Origin: a virus
Lineage: Duplodnaviria; Caudoviricetes
IMG/VR virus record: IMGVR_UViG_3300028603_000024
Location: 38,030-102,029 of that record
Direction: 5' to 3' (one strand)
DNA length: 64,000 nucleotides
Within the stretch, counting starts at the first letter, position 1. Each line of letters opens with the position of its first letter. Below the pieces are notes generated by a model. That model saw nothing but the letters and a program-made list of their open reading frames with translations, had not been told where the DNA came from and did not search any database. This document shows, one piece after another, positions 1 to 64,000 of the stretch. Both the position numbers and the translations under genes were made by a program.

Positions 1-119
1 GCGATAAATTTCTGCGCCGCCGCTGCAGGGCCTCGGCAAACTTGCGCGTCCCGGTTGACCCGCAGCGTTAACCTGCCATTATCCTGCTCACCCAGCAAGT
101 ATAAATCTACGGGTTGCAT
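1..119 (-). CDS. partial; probable gp25-like baseplate/sheath-initiator protein
   Basis: Own translation from ATG at 119: MQPVDLYLLGEQDNGRLTLRVNRDAQVCRGPAAAAQKFI..., runs off the window. The G-x4-AQKF segment resembles the start of the gp25 core; baseplate context. Confidence 0.4.
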   Translation of the reverse strand, partial: MQPVDLYLLGEQDNGRLTLRVNRDAQVCRGPAAAAQKFI

Positions 120-521
120 TTACGCCGTCCTCGTGGTGATGATCGCGTTGATATAATTTATCGCCGTATTGCAGGTCGCCAATCGATTCGCCGCGTTAGC
201 CGCCGCTATTAACCGACCCACGCGAGGCCGTCGCCGCTGCAGCACATCTCGGGTGACGGCCGCCAAGAAGTCGTGTTGGATTGCCGCGACTAACCCCGCC
301 GTCTCCTCCGTCTCTGCCGCCTTTTCTACCACCTGCTTGAATCGTTCATTTATCTCAGCCCTCTCCAAACCCCGCAGCGAAGCCTCCCTACTTACGGGAG
401 CCTCGTCTGAAAATCGGATCCAGCTCGGCTGGGCCTCGTTGCACAGAGCGGCCACGTCATTCTCGGCTTTCGCCCGAAGTTGTGAGGCGGCGTGAGCGAA
501 GTTTTCGAACAATTCAGGCAC
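120..521 (-). CDS. hypothetical protein (baseplate region)
   Basis: 133 aa, overlaps the stop of the upstream gene and abuts the next ATG; no motif recognised. Confidence 0.6.
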   Translation of the reverse strand: MPELFENFAHAASQLRAKAENDVAALCNEAQPSWIRFSDEAPVSREASLRGLERAEINERFKQVVEKAAETEETAGLVAAIQHDFLAAVTRDVLQRRRPRVGRLIAAANAANRLATCNTAINYINAIITTRTA

Positions 522-1203
522 TTAGGGCGACTCCTGCTTCTGCCAATAGTTGTCGAACCGTATTAAGTCGTTGGCTGACAGCCGCGGGAGAAATTTTCAG
601 CTTCTTTGCTATCTCCTTGGCGGGCAGCACGGGAGCGCCGTTATAACCGGTCAAGTGTTCCATGATTACCTTGCCGCGGCTGTCCAGATCCGCATAAACC
701 ATATCCTGCAGAAGCCCCTCGTTGGTTAACTCTTCTTCGACGTCGTTATCGCCTTGGTTAATAATCTCCGGCACGGAGCCGGCCCGCAGCTGCCGCACTT
801 TTTTCAAGGAGATGCCTAAGCGATCCGCGATATCAGAATCGGCGGGTTCAAAACCGGTATCGGCTTCAAGCTGTGCCACAATGTCTTTAACCCGCATCGC
901 CTCACGAGCTCGTACCTCGGGGACCTTGGTGGTAAATTTAGTGCCCCGGACATCCCTGACGAGTCGTTGTAGTTGTGTCTGAGCCCAAGACCTGAACTGC
1001 GTTCCCGAGTCAGCCCTGTAGCTCTTAGCTGCCTCTGCCACAATACGACGTCCCAACCCCCTCGTCAAGGGACTAACCTGACCGCCGGCACTTCGGATCG
1101 CCCGATCTATATCCGGGGCCGTTGCCGAGAGTATGGAATGCATGCCGGCAGGACTAGGCTTCTTGTGCCAACGAGAAAAGGCTGTATTCGAATCCTGTTC
1201 CAT
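514..1203 (-). CDS. phage-encoded sigma-70-family factor (compact, regions 2-4)
   Basis: Region 2.3-like EAAKSYRADSGTQFRSWA; region 3 EPADSDIADRLGISLKKV; region 4 HTH LDSRGKVIM...AKEIAKKLKISPAAVSQR. Confidence 0.8.
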   Translation of the reverse strand: MEQDSNTAFSRWHKKPSPAGMHSILSATAPDIDRAIRSAGGQVSPLTRGLGRRIVAEAAKSYRADSGTQFRSWAQTQLQRLVRDVRGTKFTTKVPEVRAREAMRVKDIVAQLEADTGFEPADSDIADRLGISLKKVRQLRAGSVPEIINQGDNDVEEELTNEGLLQDMVYADLDSRGKVIMEHLTGYNGAPVLPAKEIAKKLKISPAAVSQRLNTVRQLLAEAGVALSA

Positions 1204-1209
1204 AGTCTT

Positions 1210-1218
1210 ATTGTACCA
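1210..1218 (-). promoter_or_regulatory. extended -10 promoter (TGGTACAAT), probably giving a leaderless sigma mRNA
   Basis: TGnTAnnnT lies 6 nt before the ATG at 1203; no Shine-Dalgarno present. Confidence 0.5.
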
Positions 1219-1223
1219 CGTTC

Positions 1224-2840
1224 CTAAAAGGACGGCGTCACGCCGGGGATGTTAACAAGTGGGGAACCGGCCCAGGAGGTTTGAAAAAATGGGTTATCGC
1301 TTAAAGAAAAACAGGTCTCGTGAGCGAGCCGCAGGTGGCTTAATTCCAGGACGGTACGACAACCCTCGTCTGCGGAAATGGTGACATGTACGATGCTTAC
1401 ACTCGCCAAGCAACCCTCCGCGGTATACCCTGGTACGTCGAAGTCGGGGTTACCGCCAACGATACGCACCGTCGAACCGGGGCAGACGTCGAAACGTAAA
1501 CGCGTAACAGCCGCCAAGGGCCGGAACTTAAAAACCTCGGCCATATAAATTGCTTTGGCCAGTTGGTTAGCAAACGCTTCTTTATAGGCGGTTTTGGCTT
1601 GAGTCGCCGCTCTCTGATCCCCCATCTGTGAGGCCTGCGGGGGACCCAGGGCATTACGGCTTAAGGATCGTAACATATCCCCGCCGAGATGCGGTGTGAG
1701 CCAAGGGTGTGCTTTCTGAGTCAGAAACTGCCCGGGGTTGTCCCCCACCAGCGAGGCAGGGATGGCGGGGTCGGCGGCTATGTCGTAGAACCCGACCACT
1801 CCCGGCACTCGCCCAGCGGAGATGCCGAAGACGGCCGGAATATCATTCATTAATATCACGCCCCGCAGACCCCTTGGCAACTTGGCGTTAGGAGAGAGAC
1901 TCCAAAGCTCATTTGCCGGGATCTCCAGCCAATGCCGATCAAGAGCGGGGACCCAGGGAACGAAAGCGGCGGTTTCCACGGTAGGTACGATGGCACACAT
2001 CGTAGCGCCAGCGATACGAAGCATCTTACTCCAGAGTGTCGGAGATCCTTCCTGATTCCAGAGGATGTGCCCCAAGCCGGCGTCGAAATCCCGAATGACG
2101 GCGGCGTTGACGCCGGCCTGACTCAGCAGAGGTAAAGGCGAGATGGCGATGTGCTTCGCATCATCCATCCTTTCCAGTACCGCCGCAGCAGCAGCGTTGG
2201 GCGCCTCGTAACCCACTAGATTCTTGATGTAGCCGGACTCGTGGACTCGGCCGATTTGTGCCGAGAACTGAGACTGTTTTGACGTAGAACGGGCTACCTC
2301 GAGTAGCACCGGTTTAATGGCTCCGACCCAAAAATCCTGGTAGGCCGAAAATTTCCATTGCACATCACTATTAACGGTGGCCGTGGCCTGCCCCCGGAAA
2401 CCGTAGGGCCTGTAGGTATTCTCGGCGCTTGCAGGGTCCATCAGAGAATTTAACCAGTGCGTGCTATCCAACTTATCGAGCCAGTGCACGAGACCGATGG
2501 AGACGCCCAAACCGTTACCGATCTGCGGCGCCGCGGAGCTGATAAAGCCGTCAAAAATCATGATCGGCGTACCCGGCCACGTCTGATCGGGGCCGGCCTG
2601 GCCGGTGAGCTGCACATACATCTTTACAGACATACCGCGATACAATTTTTGCCCCAGCTCGTGAGCCTTTGATCGAGTAGAAGGGTTTGCGGCGTCGACG
2701 CCGGTGTTCAGAGTTACCGTAGCCGTCGGAATGCTGTTGACGGCGAACCGTAATTTGATATCTCGGACCGGAACTTCGCCGGCGCCATCAACCACCAGCC
2801 AGAGTTGAACATCGGTGGCGTAATGAGGAACACTAGGCAT
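1224..2840 (-). CDS. baseplate hub-like tail protein (gp27/Mu gp44-like)
   Basis: 538 aa; N-terminal FAVNSIPTATVTL...IFDGFI and C-terminal RFDVCPGSTVRI patterns; lies downstream of the tape measure gene. Confidence 0.55.
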   Translation of the reverse strand: MPSVPHYATDVQLWLVVDGAGEVPVRDIKLRFAVNSIPTATVTLNTGVDAANPSTRSKAHELGQKLYRGMSVKMYVQLTGQAGPDQTWPGTPIMIFDGFISSAAPQIGNGLGVSIGLVHWLDKLDSTHWLNSLMDPASAENTYRPYGFRGQATATVNSDVQWKFSAYQDFWVGAIKPVLLEVARSTSKQSQFSAQIGRVHESGYIKNLVGYEAPNAAAAAVLERMDDAKHIAISPLPLLSQAGVNAAVIRDFDAGLGHILWNQEGSPTLWSKMLRIAGATMCAIVPTVETAAFVPWVPALDRHWLEIPANELWSLSPNAKLPRGLRGVILMNDIPAVFGISAGRVPGVVGFYDIAADPAIPASLVGDNPGQFLTQKAHPWLTPHLGGDMLRSLSRNALGPPQASQMGDQRAATQAKTAYKEAFANQLAKAIYMAEVFKFRPLAAVTRLRFDVCPGSTVRIVGGNPDFDVPGYTAEGCLASVSIVHVTISADEGCRTVLELSHLRLAHETCFSLSDNPFFQTSWAGSPLVNIPGVTPSF

Positions 2841-3597
2841 TGCGGAGCTCCTCTGCCCGCCAAACCCACGCCAGCAGAAAGGCCGCGAATTTCAGGGCGT
2901 CGGATCTGTTGTTTGACCATAAGGAGTGAAAGGTAGACAGCGGCTCCGAGGACCGCAAGGCAAACAGCTCTCCATACCACTGACCGGAGGAACTCTCTAA
3001 GTTCTGTAGGATCTCCGCGATGCTCTGACTCACAGGAACCACCGTTGTTACTCGCCAAGCGCCGTCTGCGGCGAGAGGCACGCGGATATGCAGGCCGCTG
3101 CGGGCTACGGCAATTGGTGCTGACCAATCACCCGCCGCACCGGCAGGAACGGACGTCGATGTGCCGCGGATCAGGTCCTGAACGGTTACTACGCCGCCGA
3201 CGAGAAGAACTTCGAAGTCATTGTAGGCTTTACCGTCGGAGTGTTCGGCGGGCACGCCGGTAAGTTGCGGGGAGCTCGCACCGTCGAGCGGGGTCAACAG
3301 GGCAAGGGGTAGAGAATCGTCGAGCAACACCGGAGCTTGGTAGGACAGCCTAGAATCGTAATACCCTACGAAGGAAGACAGTTCTGAGAGGTGCAGAATA
3401 TTCAGGTACCGAGCCGCTGACCAGTTCAACGACCAACTGTCCGGACCGCTGCCAAAAAGTATCCGCCAAGTGCTCCGCATCGCCGGCGACAGAGAGACTG
3501 GTCGGAATGCGGGATCCACATACTGAGCCCAGTCACAATCTGTGTTTAACGACGCGGCACTGCTATTGAGCAACAGTGTTCGTAGATGATTTACCAT
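2833..3597 (-). CDS. hypothetical tail/baseplate protein
   Basis: Track ORF 2833..3660; likely start MVNHLR at 3597 after GAGG; overlaps the hub gene start. Confidence 0.55.
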   Translation of the reverse strand: MVNHLRTLLLNSSAASLNTDCDWAQYVDPAFRPVSLSPAMRSTWRILFGSGPDSWSLNWSAARYLNILHLSELSSFVGYYDSRLSYQAPVLLDDSLPLALLTPLDGASSPQLTGVPAEHSDGKAYNDFEVLLVGGVVTVQDLIRGTSTSVPAGAAGDWSAPIAVARSGLHIRVPLAADGAWRVTTVVPVSQSIAEILQNLESSSGQWYGELFALRSSEPLSTFHSLWSNNRSDALKFAAFLLAWVWRAEELRNA

Positions 3598-3616
3598 AGT
3601 CGCCTCAATTAATCGC

Positions 3617-4333
3617 TTACAGCGGGAGCCGGGCTGAAGTGAACAAGCCGGATCCAACACTAGCAGCCGGGGGTTTCCAGTCGACCGCAGCCGCTGAGGT
3701 CATCTCGCCCCCGTAAGACGGAGACCCAGCCGCTGAGGTCATCTCGCCCCCGTAAGACGGAGACCCAGCCGCTGAGGTCATCTCGCCCCCGTAAGACGGA
3801 GACCCAGCCGCTGAGCTTCCAGAGCTGGGTGATTCCGAGGATTCGGGTTGGTTTTGCTTGGCTCGGTCGATCAGGCCGTCAAAATTCGGAAGCATCGCCA
3901 AAGACATAGACCATTGGAATACGCGTGTTGTGGGGTCGCTGGTCCCAAGATCCACGCCGTGCAGAAAACCGGAGAAGCTGGTTTTTCCGATCGTGATCAC
4001 CAACGGTGCGATAGTAGCGGAGACTCTGTTGGTGGCGTAAAACTGCAGGATGCTGTTGGCACCGTCCATAGCGGAGCCACGGCCGCCGTCGCCGCAGAAT
4101 TGACCCACAAACGCGGATCCCGATATTTTCATCTGACCCACTCGATCTCCGTAGGCGTAAATAAAGACCGCTCGAGCCAAGGAGGGTTGAATCTGTATAT
4201 TCGCGGCTTGACTGCAGGAGACCTGCGTCAGCAAAACACCGTTGGCCCGCAGGCCGGGAACACTGATCACGGCAGGCAGAGCTCCTCCGGAGACTACCGC
4301 GAGTCTGCCGACATTGTCATAAAAGACTTTCAT
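3617..4333 (-). CDS. tube-initiator-like baseplate protein with a C-terminal tandem repeat
   Basis: Directly after the tape measure gene (ATGA overlap); Q-x3-L-x4-FIYAYGDRVGQMKISG resembles the tube protein at 10924..11415. Confidence 0.5.
   Translation of the reverse strand: MKVFYDNVGRLAVVSGGALPAVISVPGLRANGVLLTQVSCSQAANIQIQPSLARAVFIYAYGDRVGQMKISGSAFVGQFCGDGGRGSAMDGANSILQFYATNRVSATIAPLVITIGKTSFSGFLHGVDLGTSDPTTRVFQWSMSLAMLPNFDGLIDRAKQNQPESSESPSSGSSAAGSPSYGGEMTSAAGSPSYGGEMTSAAGSPSYGGEMTSAAAVDWKPPAASVGSGLFTSARLPL
3688..3815. repeat. 39-bp perfect tandem repeat, 3 copies plus 11 bp (SAAGSPSYGGEMT)
   Basis: Unit cagccgctgaggtcatctcgcccccgtaagacggagacc repeated without spacers. Confidence 0.95.
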
Positions 4334-6975
4334 CGCAGTGTCTCCGCTTCATCTTTCCCAGGCCCAGGCTGCCGGGTCGGCGAACTGGCGGAATCTTTTT
4401 CTTTGCCCTCTACGTGGACTACGTCGGCTCGAATACTTACCGTGTTTGCCGTCATACCCCCTTCAAGCGATTGAGCAGCGACCTGGGTGCCTCGCGTGTC
4501 CACCACCAACTTACCATCTGCGGTTTGATGAAGAATGTTACTTAACGTGCCGCCCCAACGCTCGTTGATCGCCGTCAAGCGTTTCCGGGTCTCTGTAACG
4601 TCGATCTCGTGATCGCTGCCGGCCACCTCGTCGAGCCCCTTGAGGTCCGCCAGGAGTTGCTTATAAACTTCCTGGGACGACATCCCGGATCGCTCAGCAA
4701 ATACCGTGGCTCGACTCTTAAGCCACTGTCCTCCGGCGTCGCTGTCGAGGAATCGGCGAAGCCCTCCGACCTGCTCTTTCAACAGCTGTCGTCGCTCCGG
4801 GAAGTTTTCTTCTATATATTTCAGATGTCCTAGAGTTTTTTCAACCCTCGCTTGTTCGCCGCGGGTAGCGAAGATGTTATATTCTTCCGGTTTATATTCG
4901 CCCCCTTCACCGAGAACGGTAAACGAGGTACTCTTATATTTCTCAGCCGCAGCCTTGGCCTCGGGAGAGTCGGCGCCGTACTCGTTAATCGCGGCGTGCA
5001 GGGCCGTGAAATCCTCGTGCAGTTGACCCAAGCCCCCGGAAGGTGCCCAATCTTTGCCCAAGGCCTTACCGAGCGTTTGCATAGCTAACGCGTCGGGAGC
5101 CCCGAAGACGCCTTTTAGAAACTGGTCCATGGAAACCGGGGCGGTGCTACCGAGGAGCGAGGATATCCGCTCCCCCAAGGGGCCGTTGGCCCCTACGCCG
5201 GTGGCTTTTATAACCTGCTCGATGCCGGCCAGCCGAGCGGCCTGAGCCGCTCGAGCCTCCTGGGCCTTGGCGGAAGCATTCGAAGTAATGTTGGCAGCAT
5301 CATATTGCGATATTCCTGATGTGCCTCGCAAGAAGGTGCTGCTCTGTTCCCAGACTTCACGAGCCAGACCGACGTCGTCCCCCAACACTGCCGCCATAGC
5401 TTTTATACGACCCTCTTGATCCTGTGAGGAGGAGCCATTAATTGCCGCCACTAATTCCGTGGCGCGATTCCGAACATCCCCTTGGGAAGAACCGGCCATG
5501 GAGTTAATCAAACTAGAGGAGCGACTGATAGCGTCGGCCATGGATTGCCGGAGTCGCCCTCGCGTAATGGCGGAGGTGTCGACGTGCTCAAAATACTGCG
5601 AGTTTGAGAGTTGATCGGAAAAGAAAGCGGAAGCCGCCTCGGAGGTCGAGAACTCCTGCCCGAATCTCTCGGCAAGGGCGGTGGGGTTGCTCAGGTTTTG
5701 CATATCCTCGTCTGTCAACTGTCCGTTACGTATCTTTGCCGCCAATTCCTGAACGCCGGCATTCTTCGATCTCCGGGCCAACCGGAGAACACCGCCGGCG
5801 CCGGACATCCCTGGCGACTGATACATCGCGTGGCGGGACATGGTGAGATAATTGGTCATCTCGTTGTAATCCCACTGCCCCCATACATCTTCGTGCGACC
5901 TGGCAGCCATCACGCCGCCGGCCTGATTGGCAATATCTGTTGCGATATCCACGCCCACCACGCCGGGCATCCCGAGCTGCCTCGCAAACATAGCGTTCAT
6001 CCGGGCAGATTCCAGCATCAGCTCCGGTCGTAAGCCGTTAATCGCGGTAGTGCTTTTTAGCCGATCCACTAAGCCCTGTAGTTGCGAAGCATCCATATGC
6101 TGCAAACCACCCTGCGTCAGCTCTTGGAGGTTTTGGAACAGCTGCGTTATGGGCTTGTCTCGGCCGAATAGGTCCTTCAGACTGCTGACCATAGCGTTGG
6201 CTTTTTTGGAAAATTCAACCATTCCGCTGTCACTCATGCCGAAGTCGAGCACGAAGTTACGACTCATGCTGGCGATTGTTTCGCCTATCTCGCCTCGGTT
6301 CAATCCTTGCGTAAAAACACGGTCCGAAACACCCGACAGACCGCCGCCGTCCGTGTAGGGCATATAGGCTCCTCCCAGAACGCCGGTAACGCGTCCGACT
6401 TCCTCCGGAGTCATTTGCAGGTGCCGTGTGCCGCTGTAGATCGCATTAGCCATCTGTTGGCTGGTACCACCGAATCCCATATTTGCGAAGCGGTTGATTA
6501 CATTCTGTGCTCCCAGTGCGGATACCGCGGGGTTGTTTAGGACGCCCAAGGCGGCCTGAGCCATCGCGGTGGGAGCGCCTACGGTATCTCCCATCAGAGG
6601 GCCAGTCATTCGAGCCAGCATGGCTCGTAACTGCTCCACGTCCATCTGCTGTGTCATGCCCTGCAAGGAAGCCAAATCTTGCTGCTGCCTGTAGTACATT
6701 GCCGTGGCTGCCGGACCGTAGCTGTTGCCCATCGGGGTTATCGGATGCCCCAGCATGGAGCTGATCTGCATGATGATCGCGGAGATCGGCGAGTTGGCCA
6801 GGTGTCCGAGAGCCGCTTGACCCGCGCTGGCGCCTCCGTCAAAGGGGTCCCGAACCCAGGGATTTGCGCCGCCCGGCAGCATATGAGGCGACAGATGCGA
6901 GGGGGTCAGATTCCCCGCCCACGGGCCGGAGGCGTCGGAATAATACGGATTTCCAAAGGCATCATTCACTCCCAC
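4330..6975 (-). CDS. tail tape measure protein
   Basis: About 880 aa, Ala/Gly/Met/Gln-rich and helical, immediately after the frameshifted chaperone pair. Track start is 7005; the GTG at 6975 follows a GGAGG. Confidence 0.7.
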   Translation of the reverse strand: MGVNDAFGNPYYSDASGPWAGNLTPSHLSPHMLPGGANPWVRDPFDGGASAGQAALGHLANSPISAIIMQISSMLGHPITPMGNSYGPAATAMYYRQQQDLASLQGMTQQMDVEQLRAMLARMTGPLMGDTVGAPTAMAQAALGVLNNPAVSALGAQNVINRFANMGFGGTSQQMANAIYSGTRHLQMTPEEVGRVTGVLGGAYMPYTDGGGLSGVSDRVFTQGLNRGEIGETIASMSRNFVLDFGMSDSGMVEFSKKANAMVSSLKDLFGRDKPITQLFQNLQELTQGGLQHMDASQLQGLVDRLKSTTAINGLRPELMLESARMNAMFARQLGMPGVVGVDIATDIANQAGGVMAARSHEDVWGQWDYNEMTNYLTMSRHAMYQSPGMSGAGGVLRLARRSKNAGVQELAAKIRNGQLTDEDMQNLSNPTALAERFGQEFSTSEAASAFFSDQLSNSQYFEHVDTSAITRGRLRQSMADAISRSSSLINSMAGSSQGDVRNRATELVAAINGSSSQDQEGRIKAMAAVLGDDVGLAREVWEQSSTFLRGTSGISQYDAANITSNASAKAQEARAAQAARLAGIEQVIKATGVGANGPLGERISSLLGSTAPVSMDQFLKGVFGAPDALAMQTLGKALGKDWAPSGGLGQLHEDFTALHAAINEYGADSPEAKAAAEKYKSTSFTVLGEGGEYKPEEYNIFATRGEQARVEKTLGHLKYIEENFPERRQLLKEQVGGLRRFLDSDAGGQWLKSRATVFAERSGMSSQEVYKQLLADLKGLDEVAGSDHEIDVTETRKRLTAINERWGGTLSNILHQTADGKLVVDTRGTQVAAQSLEGGMTANTVSIRADVVHVEGKEKDSASSPTRQPGPGKDEAETLR

Positions 6976-7429
6976 GGATAAAGCCCTCCGGCAGCCCGAA
7001 TTCAACGCCGTTCTTTAACGCCTCCGCCAGACGCGCTGTCTCCGCCAGTATCTCCGGATCGTCCATACGGCCCCAATTACTTTCCCACGTCTGCAAATCT
7101 CGTTGGTAAGCATCTTGCTCAGCCTGTTTTAGCTCTTGTTCAACGTCAAGCCAGGGTTGATACAAACCCATCAACCGCAACCCTGTCTTCTGGAGAACTT
7201 CGGCGCGCTGCTCCCGGTATTCGTTGCTGGCAAACGGCGCCGATGCGTCCTGAACGTTTCTCATGTAAAGGAGCTTGTCTATTTCAATCAAGCTTTCACG
7301 ACGCAAATGTCGGAGTAACAGGGCTTCCCGAATACGCCCTCTCGTGTCGTTAAGCTTTAGAGGTTTCAACAACCCCCGAGAAGCAGCGACCACCATCATA
7401 GCGCAGACGGGGTCGCCCCGGAAAAATCC
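6962..7429 (-). CDS. tail assembly chaperone, C-terminal (-1 frame, lambda gpT-like) part
   Basis: Track ORF 6962..7474 overlaps the end of the upstream gene in the -1 frame; no clear RBS of its own. Confidence 0.65.
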   Translation of the reverse strand, partial: GFFRGDPVCAMMVVAASRGLLKPLKLNDTRGRIREALLLRHLRRESLIEIDKLLYMRNVQDASAPFASNEYREQRAEVLQKTGLRLMGLYQPWLDVEQELKQAEQDAYQRDLQTWESNWGRMDDPEILAETARLAEALKNGVEFGLPEGFIRGSE

Positions 7430-8109
7430 GGTTTTACACTCCTTGCCATAAGCAACTGTTGCAGGGTGTCCCACTCGATGAAGCGTCGATAGATCAGATC
7501 ATACATCGCTACCGACATACCTTCTTCGCCCTCGTCAAAAATGCTCTCATCACGACGAACACAAAGGCACGTATCCTCGGCCCTGAAATCTTCCCGAGTC
7601 GGAGGCGGGAAGGTGCGATTTGTTTGTACTCGGTCCTCGGCGTCTGTCGCCAGGATTGACACGAGGGCGAAGGACAGCTGCAACCTGTTCTGCCTCGCGT
7701 AGGCCACGCGTACGTCGTTCAGGGCGCCTGTAGACAGTTCTTTGGCCAGTTGCTGATTTACGTCATCCGTCTCCCGCAGCCGGAGGCTCCGAAAGGTGAT
7801 ACGGAGTCGCCCGCCCATTTCGAAGTAGGTTTTCTGCCACCGGCCGCCGGCCAAGGTATACCTCGTAAACTCCTGCCGATCCTCATCGGTCGGTACAACT
7901 CTTACCGGCTGCGCCGGATCCCGGCCGCAGAATTGACAATGTTTAACGGAAGCTGAGGGAGCCTCTTCCACGGTCTCCTCGACCTCCGCCGTGGGGGTCT
8001 CAGGGGGGGACTCCGTCGCAACCGTAGGAGTAGAGCCCTCCACGAGTTGCTGCACAGCCTCCTCTTCGATTGGTGTGTTTCTCCTGAGGGGTAACCCGTT
8101 GATCGCCAT
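7396..8109 (-). CDS. tail assembly chaperone (lambda gpG-like)
   Basis: 237 aa, acidic N-terminus, CxxC, ITFRSL motif; ends KPDF-SGATPSAL at a slippery site upstream of the tape measure gene. Confidence 0.65.
   Translation of the reverse strand: MAINGLPLRRNTPIEEEAVQQLVEGSTPTVATESPPETPTAEVEETVEEAPSASVKHCQFCGRDPAQPVRVVPTDEDRQEFTRYTLAGGRWQKTYFEMGGRLRITFRSLRLRETDDVNQQLAKELSTGALNDVRVAYARQNRLQLSFALVSILATDAEDRVQTNRTFPPPTREDFRAEDTCLCVRRDESIFDEGEEGMSVAMYDLIYRRFIEWDTLQQLLMARSVKPDFSGATPSAL
7421..7429 (-). promoter_or_regulatory. programmed -1 frameshift site GGATTTTTC
   Basis: Frame 0 reads CCG GAT TTT TCC; -1 frame reads GGA TTT TTC CGG and is open to 6962. Confidence 0.65.
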
Positions 8110-8218
8110 AAATCCCTACTTTCCGGCACGTATCGTGTGCCACAATTCTCGGTGCCCAACCAGACCCGCTCTGTCTCCTGAGCGTTCATCCCCCTCCAGG
8201 CGAGGGCATACCTGTCCC

Positions 8219-10900
8219 TTAAGTTCCGTGGGTATCGATACGATAATTATTTCGTAACGATACCGGCGTCGGCGGTACCGCTTCAAAGGTCTCCGCCGAT
8301 TTCCGTCCTCCGTGCTGACTGTCCAAGTTTTTCAGCGCCGCTAAGTCCATTTTACCATAACTCTCCGAAGCGTCCCAAGCCTCCCGGCCCGGCCACGGCA
8401 ACGTCTTGGTCCGCCCCTGAAACAGTACGTCGGGCTGTTCCCATACTTCGCCGCCCTGTTGCCCAAAAGATGCCTGCCACAAAGTCTCGTTAAGCCGGAA
8501 TTTGACAAGCGTACCATACCGACTGGAGGCGTTAAAACTGAAGGAGACGTGGCGCATAAACTCTGCGTTACCGGGTCTGCCGACGGCGTAGGAGCGAGAC
8601 CGTAACACCTTCAAGGCCTCGGAGATACCGTTACGAATCTCGTTAGCGGATTCCTTCAACTCCGCGACTGAGGGGGACTGAGATCGCTCCTCATATTTCC
8701 GGATCTCTGTAGCGGAGGCCGTGACGGCCCCGGAGGCTGTCAGGGAGCCATCAAGAAATAAACGGGGCTTGCCGCCGCTCTTGGAAACAATTGAAGTCAG
8801 GCCTCCGCTGAGCCGCAATTGTAGATCGCCGCAGGTGACGTAGCACGAGGCGGCGCTGAGCGACAACGTGGCAGCGGCGGAAATATCGTCCCCCCGCTCG
8901 GGGGAAACACCGACCAAGTGTCGAACGCTATTCACGGCGTGAGAGACAACATTTTTCCCGATCAAATTTACATCTGCATCTCCGGCGGAAGAGTCCAAGA
9001 CCAGCTCCCCCATAAGACTCCGCAGGTATGCCGTGGCGGACCAAGTCATTAAAGGAGCGCCCTTGGCCTTCAGCAAGATTCCGGAGGAGATACTCTCGGA
9101 GCCGGCGGAAGCGAAATCGATTTTATCTCCTCGCGGGTCCTCAACCCTGTTTTCTATCAAGGTTCCACCGGTGCCGCCGTTGCCGGAGAGGAGGTGCATA
9201 TTACGCTCAGCTTTGGCAAGAACGTCTCCATGCGAGGCCGCAATCTCTACGTTGCGGCCCGCGTTTAGGACCAAGTCTCGAGGAGCCATGACTACTACAT
9301 CTTTGGCCGGCCGCATGACCAGGCTGCCGCGGGGAGATATTTCTACATTGCCCCCGCTCATTGAGATCGTGGAACCATAGCCGTCTTGAAAGACGATGGA
9401 GCCGTCGTCGCAAAATAGCACGAAGGCTCGGCTGGCGTAATACTTTACTTGCGGCCTGCGGTGGTCCACCCGCAGTGTTTGCGACGTCGGCTCATCGGCT
9501 CGGAAGTCCTCTCCGAGCGGTTTCGGGAAATAGTCCTCCCGGGCTCCCGTCGCCGCCGCCGTGGCCCTCTCGTCGGTTACTCTCCAATCCCTGCTGTGGC
9601 CCCGCAGTCCTAACGAGTTGGTGCGAAAGGTGCGATGCGCGTTGTGATCTGCCGCCAGTGATTGTCTCGCGGTGGGATCCTCGGGCCACTGATAATCAAC
9701 TTCGTCTTCCCGGTATTCCGGGGCACCCCAATCGCACTCGTCGTCGGCGTCCCCGGCGGGGTCGTGAGGCTGATGCCGTTCCAGGGGGACAGGGATCATT
9801 ACCGTTTTTTCCAGCAACAAACCTTTAGCGGTTCGCAGGGTCAGAAATCCGTCAATGCCTACTTGGGTCTCTGCGAGACCCTTCCAGAGCTGATCATCTA
9901 CACCGCTAAGACGACCTAGGCCGCCGGGGTTTATGGGGCAAGCCACCCAATTATGCTGCAGGCCGTCGGCAAGATAACCCCCTAATTCGATGTAACGAAA
10001 CAATCCGGACTGATCCCAATGCTTTGCGGCATAACATTCCACCTGCGTTTGGGTTTCAACAGCGGAGGGGTGTGCCGGGATGTCCTCATAGTTGCAGACC
10101 GGCTCCTCGGGGTTCATCGCTCCGAGGCCCTCCCACAGGTAGGGAGTACTTAGTCGTACCTCACTGCCCTCGCCTTGATCGCAGTAGAGTCGTCGATGGG
10201 TAGTCCAAGTCTCCTCTGTCACGGCCTCGGCCAACATATGAATCTCGTTGTCGAGGGCTGAAACGGATAATTGAGCCGCGCCGCCGCGGAGTTGCACCTG
10301 CAGCTTGCCGCCGTGCAACCCGACGCCGAGGTCGTTGAGAAAACCATAATCCCCAGCCACGGTATCCATAGGTCTGCCGTTCGAGAACTCAGGACCCTCG
10401 GGGTTGTCGGTGTCCAATCGCAGGGGGCTGCGGTGTACGGCATCGTAACCTAACCCGATGCCGGCAACGTGAGTCAGGGCGTCGCCGCCGTAGTCAAACT
10501 CGGCGGTGTCGATGCGAGGCGTGGCTCCGAGGATTACGCCCCACGGAGCGTCGGGTCGTTCGAATAACACGAGTACGTGGGTGCCGGGGGCATGGCACAA
10601 ATAGGGGCGATAACCGAGAGCTCCCAAGGTCGCCGGCATGTCGCAGGCCCATCGATCCTCGAACCCGATGCCGTAGACAACGTAGGCCTGAACCCCGCTG
10701 ATATAAGCCTTGACTCGACAGCGTACAATCGAGGGACCCGGGGACGAGAAGTCTCGTCCCTGCCACCCGCAGTCAGCGCCGGGGTCAGCCTCGGTTCGCC
10801 GCTTGTAGGTGGGGACTCCATCACCGGGGATTACGTCAGCCATAGAAGCACCTACGAGAGGGGCGCCCGGAGTTTCAACCAGAAGGAGGGGACTGGTCAA
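8219..10900 (-). CDS. baseplate central spike-like protein (gp5/VgrG-like)
   Basis: 893 aa; OB-fold-like N-terminus (PGTHVLVLF...GVILG) and a beta-helix repeat run DDGSIVFQDGYGSTISMSGGNVEISPRGSLVMRPAKDVVVMAPRDLVLNAGRNVEI. Confidence 0.6.
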   Translation of the reverse strand: MTSPLLLVETPGAPLVGASMADVIPGDGVPTYKRRTEADPGADCGWQGRDFSSPGPSIVRCRVKAYISGVQAYVVYGIGFEDRWACDMPATLGALGYRPYLCHAPGTHVLVLFERPDAPWGVILGATPRIDTAEFDYGGDALTHVAGIGLGYDAVHRSPLRLDTDNPEGPEFSNGRPMDTVAGDYGFLNDLGVGLHGGKLQVQLRGGAAQLSVSALDNEIHMLAEAVTEETWTTHRRLYCDQGEGSEVRLSTPYLWEGLGAMNPEEPVCNYEDIPAHPSAVETQTQVECYAAKHWDQSGLFRYIELGGYLADGLQHNWVACPINPGGLGRLSGVDDQLWKGLAETQVGIDGFLTLRTAKGLLLEKTVMIPVPLERHQPHDPAGDADDECDWGAPEYREDEVDYQWPEDPTARQSLAADHNAHRTFRTNSLGLRGHSRDWRVTDERATAAATGAREDYFPKPLGEDFRADEPTSQTLRVDHRRPQVKYYASRAFVLFCDDGSIVFQDGYGSTISMSGGNVEISPRGSLVMRPAKDVVVMAPRDLVLNAGRNVEIAASHGDVLAKAERNMHLLSGNGGTGGTLIENRVEDPRGDKIDFASAGSESISSGILLKAKGAPLMTWSATAYLRSLMGELVLDSSAGDADVNLIGKNVVSHAVNSVRHLVGVSPERGDDISAAATLSLSAASCYVTCGDLQLRLSGGLTSIVSKSGGKPRLFLDGSLTASGAVTASATEIRKYEERSQSPSVAELKESANEIRNGISEALKVLRSRSYAVGRPGNAEFMRHVSFSFNASSRYGTLVKFRLNETLWQASFGQQGGEVWEQPDVLFQGRTKTLPWPGREAWDASESYGKMDLAALKNLDSQHGGRKSAETFEAVPPTPVSLRNNYRIDTHGT

Positions 10901-10923
10901 AGATCTCCGGGCTTTATTTCATC

Positions 10924-11415
10924 TTAATTTTGCGAGGCCCCCTGCTCATCCCACTCCAGCGAAATGAAGGTGCCCGCGAGGCCTTGCCGAATAATGGGAT
11001 CTGAGGAGGCAACATTCAGATTGATACCGGCAAACACCACACCATTGAGAGCGATGTTCAGGGACCCGCTCCGCGTACCTGATTCCCCGGTCTTGGTGAT
11101 ACAACCCACCGAGGCCTGCAAAGCCAAGATGTTCTCCGAGGCCCGACAAACGCTGGAATATCGCTGATAAAACTCCAGAGACAGACTGCGGGGGCCGATA
11201 GTTTTGGCGATCTGCAGGCTACCGCTGGCCGGCCCGGCTACGAGGTAGGTGGACCCGCCGTCACCGTCGAGATCCCACAAACGAACCACCTGCTGATTGT
11301 AGTTGAAACCGACGGTGTCAAACGACAGGCCGGAGCGGAAACCAGCAAATACCACCTTGGTCGAAGTGGCGTTGAAACCGCCGGCGAAGGTTGTTTTTCT
11401 CTCAAATACATCCAT
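10924..11415 (-). CDS. tail tube protein
   Basis: 163 aa, beta-rich, immediately downstream of the sheath; YNQQVVRLWDL...YLVAG...GSLQI pattern. Confidence 0.7.
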   Translation of the reverse strand: MDVFERKTTFAGGFNATSTKVVFAGFRSGLSFDTVGFNYNQQVVRLWDLDGDGGSTYLVAGPASGSLQIAKTIGPRSLSLEFYQRYSSVCRASENILALQASVGCITKTGESGTRSGSLNIALNGVVFAGINLNVASSDPIIRQGLAGTFISLEWDEQGASQN

Positions 11416-11475
11416 GTCAATTGGCTCCTATGCCTGTGGTGCCGTTATTAGTAACCAGTGGCGGCGTCGCTTAAC

Positions 11476-14208
11476 TTAGCTGACCCGGTAATACAAATCC
11501 AGATTGTCCAAGCCGTAAGGTGTCTGGGCCTCGACTACGACAATAACACTGTCCTTCATCGTTGCATCCTGCCGCGGTCCGTCTGTGATTGTCAGACCGA
11601 GGAGCTGCGGGCCGAGGTTCGAAGACGCCGTTCCGGCTTGATAATACTTTGCGGCGGATCGGATCTCGGTGGCGATGAAGGCCAATGTGTTGTCCGTGAT
11701 ATTTACGGTACCCACAATCTCCTTCAACCGGTTATTGAGGCCGAAGCAGATGGAGTCGTTATTTGAAGTCCGATGGTCTTGCCAGTGATTGGCGTCGCTG
11801 ACGTCGGTTGTCAGGGCCATGCGGGTATAAAGGGCGCCGCCGCTGCGATTCTGAGTAATGACCCAGGTACCGAGAGAGGCCATGATGTCGAGGTCCGACT
11901 CCCGCATGTCCTGCGTAGTCCGCAAAACGCCGGCAAACCCGTTCAGCTCCGCGTTGGTCAAGGGCTGGTGCGGAGCAGCTCCGGACCTCAAGCCGGCGAG
12001 AGCGGCGCAAAGCGACCAACCCGGAGCCGTGGTGCCGTCGGCCAATTCTGCGACGGGCGGCCAAACGTGGCGCACGCGGCGATGCCCGAAGCCGGCGCTG
12101 AAGCCACCGTAACCAGTTGCTTCCTCTGCCCCGCTTCGAGTACGCCAGATCTCGATGCGAGCTTCAACGCTGGTACCGACCGAGGGACCCGAGACGAGAC
12201 GCAACTGGTCCTCGGACAGAACTTCGTCAACGATAGCGGAGTCAAGAGACTCGACGCCGTCGCCGTCGACGCCGTAATTATACCGCACGATGTCCCCGGC
12301 CCGTACGCCGTCGGTTATAAAGTTGCCGTGTTCGCTGGTCACCAAGGTGTACGCGGCGGTGTCGGGATCCAAGCTGAACTGGGCCGTCAGCATCTCGTCG
12401 TCATCGCCGAGATCCGTGACCTTGGCCGTCTTCAAGGAGGCACTGTTCAGCCAAGCGATGCGGAAACGACCGCGAGATGCTGCGGACTGAGCGAGAACGT
12501 GCGCCTTAACCAAGGTTTGAATCTCGGCGGCCTGTGTACAGGGGACTACACCGTAAGCCTCGTAATGGTCCTGTATCAAGGATAACGCTGCGGCGTAACC
12601 GTCGGTGTCATCGCTCTCAACGGCTACGAAGTTAACCGGCTGCCCGTTGCTGTTAAGCAAAGCCAAGTATACGGCGAGACTGAGAGGATTCTCCGGAATT
12701 GCCGGCCCGAGGAGGTTGGTTACGTTCTCCGCGGCGTCCAAGCTGGACATTGCGGCGGCATAGGTCGGCAGTATGGCTCGGTAATCCACGTACAGCGAAC
12801 CGCCGAGCACCGGAAGGTTGATCAGGTTTCCGTTGTCGTCAGCAACCGAGGAATCCGTCAGTGTTAACCCGCTCCGCACCGTCAGGGACAAAGAAGCGGG
12901 TGAGAAATTTTCGCTCGGGTAGGCGTAGTACCGCGAAATTTCTACGTTCTTCTTTATGAAGAGCTGTACGTCCAGGTCCGCCGGGGTGCCGCCGGGGAAA
13001 TCGACGCCGCCAATACTGGAGACGATATCTTCGCTGATGATTGAGGGCAACGAACGGCTGAGTACGAGGGTGTTGCAGGCCCCGTCGGCCGCTGCTGTGG
13101 CGGAGAAATAGAACTTATCCCCCGGGCACGGCGAGGTATCAAAACTGATAACACCGCCGTAGCTACCAACAGCAGTGGCTTCGCCCAGCGGTATCACCTT
13201 GGGACCGTCAACATCATCACCCCTCGATGTGGTGACATTGACAATGGGATCCTCAGTCGTGGCATCGATGCCGACGACGGATATAACGTAGGTACGATCC
13301 CGGGTGCCGGTGTAGTCGGAAGCATCCTCAACTGTCAGGGCGCCTGCGGTGAATGCTTGGCGCACCGTAACCGCGAGAGTGTCCCCTACGGCGATGGTGT
13401 CTCCAGCCGTAATCGTCAGAGTCACCAGCAGACCCCTGGCGCCGACGTAATGAGCTTCGCCGGAGCCCTCGGAGAAAGCCATCTCGGCGACGTTATCGGT
13501 GCCGCTGGCGGTGGTTACGGCAAAGCGGGCCGTAGTCAGATCACCGCCCTGCATCGCTTCCGTGCAAGTGAGGGTGTAGGTTTCCTGTGGGTGGCCGGCT
13601 GCGAGGCCGTCGTATTCGGCGGCGTCGGCTACGATGTCAACACCTGTGAACCCAGAAGCCGTTGAGGAAGCGCCCTCAACAAGCGTACCTTGGTTATTGG
13701 TGTCCGCAGACCCCACGCCGACCGAAGCGGCCACGGTGTCATAGTCAAAGCCGGCCACGGTACTCCAGAATATCTCACCCTCCGCTGAGGTGACTTTGAC
13801 GACGTCTCCGAGCTGCACGTCACGACCTCGGAAGGCGTCGCTGCGTGTGTACCCGTTGGCGGTGCGGAATACTAGATCGGCGGCGACAAGCTTATTGGTA
13901 ACGTCTCCTACCTGAATTACGGAGGCGTCCGTCAAGGGGTCGTGGAAATACCGCAGAAGAGCGTTGTCCAGGAATAGCCGCACGTCGGTGAGATCGACAT
14001 CGGCGCCGGCGGGACGGTTAGGCCAACTGCCGACTACCTCGGAGCCGGTATACGCCCCAAAAGCTCCCAGGGGTTTCTCCTCGGAGTTGGCGTAACGGCA
14101 AATGTAGTAGTGGGGTGCAACGATCACCGCCTGGAGGTTCTCCACCAATTCCGAGGGGGACCGAAGAAACTCTTGATAAATATTCAAACTCGGAACGGTG
14201 CGAACCAT
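11476..14208 (-). CDS. contractile tail sheath protein with large inserted domains
   Basis: 910 aa; N-terminal PSLNIYQEF; core with YGVVPCT, VKAHVLAQS, CAALAGLRSG..PHQPLTN; C-terminal TPYGLDNLDL. Confidence 0.85.
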   Translation of the reverse strand: MVRTVPSLNIYQEFLRSPSELVENLQAVIVAPHYYICRYANSEEKPLGAFGAYTGSEVVGSWPNRPAGADVDLTDVRLFLDNALLRYFHDPLTDASVIQVGDVTNKLVAADLVFRTANGYTRSDAFRGRDVQLGDVVKVTSAEGEIFWSTVAGFDYDTVAASVGVGSADTNNQGTLVEGASSTASGFTGVDIVADAAEYDGLAAGHPQETYTLTCTEAMQGGDLTTARFAVTTASGTDNVAEMAFSEGSGEAHYVGARGLLVTLTITAGDTIAVGDTLAVTVRQAFTAGALTVEDASDYTGTRDRTYVISVVGIDATTEDPIVNVTTSRGDDVDGPKVIPLGEATAVGSYGGVISFDTSPCPGDKFYFSATAAADGACNTLVLSRSLPSIISEDIVSSIGGVDFPGGTPADLDVQLFIKKNVEISRYYAYPSENFSPASLSLTVRSGLTLTDSSVADDNGNLINLPVLGGSLYVDYRAILPTYAAAMSSLDAAENVTNLLGPAIPENPLSLAVYLALLNSNGQPVNFVAVESDDTDGYAAALSLIQDHYEAYGVVPCTQAAEIQTLVKAHVLAQSAASRGRFRIAWLNSASLKTAKVTDLGDDDEMLTAQFSLDPDTAAYTLVTSEHGNFITDGVRAGDIVRYNYGVDGDGVESLDSAIVDEVLSEDQLRLVSGPSVGTSVEARIEIWRTRSGAEEATGYGGFSAGFGHRRVRHVWPPVAELADGTTAPGWSLCAALAGLRSGAAPHQPLTNAELNGFAGVLRTTQDMRESDLDIMASLGTWVITQNRSGGALYTRMALTTDVSDANHWQDHRTSNNDSICFGLNNRLKEIVGTVNITDNTLAFIATEIRSAAKYYQAGTASSNLGPQLLGLTITDGPRQDATMKDSVIVVVEAQTPYGLDNLDLYYRVS

Positions 14209-14212
14209 ATCT

Positions 14213-14228
14213 AAGTCCTCCGTGACTT
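14213..14228 (-). promoter_or_regulatory. hairpin AAGTC-ACGGAG-GACTT covering the sheath Shine-Dalgarno (CsrA/RsmA-type site)
   Basis: 5-bp stem with an ACGGAG loop, ending 4 nt before the ATG. A second hairpin CTCGCAG-GGAACT-CTGCGAG lies at 14232..14251. Confidence 0.5.
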
Positions 14229-14269
14229 GGTCTCGCAGAGTTCCCTGCGAGGAAAATGTTTACACCTGC

Positions 14270-14298
14270 ATTTTACCGTAAGACGAAATAACTCGCCA
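14270..14298 (-). promoter_or_regulatory. promoter TGGCGA-N17-TAAAAT for sheath/tube
   Basis: Intergenic, 17-bp spacer, same GCGA -35 core as two other sites. Confidence 0.55.
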
Positions 14299-14306
14299 CC
14301 AACCGC

Positions 14307-14954
14307 CTACGACGCGGTATCAGAGATAATCTCCGCAATTCTTGGTCGCTGCTGGATCAGTTGCTGGGTGATAGTCCAGCGATAACCGAGGGCTACGGGA
14401 CAGCCCCAACAGCCTTTCCGCTCAGCTACGTGTACGACACCGCCGATTGCGGCAACCGCGAGCTGTTCCAATCCGTACTCCTGGGTTATTGCGGGGGCGA
14501 AGGCGGAAAAAAACAATCCGATCTCATGGGCCAGCTCCTTGGCCTCGTCAGGCACGCTGCTGATGGCCCAGACCACGCAACGCCCCGTCACCAGTTGAGA
14601 TAGCCACTCCGGGTCCTCAACTGTTTCATAGGGCGCGTCCATCCGGCCTCCGACATTTGGCGATTGCCACTGGACTCCCTGCAAACGAATAACGATCTCA
14701 GGCATTCGACCCTCGTCCTGCGGCGCCCAATCGACGTCACGCACGATGCGCACTCGGGACAGGGCGACATCGGGACTCCAGATCAAGGAGGGCTGTCGAT
14801 TACGCATCGTAGCGGTAGCGAAATTGTCGGAGCTGAGAAACATTTGCCTCAAGCACTCCAACAGTATCTTGGAGACAAGGTTCTCGCTCAAGCCTTCATC
14901 AGCGATGGTGCTGACGAGATTGGGGTCTCTTATTCGCTCATCGTAAGGAGGCAT
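14307..14954 (-). CDS. tail terminator/completion protein
   Basis: 215 aa between neck genes and sheath; R-x-P-x-I-V-I motif followed by CVVWAISSVPDEAKELAHEI. Confidence 0.6.
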   Translation of the reverse strand: MPPYDERIRDPNLVSTIADEGLSENLVSKILLECLRQMFLSSDNFATATMRNRQPSLIWSPDVALSRVRIVRDVDWAPQDEGRMPEIVIRLQGVQWQSPNVGGRMDAPYETVEDPEWLSQLVTGRCVVWAISSVPDEAKELAHEIGLFFSAFAPAITQEYGLEQLAVAAIGGVVHVAERKGCWGCPVALGYRWTITQQLIQQRPRIAEIISDTAS

Positions 14955-15092
14955 GGATCAAACTCCAAGGTGGTGCCCAATCCTGAACACGCACGGTCTC
15001 CACGATCTGGACGCCCTCGTTTTTCGACGTCTTTTTCGTCGCCGGTTCCGACGTCGGCTTACTTATCGATTTCGGTCTTCCGTATTCCACCG

Positions 15093-15899
15093 TTATTGCT
15101 CCGCCGGTCGGGGGAAGGAATAAATCACATCGGTGGTTTCTATAGGCTGCAGGGCTACGGCTACGACGAGCGGTAAGCCCCGGATAGCAGTGGCAACTTG
15201 GATATCGGGCTGCGCTACGTACCGCCGATCTGTGTTCTTTTCGATAAAAACGGTGCCCGCCAGCCAGCGAGGAACACCGAGGGCCAAAGCGGGCCGCAAG
15301 ATGATGTGACGGCGGCTTAGAGGTTCTCGCCAATAAGCCTTGGAACTCTGTTCATTCAACCATTCCACCGAAATCGGGTAAGGGGAATGATATCCGCCCA
15401 CTACCCCGGTACTATAGCATACCTCGCATTGGCTGTTGCCGCCCTGGTTTGTGATCTCGTCGCCGCAACGAGTGCATAATTCGCCCCACTCTTTTCGCCT
15501 CAGGAGCCAGCCGTCGCTGCCGGAGCCGAGCCGCATCTTTTGCGTCGCCTGCCTCACAACTTCGCGAGCAACGAGCCAGTCATGCCGAGACAGGCCGGTG
15601 CCTGCTTGTATCGGTTGGGAGTAATGTACTACGTCATCGGCGTCGACGAGTCCGACTCGATACCAGGATTCGGCAAGGATATCGTAACGGTACCGACTTA
15701 AGTCCTGTGCAACCCACGACTCCGAGGTGCTGCCCACGTCGGACCACTCCCCGGGGGATGTGGCGCGCTGGATCTGGAAAAGCCAGGGCCGCGGAAACGG
15801 TAGATCCGTTTTTGGTAGGAAGGATATCTCAGCATCCCCTTGGATGCCGAGGAGGACGGAGACGCGTTCAAAAGGACTGTCTCGAAGCAGGGTATCCAT
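15093..15899 (-). CDS. neck/head-closure protein with a Zn-finger
   Basis: RRKEWGELCTRC...CEVCYSTGVVGGY motif typical of large-myovirus neck proteins. Confidence 0.65.
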   Translation of the reverse strand: MDTLLRDSPFERVSVLLGIQGDAEISFLPKTDLPFPRPWLFQIQRATSPGEWSDVGSTSESWVAQDLSRYRYDILAESWYRVGLVDADDVVHYSQPIQAGTGLSRHDWLVAREVVRQATQKMRLGSGSDGWLLRRKEWGELCTRCGDEITNQGGNSQCEVCYSTGVVGGYHSPYPISVEWLNEQSSKAYWREPLSRRHIILRPALALGVPRWLAGTVFIEKNTDRRYVAQPDIQVATAIRGLPLVVAVALQPIETTDVIYSFPRPAEQ

Positions 15900-15906
15900 G
15901 GGCGTC

Positions 15907-16764
15907 CTAGAACAAACCGCTGGGGACTGAATTAAAGCCGTTCATAATATTTGCTTGATTTTTGAAAGTTTTAATCCACCGCACCCATCGCTCCTGGAAT
16001 AGGGTGGAAAGCTTCAAATAAGCCGCAGCTTTGTTCATGTCATCAACTCGCAACCCGGACCCGGCTATCTCAACCCTGTTCCGCTCATACCAGATCGCAG
16101 CCATCTCCAGCAGGCGGGCGATGACGCCGTCGACCAGGTTGAGAGGGTACGGAAAATTGGTTTCCGTGAAAGAGGTCATCACCGGCGTGGTGGTATTAAA
16201 CTCGTTCACGGCAGCGACGACGGCGTCGTGGATTTCAACGACCGTAAATTCACACTCCTCCAGGATTCGGTTGGCCCGCGGATGGGCGTCCCGCAATCGT
16301 CGTCGTAGATAAGGCACAGAGAGGAGGTGTTGACGAGACTGCGCGCTACGGAGAGATGGCTGCACTTCCAGGTAACCGGCGTTGGCTAACACGAGAAGCC
16401 CGTCTCGGTTAAGCAGGCTGAACTGGAGAAGAAATAAACCCGAGGCAGCCGTAGCCGCTGCCGGCAAGGCGACTTTAAAGGAACCGGTTAAGGCGTCAAC
16501 CGCCGTCGCAGGGGCGGAAAATAACTCCTGCGGTGAGGACCAATGCTCCCGACTATCTGCCAGCACAGAGCCCCCGGAGGCCTCCCATGTATCGTAATCT
16601 ACGCCGTCCTGTGTTGCCAGCCGGGCAACACAGTCCAAGGGGCTGTCAGGGTTAGCGGGATCTCGCAGGAGAAAAGGCGACACCGGTCGTCCCCCCTGAG
16701 GGACGACCAGCGTCGGAATCTGTGGACCATGACCGGACAGCAGATTTTCGCGGGCGAATGCCAT
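15907..16764 (-). CDS. head-tail adaptor protein
   Basis: Ig-like N-terminal half; C-terminal LRRRLRD..P..NRIL...EF...AVNEFN..P helical adaptor pattern. Confidence 0.6.
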   Translation of the reverse strand: MAFARENLLSGHGPQIPTLVVPQGGRPVSPFLLRDPANPDSPLDCVARLATQDGVDYDTWEASGGSVLADSREHWSSPQELFSAPATAVDALTGSFKVALPAAATAASGLFLLQFSLLNRDGLLVLANAGYLEVQPSLRSAQSRQHLLSVPYLRRRLRDAHPRANRILEECEFTVVEIHDAVVAAVNEFNTTTPVMTSFTETNFPYPLNLVDGVIARLLEMAAIWYERNRVEIAGSGLRVDDMNKAAAYLKLSTLFQERWVRWIKTFKNQANIMNGFNSVPSGLF

Positions 16765-16776
16765 AAATTCCCCTTC

Positions 16777-17382
16777 TTACAGCACCTCGCCGCCCTGCTC
16801 AAGCAGGCCGAATCCGGAATCGTCTTCGGTCCCCGTTTCGGTTTCCTCCGCCGCCTCGGTATCGGGCTCGACTTCGTCGATTTCGGTTTCCTCCGCCGCC
16901 TCGGTATCGGGCTCGACTTCGTCGATTTCGGTTTCCTCCGCCGCCTCGGTATCGGGCTCGACTTCGTCGATTTCGGGCTCCTCGGGATCATCGGCCTCGG
17001 CGGGCTCGGCGGCCTTCTCGGGCTCGGACGTTGTCGGGACCGTCGCGGCGGCTACCCGGTCAATCTCAGCTCTCCCGTCCGGCGTGAGAAGATCCGTCGC
17101 CGCAACCGCCCGGCCCGCAGTCTTCTCGCCCGTCTGTAGCAGGGCTTCAACGGAGACCCATTCACCATCTCGCAGTACTTGATGGTCGAGATCGATGTTC
17201 TTGTTCCGCACCTCAGCGGCCAGGGCGGTTACCAGCAACTTGCGGTTCACGCAACTCTCGAGATGTCCGTCAACGATGTATACGGATCCCGGCGCCAGAT
17301 TCTTGCCATACCCGGTATTAATCAGTAGGCGGAAAGTTTTTTTGCCGACTACACGAATTACGGTGCGCATTTTCAGAAACAT
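16777..17382 (-). CDS. hypothetical protein with an acidic repetitive C-terminus
   Basis: 201 aa; contains EKTAG (K-x-A) and a 15-aa acidic repeat. Confidence 0.65.
   Translation of the reverse strand: MFLKMRTVIRVVGKKTFRLLINTGYGKNLAPGSVYIVDGHLESCVNRKLLVTALAAEVRNKNIDLDHQVLRDGEWVSVEALLQTGEKTAGRAVAATDLLTPDGRAEIDRVAAATVPTTSEPEKAAEPAEADDPEEPEIDEVEPDTEAAEETEIDEVEPDTEAAEETEIDEVEPDTEAAEETETGTEDDSGFGLLEQGGEVL
16836..16976. repeat. 45-bp perfect tandem repeat, 3 copies (IDEVEPDTEAAEETE)
   Basis: Unit tttcggtttcctccgccgcctcggtatcgggctcgacttcgtcga. Confidence 0.95.
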
Positions 17383-17402
17383 TCTCTACCGTTCCCTTTC
17401 TG

Positions 17403-18488
17403 TTAACACAAGTTAACAATGTTTGGTTTGAACTCGGCACCGTATGGTCCGAGGATGAACCGTGATAGTATATTCTTGGCCGCGTTTATATCCGCATTAT
17501 CGGTATGGCCACAACTCCGACAGCAAAACGCGACCCCGTCACGGCTGCTCCGCTCGATGTGACCACACTCATGGCAGGTGATACTGGTGTTGAAAGCAGG
17601 CACCGATCTGAACACAACACGGTTGTCCTCTGATCGGGCTTGCAGCCTGCTTAACCAATACCTCACGTTCCATGAACCGAGCGATCGACGCATACTTTTA
17701 GTCAAGCGTCGTTTGACCTTCGTCTTGTTGCAAATGCCCTTCAACTGCTCGACCACCACAAGATCAGCTTTGGCCGCTACATCCCTGGCGATCTCATCGA
17801 TACGCTGCCGTAGCATGCGCCTGGCCCTTAACTGGCCCCTGCTCCCGTGCTTGCGCCTCTTGATCCGTTCAATACAGCTTTCTACGTCGGTACCAAGTTG
17901 CTCGCCGGTCGATAAGCTGGCCAAAGCCTTGATGCCGGTATCGACACCTACCGCTACTTTTGGCTGCTTCTTCGGCCCCGTCTCAATCTCAAAACAGAGT
18001 TGCACGGACTTTTCTGTAATCACGTAGGATTCCAGCCGCCGGCCTCGCTCGACAAGTCTGTGAAAGTGCTTGTGATAACGAACCGGAAGATCGAGAATGA
18101 TCCCATTGCCGATACTCGCCAAGTGCAGCCAAGCGTCGAACTCTTTCGTGCGCTTTGTGTGCTGAAGGGAGGCGATGGTGCTGCTAACACACATTCGTTT
18201 ACCATTGTGTACCGGCTTTACTGCCTTCTCACCATCTTTGTTACGAGCCGCGAGGACCATATCGATCGCTTCCCTCGCGGCAACCTTCCGCAACCTGGCC
18301 GAGAACCAAGAGGGCACGGCATCAACAATCGGCTTCAGCAGTTCAGACTTCTTGGGCCGCTGCTCCCAGAACAAGTCAATGAACTCATTAACCACCCGGG
18401 CATACTCCGCGAGGACAACCCGCAACTCCGCCAGCTTCGCAGCGGTGGAGAACTTGAAACTTAATTTGGTTGAGCGGTTAATCTTCAT
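17403..18488 (-). CDS. tnpB: TnpB RNA-guided endonuclease
   Basis: RuvC-I VGVDTG, RuvC-II VVVEQL, Zn ribbon NTSITCHECG...CRSCG, RuvC-III NADINAAKNI. Likely start MKINRS at 18488 (track start 18572). Confidence 0.92.
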   Translation of the reverse strand: MKINRSTKLSFKFSTAAKLAELRVVLAEYARVVNEFIDLFWEQRPKKSELLKPIVDAVPSWFSARLRKVAAREAIDMVLAARNKDGEKAVKPVHNGKRMCVSSTIASLQHTKRTKEFDAWLHLASIGNGIILDLPVRYHKHFHRLVERGRRLESYVITEKSVQLCFEIETGPKKQPKVAVGVDTGIKALASLSTGEQLGTDVESCIERIKRRKHGSRGQLRARRMLRQRIDEIARDVAAKADLVVVEQLKGICNKTKVKRRLTKSMRRSLGSWNVRYWLSRLQARSEDNRVVFRSVPAFNTSITCHECGHIERSSRDGVAFCCRSCGHTDNADINAAKNILSRFILGPYGAEFKPNIVNLC

Positions 18489-18591
18489 TCGCAGCTTCCA
18501 GTGCACGCTTAGCCTTGTTCTTGGCCGACCTCTTGCCGTAAATCCTCGCACACATCGAAGTAACCACGTCAATGAAGTCCTGAACCAACTC
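18478..18591 (-). pseudogene. tnpA: C-terminal remnant of IS607 serine-recombinase TnpA
   Basis: Own translation ELVQDFIDVVTSMCARIYGKRSAKNKAKRALEAANED*, matching the IS607 TnpA C-terminal helix. In frame with an ATG at 18651 (57-aa ORF). HTH and catalytic Ser region are absent. Confidence 0.8.
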
Positions 18592-18654
18592 CAGACCTCG
18601 TCGTCTTGGGCTATGGCCCGGATCAGACGGCGGGCGGCGAGGACGAAACATCAA

Positions 18655-19062
18655 TCAGCTGATCGCGGCGCCGAGCAGCGCTGACAGATCCGGGGACTGA
18701 GAAATCACAGTCTTGATCTGCGACATGCGATCTCCGGACGCCTGCTTGGTGCTCACACCGAGACGCCGCCGCACATGCTGCTCAACTTCGCTGCCGGAGG
18801 CCTGCTTGATCGTATCGATCCGCTGGGCGACCTGGCTACCGAAGGTGAGGGCCGTGACGAGGTCGTCATCGCCAGCCAACTTGACGCCAGCGTTCTGCAA
18901 AACGCGGGCGCCGGCGGGGAAAAATACCTCTTCGCTCATCCGTCCCGCCAGGTCCAAGAACGGCGTTGCCGGACGTTTCACCATTTTCTCGCTCATCATC
19001 TCTGCTTTCTGGCACATGACCTGTGCCGTAGTTCTCGGTTCCACCAGGTACCTTACAGGCAT
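18655..19062 (-). CDS. hypothetical head-associated protein
   Basis: Follows the capsid gene; VKLAG, IKQAS and TKQAS motifs. True start may be 18999 or 18996. Confidence 0.6.
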   Translation of the reverse strand: MPVRYLVEPRTTAQVMCQKAEMMSEKMVKRPATPFLDLAGRMSEEVFFPAGARVLQNAGVKLAGDDDLVTALTFGSQVAQRIDTIKQASGSEVEQHVRRRLGVSTKQASGDRMSQIKTVISQSPDLSALLGAAIS

Positions 19063-19138
19063 GTCCTGTCCCCGAGCGTCAGTTTCCCTCGAGCCGAGGG
19101 TACGTACCTGTCTTAATCGTTATCGGATCATAAAACAA

Positions 19139-19199
19139 ACCCGGCTGCCGGCCCCGATCCGTGAGCCTTTTCTGCCCTCCGTGGCGTTGACAGCCGGGT
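19139..19199 (-). terminator. branched stem-loop/terminator-like structure after the major capsid gene
   Basis: 11-bp stem ACCCGGCTGTC/GGCAGCCGGGT enclosing two ACGGA-loop hairpins, followed by TTGTTTT. Confidence 0.55.
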
Positions 19200-19242
19200 C
19201 CTCGATTCACTCAGCTCCCTCTAGGTAGAGGGTGAGAGCTGC

Positions 19243-20241
19243 TTAAACTTCCGAGCCCTCGCCTCCCCACTTGGCCAGCAGGAAGTCGCAACGAGCGACG
19301 CCGGCGAAGTGGGCGATGACCTGAGCAACCAGCTGGTACGCCCAGAACTCGACCATGAAAGCGTCCTTCTTCACGTGCATCGTGGCGTCGGTGAGAACCA
19401 GCGTTTCACCGATGAAGTTGCCGGGAGCAAAATAGTAAACTGAACCGTCCGGGACCAGCCAATTTTTGATTGTCACCAGCCAACGAACGCCCATCCACTC
19501 TCGCTCGCCCCAGCCCTTCTGCTTCACCTCGGAGACCAAGTCACCGAGGTCGGTATGTGACCACTTGAGGAACTGCTTCGAGGTCGCCAGGTTGACCACG
19601 GCGGTAGCCGGGTCAAGCCCGAAGTTGGAGCGGTTCATGATCGTGAGCGAGTCCGCAACGGAGTCGGGGTTGATGGAGTCGTTGATGGTATCCCACTGGA
19701 TCGTCTGGGTCTGCGGCAGGATCTCGCCGGCGGCACCCGTGGTCGGAGCCAACATGGTGTTGATCAGCTGGAAGAAACGCAAATCTTCCAGACCGAGCAG
19801 ATCCTTCAGCGAGTTGTCACTGACCATCTGTCGCAGGTCGCTCTTGTAAGTCAGGAGCTGCGCAGTGTCCTTCTGGAATCGTCGAGTCATCAGGCGGCTG
19901 AAACGAGCCTCGTAACGACGCCCGTGGAAATACCACGACTTCGGCCGCTGCCCCAGCGTGGCTACCATGCCGCCCGGGGTATCGGCCTCGATCTCGCCGA
20001 TGTAGCGAGGATCGTCATCTTCGAGGGACGGGACCAGCTCCTCGGAGCCGATTTGGCGGGGTTCGAGAATATTACGGCTGATGCTGCCTTCGCGAACTCG
20101 CGTACGGATCACGTCAGTCGTCGCCGCGGCGACTTTGTACGCCCCTTCCGGGCCGGACTCGTCACTCATCCAGTCCCGCATCTGGGCGTTGGCCACCTTG
20201 ATCTCCGCGGGGCTCAGGGTGCTGGAAGCATGTTCTTTCAT
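19243..20241 (-). CDS. major capsid protein (HK97 fold)
   Basis: 332 aa; order protease-scaffold-decoration-capsid; IRTRVREGSISRNILEP, KDLLGLEDLRFF and VPDGSVYYFAPGNFIG segments. Confidence 0.8.
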   Translation of the reverse strand: MKEHASSTLSPAEIKVANAQMRDWMSDESGPEGAYKVAAATTDVIRTRVREGSISRNILEPRQIGSEELVPSLEDDDPRYIGEIEADTPGGMVATLGQRPKSWYFHGRRYEARFSRLMTRRFQKDTAQLLTYKSDLRQMVSDNSLKDLLGLEDLRFFQLINTMLAPTTGAAGEILPQTQTIQWDTINDSINPDSVADSLTIMNRSNFGLDPATAVVNLATSKQFLKWSHTDLGDLVSEVKQKGWGEREWMGVRWLVTIKNWLVPDGSVYYFAPGNFIGETLVLTDATMHVKKDAFMVEFWAYQLVAQVIAHFAGVARCDFLLAKWGGEGSEV

Positions 20242-20290
20242 CTCTGTTCTCCATCTCGCGGTGTAAACCGCGGTTATCGATCATATAAGA

Positions 20291-20317
20291 CCCCGGACGA
20301 CCCCCTGTCGCCCGGGG
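20291..20317 (-). promoter_or_regulatory. GC-rich hairpin between the decoration and capsid genes
   Basis: CCCCGGGCGAC-AGGGG-GTCGTCCGGGG; a second hairpin CGCGGT-TTAC-ACCGCG lies just before the capsid RBS. Confidence 0.5.
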
Positions 20318-20331
20318 CACTCAACCGAGCC

Positions 20332-20919
20332 CTACAGGCTCAGGCCGGCGACAAGGGCCGTCGCCGACGGCAGCCAGTAGGTGTGGAACTCAAGCATGTC
20401 TCGGCCGGGCTTGTCAACGTCGGTCTGGACGCCTTGCACGCAAACGCCGAGGATATCATCCTCGTAGTAAACACCCGGGGTGAGCTTGCCGATGTCATCG
20501 CCGCTGTTAACAACCGTCAGCGGCGTGTTGTTGGCGTAGTCCTCGGTAGTCACGAATTCCGTCGTGGCCAGGATAGCCGCGGCTGTTGCCGGAATGGCCA
20601 GGATGTCATCGCCGTATGCGTTGCCGGCGGGCGGCAACCCATCATAACCACCGGCGGGTTTGGCAAAATACGGCAGGCCGCCGGCAACCAGGCCGGGCGT
20701 GAAGAAACCGAGCTCGTTGAGAGAGACCACCATACCGGCGACTACGGCTACTTCTGCGCTGGAGTCGACCGGTTTCTGCACCGTAATCTGGGCATCGGTG
20801 CCGAAAGCACCCATCACGGACTGCAGCATGGTTTCATACATCTCTGTCTGGGCACTACGGGACAAGGCTACCGTAGGATCCTGTCCTTGGAACAACTGAG
20901 GGGTCCGTCCATCGCTCAT
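20332..20919 (-). CDS. capsid decoration/cement protein
   Basis: 195 aa, beta-rich (AGMVVSLNELG, TTEFV..DY..NTPLT), directly upstream of the capsid gene; strong AAGGAG RBS. Confidence 0.55.
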   Translation of the reverse strand: MSDGRTPQLFQGQDPTVALSRSAQTEMYETMLQSVMGAFGTDAQITVQKPVDSSAEVAVVAGMVVSLNELGFFTPGLVAGGLPYFAKPAGGYDGLPPAGNAYGDDILAIPATAAAILATTEFVTTEDYANNTPLTVVNSGDDIGKLTPGVYYEDDILGVCVQGVQTDVDKPGRDMLEFHTYWLPSATALVAGLSL

Positions 20920-20966
20920 CTTAGTACTCCTTATTCTTCGTTGTTATTCCCGAGCGGGAAATTTAG

Positions 20967-21359
20967 TTAACTCAGGCCCACAGACCGACGATACCGTTCG
21001 TCGCAAGCGGCCATAGGATCGGTTTGCTCGCTGGCCGACTTCGTCTGGTCAGGCGACCCCACGGACACCGGTTTACGATCCTCCAGGACTCTGACGAGCT
21101 CCTCAGCCACCTTCACGGGATCGCCGACGGCTGCGATGACGCGGTCCTGCGCCTGCTTCGTGTTCGGCATACGACCGCAGGCCACCATGCCTTGAAAGAT
21201 ACGCTCCCCGAGCGCCACAGCCGCTTGCGAGGCCTGTTTCGCGGCGTCCAGCTCCTCGGTCAACTTGTCAATCTGCAACTGCGAATCCACCAGCTGTTGT
21301 CGAGCTTGTTTCACAAGCTCAACACCCTTCAGCATCGTACTTTTTGTCTTATCGTCCAT
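20967..21359 (-). CDS. scaffold-like coiled-coil protein
   Basis: 130 aa; K-x-A at KQAR, KQAS, KQAQ, KVAE and KSAS. Confidence 0.55.
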   Translation of the reverse strand: MDDKTKSTMLKGVELVKQARQQLVDSQLQIDKLTEELDAAKQASQAAVALGERIFQGMVACGRMPNTKQAQDRVIAAVGDPVKVAEELVRVLEDRKPVSVGSPDQTKSASEQTDPMAACDERYRRSVGLS

Positions 21360-21389
21360 CGTTCGGCTCCTTTTATTGTTTATGGACTC

Positions 21390-22508
21390 TTACACAGTCG
21401 CGGCAGCGGGATCAGCGGCAGCGACCGGAGCCGATGCGGCAGCGGGAGCAGCGGCCGGGGTCGTAGGGGCCGCAGGGGCCGAACCTGACTGTTCCTGAAC
21501 TACGGCGGCAACGGCCTCGATATCCTCTGGGGCCATGCCCATGCTGCCCAGCAACTCCTTCATCTCGTCGATGGTCATCTCACCGCTCTGTACCGCTGCC
21601 AGTATCTCCTGCAGGATCTTCTCGGGGTCATCGGCCCCGGCAGGGGCAGGACTCGCGGCCGGATCAGTCGCGGGCACATCCCCGGAGGGAACAGCGCCGG
21701 GCAGCACGGCGGAGTCATCATCAGCCGCAGCTTTGAAGGTACCGGCCAGTACGCTGTTGTAGACCTCGTCGTCTAAGCTGACGAGGTAGCCGTTTGCCGC
21801 TTTTACGCCTTCGTCTGCAAAGGCGGCAACAACGGCTGCCTGCTTGGTAAGAACATCTGCCGTAGCAGGCAGGCGAGCGGCTTGCAGAGCCGCCAGTATT
21901 CGGGTCTTGGCCTGCTTCTCCTGCAACAGGAGAGACTGTGATTCCGCCTCCGTGATCAGGGAAGCCTCCTTGTCCGTAGCTGAGTCCGTTGAGCCTTCCG
22001 GATCCGTGGCGTTCTCCTCGACCGGGAGCAGGCTGCTGGCCTCTTTCTCGAAGGCGTCGAGCTGCGCCAGCAGAGCCGCGGACTTCGAATCGAACTTCGG
22101 ACCACCGACACCGCCGACGTCTCCTTCGGCTTGGTTGTGTCCCTTGCCCTCTTCACTACCGCCCAGGCGCCCGGTATCGGTATCGGTGTCGCCGGAGGCA
22201 ACAACATGCTCGGGTTTGATCTCCGCGGACGGCGGATCGGCGACCGTACCCGGATTAAGCTCGGCCTGGTTCGGCAGATTCTTCTTTTTCTCTTTGACGT
22301 TGGCCGTCCCACCAGTGGCGTCCACGCCCATGTCACCCGTGGTCGCCTTAGCATCTGCGGCGTTCTCCGCCGCAAATCCGCCGGTCTCCGCCGGCTGGTC
22401 CCCGTCGGGAGCCTTGCCTGACGGATGCGCCGTCGGCGCCTCCGCCGAAGCCGCCTTATTGCTGCTCTGCACCAAGGAACGCAGTTGAGCCAACACGTTA
22501 GTACTCAT
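21390..22508 (-). CDS. scaffold/core protein
   Basis: 372 aa, acidic and low complexity, directly after the protease; at least 8 K-x-A sites. Confidence 0.55.
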   Translation of the reverse strand: MSTNVLAQLRSLVQSSNKAASAEAPTAHPSGKAPDGDQPAETGGFAAENAADAKATTGDMGVDATGGTANVKEKKKNLPNQAELNPGTVADPPSAEIKPEHVVASGDTDTDTGRLGGSEEGKGHNQAEGDVGGVGGPKFDSKSAALLAQLDAFEKEASSLLPVEENATDPEGSTDSATDKEASLITEAESQSLLLQEKQAKTRILAALQAARLPATADVLTKQAAVVAAFADEGVKAANGYLVSLDDEVYNSVLAGTFKAAADDDSAVLPGAVPSGDVPATDPAASPAPAGADDPEKILQEILAAVQSGEMTIDEMKELLGSMGMAPEDIEAVAAVVQEQSGSAPAAPTTPAAAPAAASAPVAAADPAAATV

Positions 22509-22539
22509 TCACGAATCTCCTAATCATCAGTAACTCGAC

Positions 22540-23934
22540 CTAATTGCACTTTACATGATGTCGCAAAACAGTCAAGGCCGCCTCCAGTTCGCGGTCTGAC
22601 TCCTCCTCCTGAGAGGCTAATTCACTCAGCAGGTAGGCCGCATATTTACGAGCCTGCCGTTCCTGAGCCTCGGTTTGCGGCACCACAGCTCCGGGCACAT
22701 GCCGGGGCTCGGGGTTGCTGATAAGCCGGTCCCGGACATGTACCGGCGACAACGAAAGTTGTGAAGCTAGCTTCTCGGTAACTGCGACAGCCTGCAGGGA
22801 CATTTTGCAATCGTCGTAGGTGCCGTCCCCGGCCACGTCTGATAATAACTCGGCGTCGCCGAGTCGGGCAAACAACCCCGCCAAGCTGGGTTGCGTATTC
22901 GCTTGTTTGGTAACCGCGCAAAAGGCGTCGAAATCCAGAATAATCCGCCGACGTCGGCAGGCGGCCAGGAGATTGTCGGAAGCTTGCTTCCCCGTCATCT
23001 CCGCGAGGGCGGCGTCGGTCTGCTGCGAGCGTACCGGAATGCCCGGCAGCAGCCTCCGGAATCGCTGCAGCGTCAACGGTATCTGCTTCTCCATCTCCGC
23101 CAGTTTCCGAGCCACTGCGAGCTTTAAAGCCCGGCAGGGCGGGAGACTGGCGCGAACATAAAGAGGGGCCTCAAGACCGCACAGCTCGGCCAACCCTACC
23201 CCGGAGCGGTCGTAGGGCACCAGCAGGCCGCTCTGTCCGGCGGCTTTGAACCGCATAGTCCTGGCGATCACCTCCGCGGGTTTACCCACTTGGGAAATAT
23301 CAAAAAAGATGGGGTGCGGGTTGTCTACGTAAACACGGCGACCGTCGTCGAGAAGAGCCCCAAGCATACTTTTGGCGTGCTTGCAATACCCCCCGCTCGG
23401 TACCTCCGGAGGCTGGTCGCAGGGGCCGCGGGGGGTGGTGGCTTTATTACCGCAGATCGAACAAACATCGTAGTCGATCTTGCAAGCCATCGACCAGTCT
23501 AAATATTTACCGCTTTCCAAAGCCTCCTTGACGGCAGGATTTTTGGCGTCGTCGACGTCTACGAGAAGCTCGATACGACCCATCTTCTCGTTATAAGCCG
23601 TAGCTACCGGCTTGCCGTAACCTTTGCGAGGATCGTGATTGACGTGCTCCCTGAAAGCATTACCGTTCAAAAAGGTGGGATGAAATCGTTGACAGGCAAG
23701 CTTCGTAAAGCCGTCGCCATTTACGTTGGCGGAATACCTCTCGCTCTCCGCTACCGGAGCCAGATGTACCAGGGTATGCCCAGGTTGTAGGGGGTATTCC
23801 TCGAACTCCTGGGCGAAGCACTCCGCGGAGGCTGCTTTCAACCACGCCGCATCGACGCCCCGTCGATGTCTTCGAACGATCTGGATGGGATCGAAATCGG
23901 TATTAAAGTCGTAGGGCGAAAAAACTTTAAACAT
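22540..23934 (-). CDS. prohead maturation protease (HK97 gp4/T4 gp21-like) with a Zn-binding insert
   Basis: NVNGDGF, FREH, WSMACKIDYDVCSICGN and FFDISQVGKPA motifs. Confidence 0.8.
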   Translation of the reverse strand: MFKVFSPYDFNTDFDPIQIVRRHRRGVDAAWLKAASAECFAQEFEEYPLQPGHTLVHLAPVAESERYSANVNGDGFTKLACQRFHPTFLNGNAFREHVNHDPRKGYGKPVATAYNEKMGRIELLVDVDDAKNPAVKEALESGKYLDWSMACKIDYDVCSICGNKATTPRGPCDQPPEVPSGGYCKHAKSMLGALLDDGRRVYVDNPHPIFFDISQVGKPAEVIARTMRFKAAGQSGLLVPYDRSGVGLAELCGLEAPLYVRASLPPCRALKLAVARKLAEMEKQIPLTLQRFRRLLPGIPVRSQQTDAALAEMTGKQASDNLLAACRRRRIILDFDAFCAVTKQANTQPSLAGLFARLGDAELLSDVAGDGTYDDCKMSLQAVAVTEKLASQLSLSPVHVRDRLISNPEPRHVPGAVVPQTEAQERQARKYAAYLLSELASQEEESDRELEAALTVLRHHVKCN

Positions 23935-23937
23935 GCC

Positions 23938-25170
23938 TCACTCCTTAGCCTTCCCGGACTGCGCCTCGATCTTTTTTGCCTCAGTCCGCTCCCGCCTCTT
24001 TTGAATTGCGTTGAGATAGGCGTTGTTCAGACTCTCGTCCCTCTGTACTTCGGCATGCTGCCCCATCAGACTGAGGCCGAAGGCGGCAGCGGCCGGAATG
24101 AGCACCCCGGCGCGATAACCTTTCCCGCCGGGGTTGTTAAGATACTTGCTCGGCGTTGGTAAGCCGACATTTTTCCGACCCGAGGCCACAAAATCCATCA
24201 CCTGTGACTTGACGGTTTTCGGGGCCATTTTTTGAACTGCCACGACGTTTTTTCGCAGCGGGATGTCAGGAATTGCTTTGGGGTTCAGTTTTCTCAAGGC
24301 GCTGACGGTGTCGCTTGCGCCGCCTCGCAGCAGGGTCCGTTTCCCGGTTTGAAAAGCTCGGTAAGCTTTCGGATTGAATTGCTTCAATGCCTCTAAGGCC
24401 CCGGCTACGTTTGCCGATGTCGTCAACTGACGAACTGCCGGGGCCGCGCCAGTCGAAGGCGACTGCAATGCACCGGCCACCCCCGTATCTACAGCCGCAG
24501 CCAGCGCAGCGCTATAAGCCTTTCGGTCCCGGGGGAACCGTATCAATCTGTTATATCCCAGATTACCGGCGAGCCCGGCCCCGGCGCCAGTGGCAGCCAT
24601 AACACCCGCCTCCCCCAGCATGCCACCCCACCCCTGCCTGCCTTCGGGATTTAAAGTATGAGCCTCGCCGGTGGGTTTGAAACCGGCGTCAAGCGGTGTC
24701 ATCTCCCCGGTTTGCAGGTTTATAATGTCCCCAAGAGGATTTCCCGCGGCGTCCAGGGGCTGGAAGACTTCGTTACCCGCGGCGTCCACGCCGGGAATTA
24801 CCGCAGCGATCGACTGGTACGGGTCCGGGTTATTGACGTCATTACTCATGCCTTTGGCGGTACCGTTATAGACCTTCGGCAAGTAATCGGCCCCAAAGCC
24901 GAGAAAGCCCCCGGCCATTAAACCCATCAAAGCATTGTGCCAGTAATCTTTCTTTTTCTTCTTCGACATCGCAGCAGTCAGCAGCCCGGCCAAGCCGCCA
25001 ACGCCGGCCCCGACGGCTCCGAAACGGGCGCCCCGAGGCATTGCATTAAAACCAGCCACCGCGGAGTCGGCGAGACTCGGCGCAGCTGTCTCCTCCGCCG
25101 CGGTTTTAATCCCTCGTAATCGACGAACCACAGCGGTCTGCATCGCGAGTTTTTCAACCCTCTCGTTCAT
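23938..25170 (-). CDS. putative internal virion/ejection protein
   Basis: Likely start MNERVEKLA (track start 25197); KLA and KTAA followed by a Gly-zipper hydrophobic hairpin. Confidence 0.5.
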   Translation of the reverse strand: MNERVEKLAMQTAVVRRLRGIKTAAEETAAPSLADSAVAGFNAMPRGARFGAVGAGVGGLAGLLTAAMSKKKKKDYWHNALMGLMAGGFLGFGADYLPKVYNGTAKGMSNDVNNPDPYQSIAAVIPGVDAAGNEVFQPLDAAGNPLGDIINLQTGEMTPLDAGFKPTGEAHTLNPEGRQGWGGMLGEAGVMAATGAGAGLAGNLGYNRLIRFPRDRKAYSAALAAAVDTGVAGALQSPSTGAAPAVRQLTTSANVAGALEALKQFNPKAYRAFQTGKRTLLRGGASDTVSALRKLNPKAIPDIPLRKNVVAVQKMAPKTVKSQVMDFVASGRKNVGLPTPSKYLNNPGGKGYRAGVLIPAAAAFGLSLMGQHAEVQRDESLNNAYLNAIQKRRERTEAKKIEAQSGKAKE

Positions 25171-25210
25171 TGATGTCTGCTTTCTAAAAACACACACAAG
25201 GAGAAGTGCC

Positions 25211-26443
25211 CTAAAGGTTCAACACGTCATCTTTCGCCGACAAACCCCTCTCGATGCTTTGGGCTCTCTCGATGTCGAAAGGTTCTTGTTCCCGCTCCAA
25301 GGAACTACGCAGCAACGCCGTAAGAGTGGCTTCATTTAACATCCCGCGAGGAGAACTATCGCCGAGAATATTGTAAGCCCGCATCACCCGACCGAGGTCT
25401 GCACGGGCGACTACGGGGTCCCGCAGGGCGCCAACAAGGGCCTCTCTGGCTCGCAACCCGTTGATCATGGCGACGTCTTCGGGGCTGATTCCGGCTAATC
25501 GAATATCTCGATCCGCAGAAGCATCCGCCGGAACCGCGGCTCTCTCCCGTAACCCCAGAAAGGGATCCAAAGAGATAGCTGCGACTTTGGTGCCTGTGGC
25601 TAGGGTGTGTAGAAGACTCTCGTAAACGCCTCGTACCTTGGCGGCGACGGCGTGAATGTCGTCAGCCATCGCCACCTTGACGGCTTCCTGCCGAATCGTG
25701 ATCACGAGGTTCCCGAACTCCCGATACGGAGAACGATCCCAGGGATTGGTGGTAAAGATCCGTGGCTCGGCTTGCAGTCGGGCCAGCTTGGTGTTAATGT
25801 GTTGAGCCGCAATATCCATTGCAGTTACCGCATCTCGCCCGTACCACGCCACGGCCCGCTCTTCCAGCTCAAGGGGATTAACGGAGCCCCTCAGGATGGC
25901 CCGGGATGCGATTTTTGCGGCAAGCCCGACCTGTCGATGAGACTCCGCCAGGGCGACGCGGTGATCGCTGTCAGCCATCTTCAGCGACTCAATCGCCAAT
26001 TCGGCGCGTCGCAGGATGTCCTGCTCGTTGCTCAGTAGATGCGGCTCCGGCGGCGAGACGGCTGCGACCTTCTCAGTTAACTCCCCGACACGGCGGCGTC
26101 GTAGATTTCGCATATCCCGAAGAACGGGCTCGACGACGGCCTGCCCGGCCCGGAGTCCCGCAACTTTTCGCAGCGTCGTCGGGAATAGTTGGCGGCGGAC
26201 CGCGTCTATTTCAACAAGCGGATGCGAGGCTGCTTTCTGAGTCCCGGCGGTCTCGAAGTGATCCAGCGTTAGAAGTCTATTACTGATTTCGGCGAGTCTA
26301 CTGGTCCACTCCTGCGTAAGTCGCCGATCTCCGGCAACCTTCACTACAGCGTCCGTAGGCGTCTCTCCCGCAGAGATCAGTCTGAGCACCTCATCTGCAG
26401 AATCCCGCAGCCGTTGAATGTCTTGTCCGCTTGCTTTATTCAT
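25211..26443 (-). CDS. putative prohead core protein
   Basis: Likely start MNKASG (track start 26467); about 9 K-x-A sites. Confidence 0.55.
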   Translation of the reverse strand: MNKASGQDIQRLRDSADEVLRLISAGETPTDAVVKVAGDRRLTQEWTSRLAEISNRLLTLDHFETAGTQKAASHPLVEIDAVRRQLFPTTLRKVAGLRAGQAVVEPVLRDMRNLRRRRVGELTEKVAAVSPPEPHLLSNEQDILRRAELAIESLKMADSDHRVALAESHRQVGLAAKIASRAILRGSVNPLELEERAVAWYGRDAVTAMDIAAQHINTKLARLQAEPRIFTTNPWDRSPYREFGNLVITIRQEAVKVAMADDIHAVAAKVRGVYESLLHTLATGTKVAAISLDPFLGLRERAAVPADASADRDIRLAGISPEDVAMINGLRAREALVGALRDPVVARADLGRVMRAYNILGDSSPRGMLNEATLTALLRSSLEREQEPFDIERAQSIERGLSAKDDVLNL

Positions 26444-27260
26444 TACTACTCGCGCTCCCGGCCTCAATGGCCCTGACGTTCGGGTTATGCAACCCCTTCA
26501 ACGACGTAGTTTTATCCATGAGTTGCCATTGCAGATCGCTACCAATGATGTAGTTGAGTAAGGCGGTGAGCCCGGAATCTCCGCCGGCCTCCAAGTCGCG
26601 GTTACTTCGATCCATCTGGGAGTAAAGATCAAAGGTCGAGCCGGCGTGGAAGGCGGACAACGGTAGACTGACCGACGCCGCCTGACCCTTGTATGTCGCC
26701 ATACTGTGCGCCAAGCTGCGATGCGCCTCTATGTTCTTCTCCGTAATCGGTTCTCGCGTAAGAACGTCTTTCAAAACATCTTTGCCGTGACTTGCGCCGA
26801 GCAAGGAAAAGAAGCCGCTGTCGTCGCTATTAAACCCGCTCCGGTGCACCTGCGGAATAAGAACAGTCATCACCCAGGTTTTCGTAGCCGAGGGCGAGAT
26901 GTCGAACCATAACGAGCGGTACCAATTAAGAACGTCTGGGTGTGTCTCGTACTGCAAACTTATCTCGGCTACCGGCGTGTTCGCGAGCAAAAGACCCTGG
27001 ATAGCGGATTCCGTGGTCATGTCGGCCTGCGTATGCAGGATGTAGGCTTCGTAGAGATGCGGAAATCGTAGAGAGACGAGTCGCTCTTTTTCCTCGTCCC
27101 CGTCGGCGTCCCGCAAGGCAACGTAGAACTCGACACCTCGCAACACTGCGAGGTCGTCACCGGGCGGAGACGGTTTACGACCGCTGCGATGCAGTTGCAG
27201 AATACGGTTCCACCGCCACTGTGTACGATCAACGAATTTTGATGTCGCCGGAATATACAC
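26436..27260 (-). CDS. hypothetical protein
   Basis: 274 aa, overlaps the next gene; lacks K-x-A motifs, unlike its neighbours. Confidence 0.6.
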   Translation of the reverse strand: MYIPATSKFVDRTQWRWNRILQLHRSGRKPSPPGDDLAVLRGVEFYVALRDADGDEEKERLVSLRFPHLYEAYILHTQADMTTESAIQGLLLANTPVAEISLQYETHPDVLNWYRSLWFDISPSATKTWVMTVLIPQVHRSGFNSDDSGFFSLLGASHGKDVLKDVLTREPITEKNIEAHRSLAHSMATYKGQAASVSLPLSAFHAGSTFDLYSQMDRSNRDLEAGGDSGLTALLNYIIGSDLQWQLMDKTTSLKGLHNPNVRAIEAGSASSNE

Positions 27261-27338
27261 CGCGTAGTTGCCGCCCTCTAGAACTTATGCAACGTTCCGC
27301 TATTTAGCCCTCGATCCAATCGATCGCTGTTGCAGGCA

Positions 27339-29471
27339 TCAGCCACCCAGGCCGAGCAGCTGATAATCCCCGGCCCCGCCGGACTGTGTCTCAATCGATT
27401 TCTTCTTCAACGTCAGCAAGGTGTCTCCCAGTTCCTCCGCCAGGTTCTCCAAGGAGTCCTCGAGCTGCGGAACGGTCTCGGCGCCGAACTGGTCTTCCAG
27501 CTCCTCACGGTGCGCGTACAGCAGTAGAAGAATGCGGCAAATGTGATCCAGCCCGAGGGTCAGATTACCCAACAACTCGTCGATCGCCCCGATAACGTTG
27601 TGTCGCCGGAATAATGAATTGATAACGGCGGCGTCAAAAACGGCCTTCTCCCCGGATTGAGCGGCATCAACGACCTTTTCCACGTCTCTTGCCAGGAAGG
27701 GATCACCACTACCGACATCCAGCTCAGCCGGGGTGTCGTAGGTCTGCGGCGAAGATTGTGAATCCGCGTCAATATCAGGAAACGCAGCGGCGTGTTTTAC
27801 CGCAAAAGCTGCAACGCGCCCCGAGGCCTCGGCGGCGTCTGCGGCCTTCAGCACTTCCAGACCGGCGTCGGACGACAAGCCGTGGACGCAGACGAGGTGC
27901 CGCAAAGCCCCTCCGCGAGTCCGTCGACCGCTCCGGAGGACGCCGCACTCCACTTGATACTCCCCGCGATCTGCGGTCGCCGCTAACTTGCGCAGCCCGG
28001 TATCGGCCTGCTTAACTCGCTGCCACATATCCACCGTAAGCGGACACATCAGCCGTTCATTCTTTTTGTCCAGTTTCAGTACACGAACCTCGGAGCCGAC
28101 CAGCAAATTCTGGCCGGCAGGCTGCATGCGCTCCGACTCTTCGCTCAATAGTAATATCGAGTATCCGCGCCGGTAGCAGGGCTCTGGGCCATCGCCGGAA
28201 CGAGCGGAGTATTTGTCGTCGTAGGGAAAAGGGGTCTCTATTTGGTCAACGAACATTTCCACCGCGTCGCCGCCGCGGGGGCCGGGTAGCCCGAAGCCGT
28301 CTGCCCGGCAGGCTCGGAAATCATGCCCCGGCGTGGCGGGCCAGTCCTCTTGGCTAACATAAACCGTGCTCGACCCGGTCCGTGACACCTTACCGATGTA
28401 GGTCAGGGGCAGCGTGGCCCGCATCTTGGAGTCAACCAGCAGAAACTTGTCCCCGGCGGCGAGGTCGGCGGAGCCCGCAAGGGGCAGGTCGTCGAAGGTC
28501 TTCTGCCACTGATCTCGTTCACCCGTCACTGTCAGGTACTGCAAGAAGGTACTGATGTACTCGTTCTTTTCCAGGTTAACGACAACGCCACAGTTGGCCC
28601 GTCCCTCACCCACGGTAACGAGAGATTTGAAGACAGCGGCGGGAACAACCTCTCCACCGTCGGTCACAAGATCATAGATGCCTCCCTGTTGAGGGGCATA
28701 CCACGTCACCGGCGTGGACAGCTGGAGTACCTCGGTAACGTCTTTTATATCCCGATCGTCGTAGAAAGCTACGCCGTTACGCAACAAGTCGTTGCGCTGC
28801 TTGTTGTCCAGGCCCATCGAGGAGAGCCGATCCTCAAAGGTGACTGCCATCGGCTTCTTTGAAGCATCCCACGGCTTCGGTTTTGCGGGAGCCTCGACTC
28901 GATCAGCAATGGCCGCCAGCTTCTGGAAGGGATAGAATTCCAGCACGGCTCGTCCGAAATCGTCGTCGGTTTGCATTGTTCGCAGCAGCGCCGAAGTCGC
29001 CGTCGGAGCAAACATCGGTAGCACCGCCGAGAGATCCAGGGCGGAAGCAATCTTCTCCCCAATATTGGTCAAGGTCCTGGCAACATCCTGGAACAGGCTA
29101 TTACCTCCGCGGCGGGACTCCTCGCGGGTCTCCCGACGACCCACCGACAACGTTTGTCGGCTGAGTACGTAGTCAATCAGAGGCTCACTGAGGGGCAGTA
29201 GTAGATTGTCCTGCTTGAGGTGCATCAAGTTGAGGCCCTTGACGTGGCCGTTCGAGAATACGAGGGGCACTAGGATCTGTTGCGGGCCTAGGCGAAAGGC
29301 GAAGACGCCCTTGGCCTGGGATTCGTCGTCATTGACGTCCAGCAGCTCGAAGCCGACCATGTTCGGCATCAATTTCGGCGATTTCGCTCGAATCTGCGGA
29401 AACACCAGTTGGTGCAGCCTCCGCTCGAACTCACTATCCGAGTTAGCGCCCGCCGTCTTAAACTCGTCCAT
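27339..29471 (-). CDS. large putative head/core protein
   Basis: 710 aa; GAGGAG RBS; KTAG, KIAS, KLAA, KQAD, KLAA, KAAD and KHAA. Confidence 0.6.
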   Translation of the reverse strand: MDEFKTAGANSDSEFERRLHQLVFPQIRAKSPKLMPNMVGFELLDVNDDESQAKGVFAFRLGPQQILVPLVFSNGHVKGLNLMHLKQDNLLLPLSEPLIDYVLSRQTLSVGRRETREESRRGGNSLFQDVARTLTNIGEKIASALDLSAVLPMFAPTATSALLRTMQTDDDFGRAVLEFYPFQKLAAIADRVEAPAKPKPWDASKKPMAVTFEDRLSSMGLDNKQRNDLLRNGVAFYDDRDIKDVTEVLQLSTPVTWYAPQQGGIYDLVTDGGEVVPAAVFKSLVTVGEGRANCGVVVNLEKNEYISTFLQYLTVTGERDQWQKTFDDLPLAGSADLAAGDKFLLVDSKMRATLPLTYIGKVSRTGSSTVYVSQEDWPATPGHDFRACRADGFGLPGPRGGDAVEMFVDQIETPFPYDDKYSARSGDGPEPCYRRGYSILLLSEESERMQPAGQNLLVGSEVRVLKLDKKNERLMCPLTVDMWQRVKQADTGLRKLAATADRGEYQVECGVLRSGRRTRGGALRHLVCVHGLSSDAGLEVLKAADAAEASGRVAAFAVKHAAAFPDIDADSQSSPQTYDTPAELDVGSGDPFLARDVEKVVDAAQSGEKAVFDAAVINSLFRRHNVIGAIDELLGNLTLGLDHICRILLLLYAHREELEDQFGAETVPQLEDSLENLAEELGDTLLTLKKKSIETQSGGAGDYQLLGLGG

Positions 29472-29509
29472 GCCTGCTCCTCGTCGTCCGTGACCAACAC
29501 CTTTACTTT

Positions 29510-29538
29510 ATTCTATGGCGGATTGACAACACTCGCAA
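29510..29538 (-). promoter_or_regulatory. promoter TTGCGA-N17-TAGAAT
   Basis: Intergenic, near-consensus sigma-70-type boxes with a 17-bp spacer. Confidence 0.65.
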
Positions 29539-29540
29539 CC

Positions 29541-31868
29541 TCACGTTCCGAAACCTTGCAACGATTGCCCTGTAACGAGCTTCGGGATGTAGGAATTACT
29601 ATCCATATCAGCGGTACCACCGCGGTGTACGGCGTCCAGTAACCCTCGACCAACATAGAAGGAACCTAGCCGTTCCATCCAATCCGGGCTGGGCAGAAGA
29701 TTTGTCATAGCCCTCTCCATTCGAGGGGTGAAGGGCGGGGGATCGTTATGTACCATGACGCGGTCAACTCGATGTTCCCGCAGTCGGCGGGTTACCGAAG
29801 GTGTCAGCCTGGTACCGATGCTGTAATGCATAACGGGTTGTTCCAGATAGCCGCCTCGCACGCTCTCCAGTGGCGTATCTACGGTGCCGTCCCGTGGTTG
29901 ATATACGGCAGCGAGGCGGTCATACTCCATGACGTCGCCGGGCAAGGCGCCGGGGATCGAATCGGACTCGTCCTGGACTTCTACGTGATTTATTAAGGAG
30001 CGGCTCAGGAGCTCCACGTTACGACGATTGGTATTAATTTTGGACAGTTTCAAAACGTCTCGCATCAAGTCCATAAAATACCGTCGCCCCTCGCCGACTC
30101 CTTTGTACTTAGCAATCATCGCCGGGTTGGGCAAGCCATTACTGAGTACGTCACCGGCTTCGACCCGGTCTCCGACACGCACAGTCACCTCCTGGTCGGG
30201 CGGCACGTAATGTTTCTCGTCTCCGACAATGGCGTACCAACCGCCCTGAGCGGCCTTTTCTATCGCCTTAACCCGGCCGTCGTTAACGGCGTGGGCGGCT
30301 CCGTTGGTGTATGTGGTAGGCACCTGAATGAGCTGGTTAATTACGCCAAAGCCGCCTTGCCGTACGCCGCCGGCGCCGCCGGAATTGGATACGATTAAAC
30401 CGTTGGACAGGGCGAAGAAATGATCGGGGTGATCGACCTCGATATCGTGCGTCTCAACGAGGCCCAAGGGCTCCGAGTGAGTCCGCTGTAATCGGTCGGG
30501 AAGACCTGCCACCCAAGCCTGTAAAGCGGGCTCATCTTCGGTAGTAACTTCCGTCGGCAGGAGGGCGCAAAACGAGTCGGCCTCAAAACCCAGGGGCAGT
30601 TTTCTGGGTGTGTAATCCAACTCGTCTCGACCCCCGGAGATGTAAGACAGACCAAGAATGTTGTGGTCCTCGGTGGCCCCGAGGACTCGCTCCTCCTCGG
30701 GGCTGGAATTATTAAAATAATACAGTCGGCACTCCCGCAGCCCGTTATTAAACACGCGGGTCACCCGAACAGGCGTCAAACGACCTTGGGTGTCCGACCC
30801 AAATACCCAATCTCCAACTTTGATATCCTCTATTCGTTTGTCGGTACCGTCGGCCATCTTGACCATTGTGCCTCGAATAAGGCAGTGTTTCACATTCAAC
30901 GTAAGCTGGCTGAGCTGCTCCGTTATGGTCTGAATCGCAGGGATGCCCACTTGCTCGCCGGGATCAGCGAATCCGCCCCGCTCCCTGATGCCTAAGGCTT
31001 CAAGGGGTACGCCGCCGTCTTCGGCGATGTCTGATATGGGGCTGCGAATCAGTATTTCTTTTACGCCACGGGGCCAATTATTAATCATGCTTGGCGTAAT
31101 CACCTCGCCTGCTTTATAGGGTCCCACGGCCTGCGCGAGAACGGTGCCAACATTGTCGGGGTCGTCGGCCCGTACCGGGAGACCCACACCGGGGCGTAGC
31201 GGGGAATCAGTGGCAATCAATTTATGGGCGGCGAGGGCCAGCTGCTTACTGGCGAAGCCGGCGTCGGCCACAGACATCTTTGTAGCCACTGCTCCCTTGC
31301 GAGTGCCGTACATCTGCATCCAGTACTCCGCCGGTGATAAGCCCTCGGAGTAGCTGCTCGTTACCGGCAACGGTGTGGGATTATCGTTCTGGTCCAGCAT
31401 CAGCACGGGAGAGCCAACAACGGAGTTGAGCTGCGTAGCGTTACCACGAGCACCGCTGGCAACCTCAAGAGCCAAGGGATTATTGTCCTTTAATAACTTA
31501 TCAAAGGTCTCTTGCTCTGCTTGTTTTCCCAACGACCCCAGCAGCTCGAGAATGTGTTTATTTTTATCCGCCAAAGACCCCTCAGCGGCCAGGAGAGTGT
31601 CGACTCGTTTCCGCAGCTTGCGTACCCCGTCCTTAGGCATCGAAACGCTTTGTAGATCTTTCAAACCCACGCTATGCCCGGAAACGTAGGCGGAGAGGCC
31701 GCCGACCTGATGCAGGCGATGCAGAGTTTCACGGTACTTGTCGGGGTGTCGGCGAGCGAGATCGTCGAAGAACTTCTCCGTTGCCCGCTTATCCCAGATA
31801 CGGTTATAGTCCCGCATATCCTCCGGGATCGCTTCGTTAATTAACAGCTGCCCCATCGTGAGTTCCAT
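29541..31868 (-). CDS. RNA polymerase beta' C-terminal subunit (RpoC2-like) with a mini-intein
   Basis: SGARGN; SYSEGLSPAEYW..YGTRKG...ADAGF (F loop and bridge helix); GEQVG..AIQTITEQLSQLTLNVKH|SGG (trigger loop); VGDRVEAGDVLSNG. Confidence 0.9.
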   Translation of the reverse strand: MELTMGQLLINEAIPEDMRDYNRIWDKRATEKFFDDLARRHPDKYRETLHRLHQVGGLSAYVSGHSVGLKDLQSVSMPKDGVRKLRKRVDTLLAAEGSLADKNKHILELLGSLGKQAEQETFDKLLKDNNPLALEVASGARGNATQLNSVVGSPVLMLDQNDNPTPLPVTSSYSEGLSPAEYWMQMYGTRKGAVATKMSVADAGFASKQLALAAHKLIATDSPLRPGVGLPVRADDPDNVGTVLAQAVGPYKAGEVITPSMINNWPRGVKEILIRSPISDIAEDGGVPLEALGIRERGGFADPGEQVGIPAIQTITEQLSQLTLNVKHCLIRGTMVKMADGTDKRIEDIKVGDWVFGSDTQGRLTPVRVTRVFNNGLRECRLYYFNNSSPEEERVLGATEDHNILGLSYISGGRDELDYTPRKLPLGFEADSFCALLPTEVTTEDEPALQAWVAGLPDRLQRTHSEPLGLVETHDIEVDHPDHFFALSNGLIVSNSGGAGGVRQGGFGVINQLIQVPTTYTNGAAHAVNDGRVKAIEKAAQGGWYAIVGDEKHYVPPDQEVTVRVGDRVEAGDVLSNGLPNPAMIAKYKGVGEGRRYFMDLMRDVLKLSKINTNRRNVELLSRSLINHVEVQDESDSIPGALPGDVMEYDRLAAVYQPRDGTVDTPLESVRGGYLEQPVMHYSIGTRLTPSVTRRLREHRVDRVMVHNDPPPFTPRMERAMTNLLPSPDWMERLGSFYVGRGLLDAVHRGGTADMDSNSYIPKLVTGQSLQGFGT
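30384..30884 (-). mobile_element. 167-aa mini-intein in the trigger loop
   Basis: CLIRGTMVKMADGT..IEDIKVGDWV (block A), ATEDH (block B), THDIEV..HFFALSNGLIVSN|S; no endonuclease domain. Confidence 0.9.
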
Positions 31869-32108
31869 CTATCGTCCTCGGGACAGAGAAGAAACCAGAT
31901 CCAGCGGCGTCGTAGAGATGCCGTATTGCTTGCAGTAACCCTCGAAACGAGGGTCGTCGGCAGACAGTACCGCGATGCCGCCGTCGGGAAGCTCGAAAGC
32001 GACGGCGACGACGGCGCCGGCGTTGCCTCGAATCTTGGTTGCCGAGACGCCTGCGAATTTTATAGGCGCAACCATTGGCCCGCCGTCTTTATGTAACTCT
32101 ACAATCAT
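31869..32108 (-). CDS. small hypothetical protein coupled to the beta'-C gene
   Basis: Likely start MIVELHK at 32108 (ATGA overlap); its stop abuts the beta'-C ATG. Confidence 0.55.
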   Translation of the reverse strand: MIVELHKDGGPMVAPIKFAGVSATKIRGNAGAVVAVAFELPDGGIAVLSADDPRFEGYCKQYGISTTPLDLVSSLSRGR

Positions 32109-32566
32109 CCGCTCAGCCCCCTCAAGGTTGCGACCTTGCCGGGTTGCGGCTGCGGGGTAGGTGACGGCGACATGGCGGATTGCGGCGCTGCCCACGGTTG
32201 GGTCGGTTGTGGCGAAGCGCCGCCGCTGATGAGCTGCTGTACCTGCTGTTGGAGTTGCTGCACCTGCTGTTGAAGCTGCTGAAACATTGACAGCGGTACA
32301 ACGGAGGGGCCTTGGGGATCCGCCGGGGGTTCGGTACCTACGGCTTGCTCCTCCTGCCCCTGGGGCACCGCAATAACCGCGATCTTCTCGGTGCCTACTG
32401 TTAAGGAGCCGTTGCGGACGAGGGCTAGAAGCCCCCGAAGACCCTCCGCATTAGCGGGGTCTTCGAAATCAAAGTCGGCTTGAGGGGATATTTGTACCCC
32501 GCTCGATGTTGCCGCCAGTTTCACAAGCCCCAAGCTCTTCGGGAATTGAATCAGCACTTGGCTCAC
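32105..32566 (-). CDS. hypothetical Gln/Pro-rich protein
   Basis: 153 aa; VKLAA, EKIA and a Gln-rich coiled coil. Confidence 0.6.
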   Translation of the reverse strand: MSQVLIQFPKSLGLVKLAATSSGVQISPQADFDFEDPANAEGLRGLLALVRNGSLTVGTEKIAVIAVPQGQEEQAVGTEPPADPQGPSVVPLSMFQQLQQQVQQLQQQVQQLISGGASPQPTQPWAAPQSAMSPSPTPQPQPGKVATLRGLSG

Positions 32567-32584
32567 CGTCTCTTTCTCGGGTCG

Positions 32585-34078
32585 TTAACCTTGGACAGCC
32601 AAGGTAAACTCCGGAGGTACGACACCGCCGGACTGGTGTATCCGTAGACCGTCGATCGTTTCCTTGACCCGCGGACTGTGGTTTTTTACCCGCTCCTTAA
32701 AGGCCGTCTGTCTCTCCGGGGGCCACGATTCAATAAGGGCCTGAAATCGGGGCCATTGAGTGTCTCCCGCAACGGGGGCGGGGGTTGCCGAATTACTTGC
32801 GGTAGCAGATGCCTCCGGCTCGTCCTTAGTCTCGGATCCGCCGCCGAACAATCCGGCAACGCCGCTCAAAACTCGCTGTAGCCAGGAAGCTCCGATTTTA
32901 ACACCCGTTACGGCCTCCTGTGTGTCGGCTCCCAAGGAACCCTCCGCGGCAAGTCCGGCAACACACACCGCGAGGGTCTCGACGTCGTTGGAGAGCAGGG
33001 CATAGGCCCCCGCCTTCTGAAAGGAGGAAACCATGATGGCGCGCTGAATGAGCGGGTGTTTCGCGAGAACCAAGGCCACACCGGCGTGATCTCCAGCCTC
33101 CGCCAGCTTAAAAGAAGCAAAGGCCGCATCTTCGTATTGCTCAATAGGCCACTTGGTGCCGTCGAGGCCGACGACGTGAGATAACGACGCCGCTTTTGTT
33201 CGCAACTGTTCATCGATGCGCACCGCGAAGTCCGCTTTCAAGGGGGTTATCAACTCCTTAACCCGGTCCGTTGCCAGCTTTACAGCCAGTCCCGCTGAGG
33301 TCAGCCCCCGCCGGTCAGCGGCGGCCTCGACCCCGTTTCGCAGGGATCCGGCCAGTTTCATGGTCAGCTGGTGGTCCCGCATACCAGCGGCCAATACGCG
33401 ACGATAGGCTTGTACATCGCCTTTCGCGATCTTAACGACGGCTTGACGGCCTAAGAGACGGTCGTGAATACGCCGTACCAGGCCGCCGCTGCCGCCGGTA
33501 ACCATTGCCGTCGTCACCAGGAATGGCTGAAACTCGGTGAGGTCGTCGAGAGCGGCGCCCTTCTCGATATAATCGGCAGGCACTTGGGCGAGTAGGATAC
33601 GATTTATGGCACTGATGGCGGCTTGCTTGCGAGCCGCCTGCATCGCCAGGGTCCGGGCCACCGCCAACTTCATCGGCTGTACCCCGGCCGGGGGCATCGT
33701 ACCTTGCGCCGCGGCGGGGGGCGCATTGCCCGGCAGCGGTTGGCCCGCGGGGTCCATGACCTGCCCGGCGTCCTGCTGTCGTTGAGCCAGGATCTGCTGC
33801 TTTTCCGCCTCAGCCTTGGAGATCACCTCCTCGGTCTTCAGCTTCTGGACTTCTGCCTTGGCCATCTCGGCATCCGCCTTCATGCCCTCAGCCTCCGCCT
33901 TCACCTGCTTCGCAGCCTGCATCTTGGCCTGCTGCCCCGGCGTCATCGCGGGCGACGCTGACGCGGCCTGTTTGGTGGAGGCGGCCAGGCGGGGTGAGGG
34001 AGATGAACCCCGCCTGGCACTGCCATCCACCCCCTGGAGGAGGTTCATTGCAAATTTTGTCATCTTCTTTGAGTCCAT
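32585..34078 (-). CDS. putative internal head protein
   Basis: 497 aa; GGAGG RBS; at least 9 K-x-A sites. Confidence 0.6.
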   Translation of the reverse strand: MDSKKMTKFAMNLLQGVDGSARRGSSPSPRLAASTKQAASASPAMTPGQQAKMQAAKQVKAEAEGMKADAEMAKAEVQKLKTEEVISKAEAEKQQILAQRQQDAGQVMDPAGQPLPGNAPPAAAQGTMPPAGVQPMKLAVARTLAMQAARKQAAISAINRILLAQVPADYIEKGAALDDLTEFQPFLVTTAMVTGGSGGLVRRIHDRLLGRQAVVKIAKGDVQAYRRVLAAGMRDHQLTMKLAGSLRNGVEAAADRRGLTSAGLAVKLATDRVKELITPLKADFAVRIDEQLRTKAASLSHVVGLDGTKWPIEQYEDAAFASFKLAEAGDHAGVALVLAKHPLIQRAIMVSSFQKAGAYALLSNDVETLAVCVAGLAAEGSLGADTQEAVTGVKIGASWLQRVLSGVAGLFGGGSETKDEPEASATASNSATPAPVAGDTQWPRFQALIESWPPERQTAFKERVKNHSPRVKETIDGLRIHQSGGVVPPEFTLAVQG

Positions 34079-34139
34079 CGTGCGCCTCCAGTTACGGTCA
34101 TCAGGACAAGGCTCTATAATCGTGTTGCTTCAATCGCGG

Positions 34140-35015
34140 CTAAAGGGGCGGAGAACCGGTTGGGAGCGGTCCCCGAGCCCTCGGAGGTCCCTGAAGCTCC
34201 TTTTCTATCGTCGTCAAACTATTGAGCCCCGAGGTACGAAGAAGTTCAGCTAGAGCCTGCTGGCTGGGCAGTTTGGCCTTGGCCCGCTCAGATAAGTGAG
34301 GATGACGGATTATATCCTGCAGCATCTGTCCCCCTGACGGAGCAGAGACCATATCCCGTAGATGACTCAAGGCCTCGTCTCTCGGCAAGCCTTGGTAGAT
34401 TTGACCAGCCACGGCTCTACTCATTGCACCCGGAACTGCGCCCACCATGTCCGCCACAGCCGAGTCCGCCTTGGCCTGGCTGCTATGCGGGGCCAATAGG
34501 GCGTTGGCTCCCAAGCCCAAGCCGCCGCCGGCGAGACCCCCGAGAAGCAGGTTGCGAAGCCAATTCTTATCCTCCTCGTCCGACAAGGCCGAGAACAGAG
34601 CTCCGGTACCTGCCCCAAGAGCGGCGCCGCCGAGGCCGAGGCCGGTGGGTCCGAGGTTCGCGGCGGTTTCCACGACGTCGCCGACACCGGCTCGCTTCTC
34701 GGCGGTTAAGGCGAGGGCTGCGTTGTAAGCTGCCTGTTTGTTCGTCATCGCTGTCTCCTGCGTAGTCGCTTTCAGTATACCACGAGCTAAAAAAAGTCGC
34801 TGGCACGCCTGACGCATCTCCGCCTCCTTGACCCCGGTGGCGTCGGTATCACAGCTGCTGCAGCGATCCGGCACCTCCACTACTTGATGAGCCCGAGGGC
34901 GGCTGCAGCGACAGGTGCGAATGGTGTGCCCACAAGAACCGCGGATCGTACCGTGCCCCTTATAACCCTCATTAAGAAAGGCTTCGGCTTCTTTCATGGA
35001 GGCAAACTTGCGCAT
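34140..35015 (-). CDS. Zn-finger N-terminus plus Gly-zipper protein (possible internal start at 34748)
   Basis: SCGH..TCRC...CSSC, then MTNKQAA preceded by AGGAG; EKRAG followed by a Gly-rich hydrophobic hairpin. Confidence 0.55.
   Translation of the reverse strand: MRKFASMKEAEAFLNEGYKGHGTIRGSCGHTIRTCRCSRPRAHQVVEVPDRCSSCDTDATGVKEAEMRQACQRLFLARGILKATTQETAMTNKQAAYNAALALTAEKRAGVGDVVETAANLGPTGLGLGGAALGAGTGALFSALSDEEDKNWLRNLLLGGLAGGGLGLGANALLAPHSSQAKADSAVADMVGAVPGAMSRAVAGQIYQGLPRDEALSHLRDMVSAPSGGQMLQDIIRHPHLSERAKAKLPSQQALAELLRTSGLNSLTTIEKELQGPPRARGPLPTGSPPL
34774..34802 (-). promoter_or_regulatory. internal promoter CAGCGA-N17-TATACT (extended -10)
   Basis: TGGTATACT with a T-rich spacer; GCGA at the same spacing as at 14298 and 29538; RBS and ATG follow. 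Confidence 0.45.
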
Positions 35016-35017
35016 CT

Positions 35018-38000
35018 CTAACCCCCCGTGAGGCCCGCGAGGGCCTCGTCAAGATCCACCATCCGCGGCTTTGATCCCGGGATGATGACGTTGTCGTCCA
35101 TATTGATTTCGCCCCGCTGGAAGGCGGCAATGGCGGCTTTGGCACTTTCGAATATCTTGGGGGCCTTCCTCTTGGTTTTCGTCGCCGGCCGGCTGGCGGC
35201 GAAGAGACCGTACTGATACTCCTGTCGAGGCATGAAGTGGGCCTTGAAGTTCTTGACGTCAATCAGCTGCTTAGAGGGCATCATCTTTTCGATCACCTCC
35301 CGACGGGCCTCCTCGGAGGCCGGTACGTGGAAGGACATGGTGTCATAAACAACCAGACCATTATTCACCGCGAAGACCTTGGTGCCCAACACCGCGAGGT
35401 CGTAGACGTCTTTGCAGCCCGTGGGCGTTACTGACTTAACCGGCTCCCAGATCACGTCGACGTTCTCAACGCGACGCTGCAGGGCCTCCAGACCGGACGA
35501 TCCGGCAATTGCAAATAATCGCTGCAAGGAAGCCCTGGCCACACGGCCCTTAGCCACGGCCACGTAAAGCGACTGCATCTGCTTGTCTGTTTTGTAGCCA
35601 AGACAGATGCCCCGGATTGCGGTAATCTCGGCCCGGGAGAGCGGGATGATGTCACGATCATCCTTTGTCGGAGGGTTTTCAAGAAGCCGATGCCACGCGG
35701 TAATATTCTCCTCACCGATGAACCGCAGATTGGCCCGGTGGCGATATAGATCTACGCTGCTTACCGTCAGGGTGTAGGCCTCTCGACTGTGACCCCGAGC
35801 CGGCGAAGTTGTGACACCGATGCGGATACCAAGCCGGCTGCCGAGGACCAAAGCGGAGTCCCGGAGGAACGGGCTGGAGGTGTGCAACAGGGCCGAGAAT
35901 TGCGGCTTCTTTTTACTGTTGAGCCAAGTCATGGAGGCATCACCGTCCAGGAGCCCGCAGAGCAGGCCGAACAGGCAGTGCTCGGAACCCTCGTCAAGCA
36001 GGAAGGGCGGGATGTGCTTATAGCAGGCCGCTCGCTCATCGTCCGGTACCGGCGCCGCCAAGATATCCAACGTCTTGTTCACGAGGCCTCGCCCGTTCAT
36101 GTGGATCTTCGCAGAGTCGGCGTACTTACCGTTTTCTTCGGTCTTCTCCGCCAAGTACTCGTAGGTCTTAAAATCTTTACAAATCAACTCTCGGGCAAGC
36201 TGCTCGACCCTCGCCCGTCGCTTCGGGTCACTCTTGGAATAACCAACGGTGCGATCTGTTCGCCAGCCGTCAGCGATGATTACACCGTACCACCAGCCGA
36301 GGTCAAAGCTACCGTAGGTGCCGAATTGGGGGCTCCGACGCACCACAGGGCACAAGCCTCCAAGAGAGTCCCGGGGCGCCACTTTCTTCAGTCGCCCGGT
36401 GTCGGGGTCGAAAACCGCAAGGCTTTCATTGTCGCTCACCCCCACCGCGTGACTGGAGGTACGCACCTCAACGCAGGGCACACTTGCCTCGTGCGTGAAG
36501 TGCGTGACATCGGCAAAGCACTGTTTTCCTGTATCCACGTCATACGACAACACCTGCAGTCCCGGGGGGACGGCGTAGACATCGGCACCGTTGCGGTCCT
36601 TGACCGGCTCACCTACGCGAGGGAACTCCCCGATCTGCAAGGATCTCAATCTTCCCGCCTCTTGCATCATAACCATACTTGTATATATTACGCAATTTCC
36701 GTCGAAATCCGCATTCAGTTGTTTAGTTATCTGCGGACTTATACGTAACGAGTCCGTGGCGGAGAGTACGGGCCAAGCCCCGAGGATGCTATAGCGGTGC
36801 AGCGACGGCGCTCGGTTAATCATCACGGGGCGGTGCTCCATCTCCTCCAGCATAGCATCCCGGGCCACTGAGGCATGCTCCTTGACGGCCTTGGCGGCCT
36901 CCAAGGGCTTAAGACCGCGGCCTACGAGACGCTTCATGATGAAGGGCGAATAGACTTTCCACGCCGATTTCTCCGGAATTGCAACGTGATCCATATCCAG
37001 CCTCGGGTCCGGCGTGATTACCGCCCGGCCCCCCAAGTTAACGGTGCCGCCCATCAGCTTCCTCTGAAACAGGCCGGTCTTCGGTCCGCCGCTGCCGAAG
37101 ATAACCGAGAGCAGGCCCTTGGCCTTGCGTTGCTGCGTCTCCCGGTTGATCGGATCGCCGAGGCCCACAACGGCCTTGGCGGCGTCGTAGAGGGCAAGAA
37201 GTTCGTCACCGCTGTGCTCCTTACCCAGGTCCCGAGACAAATCCCGGTACACACCGCGGGCCTGCAAGAGATCTTTGTACAGCATGTTGGAGCCGTTAAC
37301 GAGGGGTACGTCATTCATCATTGAGATCGGACGATGCGCCGGCGGCAGCACAGGCAGTTTGGTGATCAGCATCTCCTGCGGTTTTAAGCCGGTCTCCTGG
37401 AACATGGTCAGAATCCGCAGCTTTTTAATCGCCTTATCCCTCGCGGTTCGAGCGCCGGTGCGGATCTTCTCCTTCGCGGCTGTAACACCTCTCTCGACGT
37501 CAATTCGTCGCAGGGCCGCTTCAATCGCCTCCGGTCCGGACTTCCCCTGAAACTGCGTCTTGCCGGCTAGAATATCACGCAACTGCGACTCGGTGAGATC
37601 GAGCAGCTTGCGGATCGGATCCTCCATCACAGGGTTTGGAATCTTGGTACCCAGCTCGATCTTGGCGAAGCGGTCCCCGCCGTGCCCGCCAGTAATACCG
37701 CGGTCGAAAAGTCCGCCCTTGACGGGTTCCAGGTCGGGCAGCCGCACCGTTTCCGCTTCGGTTATCTCGCCCTGAGCCAGTTCGTCAACCATGTCATCGG
37801 TCATAGCCATGATGTTTAATTTAGAGCCATCTTGCTGCACATTAACGCCGCTGGCTGCCAGGAGGCTGAGAAATTTGTTCAACATCGGCGAGGCCTTCGG
37901 TTTCGGGGGTGCGTAGCCCATACGGATCGCCCGCCAATATTCTTCATTACGATGCCCACGAACGATATTGGCGTCGTCGAGAACATTGGTGGCGCCAGCG

Positions 38001-40771
38001 GAAAGCAAGGCGTTGAGCTCCATTAACCCGAATCTTGGGGCCGACTCGTCTCCACCTTTGGCCGGCGCCCCCTCAGCGGTGTGTCCGCCGGCATCGCCCC
38101 GCCCACTGACTTTACTCTCGGCGAGGTGGTGCAGCCGCATGTAGAATCGCTTGCCGGCGCTTACCTTGGGTATTTTGCGGTTCAAGACGGGGTCGAAAAT
38201 ATCCATCTCGGAAGACATCCCACGACTCTTGAGTTCCTCAAGAGTCCGCCGCGTGAAGTCCGACTTGCTGAAGGCTGCGATATTAATCGGTTTGCCGTCT
38301 TTAGCGGCAATGCGGCCCCAAGCGGCCTCCACGGACTGGATCGGATTGCCGCGACTGATGATGCCGAAGGGGTTGACGAGCGCGTCAAACGGATTTCCAT
38401 CCTCATCGGTGGGCATCTGATGATCCGGAAGTATAGAGCTAATTATATGTTTGTCGCCAAAGCGCCCTGCCATCTTATCCCCGACGTGAGCCGGGTTCTC
38501 CGCTTTGATGGCCACCACCAGGCCGCGGGGGCCGGCGGCGACGTCGGTTACGAAACCGGGTGCATCATGATCCCATACCACGGAATTATCAACATACCGC
38601 GGTTTACCCCCGGAAAGCATGCCAGTCTTCTTCGGCCGACTACGGCTGGTGGCGAGAATGACGGGGTCGCCTTTCTGCACCGTTGTTCCCGGCTTTATCG
38701 TACCGTCGTCATCGATCTGCTTGAGTTGCTCCTTCTTGTATACCGCAGGAAACAGAGCCGTGAACCGTTTTTTGTCCGGCTCGCCGCCGTCGCGATCCAG
38801 TTTCTTGGTGTACATCTGCTCCGCTACCAACTTCTTAGCGCCGCTCTCGCTGAGCGTAATGGCGTCTTCATAGTTCGACGACCCGCCGCGGATGAAGGGG
38901 ACGTAGGCCACGTTAAGATTGGTACCTAAGGCCAAGGTGCCTTCGTCGTCAGTCATGTTACTGGTGGCCAGGAGCTGCCCGTCTTCAACGGCCTGCCCGA
39001 TCTCCACGCGAGGTGTGTGCTTCAGCATCGTACGCCGATTGTAGGGTACATAATTGGCGATTGAGTACTTACGCTTCTTGCCGTCCTCGCCTTGAACCTC
39101 TATATCATCATCGGTAACATTGGTAACCACGCCGCCGCCTCTCGCCGACACGGCCCCGATACGGCGTCCTAGCTGCCGTTCATAGGACTCCTCCCCGGGT
39201 TCCCCGGTCTGTACAAGGGGCGCCTCTCGGTGGACCAACGGCAGCGCCTGGGAGATGAACTTGGCGCCGAGGAAGACACGACCGCCACTGTCGCCCGATA
39301 TTCCCGGGATCAATTTACTCTGCATCGCGAACAGGCTATCACCGCGGGGCATGATATAATCAACACGATCCCGTGGCACCCTCTGAAGTTTACCGTGGGC
39401 CACGGCGAGAACAACATCGTCGTCCTCCTCCATTTCACCTGGGAAGGCGATGATGGAATCTGCGGCGGTATCATTGTCCAAGGAGACCGATTTACCGCTA
39501 CGGGCATCAATCATGGGGGCGTAGATACGACCGTCACGACCCTTCAAGGCACTATCAACGAAACGAAGATCGACGCCCACCTTAGAGCTCTCCGGCGTTC
39601 GGATCCCATCGATGTAGCCGGCGTAGGAGGGTTGTACGTTCCTCGCCTCGTCAGGCACGGCTTCCACTGACGGGATGGCTCCCTCACCCAAGCGAACCAC
39701 CCTTGAGAGCTGGTCGTATATCTCGGTAGGATTAGTCTCCTCCGGCGGCGACGCCAGCCCGGAAGAGAGTAGGACCTGGTCTATGTGCTTATTGAAAATA
39801 CCGGCCGGAATCTGGTCAAGATTACCTCGTTTGGCCAGCTTGTAAGTCAAGCTTTTGACTACCCGGCCGGCGTCGTTCTTAATACGCTCCCGAAAAAGAT
39901 CTTCGTGCCCGACGACTCGTTGATATGCGAGACCGTCTCGGTTATCGGGCTCGATGTCACCCCGATGCAACTTCAAGATAGCAGTCATCGAGTCCATCAA
40001 GGCGTCGGAACTTAAGCGATCATAGGGTCGGCCGATAGCGGATCTTGCGGTGGCGTCGGGGTCGTAACGGAATCGCGAGAGCTCCTCCCGGAGTTTCTCC
40101 TCGTCGCTGCGGTTATCACCTTCGACGTCTCGCACCCCAAAATCCCGCAAGGCTCTTGCGAGCACGCCGGGTCGGATCTTTTCGGTATTGGCGGCATAAA
40201 GATCCTTGCCGAGAGCTTCAAATAAGGTTTTATCCTCGGCTCCCAAAGCCTTCAGGATCGGTACAATAGGCAGGTTGGCCTGCCCGGTGCGCAGGAAGAA
40301 CCTACCAGTCTCGGGCGCGAATCGAACTCGAAATTGTTTTCCGGTACCCACGGCAGTATTGAAGTGACTTTCAATTTCTCCGTTCCGCTTGCGGTGAGTA
40401 AATACTCCCGGTCTTAACCTGGCCTGGTTGGCCAGGGCGTACTCCACACCGTTGCGGATATAGGTCCCCCGATGCGTCAAAGTCGGCGCGAGGGCCAACA
40501 ACTTCTTTTTGCGGTCCAGCTCCTCACCGTCTCGCTCCAGTACCCAAGTACCGTATACCGGCGTACCGATAGTGCCGCGACCCAGCAAGGCCCTCTTGTG
40601 CGCCGCATAACTTAGGTCTGGAGCCTTACCGGCCTCGACATCCGTCAGCCGTAGCGTGGTGGCGCCGTAGGACACTGGTTCGAAAGATTGTAGCGCTCCC
40701 AAGGTGTCATCCAGCACCAGCTGCCGCGTGGTGTCGATGTCGTCAAAACGGCGAGGCTCTGAGGCCCTCAT
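35018..40771 (-). CDS. RNA polymerase beta subunit fused to the beta' N-terminal part, containing an active-site intein
   Basis: Beta motifs: GTYIRNGVEY, RTPESSKVG, QALPL, NYEDAI, GDKMAGR, RFGLMELNAL. Beta' motifs: GGLFD..ITG, LPVLPPAHRP, GRAVITP, NRAPSLHR, NADFDG, MSFHVP. Confidence 0.93.
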   Translation of the reverse strand: MRASEPRRFDDIDTTRQLVLDDTLGALQSFEPVSYGATTLRLTDVEAGKAPDLSYAAHKRALLGRGTIGTPVYGTWVLERDGEELDRKKKLLALAPTLTHRGTYIRNGVEYALANQARLRPGVFTHRKRNGEIESHFNTAVGTGKQFRVRFAPETGRFFLRTGQANLPIVPILKALGAEDKTLFEALGKDLYAANTEKIRPGVLARALRDFGVRDVEGDNRSDEEKLREELSRFRYDPDATARSAIGRPYDRLSSDALMDSMTAILKLHRGDIEPDNRDGLAYQRVVGHEDLFRERIKNDAGRVVKSLTYKLAKRGNLDQIPAGIFNKHIDQVLLSSGLASPPEETNPTEIYDQLSRVVRLGEGAIPSVEAVPDEARNVQPSYAGYIDGIRTPESSKVGVDLRFVDSALKGRDGRIYAPMIDARSGKSVSLDNDTAADSIIAFPGEMEEDDDVVLAVAHGKLQRVPRDRVDYIMPRGDSLFAMQSKLIPGISGDSGGRVFLGAKFISQALPLVHREAPLVQTGEPGEESYERQLGRRIGAVSARGGGVVTNVTDDDIEVQGEDGKKRKYSIANYVPYNRRTMLKHTPRVEIGQAVEDGQLLATSNMTDDEGTLALGTNLNVAYVPFIRGGSSNYEDAITLSESGAKKLVAEQMYTKKLDRDGGEPDKKRFTALFPAVYKKEQLKQIDDDGTIKPGTTVQKGDPVILATSRSRPKKTGMLSGGKPRYVDNSVVWDHDAPGFVTDVAAGPRGLVVAIKAENPAHVGDKMAGRFGDKHIISSILPDHQMPTDEDGNPFDALVNPFGIISRGNPIQSVEAAWGRIAAKDGKPINIAAFSKSDFTRRTLEELKSRGMSSEMDIFDPVLNRKIPKVSAGKRFYMRLHHLAESKVSGRGDAGGHTAEGAPAKGGDESAPRFGLMELNALLSAGATNVLDDANIVRGHRNEEYWRAIRMGYAPPKPKASPMLNKFLSLLAASGVNVQQDGSKLNIMAMTDDMVDELAQGEITEAETVRLPDLEPVKGGLFDRGITGGHGGDRFAKIELGTKIPNPVMEDPIRKLLDLTESQLRDILAGKTQFQGKSGPEAIEAALRRIDVERGVTAAKEKIRTGARTARDKAIKKLRILTMFQETGLKPQEMLITKLPVLPPAHRPISMMNDVPLVNGSNMLYKDLLQARGVYRDLSRDLGKEHSGDELLALYDAAKAVVGLGDPINRETQQRKAKGLLSVIFGSGGPKTGLFQRKLMGGTVNLGGRAVITPDPRLDMDHVAIPEKSAWKVYSPFIMKRLVGRGLKPLEAAKAVKEHASVARDAMLEEMEHRPVMINRAPSLHRYSILGAWPVLSATDSLRISPQITKQLNADFDGNCVIYTSMVMMQEAGRLRSLQIGEFPRVGEPVKDRNGADVYAVPPGLQVLSYDVDTGKQCFADVTHFTHEASVPCVEVRTSSHAVGVSDNESLAVFDPDTGRLKKVAPRDSLGGLCPVVRRSPQFGTYGSFDLGWWYGVIIADGWRTDRTVGYSKSDPKRRARVEQLARELICKDFKTYEYLAEKTEENGKYADSAKIHMNGRGLVNKTLDILAAPVPDDERAACYKHIPPFLLDEGSEHCLFGLLCGLLDGDASMTWLNSKKKPQFSALLHTSSPFLRDSALVLGSRLGIRIGVTTSPARGHSREAYTLTVSSVDLYRHRANLRFIGEENITAWHRLLENPPTKDDRDIIPLSRAEITAIRGICLGYKTDKQMQSLYVAVAKGRVARASLQRLFAIAGSSGLEALQRRVENVDVIWEPVKSVTPTGCKDVYDLAVLGTKVFAVNNGLVVYDTMSFHVPASEEARREVIEKMMPSKQLIDVKNFKAHFMPRQEYQYGLFAASRPATKTKRKAPKIFESAKAAIAAFQRGEINMDDNVIIPGSKPRMVDLDEALAGLTGG
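35342..36694 (-). mobile_element. 451-aa atypical intein with a LAGLIDADG homing endonuclease
   Basis: Starts CVIYTSMV and ends VYDLAV..KVFAVNNGLVVYD|T; LAGLIDADG motifs WYGVIIADG and LLCGLLDGDA. Confidence 0.85.
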
Positions 40772-41796
40772 TTCTTTTCCTCGTCTTCCTCATCTTCGTC
40801 GTCCCTCTTCTCCGGCGCCGTCAGCACTGGCGGGAGGGGCGAGTTAAGAGACGTGAGAACCTGTCGCTTCTTAATCAAATTCAAAAGGTGCCGGTCTCGG
40901 TCCCCCTTCTCCGCAATTCTCCAACCGAGGTGAGCTCCAAGGCCCGCCAGCGGGGCTGCCCCAAGGAGCGCCCACCAACCCAGGGAGCTCGCAGATTTAC
41001 CGGTCGCATACAAGTCCAGGGCTGCGTTGAACGCCTCGACGTCGGTAAGCTCCTGCACCGATGCGGCTTTCTGAACATCTAACCGCAAACCGCGGGGCTC
41101 CAGGGCCGCATTAACGGCGTCATCGTACTCTGCTCGAGCAGCCTCGAACTCCTCTTGGATCCGGCTTCTTCGCCGCCGATCGTCTAATTTACGGAGCAGC
41201 AGATAGCCGGCAAGAACACCCAAGGGGGCTGCAACTACTTTAGCCGGGGTCTCCCAATCCGCGGTACGATTCTGCTTCGCCTCCGGGGCTTGCGTCTTCA
41301 AGCCCGCCGTAGACTCCCCCTTGGCTTGCGCCTCGGCCCGCTTAAATCGGGACAGCTCAAGAATTGGCGGAGCCTGTTTTGACGCCTGCTCGCGTAACTC
41401 TTCTTCGTTCCGATCTCGCAGGTTACGAGCCAAGACAGCAAGCGCCGTAATGGCGCCGCCGGTGAGGAGGCCGGCGCCGAGATAGTGGGCAACGTTGGTT
41501 CCGGATATCCTCGCATCGTGGGCCTCCCTCGCCGCTTCAACCTCCGGGTTTAGAGGCACAACTGGAGCACGACTCAAGGCGCTGGTCAAAGTCCCGCCAA
41601 GAGCGTCTGCTCGGTTTGCCGCGAACTGCCCCACAGAACTCCCGAGGGATGGAAGGGAAGCAATCGCGGACCCCACACCTTCCAGAATCCTCTGCCCCGG
41701 GTAGTTGTTCGTCTCCGCCGCCGCCGTTTTACATGCTATGGCCTGCGCTGTTAAGTCCCCGACCGCTTCGGGCTGTATAAGATCATAAATGCTCAC
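40768..41796 (-). CDS. putative internal virion protein with three hydrophobic helices
   Basis: 342 aa; KTAA, KQA, KRA, KAAS and KSAS; ATGA-coupled to the RNAP gene. Confidence 0.55.
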   Translation of the reverse strand: MSIYDLIQPEAVGDLTAQAIACKTAAAETNNYPGQRILEGVGSAIASLPSLGSSVGQFAANRADALGGTLTSALSRAPVVPLNPEVEAAREAHDARISGTNVAHYLGAGLLTGGAITALAVLARNLRDRNEEELREQASKQAPPILELSRFKRAEAQAKGESTAGLKTQAPEAKQNRTADWETPAKVVAAPLGVLAGYLLLRKLDDRRRRSRIQEEFEAARAEYDDAVNAALEPRGLRLDVQKAASVQELTDVEAFNAALDLYATGKSASSLGWWALLGAAPLAGLGAHLGWRIAEKGDRDRHLLNLIKKRQVLTSLNSPLPPVLTAPEKRDDEDEEDEEKK

Positions 41797-42221
41797 TATT
41801 CTGCTCCCAAGGGATTACCGTCTGACCTGAAGATACCAACGCGACGGGGCTGATAATATCGTTCATACCACTTGCAGCCCACTCTCCAATGCCCGCCCTC
41901 ACCCACATTCTTAGCTTCCGTTTCTCTGATAACTCGTACATGCCCCGAGGTTGCTGCCGCCGTCTGTAATCGCTCGTACAGCTCAAGATCCGAGGGCGAG
42001 GCGAGATCAAAGATACGAAAATGAATGTCATAGGCTTCCACCAGTTTCTGCAACTCTTCCGGCGTAACCACAGAATCCTTCGTCAACCCGCGAACCGGTA
42101 CAGACTCGTGACCGGGGAAAAAAATCAACGGCTTCTTGTCCCTCGGGTCTTTCAGGGCCTCAGACTCAGAAGGCGGATTGAATTTGTAAAACGGAGGATC
42201 CTGTTCGTCGCTGTCTGCCAT
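41796..42221 (-). CDS. hypothetical protein
   Basis: 141 aa, overlaps both neighbours in the operon. Confidence 0.6.
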   Translation of the reverse strand: MADSDEQDPPFYKFNPPSESEALKDPRDKKPLIFFPGHESVPVRGLTKDSVVTPEELQKLVEAYDIHFRIFDLASPSDLELYERLQTAAATSGHVRVIRETEAKNVGEGGHWRVGCKWYERYYQPRRVGIFRSDGNPLGAE

Positions 42222-42609
42222 CCCGTTTTTCCCTCTTTTTCTTCTCTTCTTCCATTGCGCCGTGTTCGGCCCGCAGCCGAGCCGTCATCTGCCTCAGTCG
42301 CATCGTGGCATCCGTCAATTTCGCTTTGCTCACGTCCTCCGGGCGGTCTCCCATCAGACGCTGTGCGCCATAGCCGGCGGCGGCTCCGCTGCCTACCGCC
42401 GTAGCCGCCAAGGCGAACGCCAGAACTTTCGCCAAGTCCGCCGCGCCCCCGAGAGGGTTAAGCACGAAAGCACTTTTTGCCTCCGGCAAAGCTGCGGCGG
42501 CTTTCTTCAAAGCCCCCCCGATATCTGAGGGCAACACGCCCTGTTCCGACATCTCTGTCAGTATCTGAAGCTTAAGTTCCGTTATTTTCTGTTCCGTCAT
42601 TTTAGCCAT
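42166..42609 (-). CDS. putative internal virion protein
   Basis: KAAA and KSAF precede a Gly/Ala hydrophobic helix. Confidence 0.55.
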   Translation of the reverse strand: MAKMTEQKITELKLQILTEMSEQGVLPSDIGGALKKAAAALPEAKSAFVLNPLGGAADLAKVLAFALAATAVGSGAAAGYGAQRLMGDRPEDVSKAKLTDATMRLRQMTARLRAEHGAMEEEKKKREKRDGRQRRTGSSVLQIQSAF

Positions 42610-43226
42610 CCTATCCCTGACGCTCCCCCGACACCGGCACCTGCTCGCCGCAACCAGGGCACGGCGCCGTCTGGAATGCCAAACATTGAGACCAACGTTT
42701 TAGCCATCAAGTGCCCGGCGGCATAGCCCAGGCCGGCCCCAACGGCACCTTTAACGAGATCTTCAACCGTCAATAAAGACCCACCACTTCTATTTGCCTC
42801 CCGCAGAACTTCCAGGCTTAAAGCCTTCTGCCACGGCGTCATCGCAGGATCCGCGATGACGCCCTCAACACCAACCCCGAAGGGCACCGAAGCGGCCGCC
42901 TTGGCCGCCGCGGTATCAAAGAGGCCGGGTACCCCGATTTTACCATAGTTGTCTTTAGCAAGCCCGAAGGAGCCGATGCCGGCGGGTATACCAGCGGCCA
43001 AGGCCCCGAGAAGAGCCCAACGACGAGCCCTACCCCGGTCGGGACGACGAGCAAATTGATTCAATATCCACCCGCCGAGGCCGCCGACGCCGGCTCCCAA
43101 CAACGTGCTGCCGACGAATCCCTGCACCGGCCCGCCCGGAATGCGGAGCGGCCCCAGCGACGTTGGCTTATAGCCTGTAACCTGCCCCAGGGCAGGCAAT
43201 ATTGAAGTCATGTCAAACTTATCCAT
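42597..43226 (-). CDS. Gly-zipper putative membrane/ejection protein
   Basis: 209 aa, several GxxxG helices, KAAAS. Confidence 0.55.
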   Translation of the reverse strand: MDKFDMTSILPALGQVTGYKPTSLGPLRIPGGPVQGFVGSTLLGAGVGGLGGWILNQFARRPDRGRARRWALLGALAAGIPAGIGSFGLAKDNYGKIGVPGLFDTAAAKAAASVPFGVGVEGVIADPAMTPWQKALSLEVLREANRSGGSLLTVEDLVKGAVGAGLGYAAGHLMAKTLVSMFGIPDGAVPWLRRAGAGVGGASGIGWLK

Positions 43227-43244
43227 CGGTCGAGGCGCCTCTCT

Positions 43245-45599
43245 CTAATTCAACTCCTTCGCCGGGGTCGGTAGAATACGCGACGTCCAATTTTTAACGA
43301 CCTCACCAAGAGTTCCACCGATATTCTTAGCCGTCGGAACCTTCGCAGCATCTGCTGCTTCCTCCGCGGAGGTTCGAGTCTGTTCGTCCCCCGCCCCAGC
43401 CGCGGCGGGCTGCAAGAACTGCGAGATCAGGTCAGGGCCGGCCACGGCGCCAGCGATAGCCCCGATACCCACTATGCCGCTTGTCAGCTTCTCGACCATG
43501 CCGCCGCCGCCGAACAACGCGTTGGCCAAGGCTAAGATGCCGCCGCCGGCAACCAGATATTTGAACAAGCCTCCGAACTGACCGTTCTGGGCCTGCTCCC
43601 AGGCCCCCTTTAGACCCTCGATAGAGAAGAAGCTTTTCAGTTGGTCACCCACCGCGGACCAGTCGCCGTTCATCACAGCCCCGGCTAAACCGCCCTGAGA
43701 AGCCATCATTGCTTTCCCCGCATCACTCTGTTTGACTTTGGCGAACAACGCAGCAGCTTGCTGTTTATACTCCTCGCTTTTCGGATCAAGCCCTTTCAAC
43801 GCCATAAAGCCCTGCACCAATTCCGCATCTTCTCCCGCAGCCAGCTTAATGATCTCATCTGGGGCGGCTTTAGCCACAAGCCCGGTGAGCCAGTTCTCGG
43901 CCGTTTTCGGATCCCCTAAGATCGCTTTGCGGGCCTCGGGATCCAGCTCCTTCAGGCCGTCAAGGACGGTTACCACGGTCTCATGACTGAAGTTGGCAAA
44001 TTTCGGGTCGTCCAAGATATCCGCGAAGTCCTCGCTATATTTGCGAACCTTCGCGATCGCCGCGGTACGATATTCTGGGTTGGTGCTGAATTCCGGATTT
44101 CGGAGCGTGGCGTCCAAATCGGCCATGACTCGTTGTTCCATCTTGCTTTTAACGCCCTCTACGCCGCCGCCGACAGCATCGCCGACGGCGTTAACGGCTC
44201 CTCTGACAGCGCCTCCTACCGCCTTGGCTCCGCCCCAGAGACCCCGTCCGACAGCCCCGGCCGCATCACCAACGGTATCGAGCCAATCTTTATTGTTTTC
44301 TTGGATGGCGGCAACGGACAGATCCCCATTGATCTGACTCAACCCCCGCCCGGACAAACGAGGATCATCAACCTTACGCTTAAACTGCGAGAACTCTTTC
44401 AGGGTCCACTGTCGCAGAGGCTTGCCAAACTGCCGCTCCGCCAATCTCATCTGATCCCCGAAACCGGCGGCGTTGACCTCGGCCACAAAACGGTCCATCT
44501 CAGCCCTGTTCTGCCCCGTCCACTTCGGGGCGTCCAAAGCCTCCGCCGTGAGGGGGTATCCTCTCTCATCCCGTTCCGCCGAATGCGTTTGCAAATAATT
44601 CTGTAGCTGTGAGGTTGTCCACCCCTTCGCAGCCTCCGGAAGAACGGTGCCGTTCTGGGTGTACATCTGCAGCGCGGCCTGCTCGTAGTCCGCGTCGTTC
44701 TGATACCATCGACCCTCACCCGGCAGAGGCGGCGAAGTTCCGCCGTATTTCGGGTTGTCGTGAGCGGCCATCCAGTCCGTTTTCCACTTCTCATAAGCCT
44801 CCCAATCGCCGGCAGCCAGGGAGGCGTCGGGTTCCACGCCTCGCATCCGCCAAAAGTCATGCTCCCGCACGGCTCGATGAAAGTTACGCCTCGCCTCAAA
44901 GTCCCTGTCGGGGTCGTCGGTACCCAGAACTGCGGGCACACCGGACTCTAACTCTTCTCGGGACCATCCTTGGGTCGACGGGGCCGGGACCGCAGCCGCA
45001 GGAGCCGGAGAGGCTGGGGCTTTTGGGGCCGCGGGAGCCGTCGCCGCAGGAGCCGGAGAGGCTGGGGCTCTTGGGGCCGCGGGAGCCGTCGCTGCAGGAG
45101 CCGGAGAGGCTGGGGCTCTTGGGACCGAGGCCGGAGAGGCAGCTCGCGGGGGCACAACCGGCGCCGGTGGGGCGGTCGGTTTTTTCTTGCCCACCGTAGC
45201 ACCCGGGGCCGGTCCGATGGTCGTGGGCTGCGGCGGCTTAAGTCCTTGGGGTCTACGGCTGAGGGGGTTGAGACGAGACAGATCATCCCAAGTACCGGCC
45301 CCCTTAGTCATCTGCAGAAACATCGCGACCTTCAAAATGTCGGGACGGTCTCCCAGCGGAGCAGCAGTCATACGACCCTCCAGCAACTTTCGACCGATTG
45401 AATATTTCCGCAACCGGCCTCGAATTTCCCGAGCCGTATCCCGCGATTGCTGCAGCTTCTGCACCGCCCGTTCTATACCCCCGAGGGATCGAGAATCCAC
45501 GGCCAGCCCTAAGCTCTCGGAAACCTGTCGCAGCGCTTGCAGGGCCTGCTCGGTCTTGTTGATCTCTTGCTCTGCGCGTCGAATAGCTTTTACACTCAT
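43245..45599 (-). CDS. large putative internal virion protein with a Pro/Ala linker and C-terminal hydrophobic hairpin
   Basis: Likely start MSVKAIRR at 45599 (track start 45671); KVAM, KGAG. Confidence 0.55.
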   Translation of the reverse strand: MSVKAIRRAEQEINKTEQALQALRQVSESLGLAVDSRSLGGIERAVQKLQQSRDTAREIRGRLRKYSIGRKLLEGRMTAAPLGDRPDILKVAMFLQMTKGAGTWDDLSRLNPLSRRPQGLKPPQPTTIGPAPGATVGKKKPTAPPAPVVPPRAASPASVPRAPASPAPAATAPAAPRAPASPAPAATAPAAPKAPASPAPAAAVPAPSTQGWSREELESGVPAVLGTDDPDRDFEARRNFHRAVREHDFWRMRGVEPDASLAAGDWEAYEKWKTDWMAAHDNPKYGGTSPPLPGEGRWYQNDADYEQAALQMYTQNGTVLPEAAKGWTTSQLQNYLQTHSAERDERGYPLTAEALDAPKWTGQNRAEMDRFVAEVNAAGFGDQMRLAERQFGKPLRQWTLKEFSQFKRKVDDPRLSGRGLSQINGDLSVAAIQENNKDWLDTVGDAAGAVGRGLWGGAKAVGGAVRGAVNAVGDAVGGGVEGVKSKMEQRVMADLDATLRNPEFSTNPEYRTAAIAKVRKYSEDFADILDDPKFANFSHETVVTVLDGLKELDPEARKAILGDPKTAENWLTGLVAKAAPDEIIKLAAGEDAELVQGFMALKGLDPKSEEYKQQAAALFAKVKQSDAGKAMMASQGGLAGAVMNGDWSAVGDQLKSFFSIEGLKGAWEQAQNGQFGGLFKYLVAGGGILALANALFGGGGMVEKLTSGIVGIGAIAGAVAGPDLISQFLQPAAAGAGDEQTRTSAEEAADAAKVPTAKNIGGTLGEVVKNWTSRILPTPAKELN
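44998..45123. repeat. 48-bp near-perfect tandem repeat, about 2.6 copies (APASPAPAATAPAAPR/K)
   Basis: gcaggagccggagaggctggggc recurs every 48 bp. Confidence 0.9.
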
Positions 45600-45600
45600 T

Positions 45601-47187
45601 TTATTTTCCCCGTCGTTTCGGTTTACTCGCAAGGAGCCGGTCACGGTATGTTGGCGATCCGGAAGGAACAAACGTCGAGATAAACTCTTCCCCGAGTCGC
45701 GGCGTGTTCCGGGCCAACCCGGCGTTCCTTCGTACCTCTGCCCGCATATCGGCTCGTTCCCGCAGTATCTTTGACATCTCGGCTCCGACGTCTAAGGGGT
45801 TAAGTATAGCGGATCCCGCGATTCCAAAACGGTCGCCCAGGCCGGGACGGACGCCGGGTCGGAAACCCTCCCGCCACTTATTTTCTGCGGCATCGTAACC
45901 CTGCGTTACCGCTCGTCGCACCTCGTCTCCGGCGACCCACGGGTTATTATGTCCCCCGAGAGCCGCCGCGCCGGCGCCGGCAAAACCGGAGAGACCGGCC
46001 AGTATCTCGGAACCACTATCCTTGAAGTACTGAGCCGTCGCGGCGGGGGCAGCTACGGGATCGGTCAGAAGCCCTAGATCAACCAGCGTGGAAGCCAGCG
46101 CCGTCGGCGCCTGTGCATTTCGAGCTTGGTTGTACATCTCCCGAGCCTTCGCATCGGCGCGAGCCTGCCAATTTTCAGCTACGTTCCCGAGACTCTGGAC
46201 GGCAGCTAAGGGTACTCCGCCCTCCTCGTAAGCCGTTGCCGTTGCCGGATTAAAAATACCCTCCGAGGCGTCGAGACCCAAACTGAAGGCGGCATTACCT
46301 CTTCGAATAGCCTTACCCCAAGACCTCAAACGGGTCAACCGACTACCTTCTCTTATCTTTTTAGCCCCTTGCCCCCAAGTCGCCAGCCTTCGCCATACTG
46401 CATTTGTGCTGCCTTGAGCAATTTTTCGTTCCGCGTATCTCGCGGCGGCAACGGCTGGGTTCAACCGAGTACGGCCGAGGTTAGCAACTACGGCTTGCGG
46501 CTCAAGCAGCGTGTCCCCTATTACCTGGTCCACGGTATTCACCACGCCTTGCCCGGTTTGAACCGCACGGCTCACACGTTCGGCGTCTTCGTCGTGGTCC
46601 CCCAGATGAGCCGCGATATCCTTGTTTCCCAGCCCCAGGCTCATACGAGCCCAAGCGTCAACTAACCCTTGCCGGCCCTGATCCCACGCCGGCAGCATAG
46701 TCCCGAGATGAAAGATCGATTGCCCACCGGCCGCGGAAACGTCGCTTAGGGCGGGCGCTGAAGCCAGGGACGGCAGCGAAGGGGCTTCAGCGGTCAAGGT
46801 AGTAACGGGAAGCTTGGAACGAGGGTCGCTGACGTAATAAACGACGTTACCATCCTTGGTCTGCCGCGGTGCTACCATGTAGCCCAATTGCTGCGCTCGG
46901 ATAATTGAGCGCAGCAGCGGCTCCTGTTGCCGCATCATCACCTCCGCGGTTGTTTCCGGAACTCCAGCCTCGGTCAACTCCTTGCGGTATTTCGCCAGCT
47001 CCGTCGTTACGGCCTTCTCTACGTTCAAGGGGCCGACGCCGTTTAGCGCGTCCGTTAACCGCAGCAGGCTGGGCAACGCCGCAATACTCGCGGTTCCCAC
47101 ATGAGGACTTCGGACACCTACCCGAGGAGCCAGGACGGGAGCCGACCATGCCGCGGCGGCTGGGATGCCGGGAGATATATCCGCCAT
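45601..47187 (-). CDS. hypothetical Ala/Gly-rich protein (head module)
   Basis: 528 aa, start overlaps the stop of the upstream gene. Confidence 0.55.
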   Translation of the reverse strand: MADISPGIPAAAAWSAPVLAPRVGVRSPHVGTASIAALPSLLRLTDALNGVGPLNVEKAVTTELAKYRKELTEAGVPETTAEVMMRQQEPLLRSIIRAQQLGYMVAPRQTKDGNVVYYVSDPRSKLPVTTLTAEAPSLPSLASAPALSDVSAAGGQSIFHLGTMLPAWDQGRQGLVDAWARMSLGLGNKDIAAHLGDHDEDAERVSRAVQTGQGVVNTVDQVIGDTLLEPQAVVANLGRTRLNPAVAAARYAERKIAQGSTNAVWRRLATWGQGAKKIREGSRLTRLRSWGKAIRRGNAAFSLGLDASEGIFNPATATAYEEGGVPLAAVQSLGNVAENWQARADAKAREMYNQARNAQAPTALASTLVDLGLLTDPVAAPAATAQYFKDSGSEILAGLSGFAGAGAAALGGHNNPWVAGDEVRRAVTQGYDAAENKWREGFRPGVRPGLGDRFGIAGSAILNPLDVGAEMSKILRERADMRAEVRRNAGLARNTPRLGEEFISTFVPSGSPTYRDRLLASKPKRRGK

Positions 47188-47672
47188 TACACCTTCCCCT
47201 CTTTTATCAGTATTCGATCCAGCCGCTGCTTTACGCCGCCGCGACTTGCCACTCGGTTGATTCGTTGTAATACCGGCTCAGCCGCAGCAGCATCCTCCCT
47301 CTTCGCCGCTTGGAGTCCGCTGGTCACCGCCGACAAGACGGCACCAGCACTTCGAGCTCTGCTGTAGAATAACCACGCAACGCCCCCGAGGAGAGCACAG
47401 AGTAAAGTGGAGATTACGATAGCTAAAATAAGGACATAGGCGGCGCCGCCGCTGAAGGCCCCCACGTTCTGCTGACCGTCGAGCCTTGCGACCTCCTGTT
47501 GCACTCGAGCTGTAGCCATCTCTGCGGTCATCTGGGTCGAAATCTCTGCCTCTATCCTGCCCTCGAGCCTTTCGATCTGGGCCTTAAAAAAATTGGCATC
47601 CTCCTGAGGGCCGCAACCGGAGCCGATGAGAATGACGGCGATAGTCATTGAGCTCAGTAATACGGTTTTCAT
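47187..47672 (-). CDS. lipoprotein with a coiled coil and transmembrane helix (u-spanin-like architecture)
   Basis: MKTVLLSSMTIAVILIGSG-C lipobox, helical linker, TM AYVLILAIVISTLLCALLGGVAWLF. Confidence 0.5.
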   Translation of the reverse strand: MKTVLLSSMTIAVILIGSGCGPQEDANFFKAQIERLEGRIEAEISTQMTAEMATARVQQEVARLDGQQNVGAFSGGAAYVLILAIVISTLLCALLGGVAWLFYSRARSAGAVLSAVTSGLQAAKREDAAAAEPVLQRINRVASRGGVKQRLDRILIKEGKV

Positions 47673-48283
47673 ACCACCACCTCTTTAGCGGTTTCAACTT
47701 CCACGAGGCGGGCGTAGCGGCGAAGATGTACGCCGACTTCGTTATCCATAAACTTTAGATCCGTGAACTGTAGGCCGATGGCGGCAACGCAAAATCCGCC
47801 GCGGTAGATGGGCAGAACCAGGCAAGCGGTGACACAGCTCTGTTCCAGCAGACTCCGGAAGGCGCTGTCCGGAAGATCCGCCGTCCTGTAAGGCTCGGCG
47901 TCATTCTTCAGCAGTAGCTGCATCCAGGTGGAGAACAAGCTGATAGGCAAGTTTTGCATGTATAGCTGCTCGTGCGATATGCCGGGGGCACAGGCTTCGT
48001 GCATGCAGCTGATCTTCTTCATGCTCTGCCCATCCAGGAACTTACCGCCGTTATGGAACTGATACACGTGAGCCCGGGCCGCAGCCGTTACCGACCGCAG
48101 CTCCTGCACCAGGGAGTGCAGGCGCTGGTCGATCTGCGTGACGACCTCTAATGGAACAGGTCGGGGCTCTACCGCGGGTTTGGCAGCTTTCCGACCACGA
48201 CTGTAGGCAACGATCGCAGAAATCGCACCGCAGACCAAGGTTCCGACCGTATAACCTATTGCTGCCCAGTCGAACTGTAACAT
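47669..48283 (-). CDS. N-terminal TM plus GAF-like domain (T4 T-type holin-like)
   Basis: TM at aa 7-27; RAHVYQFHNGGKF..G.SMKKISCMHE; C-terminal CLVLPI...AAIGLQF GAF strands. Confidence 0.55.
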   Translation of the reverse strand: MLQFDWAAIGYTVGTLVCGAISAIVAYSRGRKAAKPAVEPRPVPLEVVTQIDQRLHSLVQELRSVTAAARAHVYQFHNGGKFLDGQSMKKISCMHEACAPGISHEQLYMQNLPISLFSTWMQLLLKNDAEPYRTADLPDSAFRSLLEQSCVTACLVLPIYRGGFCVAAIGLQFTDLKFMDNEVGVHLRRYARLVEVETAKEVVV

Positions 48284-48301
48284 TAAAGAACTCCAATTAC
48301 G

Positions 48302-50071
48302 CTACGCAGGTTGTGTAAACTGGGCGGCATCCGTACCTCGCTGCTGCCGCATCCTATCCATGGCTTGAACAACGGCGTCGTGCAACAAAGAATCTTCGTT
48401 TCTCAACTGTGTTAATTGCGGTCGTCGTTGCTCCGGCGGTTGCTGCAACAGCTCGCCGGCGATCTGCTCTGCTCGCGCCAAGATGTCATCCGGTCGCTGC
48501 GGTGTATTACTTAAGGTGCCCGGCCCTGTCATACCGCCACCACCGGCCTCAGTAGGCTGTTGCTGCTGCGACGCCAAACTGTTGACGGCGGACAAGTTCT
48601 GCGTCGCCGCATCCTGCCGCATCGCGGCAACGTCGGCATCGGTCTGCATATCGATCTGCTCTCTGACCATCTCCCGATTTTCGGTTACCGGGTCAAGCTT
48701 AAGCGGTCCGAGGCCGGTACGGCCGCTGATCCGACCGTTCATGTAGAGGTCCAGCAATATCTGTCGCAATTCGATGTCATCCGCCGCGGTAACGGATTCC
48801 ATGCTCAGCTGAGGCTTCTTCCACCGCAGCAGTCTGCTGAAAGTGTCAGCGACCCAGCCTAGGGTGGCGTCGTAACCGGAAACAAGTTCCGCCCAAGTGC
48901 GTTCCATGAGCCGCAGGGTGGGGGCGAACATTCGCTCGTTTTTGAAGCTGCCTACAAAGAAATCAACCGGGATACCCAAGCCGCTCAACAACTGTTCCAT
49001 TACTTGATTCTGGATCTCGTGGGTTGCCAGCTGCATACCTTCGCCACCCCAGGCAGAATATTGAATCGGCACCGGGAAGGTATGGATGGCTGCCGGATCT
49101 CGTTTCCAAGCCGCAACCATGCCAGTCAGCTTATGAGACAAGGACTCCATGTTAACGCCCATCGAGGGGTCGAGCTCAGCGGCAGCCCGAGGCCCCGGGG
49201 TCAGGGACCGCAGCGGGGTGGAATACTCCATGCCCAGCACCATGTTTAGTCGCTGGAGTACCTGGCCGTGGTAAGCCTGCCTGAAATTGGCCATAGCCCG
49301 TGGCAGCCCCAAGCCTCGCGTATTAACGCCGGCCAAGGGAGTGTCTTGGAGGTGGAAGATATATTCGGGGTGTAGCCGTAACGGCCGACGATCTACGGCG
49401 CACTGCACGAACTCCCAAGGGGTATCCTCGAGGACGTCGGGGTCGCCTTGTCGTATCGGCTCGGCGTCATCGTTAGGCAGCACGTGACGATAAACATTTT
49501 TACCCGTCACCCCATTGTGCTTGACCCGCATCGTGTGCGGATTCCAGATACGGATACCTACAGCATCGGAAGTCATCGGCCGCAAGTCAATCCTCTCGAG
49601 CGGGCCGCGACCGCCGCAACGGGGGCAGCGGCGGGTCGAAAACGTCAGTTTATCAAACTTATAATCCCACTGAGACAGCGGCGCCGTCTGCCCGCATTGC
49701 CGGCATCGTAGCATGCGAGCAACCGACATTTGCGGACTCATCATGACGTTGCCGTAAGCCAGGTTATTACGGCCTACGTTACACATGAAACGATTGATGT
49801 GGAAGGTATTCTCGAGGAAGTCCAGCCAACGCTCGGTCTCCGCCTTATCCAGGCCGTCTACTTTGACCCGGGTAACAAAAAACGCAGATACCCGGGTCAG
49901 GGCCTGGCTGTAGATGCCGTTGGCATACCACAGTAACTCACAGAACCGAAATATCTCGTTGATATCGTTCGGCAAAGCATGGGAGGCAGGATCCAGCCAG
50001 GGGCTGGGGAATACGCCTGCCGTGCCTTGTTTCTCGGCTGTTGCCGGATCTACTTGATTAAAAATGGTCAT
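48302..50071 (-). CDS. portal protein with a Zn-ribbon insert
   Basis: 589 aa; NNLAYGNVM, IFHLQD..LAG...GLGLP and LLSGLGIPVDF patterns; CRQC/CPRC insert; heads the head module. Confidence 0.75.
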   Translation of the reverse strand: MTIFNQVDPATAEKQGTAGVFPSPWLDPASHALPNDINEIFRFCELLWYANGIYSQALTRVSAFFVTRVKVDGLDKAETERWLDFLENTFHINRFMCNVGRNNLAYGNVMMSPQMSVARMLRCRQCGQTAPLSQWDYKFDKLTFSTRRCPRCGGRGPLERIDLRPMTSDAVGIRIWNPHTMRVKHNGVTGKNVYRHVLPNDDAEPIRQGDPDVLEDTPWEFVQCAVDRRPLRLHPEYIFHLQDTPLAGVNTRGLGLPRAMANFRQAYHGQVLQRLNMVLGMEYSTPLRSLTPGPRAAAELDPSMGVNMESLSHKLTGMVAAWKRDPAAIHTFPVPIQYSAWGGEGMQLATHEIQNQVMEQLLSGLGIPVDFFVGSFKNERMFAPTLRLMERTWAELVSGYDATLGWVADTFSRLLRWKKPQLSMESVTAADDIELRQILLDLYMNGRISGRTGLGPLKLDPVTENREMVREQIDMQTDADVAAMRQDAATQNLSAVNSLASQQQQPTEAGGGGMTGPGTLSNTPQRPDDILARAEQIAGELLQQPPEQRRPQLTQLRNEDSLLHDAVVQAMDRMRQQRGTDAAQFTQPA

Positions 50072-50116
50072 GGCGTCCCTGCACTCGACCCGGTTAATGC
50101 TTCCCCGACAATCACT

Positions 50117-50146
50117 ATTATACAGTATGTTGAAAAATAACGGCTA
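50117..50146 (-). promoter_or_regulatory. probable portal promoter (TAGCCG-N18-TATAAT)
   Basis: Perfect TATAAT about 45 nt upstream of the portal ATG, in an AT-rich gap. Confidence 0.5.
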
Positions 50147-50323
50147 CACAGCCGAGGGAGGGTCGTCTTGCGGCAAGCACATCTGTCTACGCGCCTCTTT
50201 TTCTGTCGCAATTTTTCGGGTATGCTCCCGGCACAGAGGGCAGCCGAAATCAACATTCGAAGCTAACCGGCCGCAACTGCACCGAGATACGCCGGTCTCC
50301 ACTTTGCCGCGTTTAATGGTCAT
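50144..50323 (-). CDS. 59-aa Zn-finger microprotein (not in the ORF track)
   Basis: Own translation MTIKRGKVETGVSRCSCGRLASNVDFGCPLCREHTRKIATEKEARRQMCLPQDDPPSAV*; fills the gap before the portal. Confidence 0.5.
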   Translation of the reverse strand: MTIKRGKVETGVSRCSCGRLASNVDFGCPLCREHTRKIATEKEARRQMCLPQDDPPSAV

Positions 50324-50357
50324 GCCTACTACTTTCTGGGACTCCGGGGAGTCCCGG

Positions 50358-50867
50358 TTAATCCTGCGTGAAGCTATTCAGGGCGGTCCAAACGTAGCCG
50401 TCCCGTACCCAAGTGAGCCCGGCGTAGAGGACGTTAAATTTCAACGTCGTCTCCTCCTCGGCGTCGAATATCTCCAATCGAAACTCCCCGTCATCGAGGT
50501 CCACGACGGGATCCGCGGCGCGGGCGCCCAGGATAATACCCCGACCGGGCAAAATAATAACAACCGGATAAACGGCTCGCACGCGAGCCGGTCCGATGTG
50601 AAACACAACTTTAGTAAGCGAGGCATTAGTCGCCTCCGAGGCCCCCGCCGAGGCCGGCGGCGGGGTTGGAGCCGGCGGGGAAGAGTCCTGAGTCAGAAGC
50701 GTTTTTGCCGTCACAGGGGCCTCCGGCGGGACCAACGCATCGTCGGGAGGCCCGTGAACGTCAACCCCGCCCATCTTTACGTCGGCTACGATACTGGGCT
50801 CCAGCAATTTTTCACCACTCTGCGGTCCGCTCACGATAGGTATCGGCGTCATCGGATCTCCTGCCAT
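50358..50867 (-). CDS. hypothetical protein
   Basis: 169 aa, Pro-rich N-terminus and beta-rich C-terminus. Confidence 0.55.
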   Translation of the reverse strand: MAGDPMTPIPIVSGPQSGEKLLEPSIVADVKMGGVDVHGPPDDALVPPEAPVTAKTLLTQDSSPPAPTPPPASAGASEATNASLTKVVFHIGPARVRAVYPVVIILPGRGIILGARAADPVVDLDDGEFRLEIFDAEEETTLKFNVLYAGLTWVRDGYVWTALNSFTQD

Positions 50868-50993
50868 TCGGTTACCTGCCTTCCAGGACTTGGGGCCATA
50901 TGAATCTGATTCACAGCTAAAACTGCAACACTGTCTCTCAGTGTAAACCGTCCTTGAGAATACTACAACAAGCCAGAAGCATCTCTGATAGCT

Positions 50994-51022
50994 AAAAAAA
51001 AGGCGGGGGTTTTACCCCCCGC
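50994..51022 (-). terminator. intrinsic terminator separating the accessory and head regions
   Basis: GCGGGGG/CCCCCGC stem followed by an 8-T run. Confidence 0.8.
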
Positions 51023-51038
51023 TGTAAGAATCGCGACA

Positions 51039-52067
51039 TCAACCCAGCAGAACGTCGGTCTGATTCAGCTCAGCTCCCCAGTGGCTGCTGAGTTCCTGCA
51101 GACTGGCTACGGAGGGCTGTTGGTCCATCTCCAAGCGGCTTTTGATGATCGCTCGGTTCATGGCTCGTCGGTTGCCGGCAAACCACAGCTGTAGTCGAAG
51201 TACCTCAGGCTTCTGCTCAACAAGAGCAAGACCCCGGAAGACATCCTTCAACCCCGTACGACCCAAGGAGTCGGCAACATTGGCGTAATCCCGGTAAGTG
51301 GCATCCAGTTGGTAAACGCGAGCCGAGGCGAGTTGGACGCGAACGTCGGTGACACCCTCCAGGGTGCGGAACAGCTTCAGGGGGATGCAAACAAACTCGC
51401 CGTAACTCTTCGATAGCAACGACAACAAGTTACCGGCGATCTCCTGCAACGCTAACCTGTCCTGCTCCCCGCCGTCCTGCAGGATCAACTTGTAGAACTC
51501 TTTCCACTCATGCGCCTGCGCCTGCGTGATGTATTCACGCCAATTGCCGTAGCTCGGCAAGGCTGCCAGTATCTCGGCGGCAACGGCTGCTTTATTGAGC
51601 ACCGCCGTCCTCGCCTGGTCCAGTATCTCGGCGACATCCATGTTAAGTTCCGACAGTTGAGAGCGATGCACCACAGCCGCCAGGGGCAAGCCGGGGTAAA
51701 CGGGAACGTCTTCGGCTTCCTCGATAAGTGCCAGATGCTGATCGATAATCTCCCGAATTACACCCCTGGGGCGACTCCAATCACGATCAACGCCTTCCAC
51801 CCAATGCGGATTCCAGGTTGCGGCTTGACGGCCTCCGAGGGCTTTATTATAGACGTCGTCGAGAATAACCGGCTCACCCGGCAATCTCTGCCCTGCCCAG
51901 AATCGCGTGGACATATGCAGGGTGCGAGACATCCCACGACCCACCGCTATTGTGTGAAACGGCGCGGTGACATAGATATTGGCGGAATTCAAGCTGATCC
52001 AGCCCCCGTCAGGGGCGTCCCCAAGGAACATGCGATCCGGGCTGACAGCGATAACGAACTTATGCAT
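51039..52067 (-). CDS. hypothetical protein
   Basis: 342 aa, GGAGGAG RBS, followed by a terminator. Confidence 0.7.
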   Translation of the reverse strand: MHKFVIAVSPDRMFLGDAPDGGWISLNSANIYVTAPFHTIAVGRGMSRTLHMSTRFWAGQRLPGEPVILDDVYNKALGGRQAATWNPHWVEGVDRDWSRPRGVIREIIDQHLALIEEAEDVPVYPGLPLAAVVHRSQLSELNMDVAEILDQARTAVLNKAAVAAEILAALPSYGNWREYITQAQAHEWKEFYKLILQDGGEQDRLALQEIAGNLLSLLSKSYGEFVCIPLKLFRTLEGVTDVRVQLASARVYQLDATYRDYANVADSLGRTGLKDVFRGLALVEQKPEVLRLQLWFAGNRRAMNRAIIKSRLEMDQQPSVASLQELSSHWGAELNQTDVLLG

Positions 52068-52139
52068 GGCAAATCTCCTCCACGTAAAAGGTATATGCGG
52101 ACAAGCCGCCCGCGCATCGAAACGGAAGTTAAAGATAAT

Positions 52140-52164
52140 GCTGGAGCGGCCCCGCCGCTCCAGC
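52140..52164 (-). terminator. 11-bp hairpin, terminator-like
   Basis: GCTGGAGCGGC-GGG-GCCGCTCCAGC followed by ATTATCTTT. Confidence 0.5.
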
Positions 52165-52190
52165 CTCCTTTAACTCGGGGGTGTAAAATT

Positions 52191-52811
52191 CTACAGAACA
52201 TCAGGTGCCGCTGAACTCGGCGGAACCGCAGGTGTCGGCTCGTCTGCCGAGGAGGCCGTCGGTGTCGGAGGAGTCTCAGATACCGATATATCTGCCGCAG
52301 AGGCCTGCGGCGATGCTGCCTGAACCCTCGGCAGGCGATCCCGGATTAAAGAATAGACTCCTCGCATCAGGCTTCGGAGACGTTCAACACCCAAGGTGCC
52401 TAGGAGAAAAACGACAACAACCATTATTGTCAGCAGCAACGATGTCCGGCCCGTTGTCCCCGATAATTTCGTCAAACCGCTGTACAAGAGCTCGTCTCTC
52501 TCCGCAGCTGCAGCCAAGCGGGCGTCGATGTAGATGGCTTGGTCGGCCACTTTTTGATCCACCTGCGTAAATCTGTTGCCCAAGGTTACTTGCGCATAAG
52601 ACAACTCCTCAATCTGCTTCCGTAATGCCTGTAGCTGTTTGTCGAGAGGTTCGGCAACTTCCGAGTCTGCCGGCTCGCTCGACTCGGGCGACTCGCCTAC
52701 CTCCGCCGACGAGGTATCATCCTCCGGCAATTGCTGCGAAGCGGCGGTCGAGCAACCAGCCAATAGAAGCGCTACAACGAACAAAGCGAGAATACCGTGG
52801 AACTTCTTCAT
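52191..52811 (-). CDS. lipoprotein with a coiled coil and transmembrane helix
   Basis: MKKFHGILALFVVALLLAG-C lipobox; TM LLLTIMVVVVFLLGTLGV. Confidence 0.7.
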   Translation of the reverse strand: MKKFHGILALFVVALLLAGCSTAASQQLPEDDTSSAEVGESPESSEPADSEVAEPLDKQLQALRKQIEELSYAQVTLGNRFTQVDQKVADQAIYIDARLAAAAERDELLYSGLTKLSGTTGRTSLLLTIMVVVVFLLGTLGVERLRSLMRGVYSLIRDRLPRVQAASPQASAADISVSETPPTPTASSADEPTPAVPPSSAAPDVL

Positions 52812-52900
52812 GCCCTTACTCCATTAAGCCCGCTGCCTATGTTATAGCTTCCCGATCTGCGGACCTCGATCAAGTCGCTGTAATACCCTGATTACCTATG

Positions 52901-52942
52901 AAAAAAAAAAGAGCTGGCGACCCCATAGGTAAGGTCGCCAGC
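52901..52942 (-). terminator. intrinsic terminator
   Basis: 10-bp perfect stem GCTGGCGACC/GGTCGCCAGC followed by TC and a 10-T run. Confidence 0.85.
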
Positions 52943-53102
52943 ATACGAGTCCCCAAAGAGGGGATTAAGGATTTCTCTCCTGCGCGAATCGCTTTACCAA
53001 GGCGAAAACGCCCCGGGAGAGTTCGGGTGCGCCGGGTATTACCCCGAGCACTACCTCATGGCTCTCTCCTTTCCCGGTATCCAACGGAAGCTAACCATTA
53101 GC
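52901..53102 (-). ncRNA. candidate ~200-nt structured small RNA containing an ATG-AGG-TAG minigene
   Basis: Lies between TGTTATAAT and a strong terminator; several hairpins; no sizeable minus-strand ORF in the track. Confidence 0.5.
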
Positions 53103-53107
53103 ACTTA

Positions 53108-53116
53108 ATTATAACA
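53108..53116 (-). promoter_or_regulatory. extended -10 promoter TGTTATAAT
   Basis: Perfect TGnTATAAT in an AT-rich intergenic segment. Confidence 0.65.
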
Positions 53117-53143
53117 GAAAAGCTGGTCAAATTAAGCTGGCCA

Positions 53144-53548
53144 TTAGAGGCCGGCGGGGACATCCCCGGAATCGTTGTCTTCGCTGCGAGCCAGTAATAC
53201 GGGCCGACCCTTATCGCTACCGGGCAGCGAGACGCCTACAGCTACCTGCGGAGTCGAAAACCGGATCCGGTGGCCGTGATAGGCAAAAATCCGTACCGGC
53301 AAGCCGGCGTCATCCCGCAGGAATCTCCCGAGATTCTCCAAAAACGACGCGAGGCCCTCAAACTTCAAGGTCTGCACGCCACGATCATCGACACGCAAAA
53401 GGTGAAGACCAAAGTCTCCGGAAGGACTTAGGGTCAAAGAAGACAGCGTCGTTTCTACCAACTCGGCTCGTCTTGTTTCAAGCTCGGCCGGCTTCTTGGT
53501 CTTCTCCGGTGTCGGCTCCTGCGGCTGGCCCGGTATCTGTTCCGTCAT
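53144..53548 (-). CDS. hypothetical protein
   Basis: Track 53144..53572; likely start MTEQ after GAGG. Confidence 0.55.
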   Translation of the reverse strand: MTEQIPGQPQEPTPEKTKKPAELETRRAELVETTLSSLTLSPSGDFGLHLLRVDDRGVQTLKFEGLASFLENLGRFLRDDAGLPVRIFAYHGHRIRFSTPQVAVGVSLPGSDKGRPVLLARSEDNDSGDVPAGL

Positions 53549-53858
53549 ATCTTGCCTCTCTTTGTTTAACAATCATCAGGGCGTTGGCTGTTATCGCCGC
53601 CTGCATCGCTGTCCACGTTTTACGGGACATCCACACCACGGTCAACAACTGAGTCATGATTTGCCAACCACCTTCCGCTGTCTGCATCGGCGGGAGATCC
53701 AGGGCCAAGGAGACGGGCCACGCGTCGTTTTGCGCCAGGAAGTCCGTCAATTGTTGATTAACGGTCGGTCCCATCGCAAGCGGCGTGTCCTCTCCTACGC
53801 GAATACCGTATTGACATGTGAATGTCTTTACCGCGAGACCGTCAAAGGGGCTATTCAT
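53478..53858 (-). CDS. hypothetical protein
   Basis: Track 53478..53999; likely start MNSPF (ATGA overlap, GGAG RBS). Confidence 0.5.
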   Translation of the reverse strand: MNSPFDGLAVKTFTCQYGIRVGEDTPLAMGPTVNQQLTDFLAQNDAWPVSLALDLPPMQTAEGGWQIMTQLLTVVWMSRKTWTAMQAAITANALMIVKQREARYDGTDTGPAAGADTGEDQEAGRA

Positions 53859-54457
53859 TCCGTCTTCTCCCAACGAGCCAGCGCAATCGGCGAGAGTAGC
53901 GATTGCGGATTTTCCCGGGCCGCTGCCGCTCGTCGTAGGACGTCGGACTGCGGCGGACGACCGAAGAAGCTCAACGGTATGGAGCCGAGGGCTACGCATA
54001 CTTGGGCCGTATTACTGCTGGGGGCGAGTATAAACAAGTCACGTGTTACGCCCGCAAGTTCGACGGTGCGCTGATAAACGTCGCATTCGATGTAAAGTTC
54101 CCGAGCCTTGCTGATAAAAACCTGCGCCGCAACCCACTGCGTAAATCTCTGAGCCTCCTCGGCGGGAAAGGCGTCAACGGCCCACTGTTTATCTCCAGTC
54201 CCACCGCTGACAAGAGGACAGGCGCAGCGAGCAATGACTCGCTCCGCTTCCCGCCGTTGCTCACTCTCCCAGATTTGCGGCAACGTGGTGCGAATACCCA
54301 GGGCGGCATCCATGGCGTGAGTTACAACCAAGGACCAGCCCTCGGGCAAATCCGCTAATCGCGGCAGACTGTCCAGTGGCCCCAGGGTCCGATCCGGCGC
54401 CGCGAGATCCGCAACCTCCTCTGCCTGGGAGCCTGCGTTATTTGGCAGCTTCTCCAT
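53855..54457 (-). CDS. hypothetical protein
   Basis: 200 aa in a tightly packed operon. Confidence 0.6.
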   Translation of the reverse strand: MEKLPNNAGSQAEEVADLAAPDRTLGPLDSLPRLADLPEGWSLVVTHAMDAALGIRTTLPQIWESEQRREAERVIARCACPLVSGGTGDKQWAVDAFPAEEAQRFTQWVAAQVFISKARELYIECDVYQRTVELAGVTRDLFILAPSSNTAQVCVALGSIPLSFFGRPPQSDVLRRAAAARENPQSLLSPIALARWEKTE

Positions 54458-54468
54458 GTTTTATTCCC

Positions 54469-55074
54469 CTACAGTAGGCACTGATTGGACAGCGCCGTCG
54501 CAATGGACCTTGCGACGGTCTGCGAGTCGCCGGAGATCGCAATACCGACGCGGTGCAAGAGATCATGCGCCTCGTTCTTCGAGCGGCCCGGAGCCAAGGT
54601 TAACAGATCCTGCAGCTCCAGCCGCCCGAACGTTGCGGGGTCCATGAGCGTCATCAGCAGCGTTTGCTTTTCCTTAAAGAACCAAGCCGCCAAGGCCTGC
54701 AGTTGCGTAAGGGGAGCCAGGCCCCAGAGGCGGCAGGGGTTAGAATTGTCCAGCATCTGCCTGATGATTTCCGGATCCCGGAACTCAAGAAACGAGGTGC
54801 CCGCGTCTGCGGTCTCTTGAACCAGCAGGCAACCGTCGATCGGCGATCCGAGAAATAACCGATTAGCTACGTTGTCCGCGATCTTCTGCCGCTCCCTCGC
54901 GACCCAACCGGCAATGGCTTCCTGATTCTTGTAATTGCTGGGCGGAGAGCCGAGGTCCACTTCCTCCAGTTCCTGCGGCGATACCGTGAAGTTAATATGC
55001 AGTATCTGGTTATGCGCTGTCAGGTTCGGCCTATACTCGGCACACTCACGGAAGGATAATGTTGCTGTTGACAT
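54469..55074 (-). CDS. hypothetical protein, possibly a degenerate PolB-type 3'-5' exonuclease
   Basis: PPSNYKNQEAIAGW resembles an insert seen in phage stand-alone exonucleases; no DxE motif. Confidence 0.4.
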   Translation of the reverse strand: MSTATLSFRECAEYRPNLTAHNQILHINFTVSPQELEEVDLGSPPSNYKNQEAIAGWVARERQKIADNVANRLFLGSPIDGCLLVQETADAGTSFLEFRDPEIIRQMLDNSNPCRLWGLAPLTQLQALAAWFFKEKQTLLMTLMDPATFGRLELQDLLTLAPGRSKNEAHDLLHRVGIAISGDSQTVARSIATALSNQCLL

Positions 55075-55921
55075 TCATTTGCTCCTGCTTGTCGTCCTGT
55101 TCCGGCTTCGCCACCGCTTGACGAAGCTCCTCCTGCATCCGATGCAACTCCGCAAGGCCCTGTCGAAGAGCTTCCTCCGCCTCCTCCGAGGCGGTGAAAA
55201 ATGGGCTTGTCTGGGACGTATGACGGATTACGCGAACCCCCTGCGACACCAGCTCCGCTTGTTCTGATTTACTTAGATCACAAGCCACGATCATCGCCAA
55301 ATGCTGGTGTTGCAGCAACGTAGATAGCAGCGTAGGTATCACAGCCGTAGACAGCTCCCCGGCCTTGCCGGGTCGCACCTTCAAGACCAATAGCTGCCCG
55401 CCGGCATCGATGGCGTCCTTTAGCGCCAGCAGAAATAAGCCGACATCCTCAGAGGTCTGCAACACCTGCCGCGTATCAATCGCCTTCGGCGCGCTGCCGA
55501 CCAGCTCCTCATAGGCTACGTCCGGGAAGCCGGCCATGACCACGAGGGACCCCCTCACCATCTTCGGCAGAGCCAGTGAGTTTGAGGGCATCGGAATATC
55601 CATGCGAAGAATGGCCTCCTGGTCTGTCATGCCCAGCAGTTGAGAGACTTGCCGATCATTCCTCTGTACCAACCAATGCCCCACATTGGACAGCATATCC
55701 AAACCCTGCTGCAGAGACGTGATGCTGCTTGCGATGCTCCGAGCCAATATCAGCAGCTGAGACATCTGTTTCGGGACGTCCTCGCCCGCCATACCCTGCA
55801 GGGTCCCCAAGCCTTGGTGACTGAGAAAATTAGAGACTGCGATGGCCTGCATAGCCATCTGACCTTCCGGACTCTGCAGAGCACTGTGAAGGCGCGGCGA
55901 AAGCTGTATCTTTTCACTCAT
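55046..55921 (-). CDS. hypothetical protein
   Basis: 291 aa, helical N-terminus and alpha/beta C-terminus. Confidence 0.6.
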   Translation of the reverse strand: MSEKIQLSPRLHSALQSPEGQMAMQAIAVSNFLSHQGLGTLQGMAGEDVPKQMSQLLILARSIASSITSLQQGLDMLSNVGHWLVQRNDRQVSQLLGMTDQEAILRMDIPMPSNSLALPKMVRGSLVVMAGFPDVAYEELVGSAPKAIDTRQVLQTSEDVGLFLLALKDAIDAGGQLLVLKVRPGKAGELSTAVIPTLLSTLLQHQHLAMIVACDLSKSEQAELVSQGVRVIRHTSQTSPFFTASEEAEEALRQGLAELHRMQEELRQAVAKPEQDDKQEQMNVNSNIILP

Positions 55922-56591
55922 TATTCTTCCTCTTCCTCGGGGGACTCCAACGGTGCTGGAACCGATCCAGCTGATTTTTGAACTCCGCAGCCGACTCGTG
56001 CCATACCGCCGACATCGGACCGCCTCTTTCCTCTACAAGTTTGGCTCCCGCCAAGTGCCAGCGCCAGACAAAACCGAGATTAGCGGGACGTAGGGCCAGG
56101 GCGAAGCCTCGCGATCGAGGACTTCGAAAGATAAGCACAGCGCACTGCCGATCGTACCTCGGGGCCAACTGCTCGGCGTCGCCGAGGGCTGCAAACTCCT
56201 TTCGCAACCGAGCCGGAGTCTCGGAGCGGATCTGCCGCATCTTATCCGTGTACAGTACCGCGGGGCAAAGGCTGGTCGGATCTCCCAACATCGAAGCCGT
56301 CAGCAGCTCGCCGAGTCGGCCGAAGTCATCGCTGTGCGTCACCAGCGCGTTATCAAAAAGCAGTATACCCAACCGGCCCTCTTTGGCGGCAGCTTGACGA
56401 CACCGCAACAGAGCGGCCGTAACGGCGGCATACTCCTTACGGTTCTTCATCTCCAAGAACAAGGCGGGATGGTGAGCGTCGCCGGCCTCGTGATCGGCCC
56501 GACCCATTGTCCCGGAACCGATGTTACGCATCACCCCGAAGTACTGTCCGGCGTCCCGTTCGAGCTGCTTCCATGCAGTGCTTCTTGCCAT
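55914..56591 (-). CDS. PD-(D/E)xK Holliday-junction resolvase-like nuclease
   Basis: WKQLER..(A)..FG..R..GSG...GD......LEMKNR pattern. Confidence 0.7.
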   Translation of the reverse strand: MARSTAWKQLERDAGQYFGVMRNIGSGTMGRADHEAGDAHHPALFLEMKNRKEYAAVTAALLRCRQAAAKEGRLGILLFDNALVTHSDDFGRLGELLTASMLGDPTSLCPAVLYTDKMRQIRSETPARLRKEFAALGDAEQLAPRYDRQCAVLIFRSPRSRGFALALRPANLGFVWRWHLAGAKLVEERGGPMSAVWHESAAEFKNQLDRFQHRWSPPRKRKNNE

Positions 56592-57331
56592 TTCGGCCTC
56601 CGTAGATGGGATTCGACTCCGTTAAGCACAAAGTCGACATACATGCCGACTACACAACAATCGACCCGCGGGTCGTGTAACAGGTGCCGGGGAATCTGGA
56701 ACAGCTGCTCCACGATGTAGGACAACGACCAATATATTTCCTTGGCCCGCTCCTCCTCCACGCGAAGGAAGAATGTGAAAGGCGTCTCCATCGGGGTCAT
56801 CTGCAACCCGCACTGTGCCGCCTTGGTCAAAGCGCCGGTATCAAGTACTCTCTCGAGAGGTGCTTGAAATAAGGAACCCGAGCGACGGGCCTCTGCTGTC
56901 AAAACGGGAAGATCAAAGGCGTAACCGTTGTGTGAAACAACCGGGCCGGGATACTTTGCGACAAAGTCCTCCACCCCCGAGAGGGCCTCAACGATGGGTA
57001 TGCCGGACTCAATTTTATTCCAATCCATGTGCAGTTCTCGCCGTAACGCCTCTCGGGCATCCTCGTCAAGATCGCCAAAGGCGGCGTCGTATTGTGCCCT
57101 CGCTATCCGCACCCACTGTGAATAGGAGTCAATCACCTCGAAACCGTGTACCGCGATCGCAGCCAATCTCCACACCGAGCTGTCCACGACGTGGTCGGTT
57201 GTTTCTACGTCGAGAACTACGAAGTTACCGCCCCGGAGGTCCGCAAACTGCGACAGTCTCGCGGCGGCGTCCCGCAACAGATAGTACACGCGGGGCAGAT
57301 AATCTATCAAGGGTCCGCAGCGAGAAATCAT
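56531..57331 (-). CDS. DEDDh 3'-5' exonuclease (DnaQ-like)
   Basis: VVLDVETT, SHNGYAFDLPVL, LDT and HDPRVDC; likely start MISR at 57331 (track start 57379). Confidence 0.85.
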   Translation of the reverse strand: MISRCGPLIDYLPRVYYLLRDAAARLSQFADLRGGNFVVLDVETTDHVVDSSVWRLAAIAVHGFEVIDSYSQWVRIARAQYDAAFGDLDEDAREALRRELHMDWNKIESGIPIVEALSGVEDFVAKYPGPVVSHNGYAFDLPVLTAEARRSGSLFQAPLERVLDTGALTKAAQCGLQMTPMETPFTFFLRVEEERAKEIYWSLSYIVEQLFQIPRHLLHDPRVDCCVVGMYVDFVLNGVESHLRRPKWQEALHGSSSNGTPDSTSG

Positions 57332-57798
57332 GTGTGCTCCGCTATGCGTAGAAATACCTCCTCGGCACCAAAGGGCCATCGCTCAGCTTCGGGCCGTTTG
57401 ACGTTAAGTACGCACTCTACGTAGAACTGCAACACAGCTCTCCCGAATACCTTGAGGATCAGGTCGCTGACCTCGGGAGGTGTTCGGCTGAGCCAGTCCT
57501 TCACGATACCGTCGTAACCGGTCTCGCTTTTTTGTCCCAGCAAGGCTTGGGCCAGACTGATCATGCCATTACCGACGGCCGCAAAACGGTCGTCGTCGGC
57601 CTCGGGCAGTTCCTCCGCGATACGAGGCCAGGCCCGCTCGAAAAAGGTTCGATTAATGCCTTGAAACATGCCGGGCAGGAAATGCAGGATATCCCGAGAG
57701 GGATCGTAGCGGCGACCGGCCCCGATGTCCATCTCCAACACTGCTTTCGGCGGCCCCAAGGCAATTCTGCCTCCTCGAGCCAACGGTGTCTTAGCCAT
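57328..57798 (-). CDS. hypothetical protein
   Basis: 156 aa, AAGGAG RBS. Confidence 0.6.
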   Translation of the reverse strand: MAKTPLARGGRIALGPPKAVLEMDIGAGRRYDPSRDILHFLPGMFQGINRTFFERAWPRIAEELPEADDDRFAAVGNGMISLAQALLGQKSETGYDGIVKDWLSRTPPEVSDLILKVFGRAVLQFYVECVLNVKRPEAERWPFGAEEVFLRIAEHT

Positions 57799-58663
57799 TA
57801 CTCAGCTCCTTCAATCGTTTGTGTACGTGACGAACACGGCAGTCCAGGCAGGCCTTGGGGTGCCGTGCGTCGTGATACGCTTCTAACTGACAGGTACCGC
57901 AAATTGCTAGGTAAAGCGACTTCTGCCGGGTAGCCAGGGGGCATTCCTCGAGGCCCTTCTCGCACTCGCCGCAAGTTATAGTTAACCCCCGCTGACAGGG
58001 TTGTCGACGGGCCTTAATCAGCGAACGGTTCCTTTGCTGTTGCCCCGAGGAGGCGCCGTATTCTGCGACCCACGGGCCGTAGTCGGTGCCTCGCACGTAG
58101 CCCGTGAGCTCCATGCCGAACAGCTCCCAGGGTTGATGGTATCGCAGCGGCTCATGAAACCTGGAATATCCGATATTTACGGCAAGAACAAATAGCCCCT
58201 TGCCGGAGTAGGCCAGGGACACTTCGCCACCGGCCCACGGCCCGGCTTCTACGAATCCGATCAGTTTATACAGTTTGCCGCCGCGGGAAGCGATAGCAAA
58301 AACATCTACTACTCGTAAAGCGCACCAGCCGTCGCGGGCCGTGCCGGGTAGCAACGTCGTAGCCCTGTCTTTCTCAATATCTCCGACAGCTGCGGCAAGA
58401 CGCCATGAAAAAGCCGCCAGCTCCGTTGCGGTGTGCGCCCGCGTCGTGAGGATTGAAAGCGGCCCCATCAAGCTGTCGCGGCGTACGCCGGCCGGCATCA
58501 GATCGTGAATATCTGACAACAATGCTTGGAAAGCCTCGCCGCTTACAGAACGGTCCGCGAGTCTTTCCAGTAGCGGCTCAAAAGTTTTCTGTCTCTTGCG
58601 AATGCGTGCGAGTTGAAACCGTGGAAGCAGCTTGGCCTCCACGGCCGTCTGCCGTCTATCCAT
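57791..58663 (-). CDS. hypothetical protein with Cys-rich C-terminal Zn modules
   Basis: C-x6-CxxC-x6-C and CxxC-x12-CxxC. Confidence 0.6.
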   Translation of the reverse strand: MDRRQTAVEAKLLPRFQLARIRKRQKTFEPLLERLADRSVSGEAFQALLSDIHDLMPAGVRRDSLMGPLSILTTRAHTATELAAFSWRLAAAVGDIEKDRATTLLPGTARDGWCALRVVDVFAIASRGGKLYKLIGFVEAGPWAGGEVSLAYSGKGLFVLAVNIGYSRFHEPLRYHQPWELFGMELTGYVRGTDYGPWVAEYGASSGQQQRNRSLIKARRQPCQRGLTITCGECEKGLEECPLATRQKSLYLAICGTCQLEAYHDARHPKACLDCRVRHVHKRLKELSNG

Positions 58664-58690
58664 CCCCTCGGCCCTCCAGGGCGTATATAA

Positions 58691-59071
58691 TTAAACCAGT
58701 GCAATACTGACTAATGACGACACCGCCAGCTTGGTACCCTGCTGAATCAGCAGAATCGCAGTTGCCAGCTGCGCCTCCGCGGCTTGCACGACCGCCAAGG
58801 GTTTACCGGCTACCTCCGCCGTTACGCTGACCGAGGGCGCCAAGGGGTCGATATTAACCCGTCCGGCGGAGAACTCCGCGAAGCCCTCGGGATCGGCGGC
58901 GGCGAACTCCGCGGCGCTGCCGTAAGCTGTCGACTTCGCTATCTCAGTTTCCAACTCGATCCGGTGCCGCTGAGTTCGTAGTTCTCCTAAGGACTGTTCC
59001 AGGAGCTGCAAAACGGTCTCTGCGGATATCTCTACGAGCTGCGGGCGGATCTGCATAGGTCCTTCGCTCAC
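58691..59071 (-). CDS. hypothetical protein
   Basis: 126 aa, GTGA-coupled to the upstream lipoprotein gene. Confidence 0.55.
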   Translation of the reverse strand: MSEGPMQIRPQLVEISAETVLQLLEQSLGELRTQRHRIELETEIAKSTAYGSAAEFAAADPEGFAEFSAGRVNIDPLAPSVSVTAEVAGKPLAVVQAAEAQLATAILLIQQGTKLAVSSLVSIALV

Positions 59072-59559
59072 GGTTGCCCCCCTGTTCCGGTAACCAACGA
59101 TCCCAGCTGAGACGCCTTAGAAATTACGCCTTGAGCTGCGCCGATGCCCATCGCCTCCCAGACCTTATAATTTCGCGATCCGTAATAACGATCAATGGCC
59201 AACAAGGTAGCGGCAGACGCCTGCAGGGCCTCGATGCGTTGCCGGTGCTGCGCCCGAATACTCGAAATACGAGTCTCCAAGTCCAGTCGTCGTGCTCGAA
59301 AGGCCTCGGCGACCGTCGCTTCATTCGCCGGGGTCAAGACCCCCTCGGTCGTAAGGGTATCCCGTGTTACTCGCTCCGCCGCGGCGAGATCCTCAAGGGC
59401 GGAGGTCCGGAACTCCCGCAGGTAGTTGTCACTGTCTCGTTGTAGGTCTTCGCCTATCAGCATCAGATTACGGGAGGTATCCCGGGTTGCGCCGCTGACG
59501 GCAACATCGGCGGCGCAACCGGATACGCACAGAAGCAGTAAAACCGATATTGCCCTCAC
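59068..59559 (-). CDS. putative lipoprotein (helical)
   Basis: Likely GTG start at 59559: MRAISVLLLLCVSG-C. Confidence 0.6.
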   Translation of the reverse strand: MRAISVLLLLCVSGCAADVAVSGATRDTSRNLMLIGEDLQRDSDNYLREFRTSALEDLAAAERVTRDTLTTEGVLTPANEATVAEAFRARRLDLETRISSIRAQHRQRIEALQASAATLLAIDRYYGSRNYKVWEAMGIGAAQGVISKASQLGSLVTGTGGQP

Positions 59560-60086
59560 ACCGGTCCCCTTAAGAGTACTTGACGATTTCGAGCTTCCGA
59601 CGTGTACGGCAAGGCAACGTCTCGACAACCATCCGCTATTCCGGATAAAACGGCGTTAAGCACGGCCACGCACATATCTCTCTTGGCTGTAATGTCAGGA
59701 TTCTCGTTCAAATAATTCTCACCCACCCGTAGGCCTTGACTGACCAACCCGAGCGCGATACCACGAAGTCTCTCGTCCCGAACCTTTAACAGCAGCCGTT
59801 GCTCCGCTACGGGGTAAAAGACCACATACAGGTCTTCGCCTGACTCCAGTTGAGCGGTCAATGGTAGGATGTCTTCCGTGATGATCGTGACCATCTTCAA
59901 GATATCAAGAGGACTCACGGCCTCGTTTTTAAGCAGCAAGTAGGTTCCCGCATAGGACGCCGCGTAGGTGGTCCCATACGAGGCTAACCGTACCTGCTCC
60001 GGGGTCAGTCGAGTATTGGGGGCACAGCCCGGGACCGAAACCAGCAACACCAGAACAACGAGCAGTGACACAGAAATCCATTTCAT
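59556..60086 (-). CDS. putative lipoprotein
   Basis: MKWISVSLLVVLVLLVSVPG-C. Confidence 0.65.
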   Translation of the reverse strand: MKWISVSLLVVLVLLVSVPGCAPNTRLTPEQVRLASYGTTYAASYAGTYLLLKNEAVSPLDILKMVTIITEDILPLTAQLESGEDLYVVFYPVAEQRLLLKVRDERLRGIALGLVSQGLRVGENYLNENPDITAKRDMCVAVLNAVLSGIADGCRDVALPYTSEARNRQVLLRGPV

Positions 60087-60090
60087 TCGA

Positions 60091-60106
60091 TCACCCTCCG
60101 TGGTGA
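60091..60106 (-). promoter_or_regulatory. hairpin TCACC-ACGGAG-GGTGA covering the Shine-Dalgarno (CsrA/RsmA-type site)
   Basis: Same loop, stem length and 4-nt distance to the ATG as at the sheath gene, with a different stem sequence. Confidence 0.5.
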
Positions 60107-60118
60107 CGAGCTGCCTGG

Positions 60119-60346
60119 TTACCAGCCGGACAACCCCTGTTGAGAAAGCAAGGCGTCATCGAGACACATTGCGGTAATAGTAATCAAGGCTCGCTCCGGT
60201 GTTGGCAGGCACCCGACAACCACAACAACGGGATGAAGTCCGTAACTGGCGCCATTGAACATGCAGTTGAGCGAGGCATCCGCAAACCGCGTCTTCCCCG
60301 AGGCGTGCGAAGCGAAGGAGGTCAGGGCTCGAAATAAACCACTCAC
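60119..60346 (-). CDS. small hypothetical protein
   Basis: A GTGA overlap with the upstream stop gives 75 aa that fill the gap. Confidence 0.35.
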   Translation of the reverse strand: MSGLFRALTSFASHASGKTRFADASLNCMFNGASYGLHPVVVVVGCLPTPERALITITAMCLDDALLSQQGLSGW

Positions 60347-60954
60347 TCCCCTGCCCCTCTCCAGTCTAACCTTATCGGCAAGTCCACGCAAACGAGAACT
60401 GCTCCGAAGGCAAAACCCTCAGCGGTCGGTAAGGGGTAGTCAGGCGAGGAATAAAAACGAAGCTGCACCCGCCACATTTCCCCCTCCCTGGCAAGCTGGG
60501 CCACGCCGTCGCCGATCCCCAGACCTGACGGCGGTTCCCAGAGAACCTCGGAGCATCGTGGTATGGTTACGTCGGTGACAATTGTTCCGCCCCTCCGATG
60601 CAGTTTGGTACGTAATACTCGGAGCGGGATGCAGACCTGAGCGGCCCGCCGAACTGTGGCCGGCGATGAGCTGCCATACGAAAAGGGGAAGGGGTGATAA
60701 ACCTCGATCTGAAAGAGGTCGTTCTGGTTCCAAGTCGCCCCAGCCATAAGCTGGCCATGACCGCGGGGGCAGGACCATACACCGCCCTGCAGCTGCTCCA
60801 AAGGCCGACCGCAGGAGGAACAGAGCCTCCCCGGTAGCATACCTACGGGATCGTTGTCCTGGCCGTCCCCCAACAAACCGATACAGGTTCGAGACGTATC
60901 GCCGGGATTATCGATAATAAAATTACCTCGCTCCAGATAAACAGCTTTTATCAA
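60343..60954 (-). CDS. hypothetical protein with a Zn ribbon
   Basis: CSSCG...WSCPRGH. Confidence 0.55.
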   Translation of the reverse strand: MIKAVYLERGNFIIDNPGDTSRTCIGLLGDGQDNDPVGMLPGRLCSSCGRPLEQLQGGVWSCPRGHGQLMAGATWNQNDLFQIEVYHPFPFSYGSSSPATVRRAAQVCIPLRVLRTKLHRRGGTIVTDVTIPRCSEVLWEPPSGLGIGDGVAQLAREGEMWRVQLRFYSSPDYPLPTAEGFAFGAVLVCVDLPIRLDWRGAGE

Positions 60955-60956
60955 CT

Positions 60957-61205
60957 CTACTCCTCCTGCGGGATCAAGTGTCGAGGAAGATCGATCCGAT
61001 GCACCGGCGGACCCTCCGTTTTCTTGCCCCGCTTAGTTAGATTGCATTGAACACAGTAGAAGCCCGCCTTAACCAGGGGTCGATTGCATATCAGACACCT
61101 CGCACCGCGGCGAACCTTGGCTTTCTTAGGCACGCAAGCGAGATGAATCTTAATCAACGAGGCCTTACTTTTCTTGGTTAATTTAGCAGCGCCCTTCGAC
61201 TTCAT
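60957..61205 (-). CDS. small basic Zn-finger protein
   Basis: CLIC-x10-CVQC, Lys/Arg-rich. Confidence 0.55.
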   Translation of the reverse strand: MKSKGAAKLTKKSKASLIKIHLACVPKKAKVRRGARCLICNRPLVKAGFYCVQCNLTKRGKKTEGPPVHRIDLPRHLIPQEE

Positions 61206-61876
61206 CGGCCCGCCCCCAGTTGTTTAAGAAATCTTACTCGATTAACGATTTCCCTGTCCTCGGCCTGCTCCGACATCTCGAGAGCGTCGAGAAGCAGATG
61301 TCGCAGGCTTTGCAACTCAGATAACGTCTCCGCGGCCCGCTGCATCGTTTCTCCGGCCCACGTGCTCCGCAGGTAGCCGTAGCGCCGAAACGTTTCGCGA
61401 CTCTTCAGCAGAACCTCAATGTCCCGCAGCTCCCGAAGCCGTCGATGCTCCACACCTTGTTGCTGCGACGCGAAGGCAACGGCCTGCAGAAACTCTTGGG
61501 GAATATCCTTTAGCCCTGTGGGAGCCGCGCCTCGGGTTACCTGCCAGCCGTCTTCAAACTCAATCAAACCTGCCGGCCTTGGAACCTCCTGACGTAAGAT
61601 AAGCCCACGAGGGGCGGCAAAAAGAAGGCGGTGACAGAAGTCCAGATACTTACGCCACTTCTCGGATTCAACGTCCCGTAAGAAGTCCGCCCTGGAGGTC
61701 TTAATTTCATAAATGGTCAGATCCATCCGTCGATAACTTCGAGCCAGCGTGAGTACGTCGACCCGCCCGGGGTGATTCTCCACCCCCACCGAGGGACCTA
61801 AGGTAAACTCCGTCAACACCACCCGAGTCGACCACTGGCTCTGCGCGAGAGATTGCGCCAAGGCGTCATGCCTCAT
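61202..61876 (-). CDS. MmcB-like PD-(D/E)xK nuclease
   Basis: RVDVL...IYEIKTSRADFLRD...KWRKYLDFCHRLLFAAP...EVP..AGLI. Confidence 0.8.
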   Translation of the reverse strand: MRHDALAQSLAQSQWSTRVVLTEFTLGPSVGVENHPGRVDVLTLARSYRRMDLTIYEIKTSRADFLRDVESEKWRKYLDFCHRLLFAAPRGLILRQEVPRPAGLIEFEDGWQVTRGAAPTGLKDIPQEFLQAVAFASQQQGVEHRRLRELRDIEVLLKSRETFRRYGYLRSTWAGETMQRAAETLSELQSLRHLLLDALEMSEQAEDREIVNRVRFLKQLGAGR

Positions 61877-62276
61877 CCTGCAACTCCCGCAGTTGGCGAT
61901 GCACCCACGGGCGACTCAGGCGTGTAAGCCTCGCCAGGTCACCCTGCGTCGCCTGGTAGCCCCAGGTCATCAGACACAGTTGAACGCGAAGAACCCGCTC
62001 CTTTGCTGCCGCGGCCTGTATAGCTGCCCAAGTATAAATTGCTTCAATTGTGCAACAAGTTCGTCGCCGAACATCCTCGGGCGAGACGGGGCCGGAAAAA
62101 ATAACGGGACCGGCGGAAAAATATTCCACGCCGGTCCCGTCGACTAACAGGCAACCCGGAGAGAGAATGGCGACAACAGCCGTCGCGACCCTCGCCTCCA
62201 CGAGTCCTTGCTTAATTAACAAGGGTTGCTCCACCCGGAGCCGTAGAAATGATCCGCCGTACCTTATCACCGCCAT
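61866..62276 (-). CDS. miniature Crp/Fnr-like transcription regulator
   Basis: LIKQGLVE...VAILSPG (cNMP-barrel-like); AKERVL...TQGDLARLTRLSRPWVHRQLREL (Crp-type HTH). Track start is 62342. Confidence 0.6.
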   Translation of the reverse strand: MAVIRYGGSFLRLRVEQPLLIKQGLVEARVATAVVAILSPGCLLVDGTGVEYFSAGPVIFSGPVSPEDVRRRTCCTIEAIYTWAAIQAAAAKERVLRVQLCLMTWGYQATQGDLARLTRLSRPWVHRQLRELQDEA

Positions 62277-62354
62277 CGCCGTCTTCCTGTTGTAGGCCTC
62301 GATGCGCTGCAGTGTAAAGTAGTTGCATCGGACTGTCAACAAGGCAACAGGGTA

Positions 62355-63041
62355 TTAAGAATTTACGGCGATCCGAGCCTGCGCCGCGGCGGAACGAAAA
62401 CAGATGCCGCAGGTGGTACAAGTGAGGCCTCGCGGGTACGCGGGGTGATTCGCCTGACAGGCTTCCTTGGGACAGACACGACGTCCCCCGATAGAACGCC
62501 GATGAACGCGGCGATTGACACGAAAAACGAGATTTACATCAAACTCGGGGCGATCCTCGTCATTCACGGACATATAAGCCACATGGCCCTCAGGGGGCCG
62601 CCCGGCTTCGTGGTCCGTTGACCACCACAATTGCATGTTTGGCAACCGACGAAGTCTTTCGAGGCCAGCGAGAAGGGAAGGCTCCCGCCACGACCGCGTG
62701 TAAGCGAAGAACGCCGTACCCGGCGTGGCCCGAATAATTTTCTCCCACTTCCGGATATAGGAACGGTTGTAAAAATCACCGCTGACGTGAATCCGAACTA
62801 TAACGGGCCGTCGCTCCCTCAGCTCCCGAAACATGTCGGGGACAAAAGTCGTTGACTTACTGGCCTCCAGGGCCTGCGCATACAACTTGTCCAGCTGTGG
62901 GAATCGTTTGAACCGACGAGCGAGGCAGGCTTGCCGGCATAGCGCCGTCGACCCCGGGCAAGTAGACTCCCGGGGCAGGTTGAACAACAGAATATCCTTA
63001 CCCGTTTTAGTGTTACCAGTCTTCAACAGCTTGTCTCTCAC
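62355..63041 (-). CDS. Gp88-family (radical-SAM-like fold) protein
   Basis: GNTKTG..I..FNLP...CPG.T..C...C, RIHVSGDFY, AYTRSW and C-terminal CPK/CxxCxxC. Confidence 0.75.
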   Translation of the reverse strand: MRDKLLKTGNTKTGKDILLFNLPRESTCPGSTALCRQACLARRFKRFPQLDKLYAQALEASKSTTFVPDMFRELRERRPVIVRIHVSGDFYNRSYIRKWEKIIRATPGTAFFAYTRSWREPSLLAGLERLRRLPNMQLWWSTDHEAGRPPEGHVAYMSVNDEDRPEFDVNLVFRVNRRVHRRSIGGRRVCPKEACQANHPAYPRGLTCTTCGICFRSAAAQARIAVNS

Positions 63042-63083
63042 GATAAGTCCTCAAAGCCGCAGCAAAGAATAAGAGCGCTTGGA

Positions 63084-63416
63084 CTATCCGACAGGTTGCG
63101 GTATCTCGATTTCCCAAGCGAGAATTCGAGATCCCTTATATGACAACTCTGTAGTTTCCCCAATCTCCAGCACATTAAGGTACTCGTCATCGACGACGAC
63201 GTCACCAACGGCGCGAGAGACCCGAAATCTATCGCCCTCGCCGGAGAATATTTCATCCCCCGCAAGAGCTTCGCGTAGGCAGCTGAAAACAGCTTCCTCG
63301 CCAACTGTTGCCACTATCGCTCGACGAAATACAGACCGAGACCTCAGCTCCGGCCGCGATAAAAACGCGGCGTCATGCTCCACGAGATAAATTTTCATAA
63401 ACGATTTCCGAAACAT
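63084..63416 (-). CDS. hypothetical protein
   Basis: 110 aa, acidic and beta-rich; start uncertain. Confidence 0.5.
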   Translation of the reverse strand: MFRKSFMKIYLVEHDAAFLSRPELRSRSVFRRAIVATVGEEAVFSCLREALAGDEIFSGEGDRFRVSRAVGDVVVDDEYLNVLEIGETTELSYKGSRILAWEIEIPQPVG

Positions 63417-63477
63417 CGAAGAGAGCGGCGCAAGCCGATGCCTGCGACAACCACGAGCTGGTCCGTCAACTCTGCCA

Positions 63478-63879
63478 CTAACGGGTGAAATCCCGCAGAA
63501 GCCACCTCGGCCCCACCTTAGCCGGCACGATACGAGTCTCGATAATAGCCTCCTCCGGAGGACAGCCGAGGTAGTGTATCAAAGCCAGGCACTGAGCGGC
63601 CTCGATGAATCTGTAAGGATCCGTATCCATTAATCGTAACTCCGCGTAGCGCCGCACATGACCGATACGAATGTGTGGAGAGGCCTCCGGAACCTTGAGC
63701 GGGATAGCCGCTGGGAACCAGTCGGCCCAATCATCGGGTAACGACTTCGGGGCCTGACACTGAATCTTGGCTCTGTACATTGCTTGTGGGGATACCCTGA
63801 TGCCCGGCATTTCATTCTCCTGGAGAAGAACACACTTGTCTTTTCCGGGTATAGCCCAGCTCCTTCGGGTTGTCAACAA
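63478..63879 (-). CDS. hypothetical protein
   Basis: Start may be MPGIR at 63810 after AGGAG. Confidence 0.45.
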   Translation of the reverse strand: MLTTRRSWAIPGKDKCVLLQENEMPGIRVSPQAMYRAKIQCQAPKSLPDDWADWFPAAIPLKVPEASPHIRIGHVRRYAELRLMDTDPYRFIEAAQCLALIHYLGCPPEEAIIETRIVPAKVGPRWLLRDFTR

Positions 63880-64000
63880 GCGGCCTACCGCAAACCACGA
63901 TCCTGCCGATACCCCTCGCCCCGCAGCAGGCGAGCCTCGGCGTATCCCAACTCCCTGCCCAAGTACAGGGCGTGATCCACGCTTTGCACCAAGGGCAGCA

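What the first reader, a model, noticed from the sequence alone, without database searches (positions are those of the whole stretch)
29541..40771. Phage multisubunit RNAP with an unusual partition, embedded in the head module
Seen: beta runs directly into the beta' N-terminus (junction near QQDGSK, 37820..37837) and stops about 105 aa after the catalytic loop. The rest of beta' (funnel, bridge helix, trigger loop) is a separate gene 3.1 kb away, with four ORFs between them. Both lie between portal and protease, among K-x-A proteins. No alpha or omega subunit was recognised. Established: beta-beta' fusions occur in Helicobacter and Wolbachia, a beta' split near this point occurs in cyanobacteria (RpoC1/C2), and phiKZ-like phages package an RNAP. 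Inference: a streamlined, bacterial-like, probably virion-packaged RNAP combining fusion and split. It may belong to the RNAP-encoding Caudovirales reported from metagenomes.
Basis: partly seen in the sequence, partly recalled or inferred. Interest (0 to 1): 0.78.

Follow-up and report, generated by a model that had tools for sequence, protein, structure and literature searches.

The report
Two-chain phage RNA polymerase, fused then split
This uncultured ~200 kb phage makes its only RNA polymerase from two proteins (beta fused to the first half of beta-prime, plus the second half of beta-prime), a layout shared by hundreds of uncultured phages and by Salmonella phage Arash, where both proteins are among the most abundant in the virus particle.

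Summary
ORF 35018-40771 (-) joins a complete beta to beta-prime up to about 105 residues past the catalytic loop. ORF 29541-31868 (-) is the rest of beta-prime, 3.15 kb and four ORFs downstream. Each chain carries an intein. The layout is not a peculiarity of this contig. More than 100 protein clusters and at least 423 IMG/VR stretches encode the same beta::beta'N fusion. In 48 of 80 fetched loci beta'C is a separate gene 0.85-7.4 kb downstream. In a sister clade of 21 loci beta and beta-prime form one 2,020-2,150-aa ORF. Four complete relatives (204-229 kb) hold one RNAP set and no alpha or omega. The genes lie between the portal and the major capsid protein. The cultured relative Arash has the same layout, and its paper reports both chains and a sigma factor as abundant virion proteins without noting the partition. 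The window's sigma-like ORF aligns with that sigma. Most intervening ORFs vary between lineages and look like processed head proteins. One 79-aa ORF is conserved, with unknown function. A caveat is that the catalytic loop reads DFDGN here against DFDGD in 117 relatives, and this is reproduced in independent metagenomes. I rate it a new variant of a known kind.

The parts
35018..40771 (-). beta::beta'N fusion gene. It encodes 1917 aa, or 1466 aa after intein removal.
   Evidence: Pfam Rpb2_3, Rpb2_6, Rpb1_1 and Rpb1_2. PDB mapping is and the Salmonella RpoB/RpoC mapping. Relatives at 43-62% identity cover residues 1-1367.
37823..40771 (-). Beta module (about residues 1-983). It ends at the equivalent of RpoB residue 1338 of 1342.
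37820..37837 (-). Beta to beta' junction (QQDGSK). The beta' N-terminus follows directly, and the beta' zinc ribbon is absent.
   Evidence: The pairwise alignment shows a gap where the four Cys of the Salmonella ribbon lie. The junction is conserved across alignment A1.
36695..37822 (-). Beta' N-terminal half up to the catalytic loop, which reads NADFDGN (Asn codon at 36695-36697).
35342..36694 (-). 451-aa LAGLIDADG intein inserted in the catalytic loop. It starts with Cys, ends Tyr-Asp and is followed by Thr.
   Evidence: Pfam Intein_splicing and LAGLIDADG_3. Boundaries follow from homology to intein-free relatives.
35021..35341 (-). 107-residue beta' segment after the catalytic loop. It ends in the loop just before the TTxGQ motif.
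   Evidence: It aligns to beta' of Thermus and actinobacteria and to cyanobacterial gamma residues 472-555.
34140..35015 (-). Intervening ORF of 291 aa, with no family match and no homolog in related loci. K-x-A-[ASG] is enriched.
32585..34078 (-). Intervening ORF of 497 aa, with no family match and no homolog in related loci. K-x-A-[ASG] is enriched.
32105..32566 (-). Intervening ORF of 153 aa, with no match.
31869..32108 (-). Family Y, a conserved 79-aa protein. Its stop codon abuts the beta'C start codon.
   Evidence: hmmsearch gave E 2e-17, and the family occurs in 33 loci. The AF2 model has pLDDT 85, with five strands and one helix. Foldseek found no PDB match.
29541..31868 (-). Beta'C gene (funnel, bridge helix, trigger loop, C-terminal clamp). 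It encodes 775 aa, or 608 aa after intein removal.
   Evidence: Pfam Rpb1_5. A homolog was found in 71 of 81 loci.
30384..30884 (-). 167-aa mini-intein in the trigger loop.
   Evidence: Pfam Hint and Hom_end_hint.
27339..29471 (-). 710-aa protein conserved directly downstream of beta'C in 31 loci. K-x-A-[ASG] is enriched and the function is unknown.
48302..50071 (-). Portal protein.
   Evidence: tblastn matches Arash gp204, annotated as portal, and 40 related loci.
19243..20241 (-). Major capsid protein.
   Evidence: 29% identity to Arash gp226, E 2e-28.
514..1203 (-). Divergent sigma-70-family factor of 229 aa.
   Evidence: Pfam Sigma70_r3 scores 35 bits and Sigma70_r4 25.5 bits, both above their cut-offs. 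TIGR02937 gives E 9e-8. The ORF is collinear with Arash gp10 at E 8e-7.

Best explanation
The two genes encode the only RNA polymerase of this phage. It is a bacterial-type, sigma-using core made of two chains. Chain 1 (1466 aa once its intein is spliced out) is a complete beta joined directly to the beta' N-terminal half: clamp, clamp helices and the catalytic double-psi barrel. [quoted passage not shown] The covalent link between beta and beta'N probably replaces the assembly role of the alpha dimer, which the phage lacks along with omega (inferred). Both zinc sites of beta' are also gone. The genes are transcribed with the head genes. By analogy with phage Arash, the enzyme and a sigma factor are packed into the capsid and injected to start early transcription. 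Because there is only one RNAP set, newly made enzyme would also serve later stages (inferred). The layout is a clade-wide trait. Its most economical origin is a fully fused beta::beta' gene, as kept in the sister clade, that was cut once in the loop before the TTxGQ motif. Cyanobacteria, plastids and phiKZ-like phages split beta' at about the same point. The gap has since become a variable island of head-associated genes.
For: Domain content and collinearity with RpoB and RpoC are shown. The fusion is conserved in more than 100 protein clusters at 43-62% identity over residues 1-1367, on contigs up to 227 kb, and in at least 423 IMG/VR stretches. The gene order portal, fusion, gap, beta'C holds in 71 of 81 loci. 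Of these, 48 are split and 21 have a single ORF. In the tree the split clade has support 1.0 and the fused clade 0.815, and each is monophyletic. The closest longer relatives of beta'C are fully fused phage proteins, not free-standing beta'. Each complete genome has one Rpb2_6 match and one Rpb1_2 match. Alpha and omega were not found. The sigma factor is supported. The head-module position is supported. Arash virion mass spectrometry gave 3516 spectra for Gp206, 1210 for Gp216 and 467 for sigma Gp10 (PMC10585845). The split position is mapped, and PMC7598289 states that the phiKZ and cyanobacterial split sites coincide. The same sequence occurs in metagenomes from separate studies.
Against: Packaging is inferred from a relative with only about 30% identity. 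The Arash authors themselves caution that abundant intracellular enzymes may contaminate virion preparations. The catalytic loop reads DFDGN here, whereas all 117 relatives checked have DFDGD, so the activity of this particular enzyme is unproven. The rooting rests on one bacterial outgroup, so the direction of change (fused first or split first) rests on parsimony. Region 2 of the sigma-like ORF was not detected by Pfam. Host alpha or omega could still be recruited. No expression data were available.
Confidence: 0.72

Rival explanations
1. The enzyme is an ordinary non-virion RNAP made during infection. Its place in the head module is incidental, and the Arash mass-spectrometry signal reflects carry-over of an abundant cytoplasmic protein.
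For: The Arash virion list also contains ribonucleotide reductases, RNA ligases and kinases, and the authors raise the possibility of contamination. The RNAP chains do not carry the K-x-A-[ASG] motif above chance, unlike neighbouring head proteins.
Against: Gp206 gave more spectra than the major capsid protein (3516 against 1333), and Gp216 gave about as many (1210). The position between portal and capsid genes is conserved in both the fused and the split clades. With a single RNAP set per genome, an enzyme made only after infection would leave early genes dependent on the host RNAP.
Confidence: 0.15
2. The intervening ORFs are RNAP subunits that stand in for alpha and omega, so the enzyme has more than two chains and the gene cluster is an RNAP operon.
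For: Family Y (79 aa) is conserved in 33 loci, always just upstream of beta'C. Its stop codon abuts the beta'C start codon in the window and lies 1 nt away in L003.
Against: Y is absent from the Arash subclade and from the fused clade. Its predicted fold of five strands and one helix has no PDB match and is unlike the helical omega. Family X is a low-complexity Pro/Gly repeat protein and is missing from the window. The 291-, 497- and 153-aa ORFs have no homologs in 81 loci, and two of them carry the head-protein K-x-A-[ASG] signature.
Confidence: 0.15
3. In this particular phage the polymerase is catalytically dead or impaired, because the third catalytic Asp is Asn after splicing. The gene would then be a decaying or repurposed copy.
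For: The loop reads DFDGN against DFDGD in 117 of 117 relatives. The intein ends in Tyr-Asp instead of His-Asn. From general knowledge of multisubunit RNAPs, all three Asp coordinate the catalytic Mg ion.
Against: Both ORFs are intact over 2.7 kaa. Letter-for-letter identical sequence across both codons occurs in contigs from a 2022 groundwater study and a separate landfill study, so the variant propagates. It is the only RNAP in the lineage.
Confidence: 0.2

Closest known systems
Salmonella phage Arash Gp206/Gp216 (OQ632216; PMC10585845) and Vibrio phages D69, D148 and D181
   Same: They share the beta::beta'N fusion, a separate beta'C downstream, a portal just upstream, the capsid gene downstream and phage sigma factors. 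In Arash both chains are abundant in virions.
   Different: Identity is only about 26-30%. Their intervening genes are different, and family Y is absent. Arash beta'C keeps a four-Cys site that the window's has lost. They have no inteins at these sites, and their catalytic loop is DFDGD. The published annotation does not recognise the partition, and in D69 both genes are labelled hypothetical.
phiKZ/AR9-type jumbo-phage multisubunit RNAPs (virion and non-virion)
   Same: They are phage-encoded two-barrel RNAPs without alpha or omega. Beta' is split after the catalytic barrel at the cyanobacterial position (PMC7598289). One of their two enzymes is packaged.
   Different: Their beta is cut into two or three pieces rather than fused. 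They have two RNAP sets per genome against one here. They have no recognisable sigma, whereas this phage has one. Their sequences are far more divergent from bacterial RNAP.
Helicobacter and Wolbachia RpoBC fusion
   Same: The beta C-terminus is joined directly to the beta' N-terminus in one polypeptide (PMC7483510, citing Zakharova 1999 and Lane & Darst 2010).
   Different: The cellular fusions contain all of beta' and work with alpha2 and omega. Here beta' is cut again, although the sister phage clade has the complete single-chain form.
Cyanobacterial and plastid RpoC1 (gamma) / RpoC2 (beta' or beta'') split
   Same: The beta'C N-terminus lies within about 10 residues of the N-terminus of RpoC2 and plastid beta''.
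   Different: In those systems beta is a separate chain and the two beta' genes are adjacent. The gamma chain extends about 45 residues further than the phage tail.
mReC, the RNAP-encoding Caudovirales of Weinheimer & Aylward 2020 (PMC7481178)
   Same: They are uncultured tailed phages with RNAP subunits recognisably related to the bacterial ones.
   Different: Their table lists separate beta (about 1150 aa) and beta' (about 1410 aa) genes far apart on the contig. The text mentions no fusion or split in these phages. One contig from metagenome 3300014720 is in their table, but it is a different contig from L016, which comes from the same metagenome.

Membership tests
Bacterial-type multisubunit RNAP core | Beta with a double-psi barrel (Rpb2_6) and collinearity with RpoB | tested here: met
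   Rpb2_6 scores E 1e-40. Residues 61-960 align to cyanobacterial beta 71-1036.
Bacterial-type multisubunit RNAP core | Beta' catalytic loop NADFDGD with three Asp | tested here: not met
   The window reads NADFDGN followed by the intein, while 117 of 117 relatives have DFDGD. The sequence is reproduced in independent runs. The clade as a whole meets this feature.
Bacterial-type multisubunit RNAP core | Bridge helix and trigger loop module (Rpb1_5) | tested here: met
   Rpb1_5 scores E 2e-13. Residues 2-328 align to Mycobacterium tuberculosis beta' 665-1016.
Bacterial-type multisubunit RNAP core | Alpha dimer and omega subunits | tested here: not met
   PF01000 and PF01192 are absent from the contig and from four complete relatives, while all 14 control genomes matched.
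Bacterial-type multisubunit RNAP core | Sigma-70-family initiation factor | tested here: met
   In window 514-1203, Sigma70_r3 and Sigma70_r4 score above their cut-offs. Region 2 was not detected.
Bacterial-type multisubunit RNAP core | Two zinc sites in beta' | tested here: not met
   Neither mature chain contains any Cys. The N-terminal ribbon is lost across the clade, and the second site is lost in the window's subclade.
Arash-like phage RNAP (beta::beta'N plus beta'C) | One ORF spanning beta and beta' up to just past the catalytic loop | tested here: met
   A single tblastn piece covers residues 4-1367 in Arash and D69. Searches show the same in uncultured relatives.
Arash-like phage RNAP (beta::beta'N plus beta'C) | A separate beta'C gene downstream on the same strand, within the head module | tested here: met
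Arash-like phage RNAP (beta::beta'N plus beta'C) | Presence of both chains in virions | not testable with these tools
   This is published for Arash only.
phiKZ-like virion RNAP | Beta' split after the catalytic barrel | tested here: met
   with PMC7598289
phiKZ-like virion RNAP | Beta split into two or three polypeptides | tested here: not met
   Beta is intact and fused.
phiKZ-like virion RNAP | Two paralogous RNAP sets per genome and no sigma | tested here: not met
   Each genome has one set, and a sigma factor is present.
Helicobacter-type RpoBC | Complete beta and complete beta' in one chain | tested here: not met
   The window's chain stops at about RpoC residue 575. The feature is met in 21 sister-clade loci.
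mReC (Weinheimer & Aylward 2020) | Separate beta and beta' proteins, each at least 800 aa, with NADxDGD in the beta' protein | tested here: not met
   The catalytic motif lies in the same protein as beta, and beta'C lacks it.

The most novel reading that the evidence does not exclude
This clade carries a self-sufficient, sigma-directed bacterial-type RNA polymerase that needs no alpha, omega or zinc. It is built from two chains, or from a single chain of about 2,050 aa in the sister clade, and is packed with its sigma factor into the capsid and injected. That would be a virion-borne sigma holoenzyme, and the smallest known bacterial-type core. In addition, the window's enzyme would work with, or repair, an Asn in place of the third catalytic Asp that the active-site intein leaves behind.
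Probability: 0.4. Interest if true: 0.82.

Novelty: new variant of a known kind. Interest (0 to 1): 0.66.

Why it matters
Phage multisubunit RNAPs are known mainly from phiKZ-like phages, which are highly divergent, cut into many pieces and lack sigma. This is a second, much more bacterial-like solution that is widespread in uncultured ~200 kb phages and present in at least four cultured ones. It has one enzyme per genome, uses sigma, lacks alpha and omega, and holds beta and beta' together by a covalent link. It gives a natural test of what the alpha dimer, omega and the zinc sites are needed for. The sister clade offers single-chain beta::beta' enzymes that could be expressed from one gene. 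Arash provides a tractable isolate in which injected-holoenzyme transcription can be tested. The comparison of fused and split clades also shows beta' being cut at the same loop as in cyanobacteria, plastids and phiKZ. That argues the site is structurally permissive rather than inherited.

Tried and rejected
IMG/VR loci were used instead.
- A single-protein scan of IMG/VR found nothing. The alignment-based scan worked.
- Pfam and PHROGs gave no hits for the four intervening ORFs, the flanking head-module ORFs or families X and Y.
- The Foldseek PDB search with the Y model gave no match at E <= 0.001.
- Complex prediction for beta'C plus Y from L003 returned no verdict (score 0.00). This is neither for nor against binding.
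- The ESM Atlas lookup for the 710-aa downstream protein returned only low-TM rows from a low-confidence model.
- Arash sigma gp196 has no detectable homolog in this contig. Sigma70_r2 was not detected in any of five genomes.
- I considered family X as an alpha-like platform because of its length (about 240 aa). I rejected this because it is a Pro/Gly repeat protein.
- I considered that the C-terminal extensions of long beta'C relatives were fusions to the 710-aa neighbour. I rejected this because they show no similarity.
- No deep phylogeny against cellular, phiKZ and mReC enzymes was built. The only outgroup was Salmonella RpoB plus RpoC.
- X4 contigs leave about 36280-36657 uncovered, and no conclusion is drawn from that gap.
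Full report
**What is in the window.** The window is the last 64 kb of a 102-kb IMG/VR virus record that CheckV estimates to be about 51% complete. All sizeable genes lie on the minus strand, and very few match Pfam or PHROGs.

ORF 35018-40771 encodes 1917 aa. It matches Rpb2_3 and Rpb2_6 (beta), Rpb1_1 and Rpb1_2 (beta' N-terminal half), plus intein and LAGLIDADG domains. ORF 29541-31868 encodes 775 aa and matches Rpb1_5 plus Hint domains.

With the inteins removed, chain 1 has 1466 aa. Its residues 743-979 align to Salmonella RpoB 1041-1338 of 1342, and residues 1059-1432 align to RpoC 160-546. Beta therefore runs to its natural end at the QQDGSK junction (37820-37837), and beta' follows at once. 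A pairwise alignment shows that the roughly 30 residues holding the four Cys of the beta' zinc ribbon are missing.

Chain 1 stops 107 residues after the catalytic loop. Chain 2 (608 aa mature) begins with MELTMGQLLINEAIP, which is the TTVGR motif region of E. coli beta'. Its N-terminus aligns 7-11 residues from the N-terminus of cyanobacterial RpoC2 and plastid beta''. The tail of chain 1 aligns to cyanobacterial gamma residues 472-555 of 624.

**It is a clade-wide design.** A search of 5.8 billion proteins returned more than 100 clusters of 1,445-1,494-aa proteins. These cover 99% of residues 1-1367 at 43-62% identity and come from contigs up to 227 kb. An alignment-based scan of IMG/VR confirmed at least 423 relatives, and 80 loci were fetched.

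Among these loci plus Arash, beta'C lies downstream of the fusion on the same strand in 71 of 81. A homolog of window ORF 48302-50071, which matches the Arash portal gp204, lies upstream in 40.

ORF analysis gave two forms. In 48 loci beta'C is a separate gene 0.85-7.4 kb downstream. In 21 loci beta and all of beta' form one ORF of 2,018-2,150 aa, or up to 2,649 aa with inteins.

A FastTree analysis of the concatenated enzyme (1,963 trimmed columns, Salmonella outgroup) makes the split forms one clade with support 1.0. This clade includes the window, Arash and Vibrio phage D69. The fused forms make the sister clade with support 0.815.

The closest longer relatives of beta'C are these fully fused phage proteins at 25-31% identity, not free-standing beta'. 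At the split site the fused proteins read straight through a short loop into the T-T-x-G-R motif. The split proteins end and restart in that same loop.

Starting from adjacent rpoB and rpoC, the fused-first route needs two events and the split-first route needs three. I therefore favour a single split of a fused ancestor. This is an inference, because the tree has only one outgroup.

**One enzyme, with sigma and without alpha or omega.** Four complete relatives (204-229 kb, two of them with terminal repeats) each have exactly one Rpb2_6 match and one Rpb1_2 match, both inside the fusion ORF. PF01000 (alpha) and PF01192 (omega) are absent from them and from this contig, while all 14 control genomes matched.

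Window ORF 514-1203 (229 aa) scores above the Pfam cut-offs for Sigma70_r3 and Sigma70_r4 and matches TIGR02937 at E 9e-8. It is collinear over nearly its whole length with Arash gp10 (pairwise E 8e-7).

Neither mature chain contains a single cysteine. The fusion protein is Cys-free in almost all relatives. Beta'C keeps exactly four Cys in the Arash subclade and most of the fused clade, but has none in the window's subclade. The N-terminal zinc ribbon was therefore lost early, and the second zinc site was lost later.

**Position and packaging.** The RNAP genes lie between the portal (48302-50071) and the major capsid protein (19243-20241, 29% identity to Arash gp226, E 2e-28). Arash has the same order: portal gp204, fusion gp206, nine small genes, beta'C gp216, an SNF2 helicase gp217, structural genes and then capsid gp226.

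The Arash paper reports virion mass spectrometry. Gp206 was the most-detected protein with 3516 spectra, Gp216 had 1210 and the capsid protein 1333. Sigma Gp10 had 467 spectra at 100% coverage (PMC10585845). The authors call the proteins beta and beta' and do not mention a fusion or a split. They also warn that abundant enzymes might be carried over.

In Vibrio phage D69 both genes are annotated as hypothetical. Packaging in the window's phage is thus an inference from a relative with 26-30% identity, supported by the conserved head-module position.

**The intervening genes.** The 291-, 497- and 153-aa ORFs have no homolog in any of the 81 loci and no family match. Clustering of all inter-gene ORFs across loci gave two recurrent families.

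- **Family X** (about 240 aa, 27-35 loci) is a Pro/Gly-rich repeat protein and is not found in this contig.
- **Family Y** (68-95 aa, 33 loci) includes window ORF 31869-32108 (E 2e-17). Its stop codon abuts the beta'C start codon. Its AF2 model (pLDDT 85) has five strands and a helix with no PDB match. Y is absent from the Arash subclade and from the fused clade, so it is not a universal subunit.

The motif K-x-A-[ASG], proposed elsewhere in this scan as a head-protease signal, is enriched in four nearby ORFs:

- the 291-aa ORF (3 observed, 0.5 expected);
- the 497-aa ORF (5 observed, 1.6 expected);
- the conserved 710-aa ORF downstream of beta'C (5 observed, 0.7 expected);
- several head genes.

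It is not enriched in the RNAP chains (1 observed against 2.6 expected, and 0 against 0.5). The gap therefore looks like a variable island of head-associated proteins.

**A caveat on activity.** The catalytic loop reads NADFDGN, followed by an intein that starts with Cys, ends Tyr-Asp and is followed by Thr. All 117 relatives checked read DFDGD, including those with other insertions at the same site. Standard splicing would leave Asn where the third metal-binding Asp should be.

Contigs from four public runs in separate studies match this 1.6-kb stretch without a single difference. Two of these runs are not likely sources of this DNA: a 2022 groundwater run and a separate landfill run. Both cover both codons. 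The sequence is therefore real and the phage persists, but whether the enzyme tolerates or repairs the Asn is open.

**Comparison with known systems.**

- **phiKZ and AR9.** Their enzymes share the lack of alpha and omega and the beta' split site (PMC7598289). They differ in cutting beta into pieces, coming in two sets and having no recognisable sigma (PMC7824862).
- **Helicobacter and Wolbachia.** These fuse beta to a complete beta' (PMC7483510).
- **mReC.** The phages of Weinheimer and Aylward are listed with separate beta (about 1150 aa) and beta' (about 1410 aa) genes, and their text mentions no fusion in them.
- **Recent reviews.** A 2026 review still describes RNAP-encoding jumbo phages as lacking sigma, and sigma-encoding ones as lacking RNAP (PMC13282480).

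I found no paper that describes this partition. The search library is incomplete, so this is not proof of absence.

**Verdict.** The window holds one member of a large, essentially undescribed clade with a distinct RNAP architecture. A cultured member of that clade has already been shown to carry the enzyme in its virions. I rate it a new variant of a known kind, of moderate to high interest.

Noticed in passing
window 36695-36697 and 35342-35344: The last residue before the active-site intein is Asn instead of the catalytic Asp, and the intein ends in Asp instead of Asn. All 117 relatives checked keep DFDGD. Contigs from a 2022 groundwater study and a separate landfill study carry identical sequence across both codons.
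   Followed up: partly
window 29541-31868 and 35018-40771 (mature chains): Outside the inteins, neither RNAP chain contains a cysteine, so both beta' zinc sites are gone. Beta'C keeps exactly four Cys in the Arash subclade and most of the fused clade.
   Followed up: partly
window 31869-32108; L003:15075-15314 and 31 other loci: A conserved 68-95-aa protein (family Y) sits directly upstream of beta'C, with its stop at or 1 nt from the beta'C start. The confident AF2 model (five strands and one helix) has no PDB match.
   Followed up: partly
L003:14360-15085 and 26 other loci (alignment A3): A protein of about 240 aa made of GGAPPMDP-like Pro/Gly repeats follows the fusion gene in many relatives but is missing from this contig.
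   Followed up: partly
L034, L040, L057, L060, L061 and 16 other loci: In a sister clade, a single ORF of 2,018-2,150 aa encodes beta and all of beta'. These are natural single-chain bacterial-type RNAP cores in phages.
   Followed up: partly
proteins P0122-P0135: Some beta'C relatives carry 800-1,100 extra residues at the C-terminus. This extension is unlike the window's 710-aa neighbour and is partly Pro/Gly-rich.
   Followed up: partly
L081:9758-16066: A fused-clade gene is interrupted by one in-frame stop (713 aa followed by 1388 aa). I did not determine whether this is an error, a pseudogene or recoding.
   Followed up: no
L001:25133-26551 (Arash gp217): An SNF2-family helicase is encoded directly after beta'C in Arash and is reported in its virions. 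The window has an unrelated 710-aa protein at that position.
   Followed up: partly
window 17403-18572: A TnpB-like gene (Cas12f1-like TNB domain and OrfB_IS605) sits inside the head gene block.
   Followed up: no
window 47669-48283: A 204-aa ORF with a GAF domain lies just downstream of the portal gene.
   Followed up: no
proteins P0005, P0017, P0044, P0136-P0148; loci L039, L066, L071: Inteins are frequent at several sites in both RNAP chains across the clade, and some beta'C genes carry three or more.
   Followed up: no
protein P0163: A 2,280-aa metagenomic protein has precomputed Pfam hits to alpha (PF01000, PF01193), beta and beta' domains in one chain. It is a distant match to beta'C (28% identity), and I did not examine it.
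   Followed up: no

Follow-up and report, generated by a model that had tools for sequence, protein, structure and literature searches.

An intein lineage linked to Asn in place of the third catalytic Asp of a phage RNA polymerase

The window, i.e. the whole 64,000-nt stretch of viral DNA analysed here, carries an RNA polymerase (RNAP) gene with an intein in its catalytic loop (Table 1). The ORF at 35018-40771 matches the Pfam models RNA_pol_Rpb2_6 (1.3e-40) and Rpb1_2 (1.1e-17), as well as Rpb1_1, Intein_splicing and LAGLIDADG_3 (the last one below its cut-off), and the RNAP beta families of PHROGs. Minus-strand translation of positions 35300-36760 reads through the loop N-A-D-F-D-G-N into an intein that starts with C-V-I-Y and ends with V-V-Y-D, after which the host sequence goes on with T-M-S-F-H-V-P. 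A preliminary description of this DNA, with its NADFDG-N loop, its 451-aa LAGLIDADG intein running from Cys to Tyr-Asp and the Thr-Met that follows, was thus read correctly on all counts.

Table 1. Features of the interrupted polymerase gene and its surroundings (positions in the window; a slash marks a splice junction)
Feature	Position	Strand	Remarks
Host RNAP gene, beta-like part fused to N-terminal part of beta'	35018..40771	-	1917 aa, intein-interrupted; ORF, Pfam, PHROGs
Catalytic Mg-binding loop N-A-D-F-D-G-N	36695..36715	-	Asn(-1) (AAT, 36697..36695) where all intein-less relatives carry Asp
Type I intein, 451 aa, HINT splicing domain with nested LAGLIDADG homing endonuclease	35342..36694	-	AlphaFold2, Foldseek, block alignment
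Cys1 (TGC), N-terminal splicing nucleophile	36692..36694	-	Cys in 144/144 type I clusters
Glu69	36488..36490	-	Acidic in type I (E 116, D 27, Q 1); His in 22/22 type II/III clusters
Block B, S87-D88-N89-E90-S91	36422..36436	-	Ser at the place of Thr B:7, Glu at the place of His B:10
LAGLIDADG motif 1, G-W-W-Y-G-V-I-I-A-D-G-W	36263..36298	-	Residues 133-144; D142, G143 95% conserved
LAGLIDADG motif 2, L-F-G-L-L-C-G-L-L-D-G-D	35939..35974	-	Residues 241-252; D250, G251, D252 84-93% conserved
Asp432, block F position 4 (F:4)	35399..35401	-	166/166 clusters, all three intein types; the D of V-F-D-L in DnaB inteins
Tyr450-Asp451, intein C-terminus (G:6, G:7)	35342..35347	-	His-Asn replaced; TAT 35347..35345, GAC 35344..35342; alignment, cluster counts
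Thr+1 (ACC), C-extein nucleophile	35339..35341	-	Type I: T 139, S 5
Remaining C-extein, 106 aa and stop codon; end of beta' part	35018..35338	-	Aligns with C-termini of the Arash and Vibrio D69 orthologues
Separate gene, C-terminal part of beta' (Rpb1 domain 5)	29541..31868	-	Context
Second, canonical mini-intein inside the beta' C-terminal gene	~30381-30887	-	H/C ... T-E-D-H ... S-N/S

The exteins line up without gaps with intein-less orthologues. As encoded, the catalytic loop lacks the full Asp triad (NADFDGD), its third position being taken by Asn. This triad (D460/D462/D464) has been described as invariant and chelates the catalytic Mg ions, and the loop that bears it is buried between the main and secondary channels of RNAP (PMC5856549). 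The interrupted gene apparently encodes the sole RNAP of a phage of ~200 kb: in G001 and G003, two related genomes that are complete, a single Pfam model of the beta' catalytic domain finds one such domain each, that of the interrupted gene. The claim is provisional, since the per-genome count was made with this one model and the same model missed the enzyme in two other complete related records (G002 and G005). The record to which the window belongs is itself ~51% complete.

An AlphaFold2 model of the intein (mean pLDDT 91.9) comprises a HINT and a LAGLIDADG domain, and its best Foldseek matches are all inteins (TliVMA 7qss with E 1.3e-19, PI-PfuI 1dq3 and PI-SceI). The endonuclease part, predicted from its two motifs with acidic residues D142 and D250, is matched by the structures of I-DmoI, I-Tsp061I and PI-PfuI. 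The HINT fold lies in frame and host sequence resumes on both sides of it, as expected of an intein. Position for position, the C-terminal blocks F and G can be aligned with those of DnaB mini-inteins; Tyr450 falls at the penultimate His (G:6), which by extension puts Asp451 at the terminal Asn (G:7). Two earlier readings are borne out as well, that of block B as S-D-N-E and that of the penultimate His as Tyr. With respect to intein classes, nucleophiles are found at positions 1 and +1 (144/144 clusters each, see below) together with the Asp of block F, as in class 1, and the class 1 features that this intein lacks are the Thr-x-x-His of block B (His never occurs at B:10) and the His-Asn terminus of block G. 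Neither class 2 nor class 3 fits: both lack a nucleophile at residue 1, where this intein has Cys1, and class 3 calls besides for the W-C-T triplet and a Cys in block F, whose position 4 is occupied here by Asp. The element is probably an active, mobile intein of class 1 type.

We found the same signature in 144 related protein clusters in which both junctions could be resolved by anchored local alignments; these constitute type I, and together with two sister types the number of such clusters is 166. Asn(-1), Cys1, Asn89 (B:9), Asp432 and Asp451 are each present in all 144 type I clusters, as is Thr or Ser at +1. Position 69 is acidic in 143/144 and Glu90 is kept in 135/144, with Ala, Pro, Gln or Asp in the other 9, and position 450 (G:6) is aromatic in 140/144 (Y 75, W 56, F 9). 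The signature is also retained in seven mini-inteins shorter than 350 aa whose endonuclease is mostly or wholly gone; therefore, selection acts on splicing. Purifying selection on the junction residues, mini-inteins included, suggests that excision and extein ligation do take place.

Could the unusual residues stem from a sequencing or assembly error, or from decay of a pseudogene that no longer splices? Nothing beyond the residues themselves speaks for it, and for practical purposes this explanation is refuted. The frame is open across 1917 aa; independent assemblies, namely contigs from a groundwater study (X3) and from another landfill study (X4), are identical to the window at both junction codons, in agreement with the earlier argument against a sequencing error. 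The signature recurs in 144 clusters, and synonymous codons are used for both junction residues (in related viral contigs Asn(-1) is encoded by AAT and AAC, the terminal Asp by GAT and GAC). Intein and extein are alike in base composition (GC 0.582 versus 0.581, GC3 0.70 versus 0.69), and the possibility of a dead copy raised earlier is countered by the window's intein being a typical member of the dominant type, not an outlier.

The two sister types share the insertion site and retain Asp(-1) along with His69 and Asp89; their block B reads S-x-D-H-S or T-D-D-D followed by P or E. Type II inteins (14 clusters) combine a C-terminal Asp with Asp(-1), and type III inteins have Asn as the terminal residue. 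Three homologous types at one site thus present the combinations Asn/Glu/Asn/Glu and Asp/His/Asp/His (residues -1, 69, 89 and 90) and a third one without a nucleophile at residue 1; the canonical mini-intein of the same window has T-E-D-H in block B. Type I is ~10 times commoner than type II. The residues that covary with Asn(-1) belong to the intein itself: position 69 goes from His to Glu/Asp, 89 from Asp to Asn and 90 from His to Glu. The preliminary description had seen in Asn(-1) and the terminal Asp a reciprocal exchange between the two junctions; given that type II has the C-terminal Asp yet keeps Asp(-1), Asn(-1) and Asp451 do not form a pair and the exchange must be abandoned. One rationale for the coupling, that Asp(-1) would be impossible beside a Cys1 thioester, was ruled out by D/C junctions with a His-type centre in two clusters (P0188 and P0225) and an IMG/VR locus (L015).

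Type I is a large lineage and apparently an undescribed one. Literature searches returned no paper on the family, on a DFDGN loop or on a C-terminal Asp in such inteins; those aimed at inteins in jumbo-phage polymerases led only to unrelated inteins in PolB and terminase. Among cultured phages, a tblastn search with the intein alone against 50,697 GenBank phage records gave no match, and among the public runs listed for it there was no RNA data set.

None of the 27 clusters of intein-less relatives has Asn at the third triad position; all have Asp. The pattern DFDGN-TM has five matches in IMG/VR, none of them in an RNAP, versus at least 61 RNAP matches for DFDGD-TM, and natural DFDGN in intein-less orthologues, which had been named earlier as a possible refutation, was never seen. 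Absence of Asn from the intein-less alleles of this phage family implies that Asn encoded on its own is selected against. The +1 residue of these alleles is T, A, S, K or N, and Cys1 and Thr/Ser+1 are invariant only where the intein is present. No compensating change was found across the 1466-aa extein of the polypeptide, in which the beta E-D metal motif is unaltered; this motif is strictly conserved in type I hosts, as are the first and second Asp of the triad and the remaining loop residues.

In the intein tree, a single branch with support 99 separates type I from the rest; its signature had a single origin. The polymerase tree requires 26 changes of the type I label, at least 13 of them forced by well-supported branches, and it places the polymerase of the window in a group with four sequences that all have Asp, two of them intein-less and two of type III. 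At least 13 times, type I has passed from one polymerase lineage to another, and the Asn codon was carried along each time. The codon travels with the element, probably by co-conversion during homing, because the rewired splicing centre would require Asn, not Asp, at -1.

We give about an even chance to the reading in which Asn(-1) stays in the mature enzyme: the polymerase would have Asn as its third metal ligand, the carbonyl oxygen replacing a carboxylate, and would work well enough after canonical splicing. The splicing centre is rewired, with Glu for His B:10, Asn for Asp B:9, Glu or Asp for His69, Tyr or Trp for the penultimate His (G:6) and Asp for the terminal Asn (G:7). Splicing would start with an N-to-S acyl shift at Asn(-1)/Cys1 and pass the N-extein to the Thr+1 hydroxyl; Asp451 would then cyclise to an anhydride, cutting the Asp451/Thr bond, and an O-to-N shift would complete a primary ligated product DFDG-N-T-M. 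Published work shows that a C-terminal Asp is able to cyclise and that ~5% of inteins have a residue other than His at G:6 (PMC4031507), and there is one described group of inteins that function without His B:10 (PMC4031507, PMC6333167). Asn(-1), Glu69, Asn89 and Glu90 might form a 'side-chain clamp'. The cost of Asn, if any, may be offset by homing drive and by the element's inability to revert. Retention is favoured since chemistry repairing Asn(-1) could be selected only once a mutant with this residue existed and was viable.

Against retention of Asn one may set the described invariance of the triad (PMC5856549), the lack of both intein-less Asn alleles and compensating extein changes, and the excess of type I over the Asp-leaving type II, which is odd if Asn is costly. 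The same facts lend weight to a second reading, which we hold only tentatively and as clearly less probable than retention. In line with the conversion of Asn(-1) to Asp raised in the preliminary description, it assumes the same intein in the same register, with Asn(-1) losing its amide nitrogen during or after splicing to leave mature DFDGD or an isoAsp variant. The carboxylate centre of Glu69, Asn89 and Glu90 might act here together with Cys1 or Thr+1, in which case Asn(-1) would possibly be a masked catalytic Asp. With Asn never found at this position unless the intein is present and no compensating change in the extein, the polymerase looks built for Asp; hosts have switched between Asn and Asp at least 13 times with gain or loss of the intein and nothing else altered; no other type has been nearly as successful as type I; and two new carboxylates and the invariant Asn89 appear exactly with Asn(-1). 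Several routes to editing, all of them speculative, may be imagined. With Glu69 and Glu90 as catalysts, Cys1 or Thr+1 could attack the side-chain amide of Asn and release ammonia, the resulting (thio)ester being then hydrolysed; such an attack resembles the chemistry of Cys-Gln thioester domains and of Glu-assisted Lys-Asn isopeptide or Thr-Gln ester cross-links. The amide nitrogen of Asn(-1) could cut Asp451/Thr in trans and depart as the C-terminal amide of the intein; an isoimide or anhydride could form at the Asn thioester; or hydrolysis could be Mg-assisted within the assembled active site. This last route predicts near-neutral intein-less Asn alleles, and none were seen. To our knowledge, no intein changes an extein residue, and our literature search found no precedent. 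Also counting against editing, Glu90 is absent from 9/144 clusters, and no phage isoAsp methyltransferase was detected, a search of five records, the window's own and four related ones, being negative for PF01135 (PCMT).

Asn would be cheap if the interrupted polymerase were not a working transcriptase, e.g. a low-activity or non-catalytic virion component, with transcription left to a second divergent enzyme or to that of the host. A divergent second enzyme might have been missed just as the polymerases of G002 and G005 were, and about half of the window's record is missing; still, we regard this as improbable, given the strict conservation of the other catalytic residues in type I hosts, the strong purifying selection on splicing residues and the perfect DFDGD of the same gene in intein-less relatives. 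Lower still is the probability of two options from the preliminary description, both of which make Asp451 the third Mg ligand. If the terminal Asp were kept through a shifted register, with Asn(-1) to Tyr450 excised, the product DFDG-D-TM would have the exact wild-type loop; Cys1 and Thr/Ser+1, invariant at the canonical nucleophile positions, would then have no role, neither Asn nor Asp has a known way to break Gly/Asn or Tyr/Asp (PMC4031507), and type III inteins, ending in Asn at the same site, need the canonical register. The other option, an unspliced product that uses the intein Asp, could draw on the closeness of the intein termini in HINT folds, and is very unlikely in view of splicing residues that are invariant even in mini-inteins and of a buried catalytic loop (PMC5856549) with no space for a 50-kDa domain. 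The maturation switch proposed earlier applies to any active-site intein, and nothing specific supports it here.

Either fate of Asn touches a textbook rule. If Asn stays, widespread natural multisubunit RNAPs run on two Asp and one Asn in a supposedly invariant triad, and the role of the third carboxylate becomes directly testable. If it becomes Asp, inteins edit the residues they join, a new protein chemistry with uses in protein engineering, and type I would be the first intein known to alter the chemical identity of an extein residue. In both cases a large natural family would splice with carboxylates in place of the block B His, penultimate His and terminal Asn while imposing a strict requirement on the -1 extein residue, and the three types at one site make a natural mutational series on activation of the N-terminal splice junction.

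Among known systems, TliVMA (7qss), PI-PfuI (1dq3) and PI-SceI (1vde) have the same combination of a HINT domain and a two-motif LAGLIDADG endonuclease (Foldseek E 1e-19 to 1e-11, TM 0.5-0.7); type I differs from them in Glu at B:10, Tyr/Trp at G:6 and Asp at G:7. With class 1 LAGLIDADG inteins it shares Cys1, a +1 hydroxyl nucleophile, the block F Asp and a catalytic-loop site in an essential enzyme, but not its absolute need for Asn at -1, where a host catalytic residue is replaced. Inteins interrupting eukaryotic and viral RNA polymerase genes have been reported (PMC1635734), and these are likewise inserted in RNA polymerase genes; the abstract of that paper has nothing on a DFDGD loop or an Asn substitution. 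The fused beta/beta'-N architecture beside a portal gene recurs in Salmonella phage Arash (gp206) and Vibrio phage D69 at ~30% identity, though both are intein-less and their loop A-D-Y-D-G-D-A has the third Asp.

A non-Asn terminus is shared with the inteins ending in Asp or Gln (Amitai, Dassa and Pietrokovski 2004), for which cyclisation is accepted as cleaving the C-terminal junction (PMC4031507). Going by that review, these have an otherwise canonical centre and no linked change at -1 is reported for them (PMC4031507), whereas Asp at G:7 is fixed in types I and II. Orthologues of the Tko CDC21-1 intein lack His B:10, for which a Lys located elsewhere than in the motifs is reported to make up, and their -1 residue is reported to be a bulky Leu (PMC4031507, PMC6333167); one of them, PhoCDC21-1 (6rpq), is a weak structural match to our intein model. 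Like type I, they are missing the most conserved intein residue; unlike type I, in which an acidic B:10 is coupled to Asn at -1 and B:9, they keep a canonical C-terminus.

The ORF carrying the insert encodes 1917 aa. Pfam and PHROGs searches show it to be a fusion, in which an RNA polymerase (RNAP) beta-like part (Rpb2 domain 6, 1.3e-40) is joined to the N-terminal portion of beta' (Rpb1 domains 1 and 2); its intein and LAGLIDADG matches are weak. Translation bears out the junction anatomy of the preliminary description: NADFDG-N, an insert that starts with Cys, has S-D-N-E in block B and ends in Tyr-Asp, and then Thr-Met. The insert boundaries are exact, since the distant, intein-less orthologues of Salmonella phage Arash and Vibrio phage D69 (loop A-D-Y-D-G-D-A-(L/M)-S) have the same residue number.

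Polymerase genes and their inteins in the window
Feature	Position	Strand	Basis
ORF, beta fused to beta' N-terminal part	35018-40771	(-)	Pfam, PHROGs
Catalytic loop N-A-D-F-D-G-N	36715..36695	(-)	translation
Cys1, insert start	36694..36692	(-)	translation
Insert, 451 aa, between the loop's Asn and T-M-S-F-H-V-P of the resumed host sequence		(-)	translation
Tyr-Asp, insert end	35347..35342	(-)	translation
ORF, no Pfam or PHROGs match	34140-35015		
ORF, no Pfam or PHROGs match	32585-34078		
ORF, no Pfam match	32105-32566		
ORF, beta' C-terminal part	29541-31868		Pfam (Rpb1 domain 5, Hint)
Second, canonical mini-intein	30381-30887	(-)	

The polymerase is split unusually: the fused protein stops 107 aa past the catalytic loop, and a separate gene ~3 kb downstream encodes the remainder of beta', with the three unmatched ORFs in between. 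This second gene has a mini-intein of its own (~167 aa, without endonuclease; H|C ... T-E-D-H ... S-N|S), so that two elements of one polymerase depend on protein splicing. Many orthologous fused polymerases (protein clusters P0023, P0051, P0073 and others; 2500-3143 aa) exceed the window's protein by 500-1200 aa and bear additional Pfam intein or endonuclease domains (PF03161, PF05204, PF14890); judged by these matches, the fused gene is evidently a hot spot with several inteins at other sites. The source IMG/VR record (102 kb) is ~51% complete by estimate; related complete records have 176-236 kb.

The AlphaFold2 model of the 451-aa intein (57-row alignment) has mean pLDDT 91.9, and its best structural matches are the endonuclease-bearing inteins TliVMA (7qss), PI-PfuI (1dq3) and PI-SceI. 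In blocks F and G every residue can be aligned with DnaB mini-inteins: Asp432 matches the block F Asp and Tyr450 the penultimate His; by extension, Asp451 would take the position of the terminal Asn. Block B reads S87-D88-N89-E90-S91 where the window's mini-intein has T-E-D-H. Contigs of an independent groundwater study and of another landfill study cover both junctions with zero differences, and base composition is equal in intein and extein; the sequence is not an error. Among the public runs X1-X5, landfill metagenomes of several studies and a groundwater metagenome contain DNA nearly identical to window positions 35200-36900, and such sites are likely the phage's habitat.

Word-indexed and exhaustive HMMER searches produced 306 representative homologues at E < 1e-30. 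There were 166 intein-bearing and 27 intein-less clusters in which both junctions could be located; the former fall into three types, the window's intein being type I.

Homologous inteins at the DFDGD|T polymerase site (-1 and +1, flanking extein residues; other numbers, intein residues)
Type	Clusters	-1	1	69	Block B	C-terminus	+1
I	144	Asn	Cys	Glu/Asp (143)	S-x-N-E-S (Asn89 144/144; Glu90 135/144)	Tyr/Trp/Phe then Asp	Thr/Ser
II	14	Asp	Ser (12) or Cys (2)	His	S-x-D-H-S	Tyr/Trp/Met/Gln then Asp	Thr
III	8	Asp	no conserved nucleophile	His	T-D-D-D-(P/E)	Ser then Asn	Thr

The type I signature is retained in seven mini-inteins of <350 aa. Across 14 viral contigs both AAT and AAC are used for Asn(-1), and both GAT and GAC for the terminal Asp; selection therefore acts on the protein. 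The 27 intein-less clusters are uniform at -1 (Asp) and variable at +1 (T, A, S, K or N). When IMG/VR was scanned for exact patterns, D-F-D-G-D-T-M occurred in at least 118 places, of which at least 61 have a polymerase context, and D-F-D-G-N-T-M in five, none in a polymerase; thus intein-less orthologues with DFDGN, which the preliminary description had named as a refutation, did not appear.

That description regarded Asn and Asp as swapped between the third position of the RNAP triad and the intein C-terminus. The reciprocity does not hold: the terminal Asp is common to types I and II, yet type II has Asp(-1). The changes that accompany -1 are internal to the intein (His69 to Glu, Asp89 to Asn, His90 to Glu), and the most rigid pair is -1 and block position B:9 (both Asn in 144/144, both Asp in 22/22). 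Two Asp/His pairs seem exchanged for two Asn/Glu pairs, with the number of carboxylates constant and their positions moved; we read residues 69, 89 and 90 as a putative cradle that holds the side chain of residue -1. That Asp cannot adjoin a Cys1 thioester would be the simplest rationale for Asn(-1), but it is weakened by rare type II members (P0188, P0225 and IMG/VR locus L015:3001-4422) that combine Asp(-1), Cys1 and a His-type centre, since such a junction is then not impossible.

In the intein tree, built without the signature columns, a single branch (support 99) separates all type I rows from the rest, and another does so for the type III rows; the type I signature therefore arose once, with no reversion. 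On the polymerase tree, built without the -1 column, the type I label needs 26 changes, and well-supported branches force at least 13 of these; the window's polymerase belongs to a supported group of five rows, of which two are intein-less and two are type III, these four all with Asp. The element has therefore passed from one polymerase lineage to another on many occasions and always took the Asn codon along. This codon directly adjoins the insertion point, and we infer that it spread by co-conversion during homing.

The splice register is probably canonical, as suggested by the invariance of Cys1 and Thr/Ser+1 and by the relaxed +1 of intein-less alleles. A thioester would form at Asn(-1), Thr+1 would take over the N-extein, cyclisation of Asp451 would break the C-terminal bond and an O-to-N shift would finish ligation; the predicted product is DFDGN-TM. 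Accepted precedents in the literature (PMC4031507, PMC6333167) are cyclisation of Asp or Gln, a residue other than His at G:6 (~5% of inteins) and one functional group that lacks His at B:10. Our literature search found no large family combining these three with an acidic B:10 and obligatory Asn(-1).

The RNAP Asp triad has been termed invariant (PMC5856549). We put the chances that the Asn is retained in the mature polymerase at about even. The first Asn(-1) mutant must have been viable before any repair could evolve, and if the active site repaired itself, Asn alleles without an intein would be near-neutral, but none was seen. Conversion of Asn(-1) to Asp during maturation is possible, though we consider it rather unlikely. 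It would fit the selection against Asn elsewhere, the dominance of type I over type II and the lack of compensation within the same polypeptide: across the whole 1466-aa extein, -1 is the sole position separating type I hosts (Asn 110/110) from the others (Asp 37/37), no compensating change was found, and the beta E-D metal motif is the same in type I hosts. Two complete related genomes with a type I intein in the polymerase gene show a single detectable beta' catalytic domain, that of the interrupted gene; the count is provisional, as the enzyme escaped the Pfam model in two other related records. Other readings, taken jointly, are less probable still.

Type III inteins (P0086, P0088, P0089, P0095, P0229-P0231 and P0235) occupy the DFDGD|T site in other phages, with Q, D, K, S or G at position 1, Gln2 in seven of eight, Ser at G:6, Asn at G:7 and Thr at +1. 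They are excluded from class 3 inteins, being without the block F Cys. They resemble class 2 (KlbA) inteins in having G:6 Ser and no residue-1 nucleophile, but differ from them at +1, which is Thr rather than Cys.
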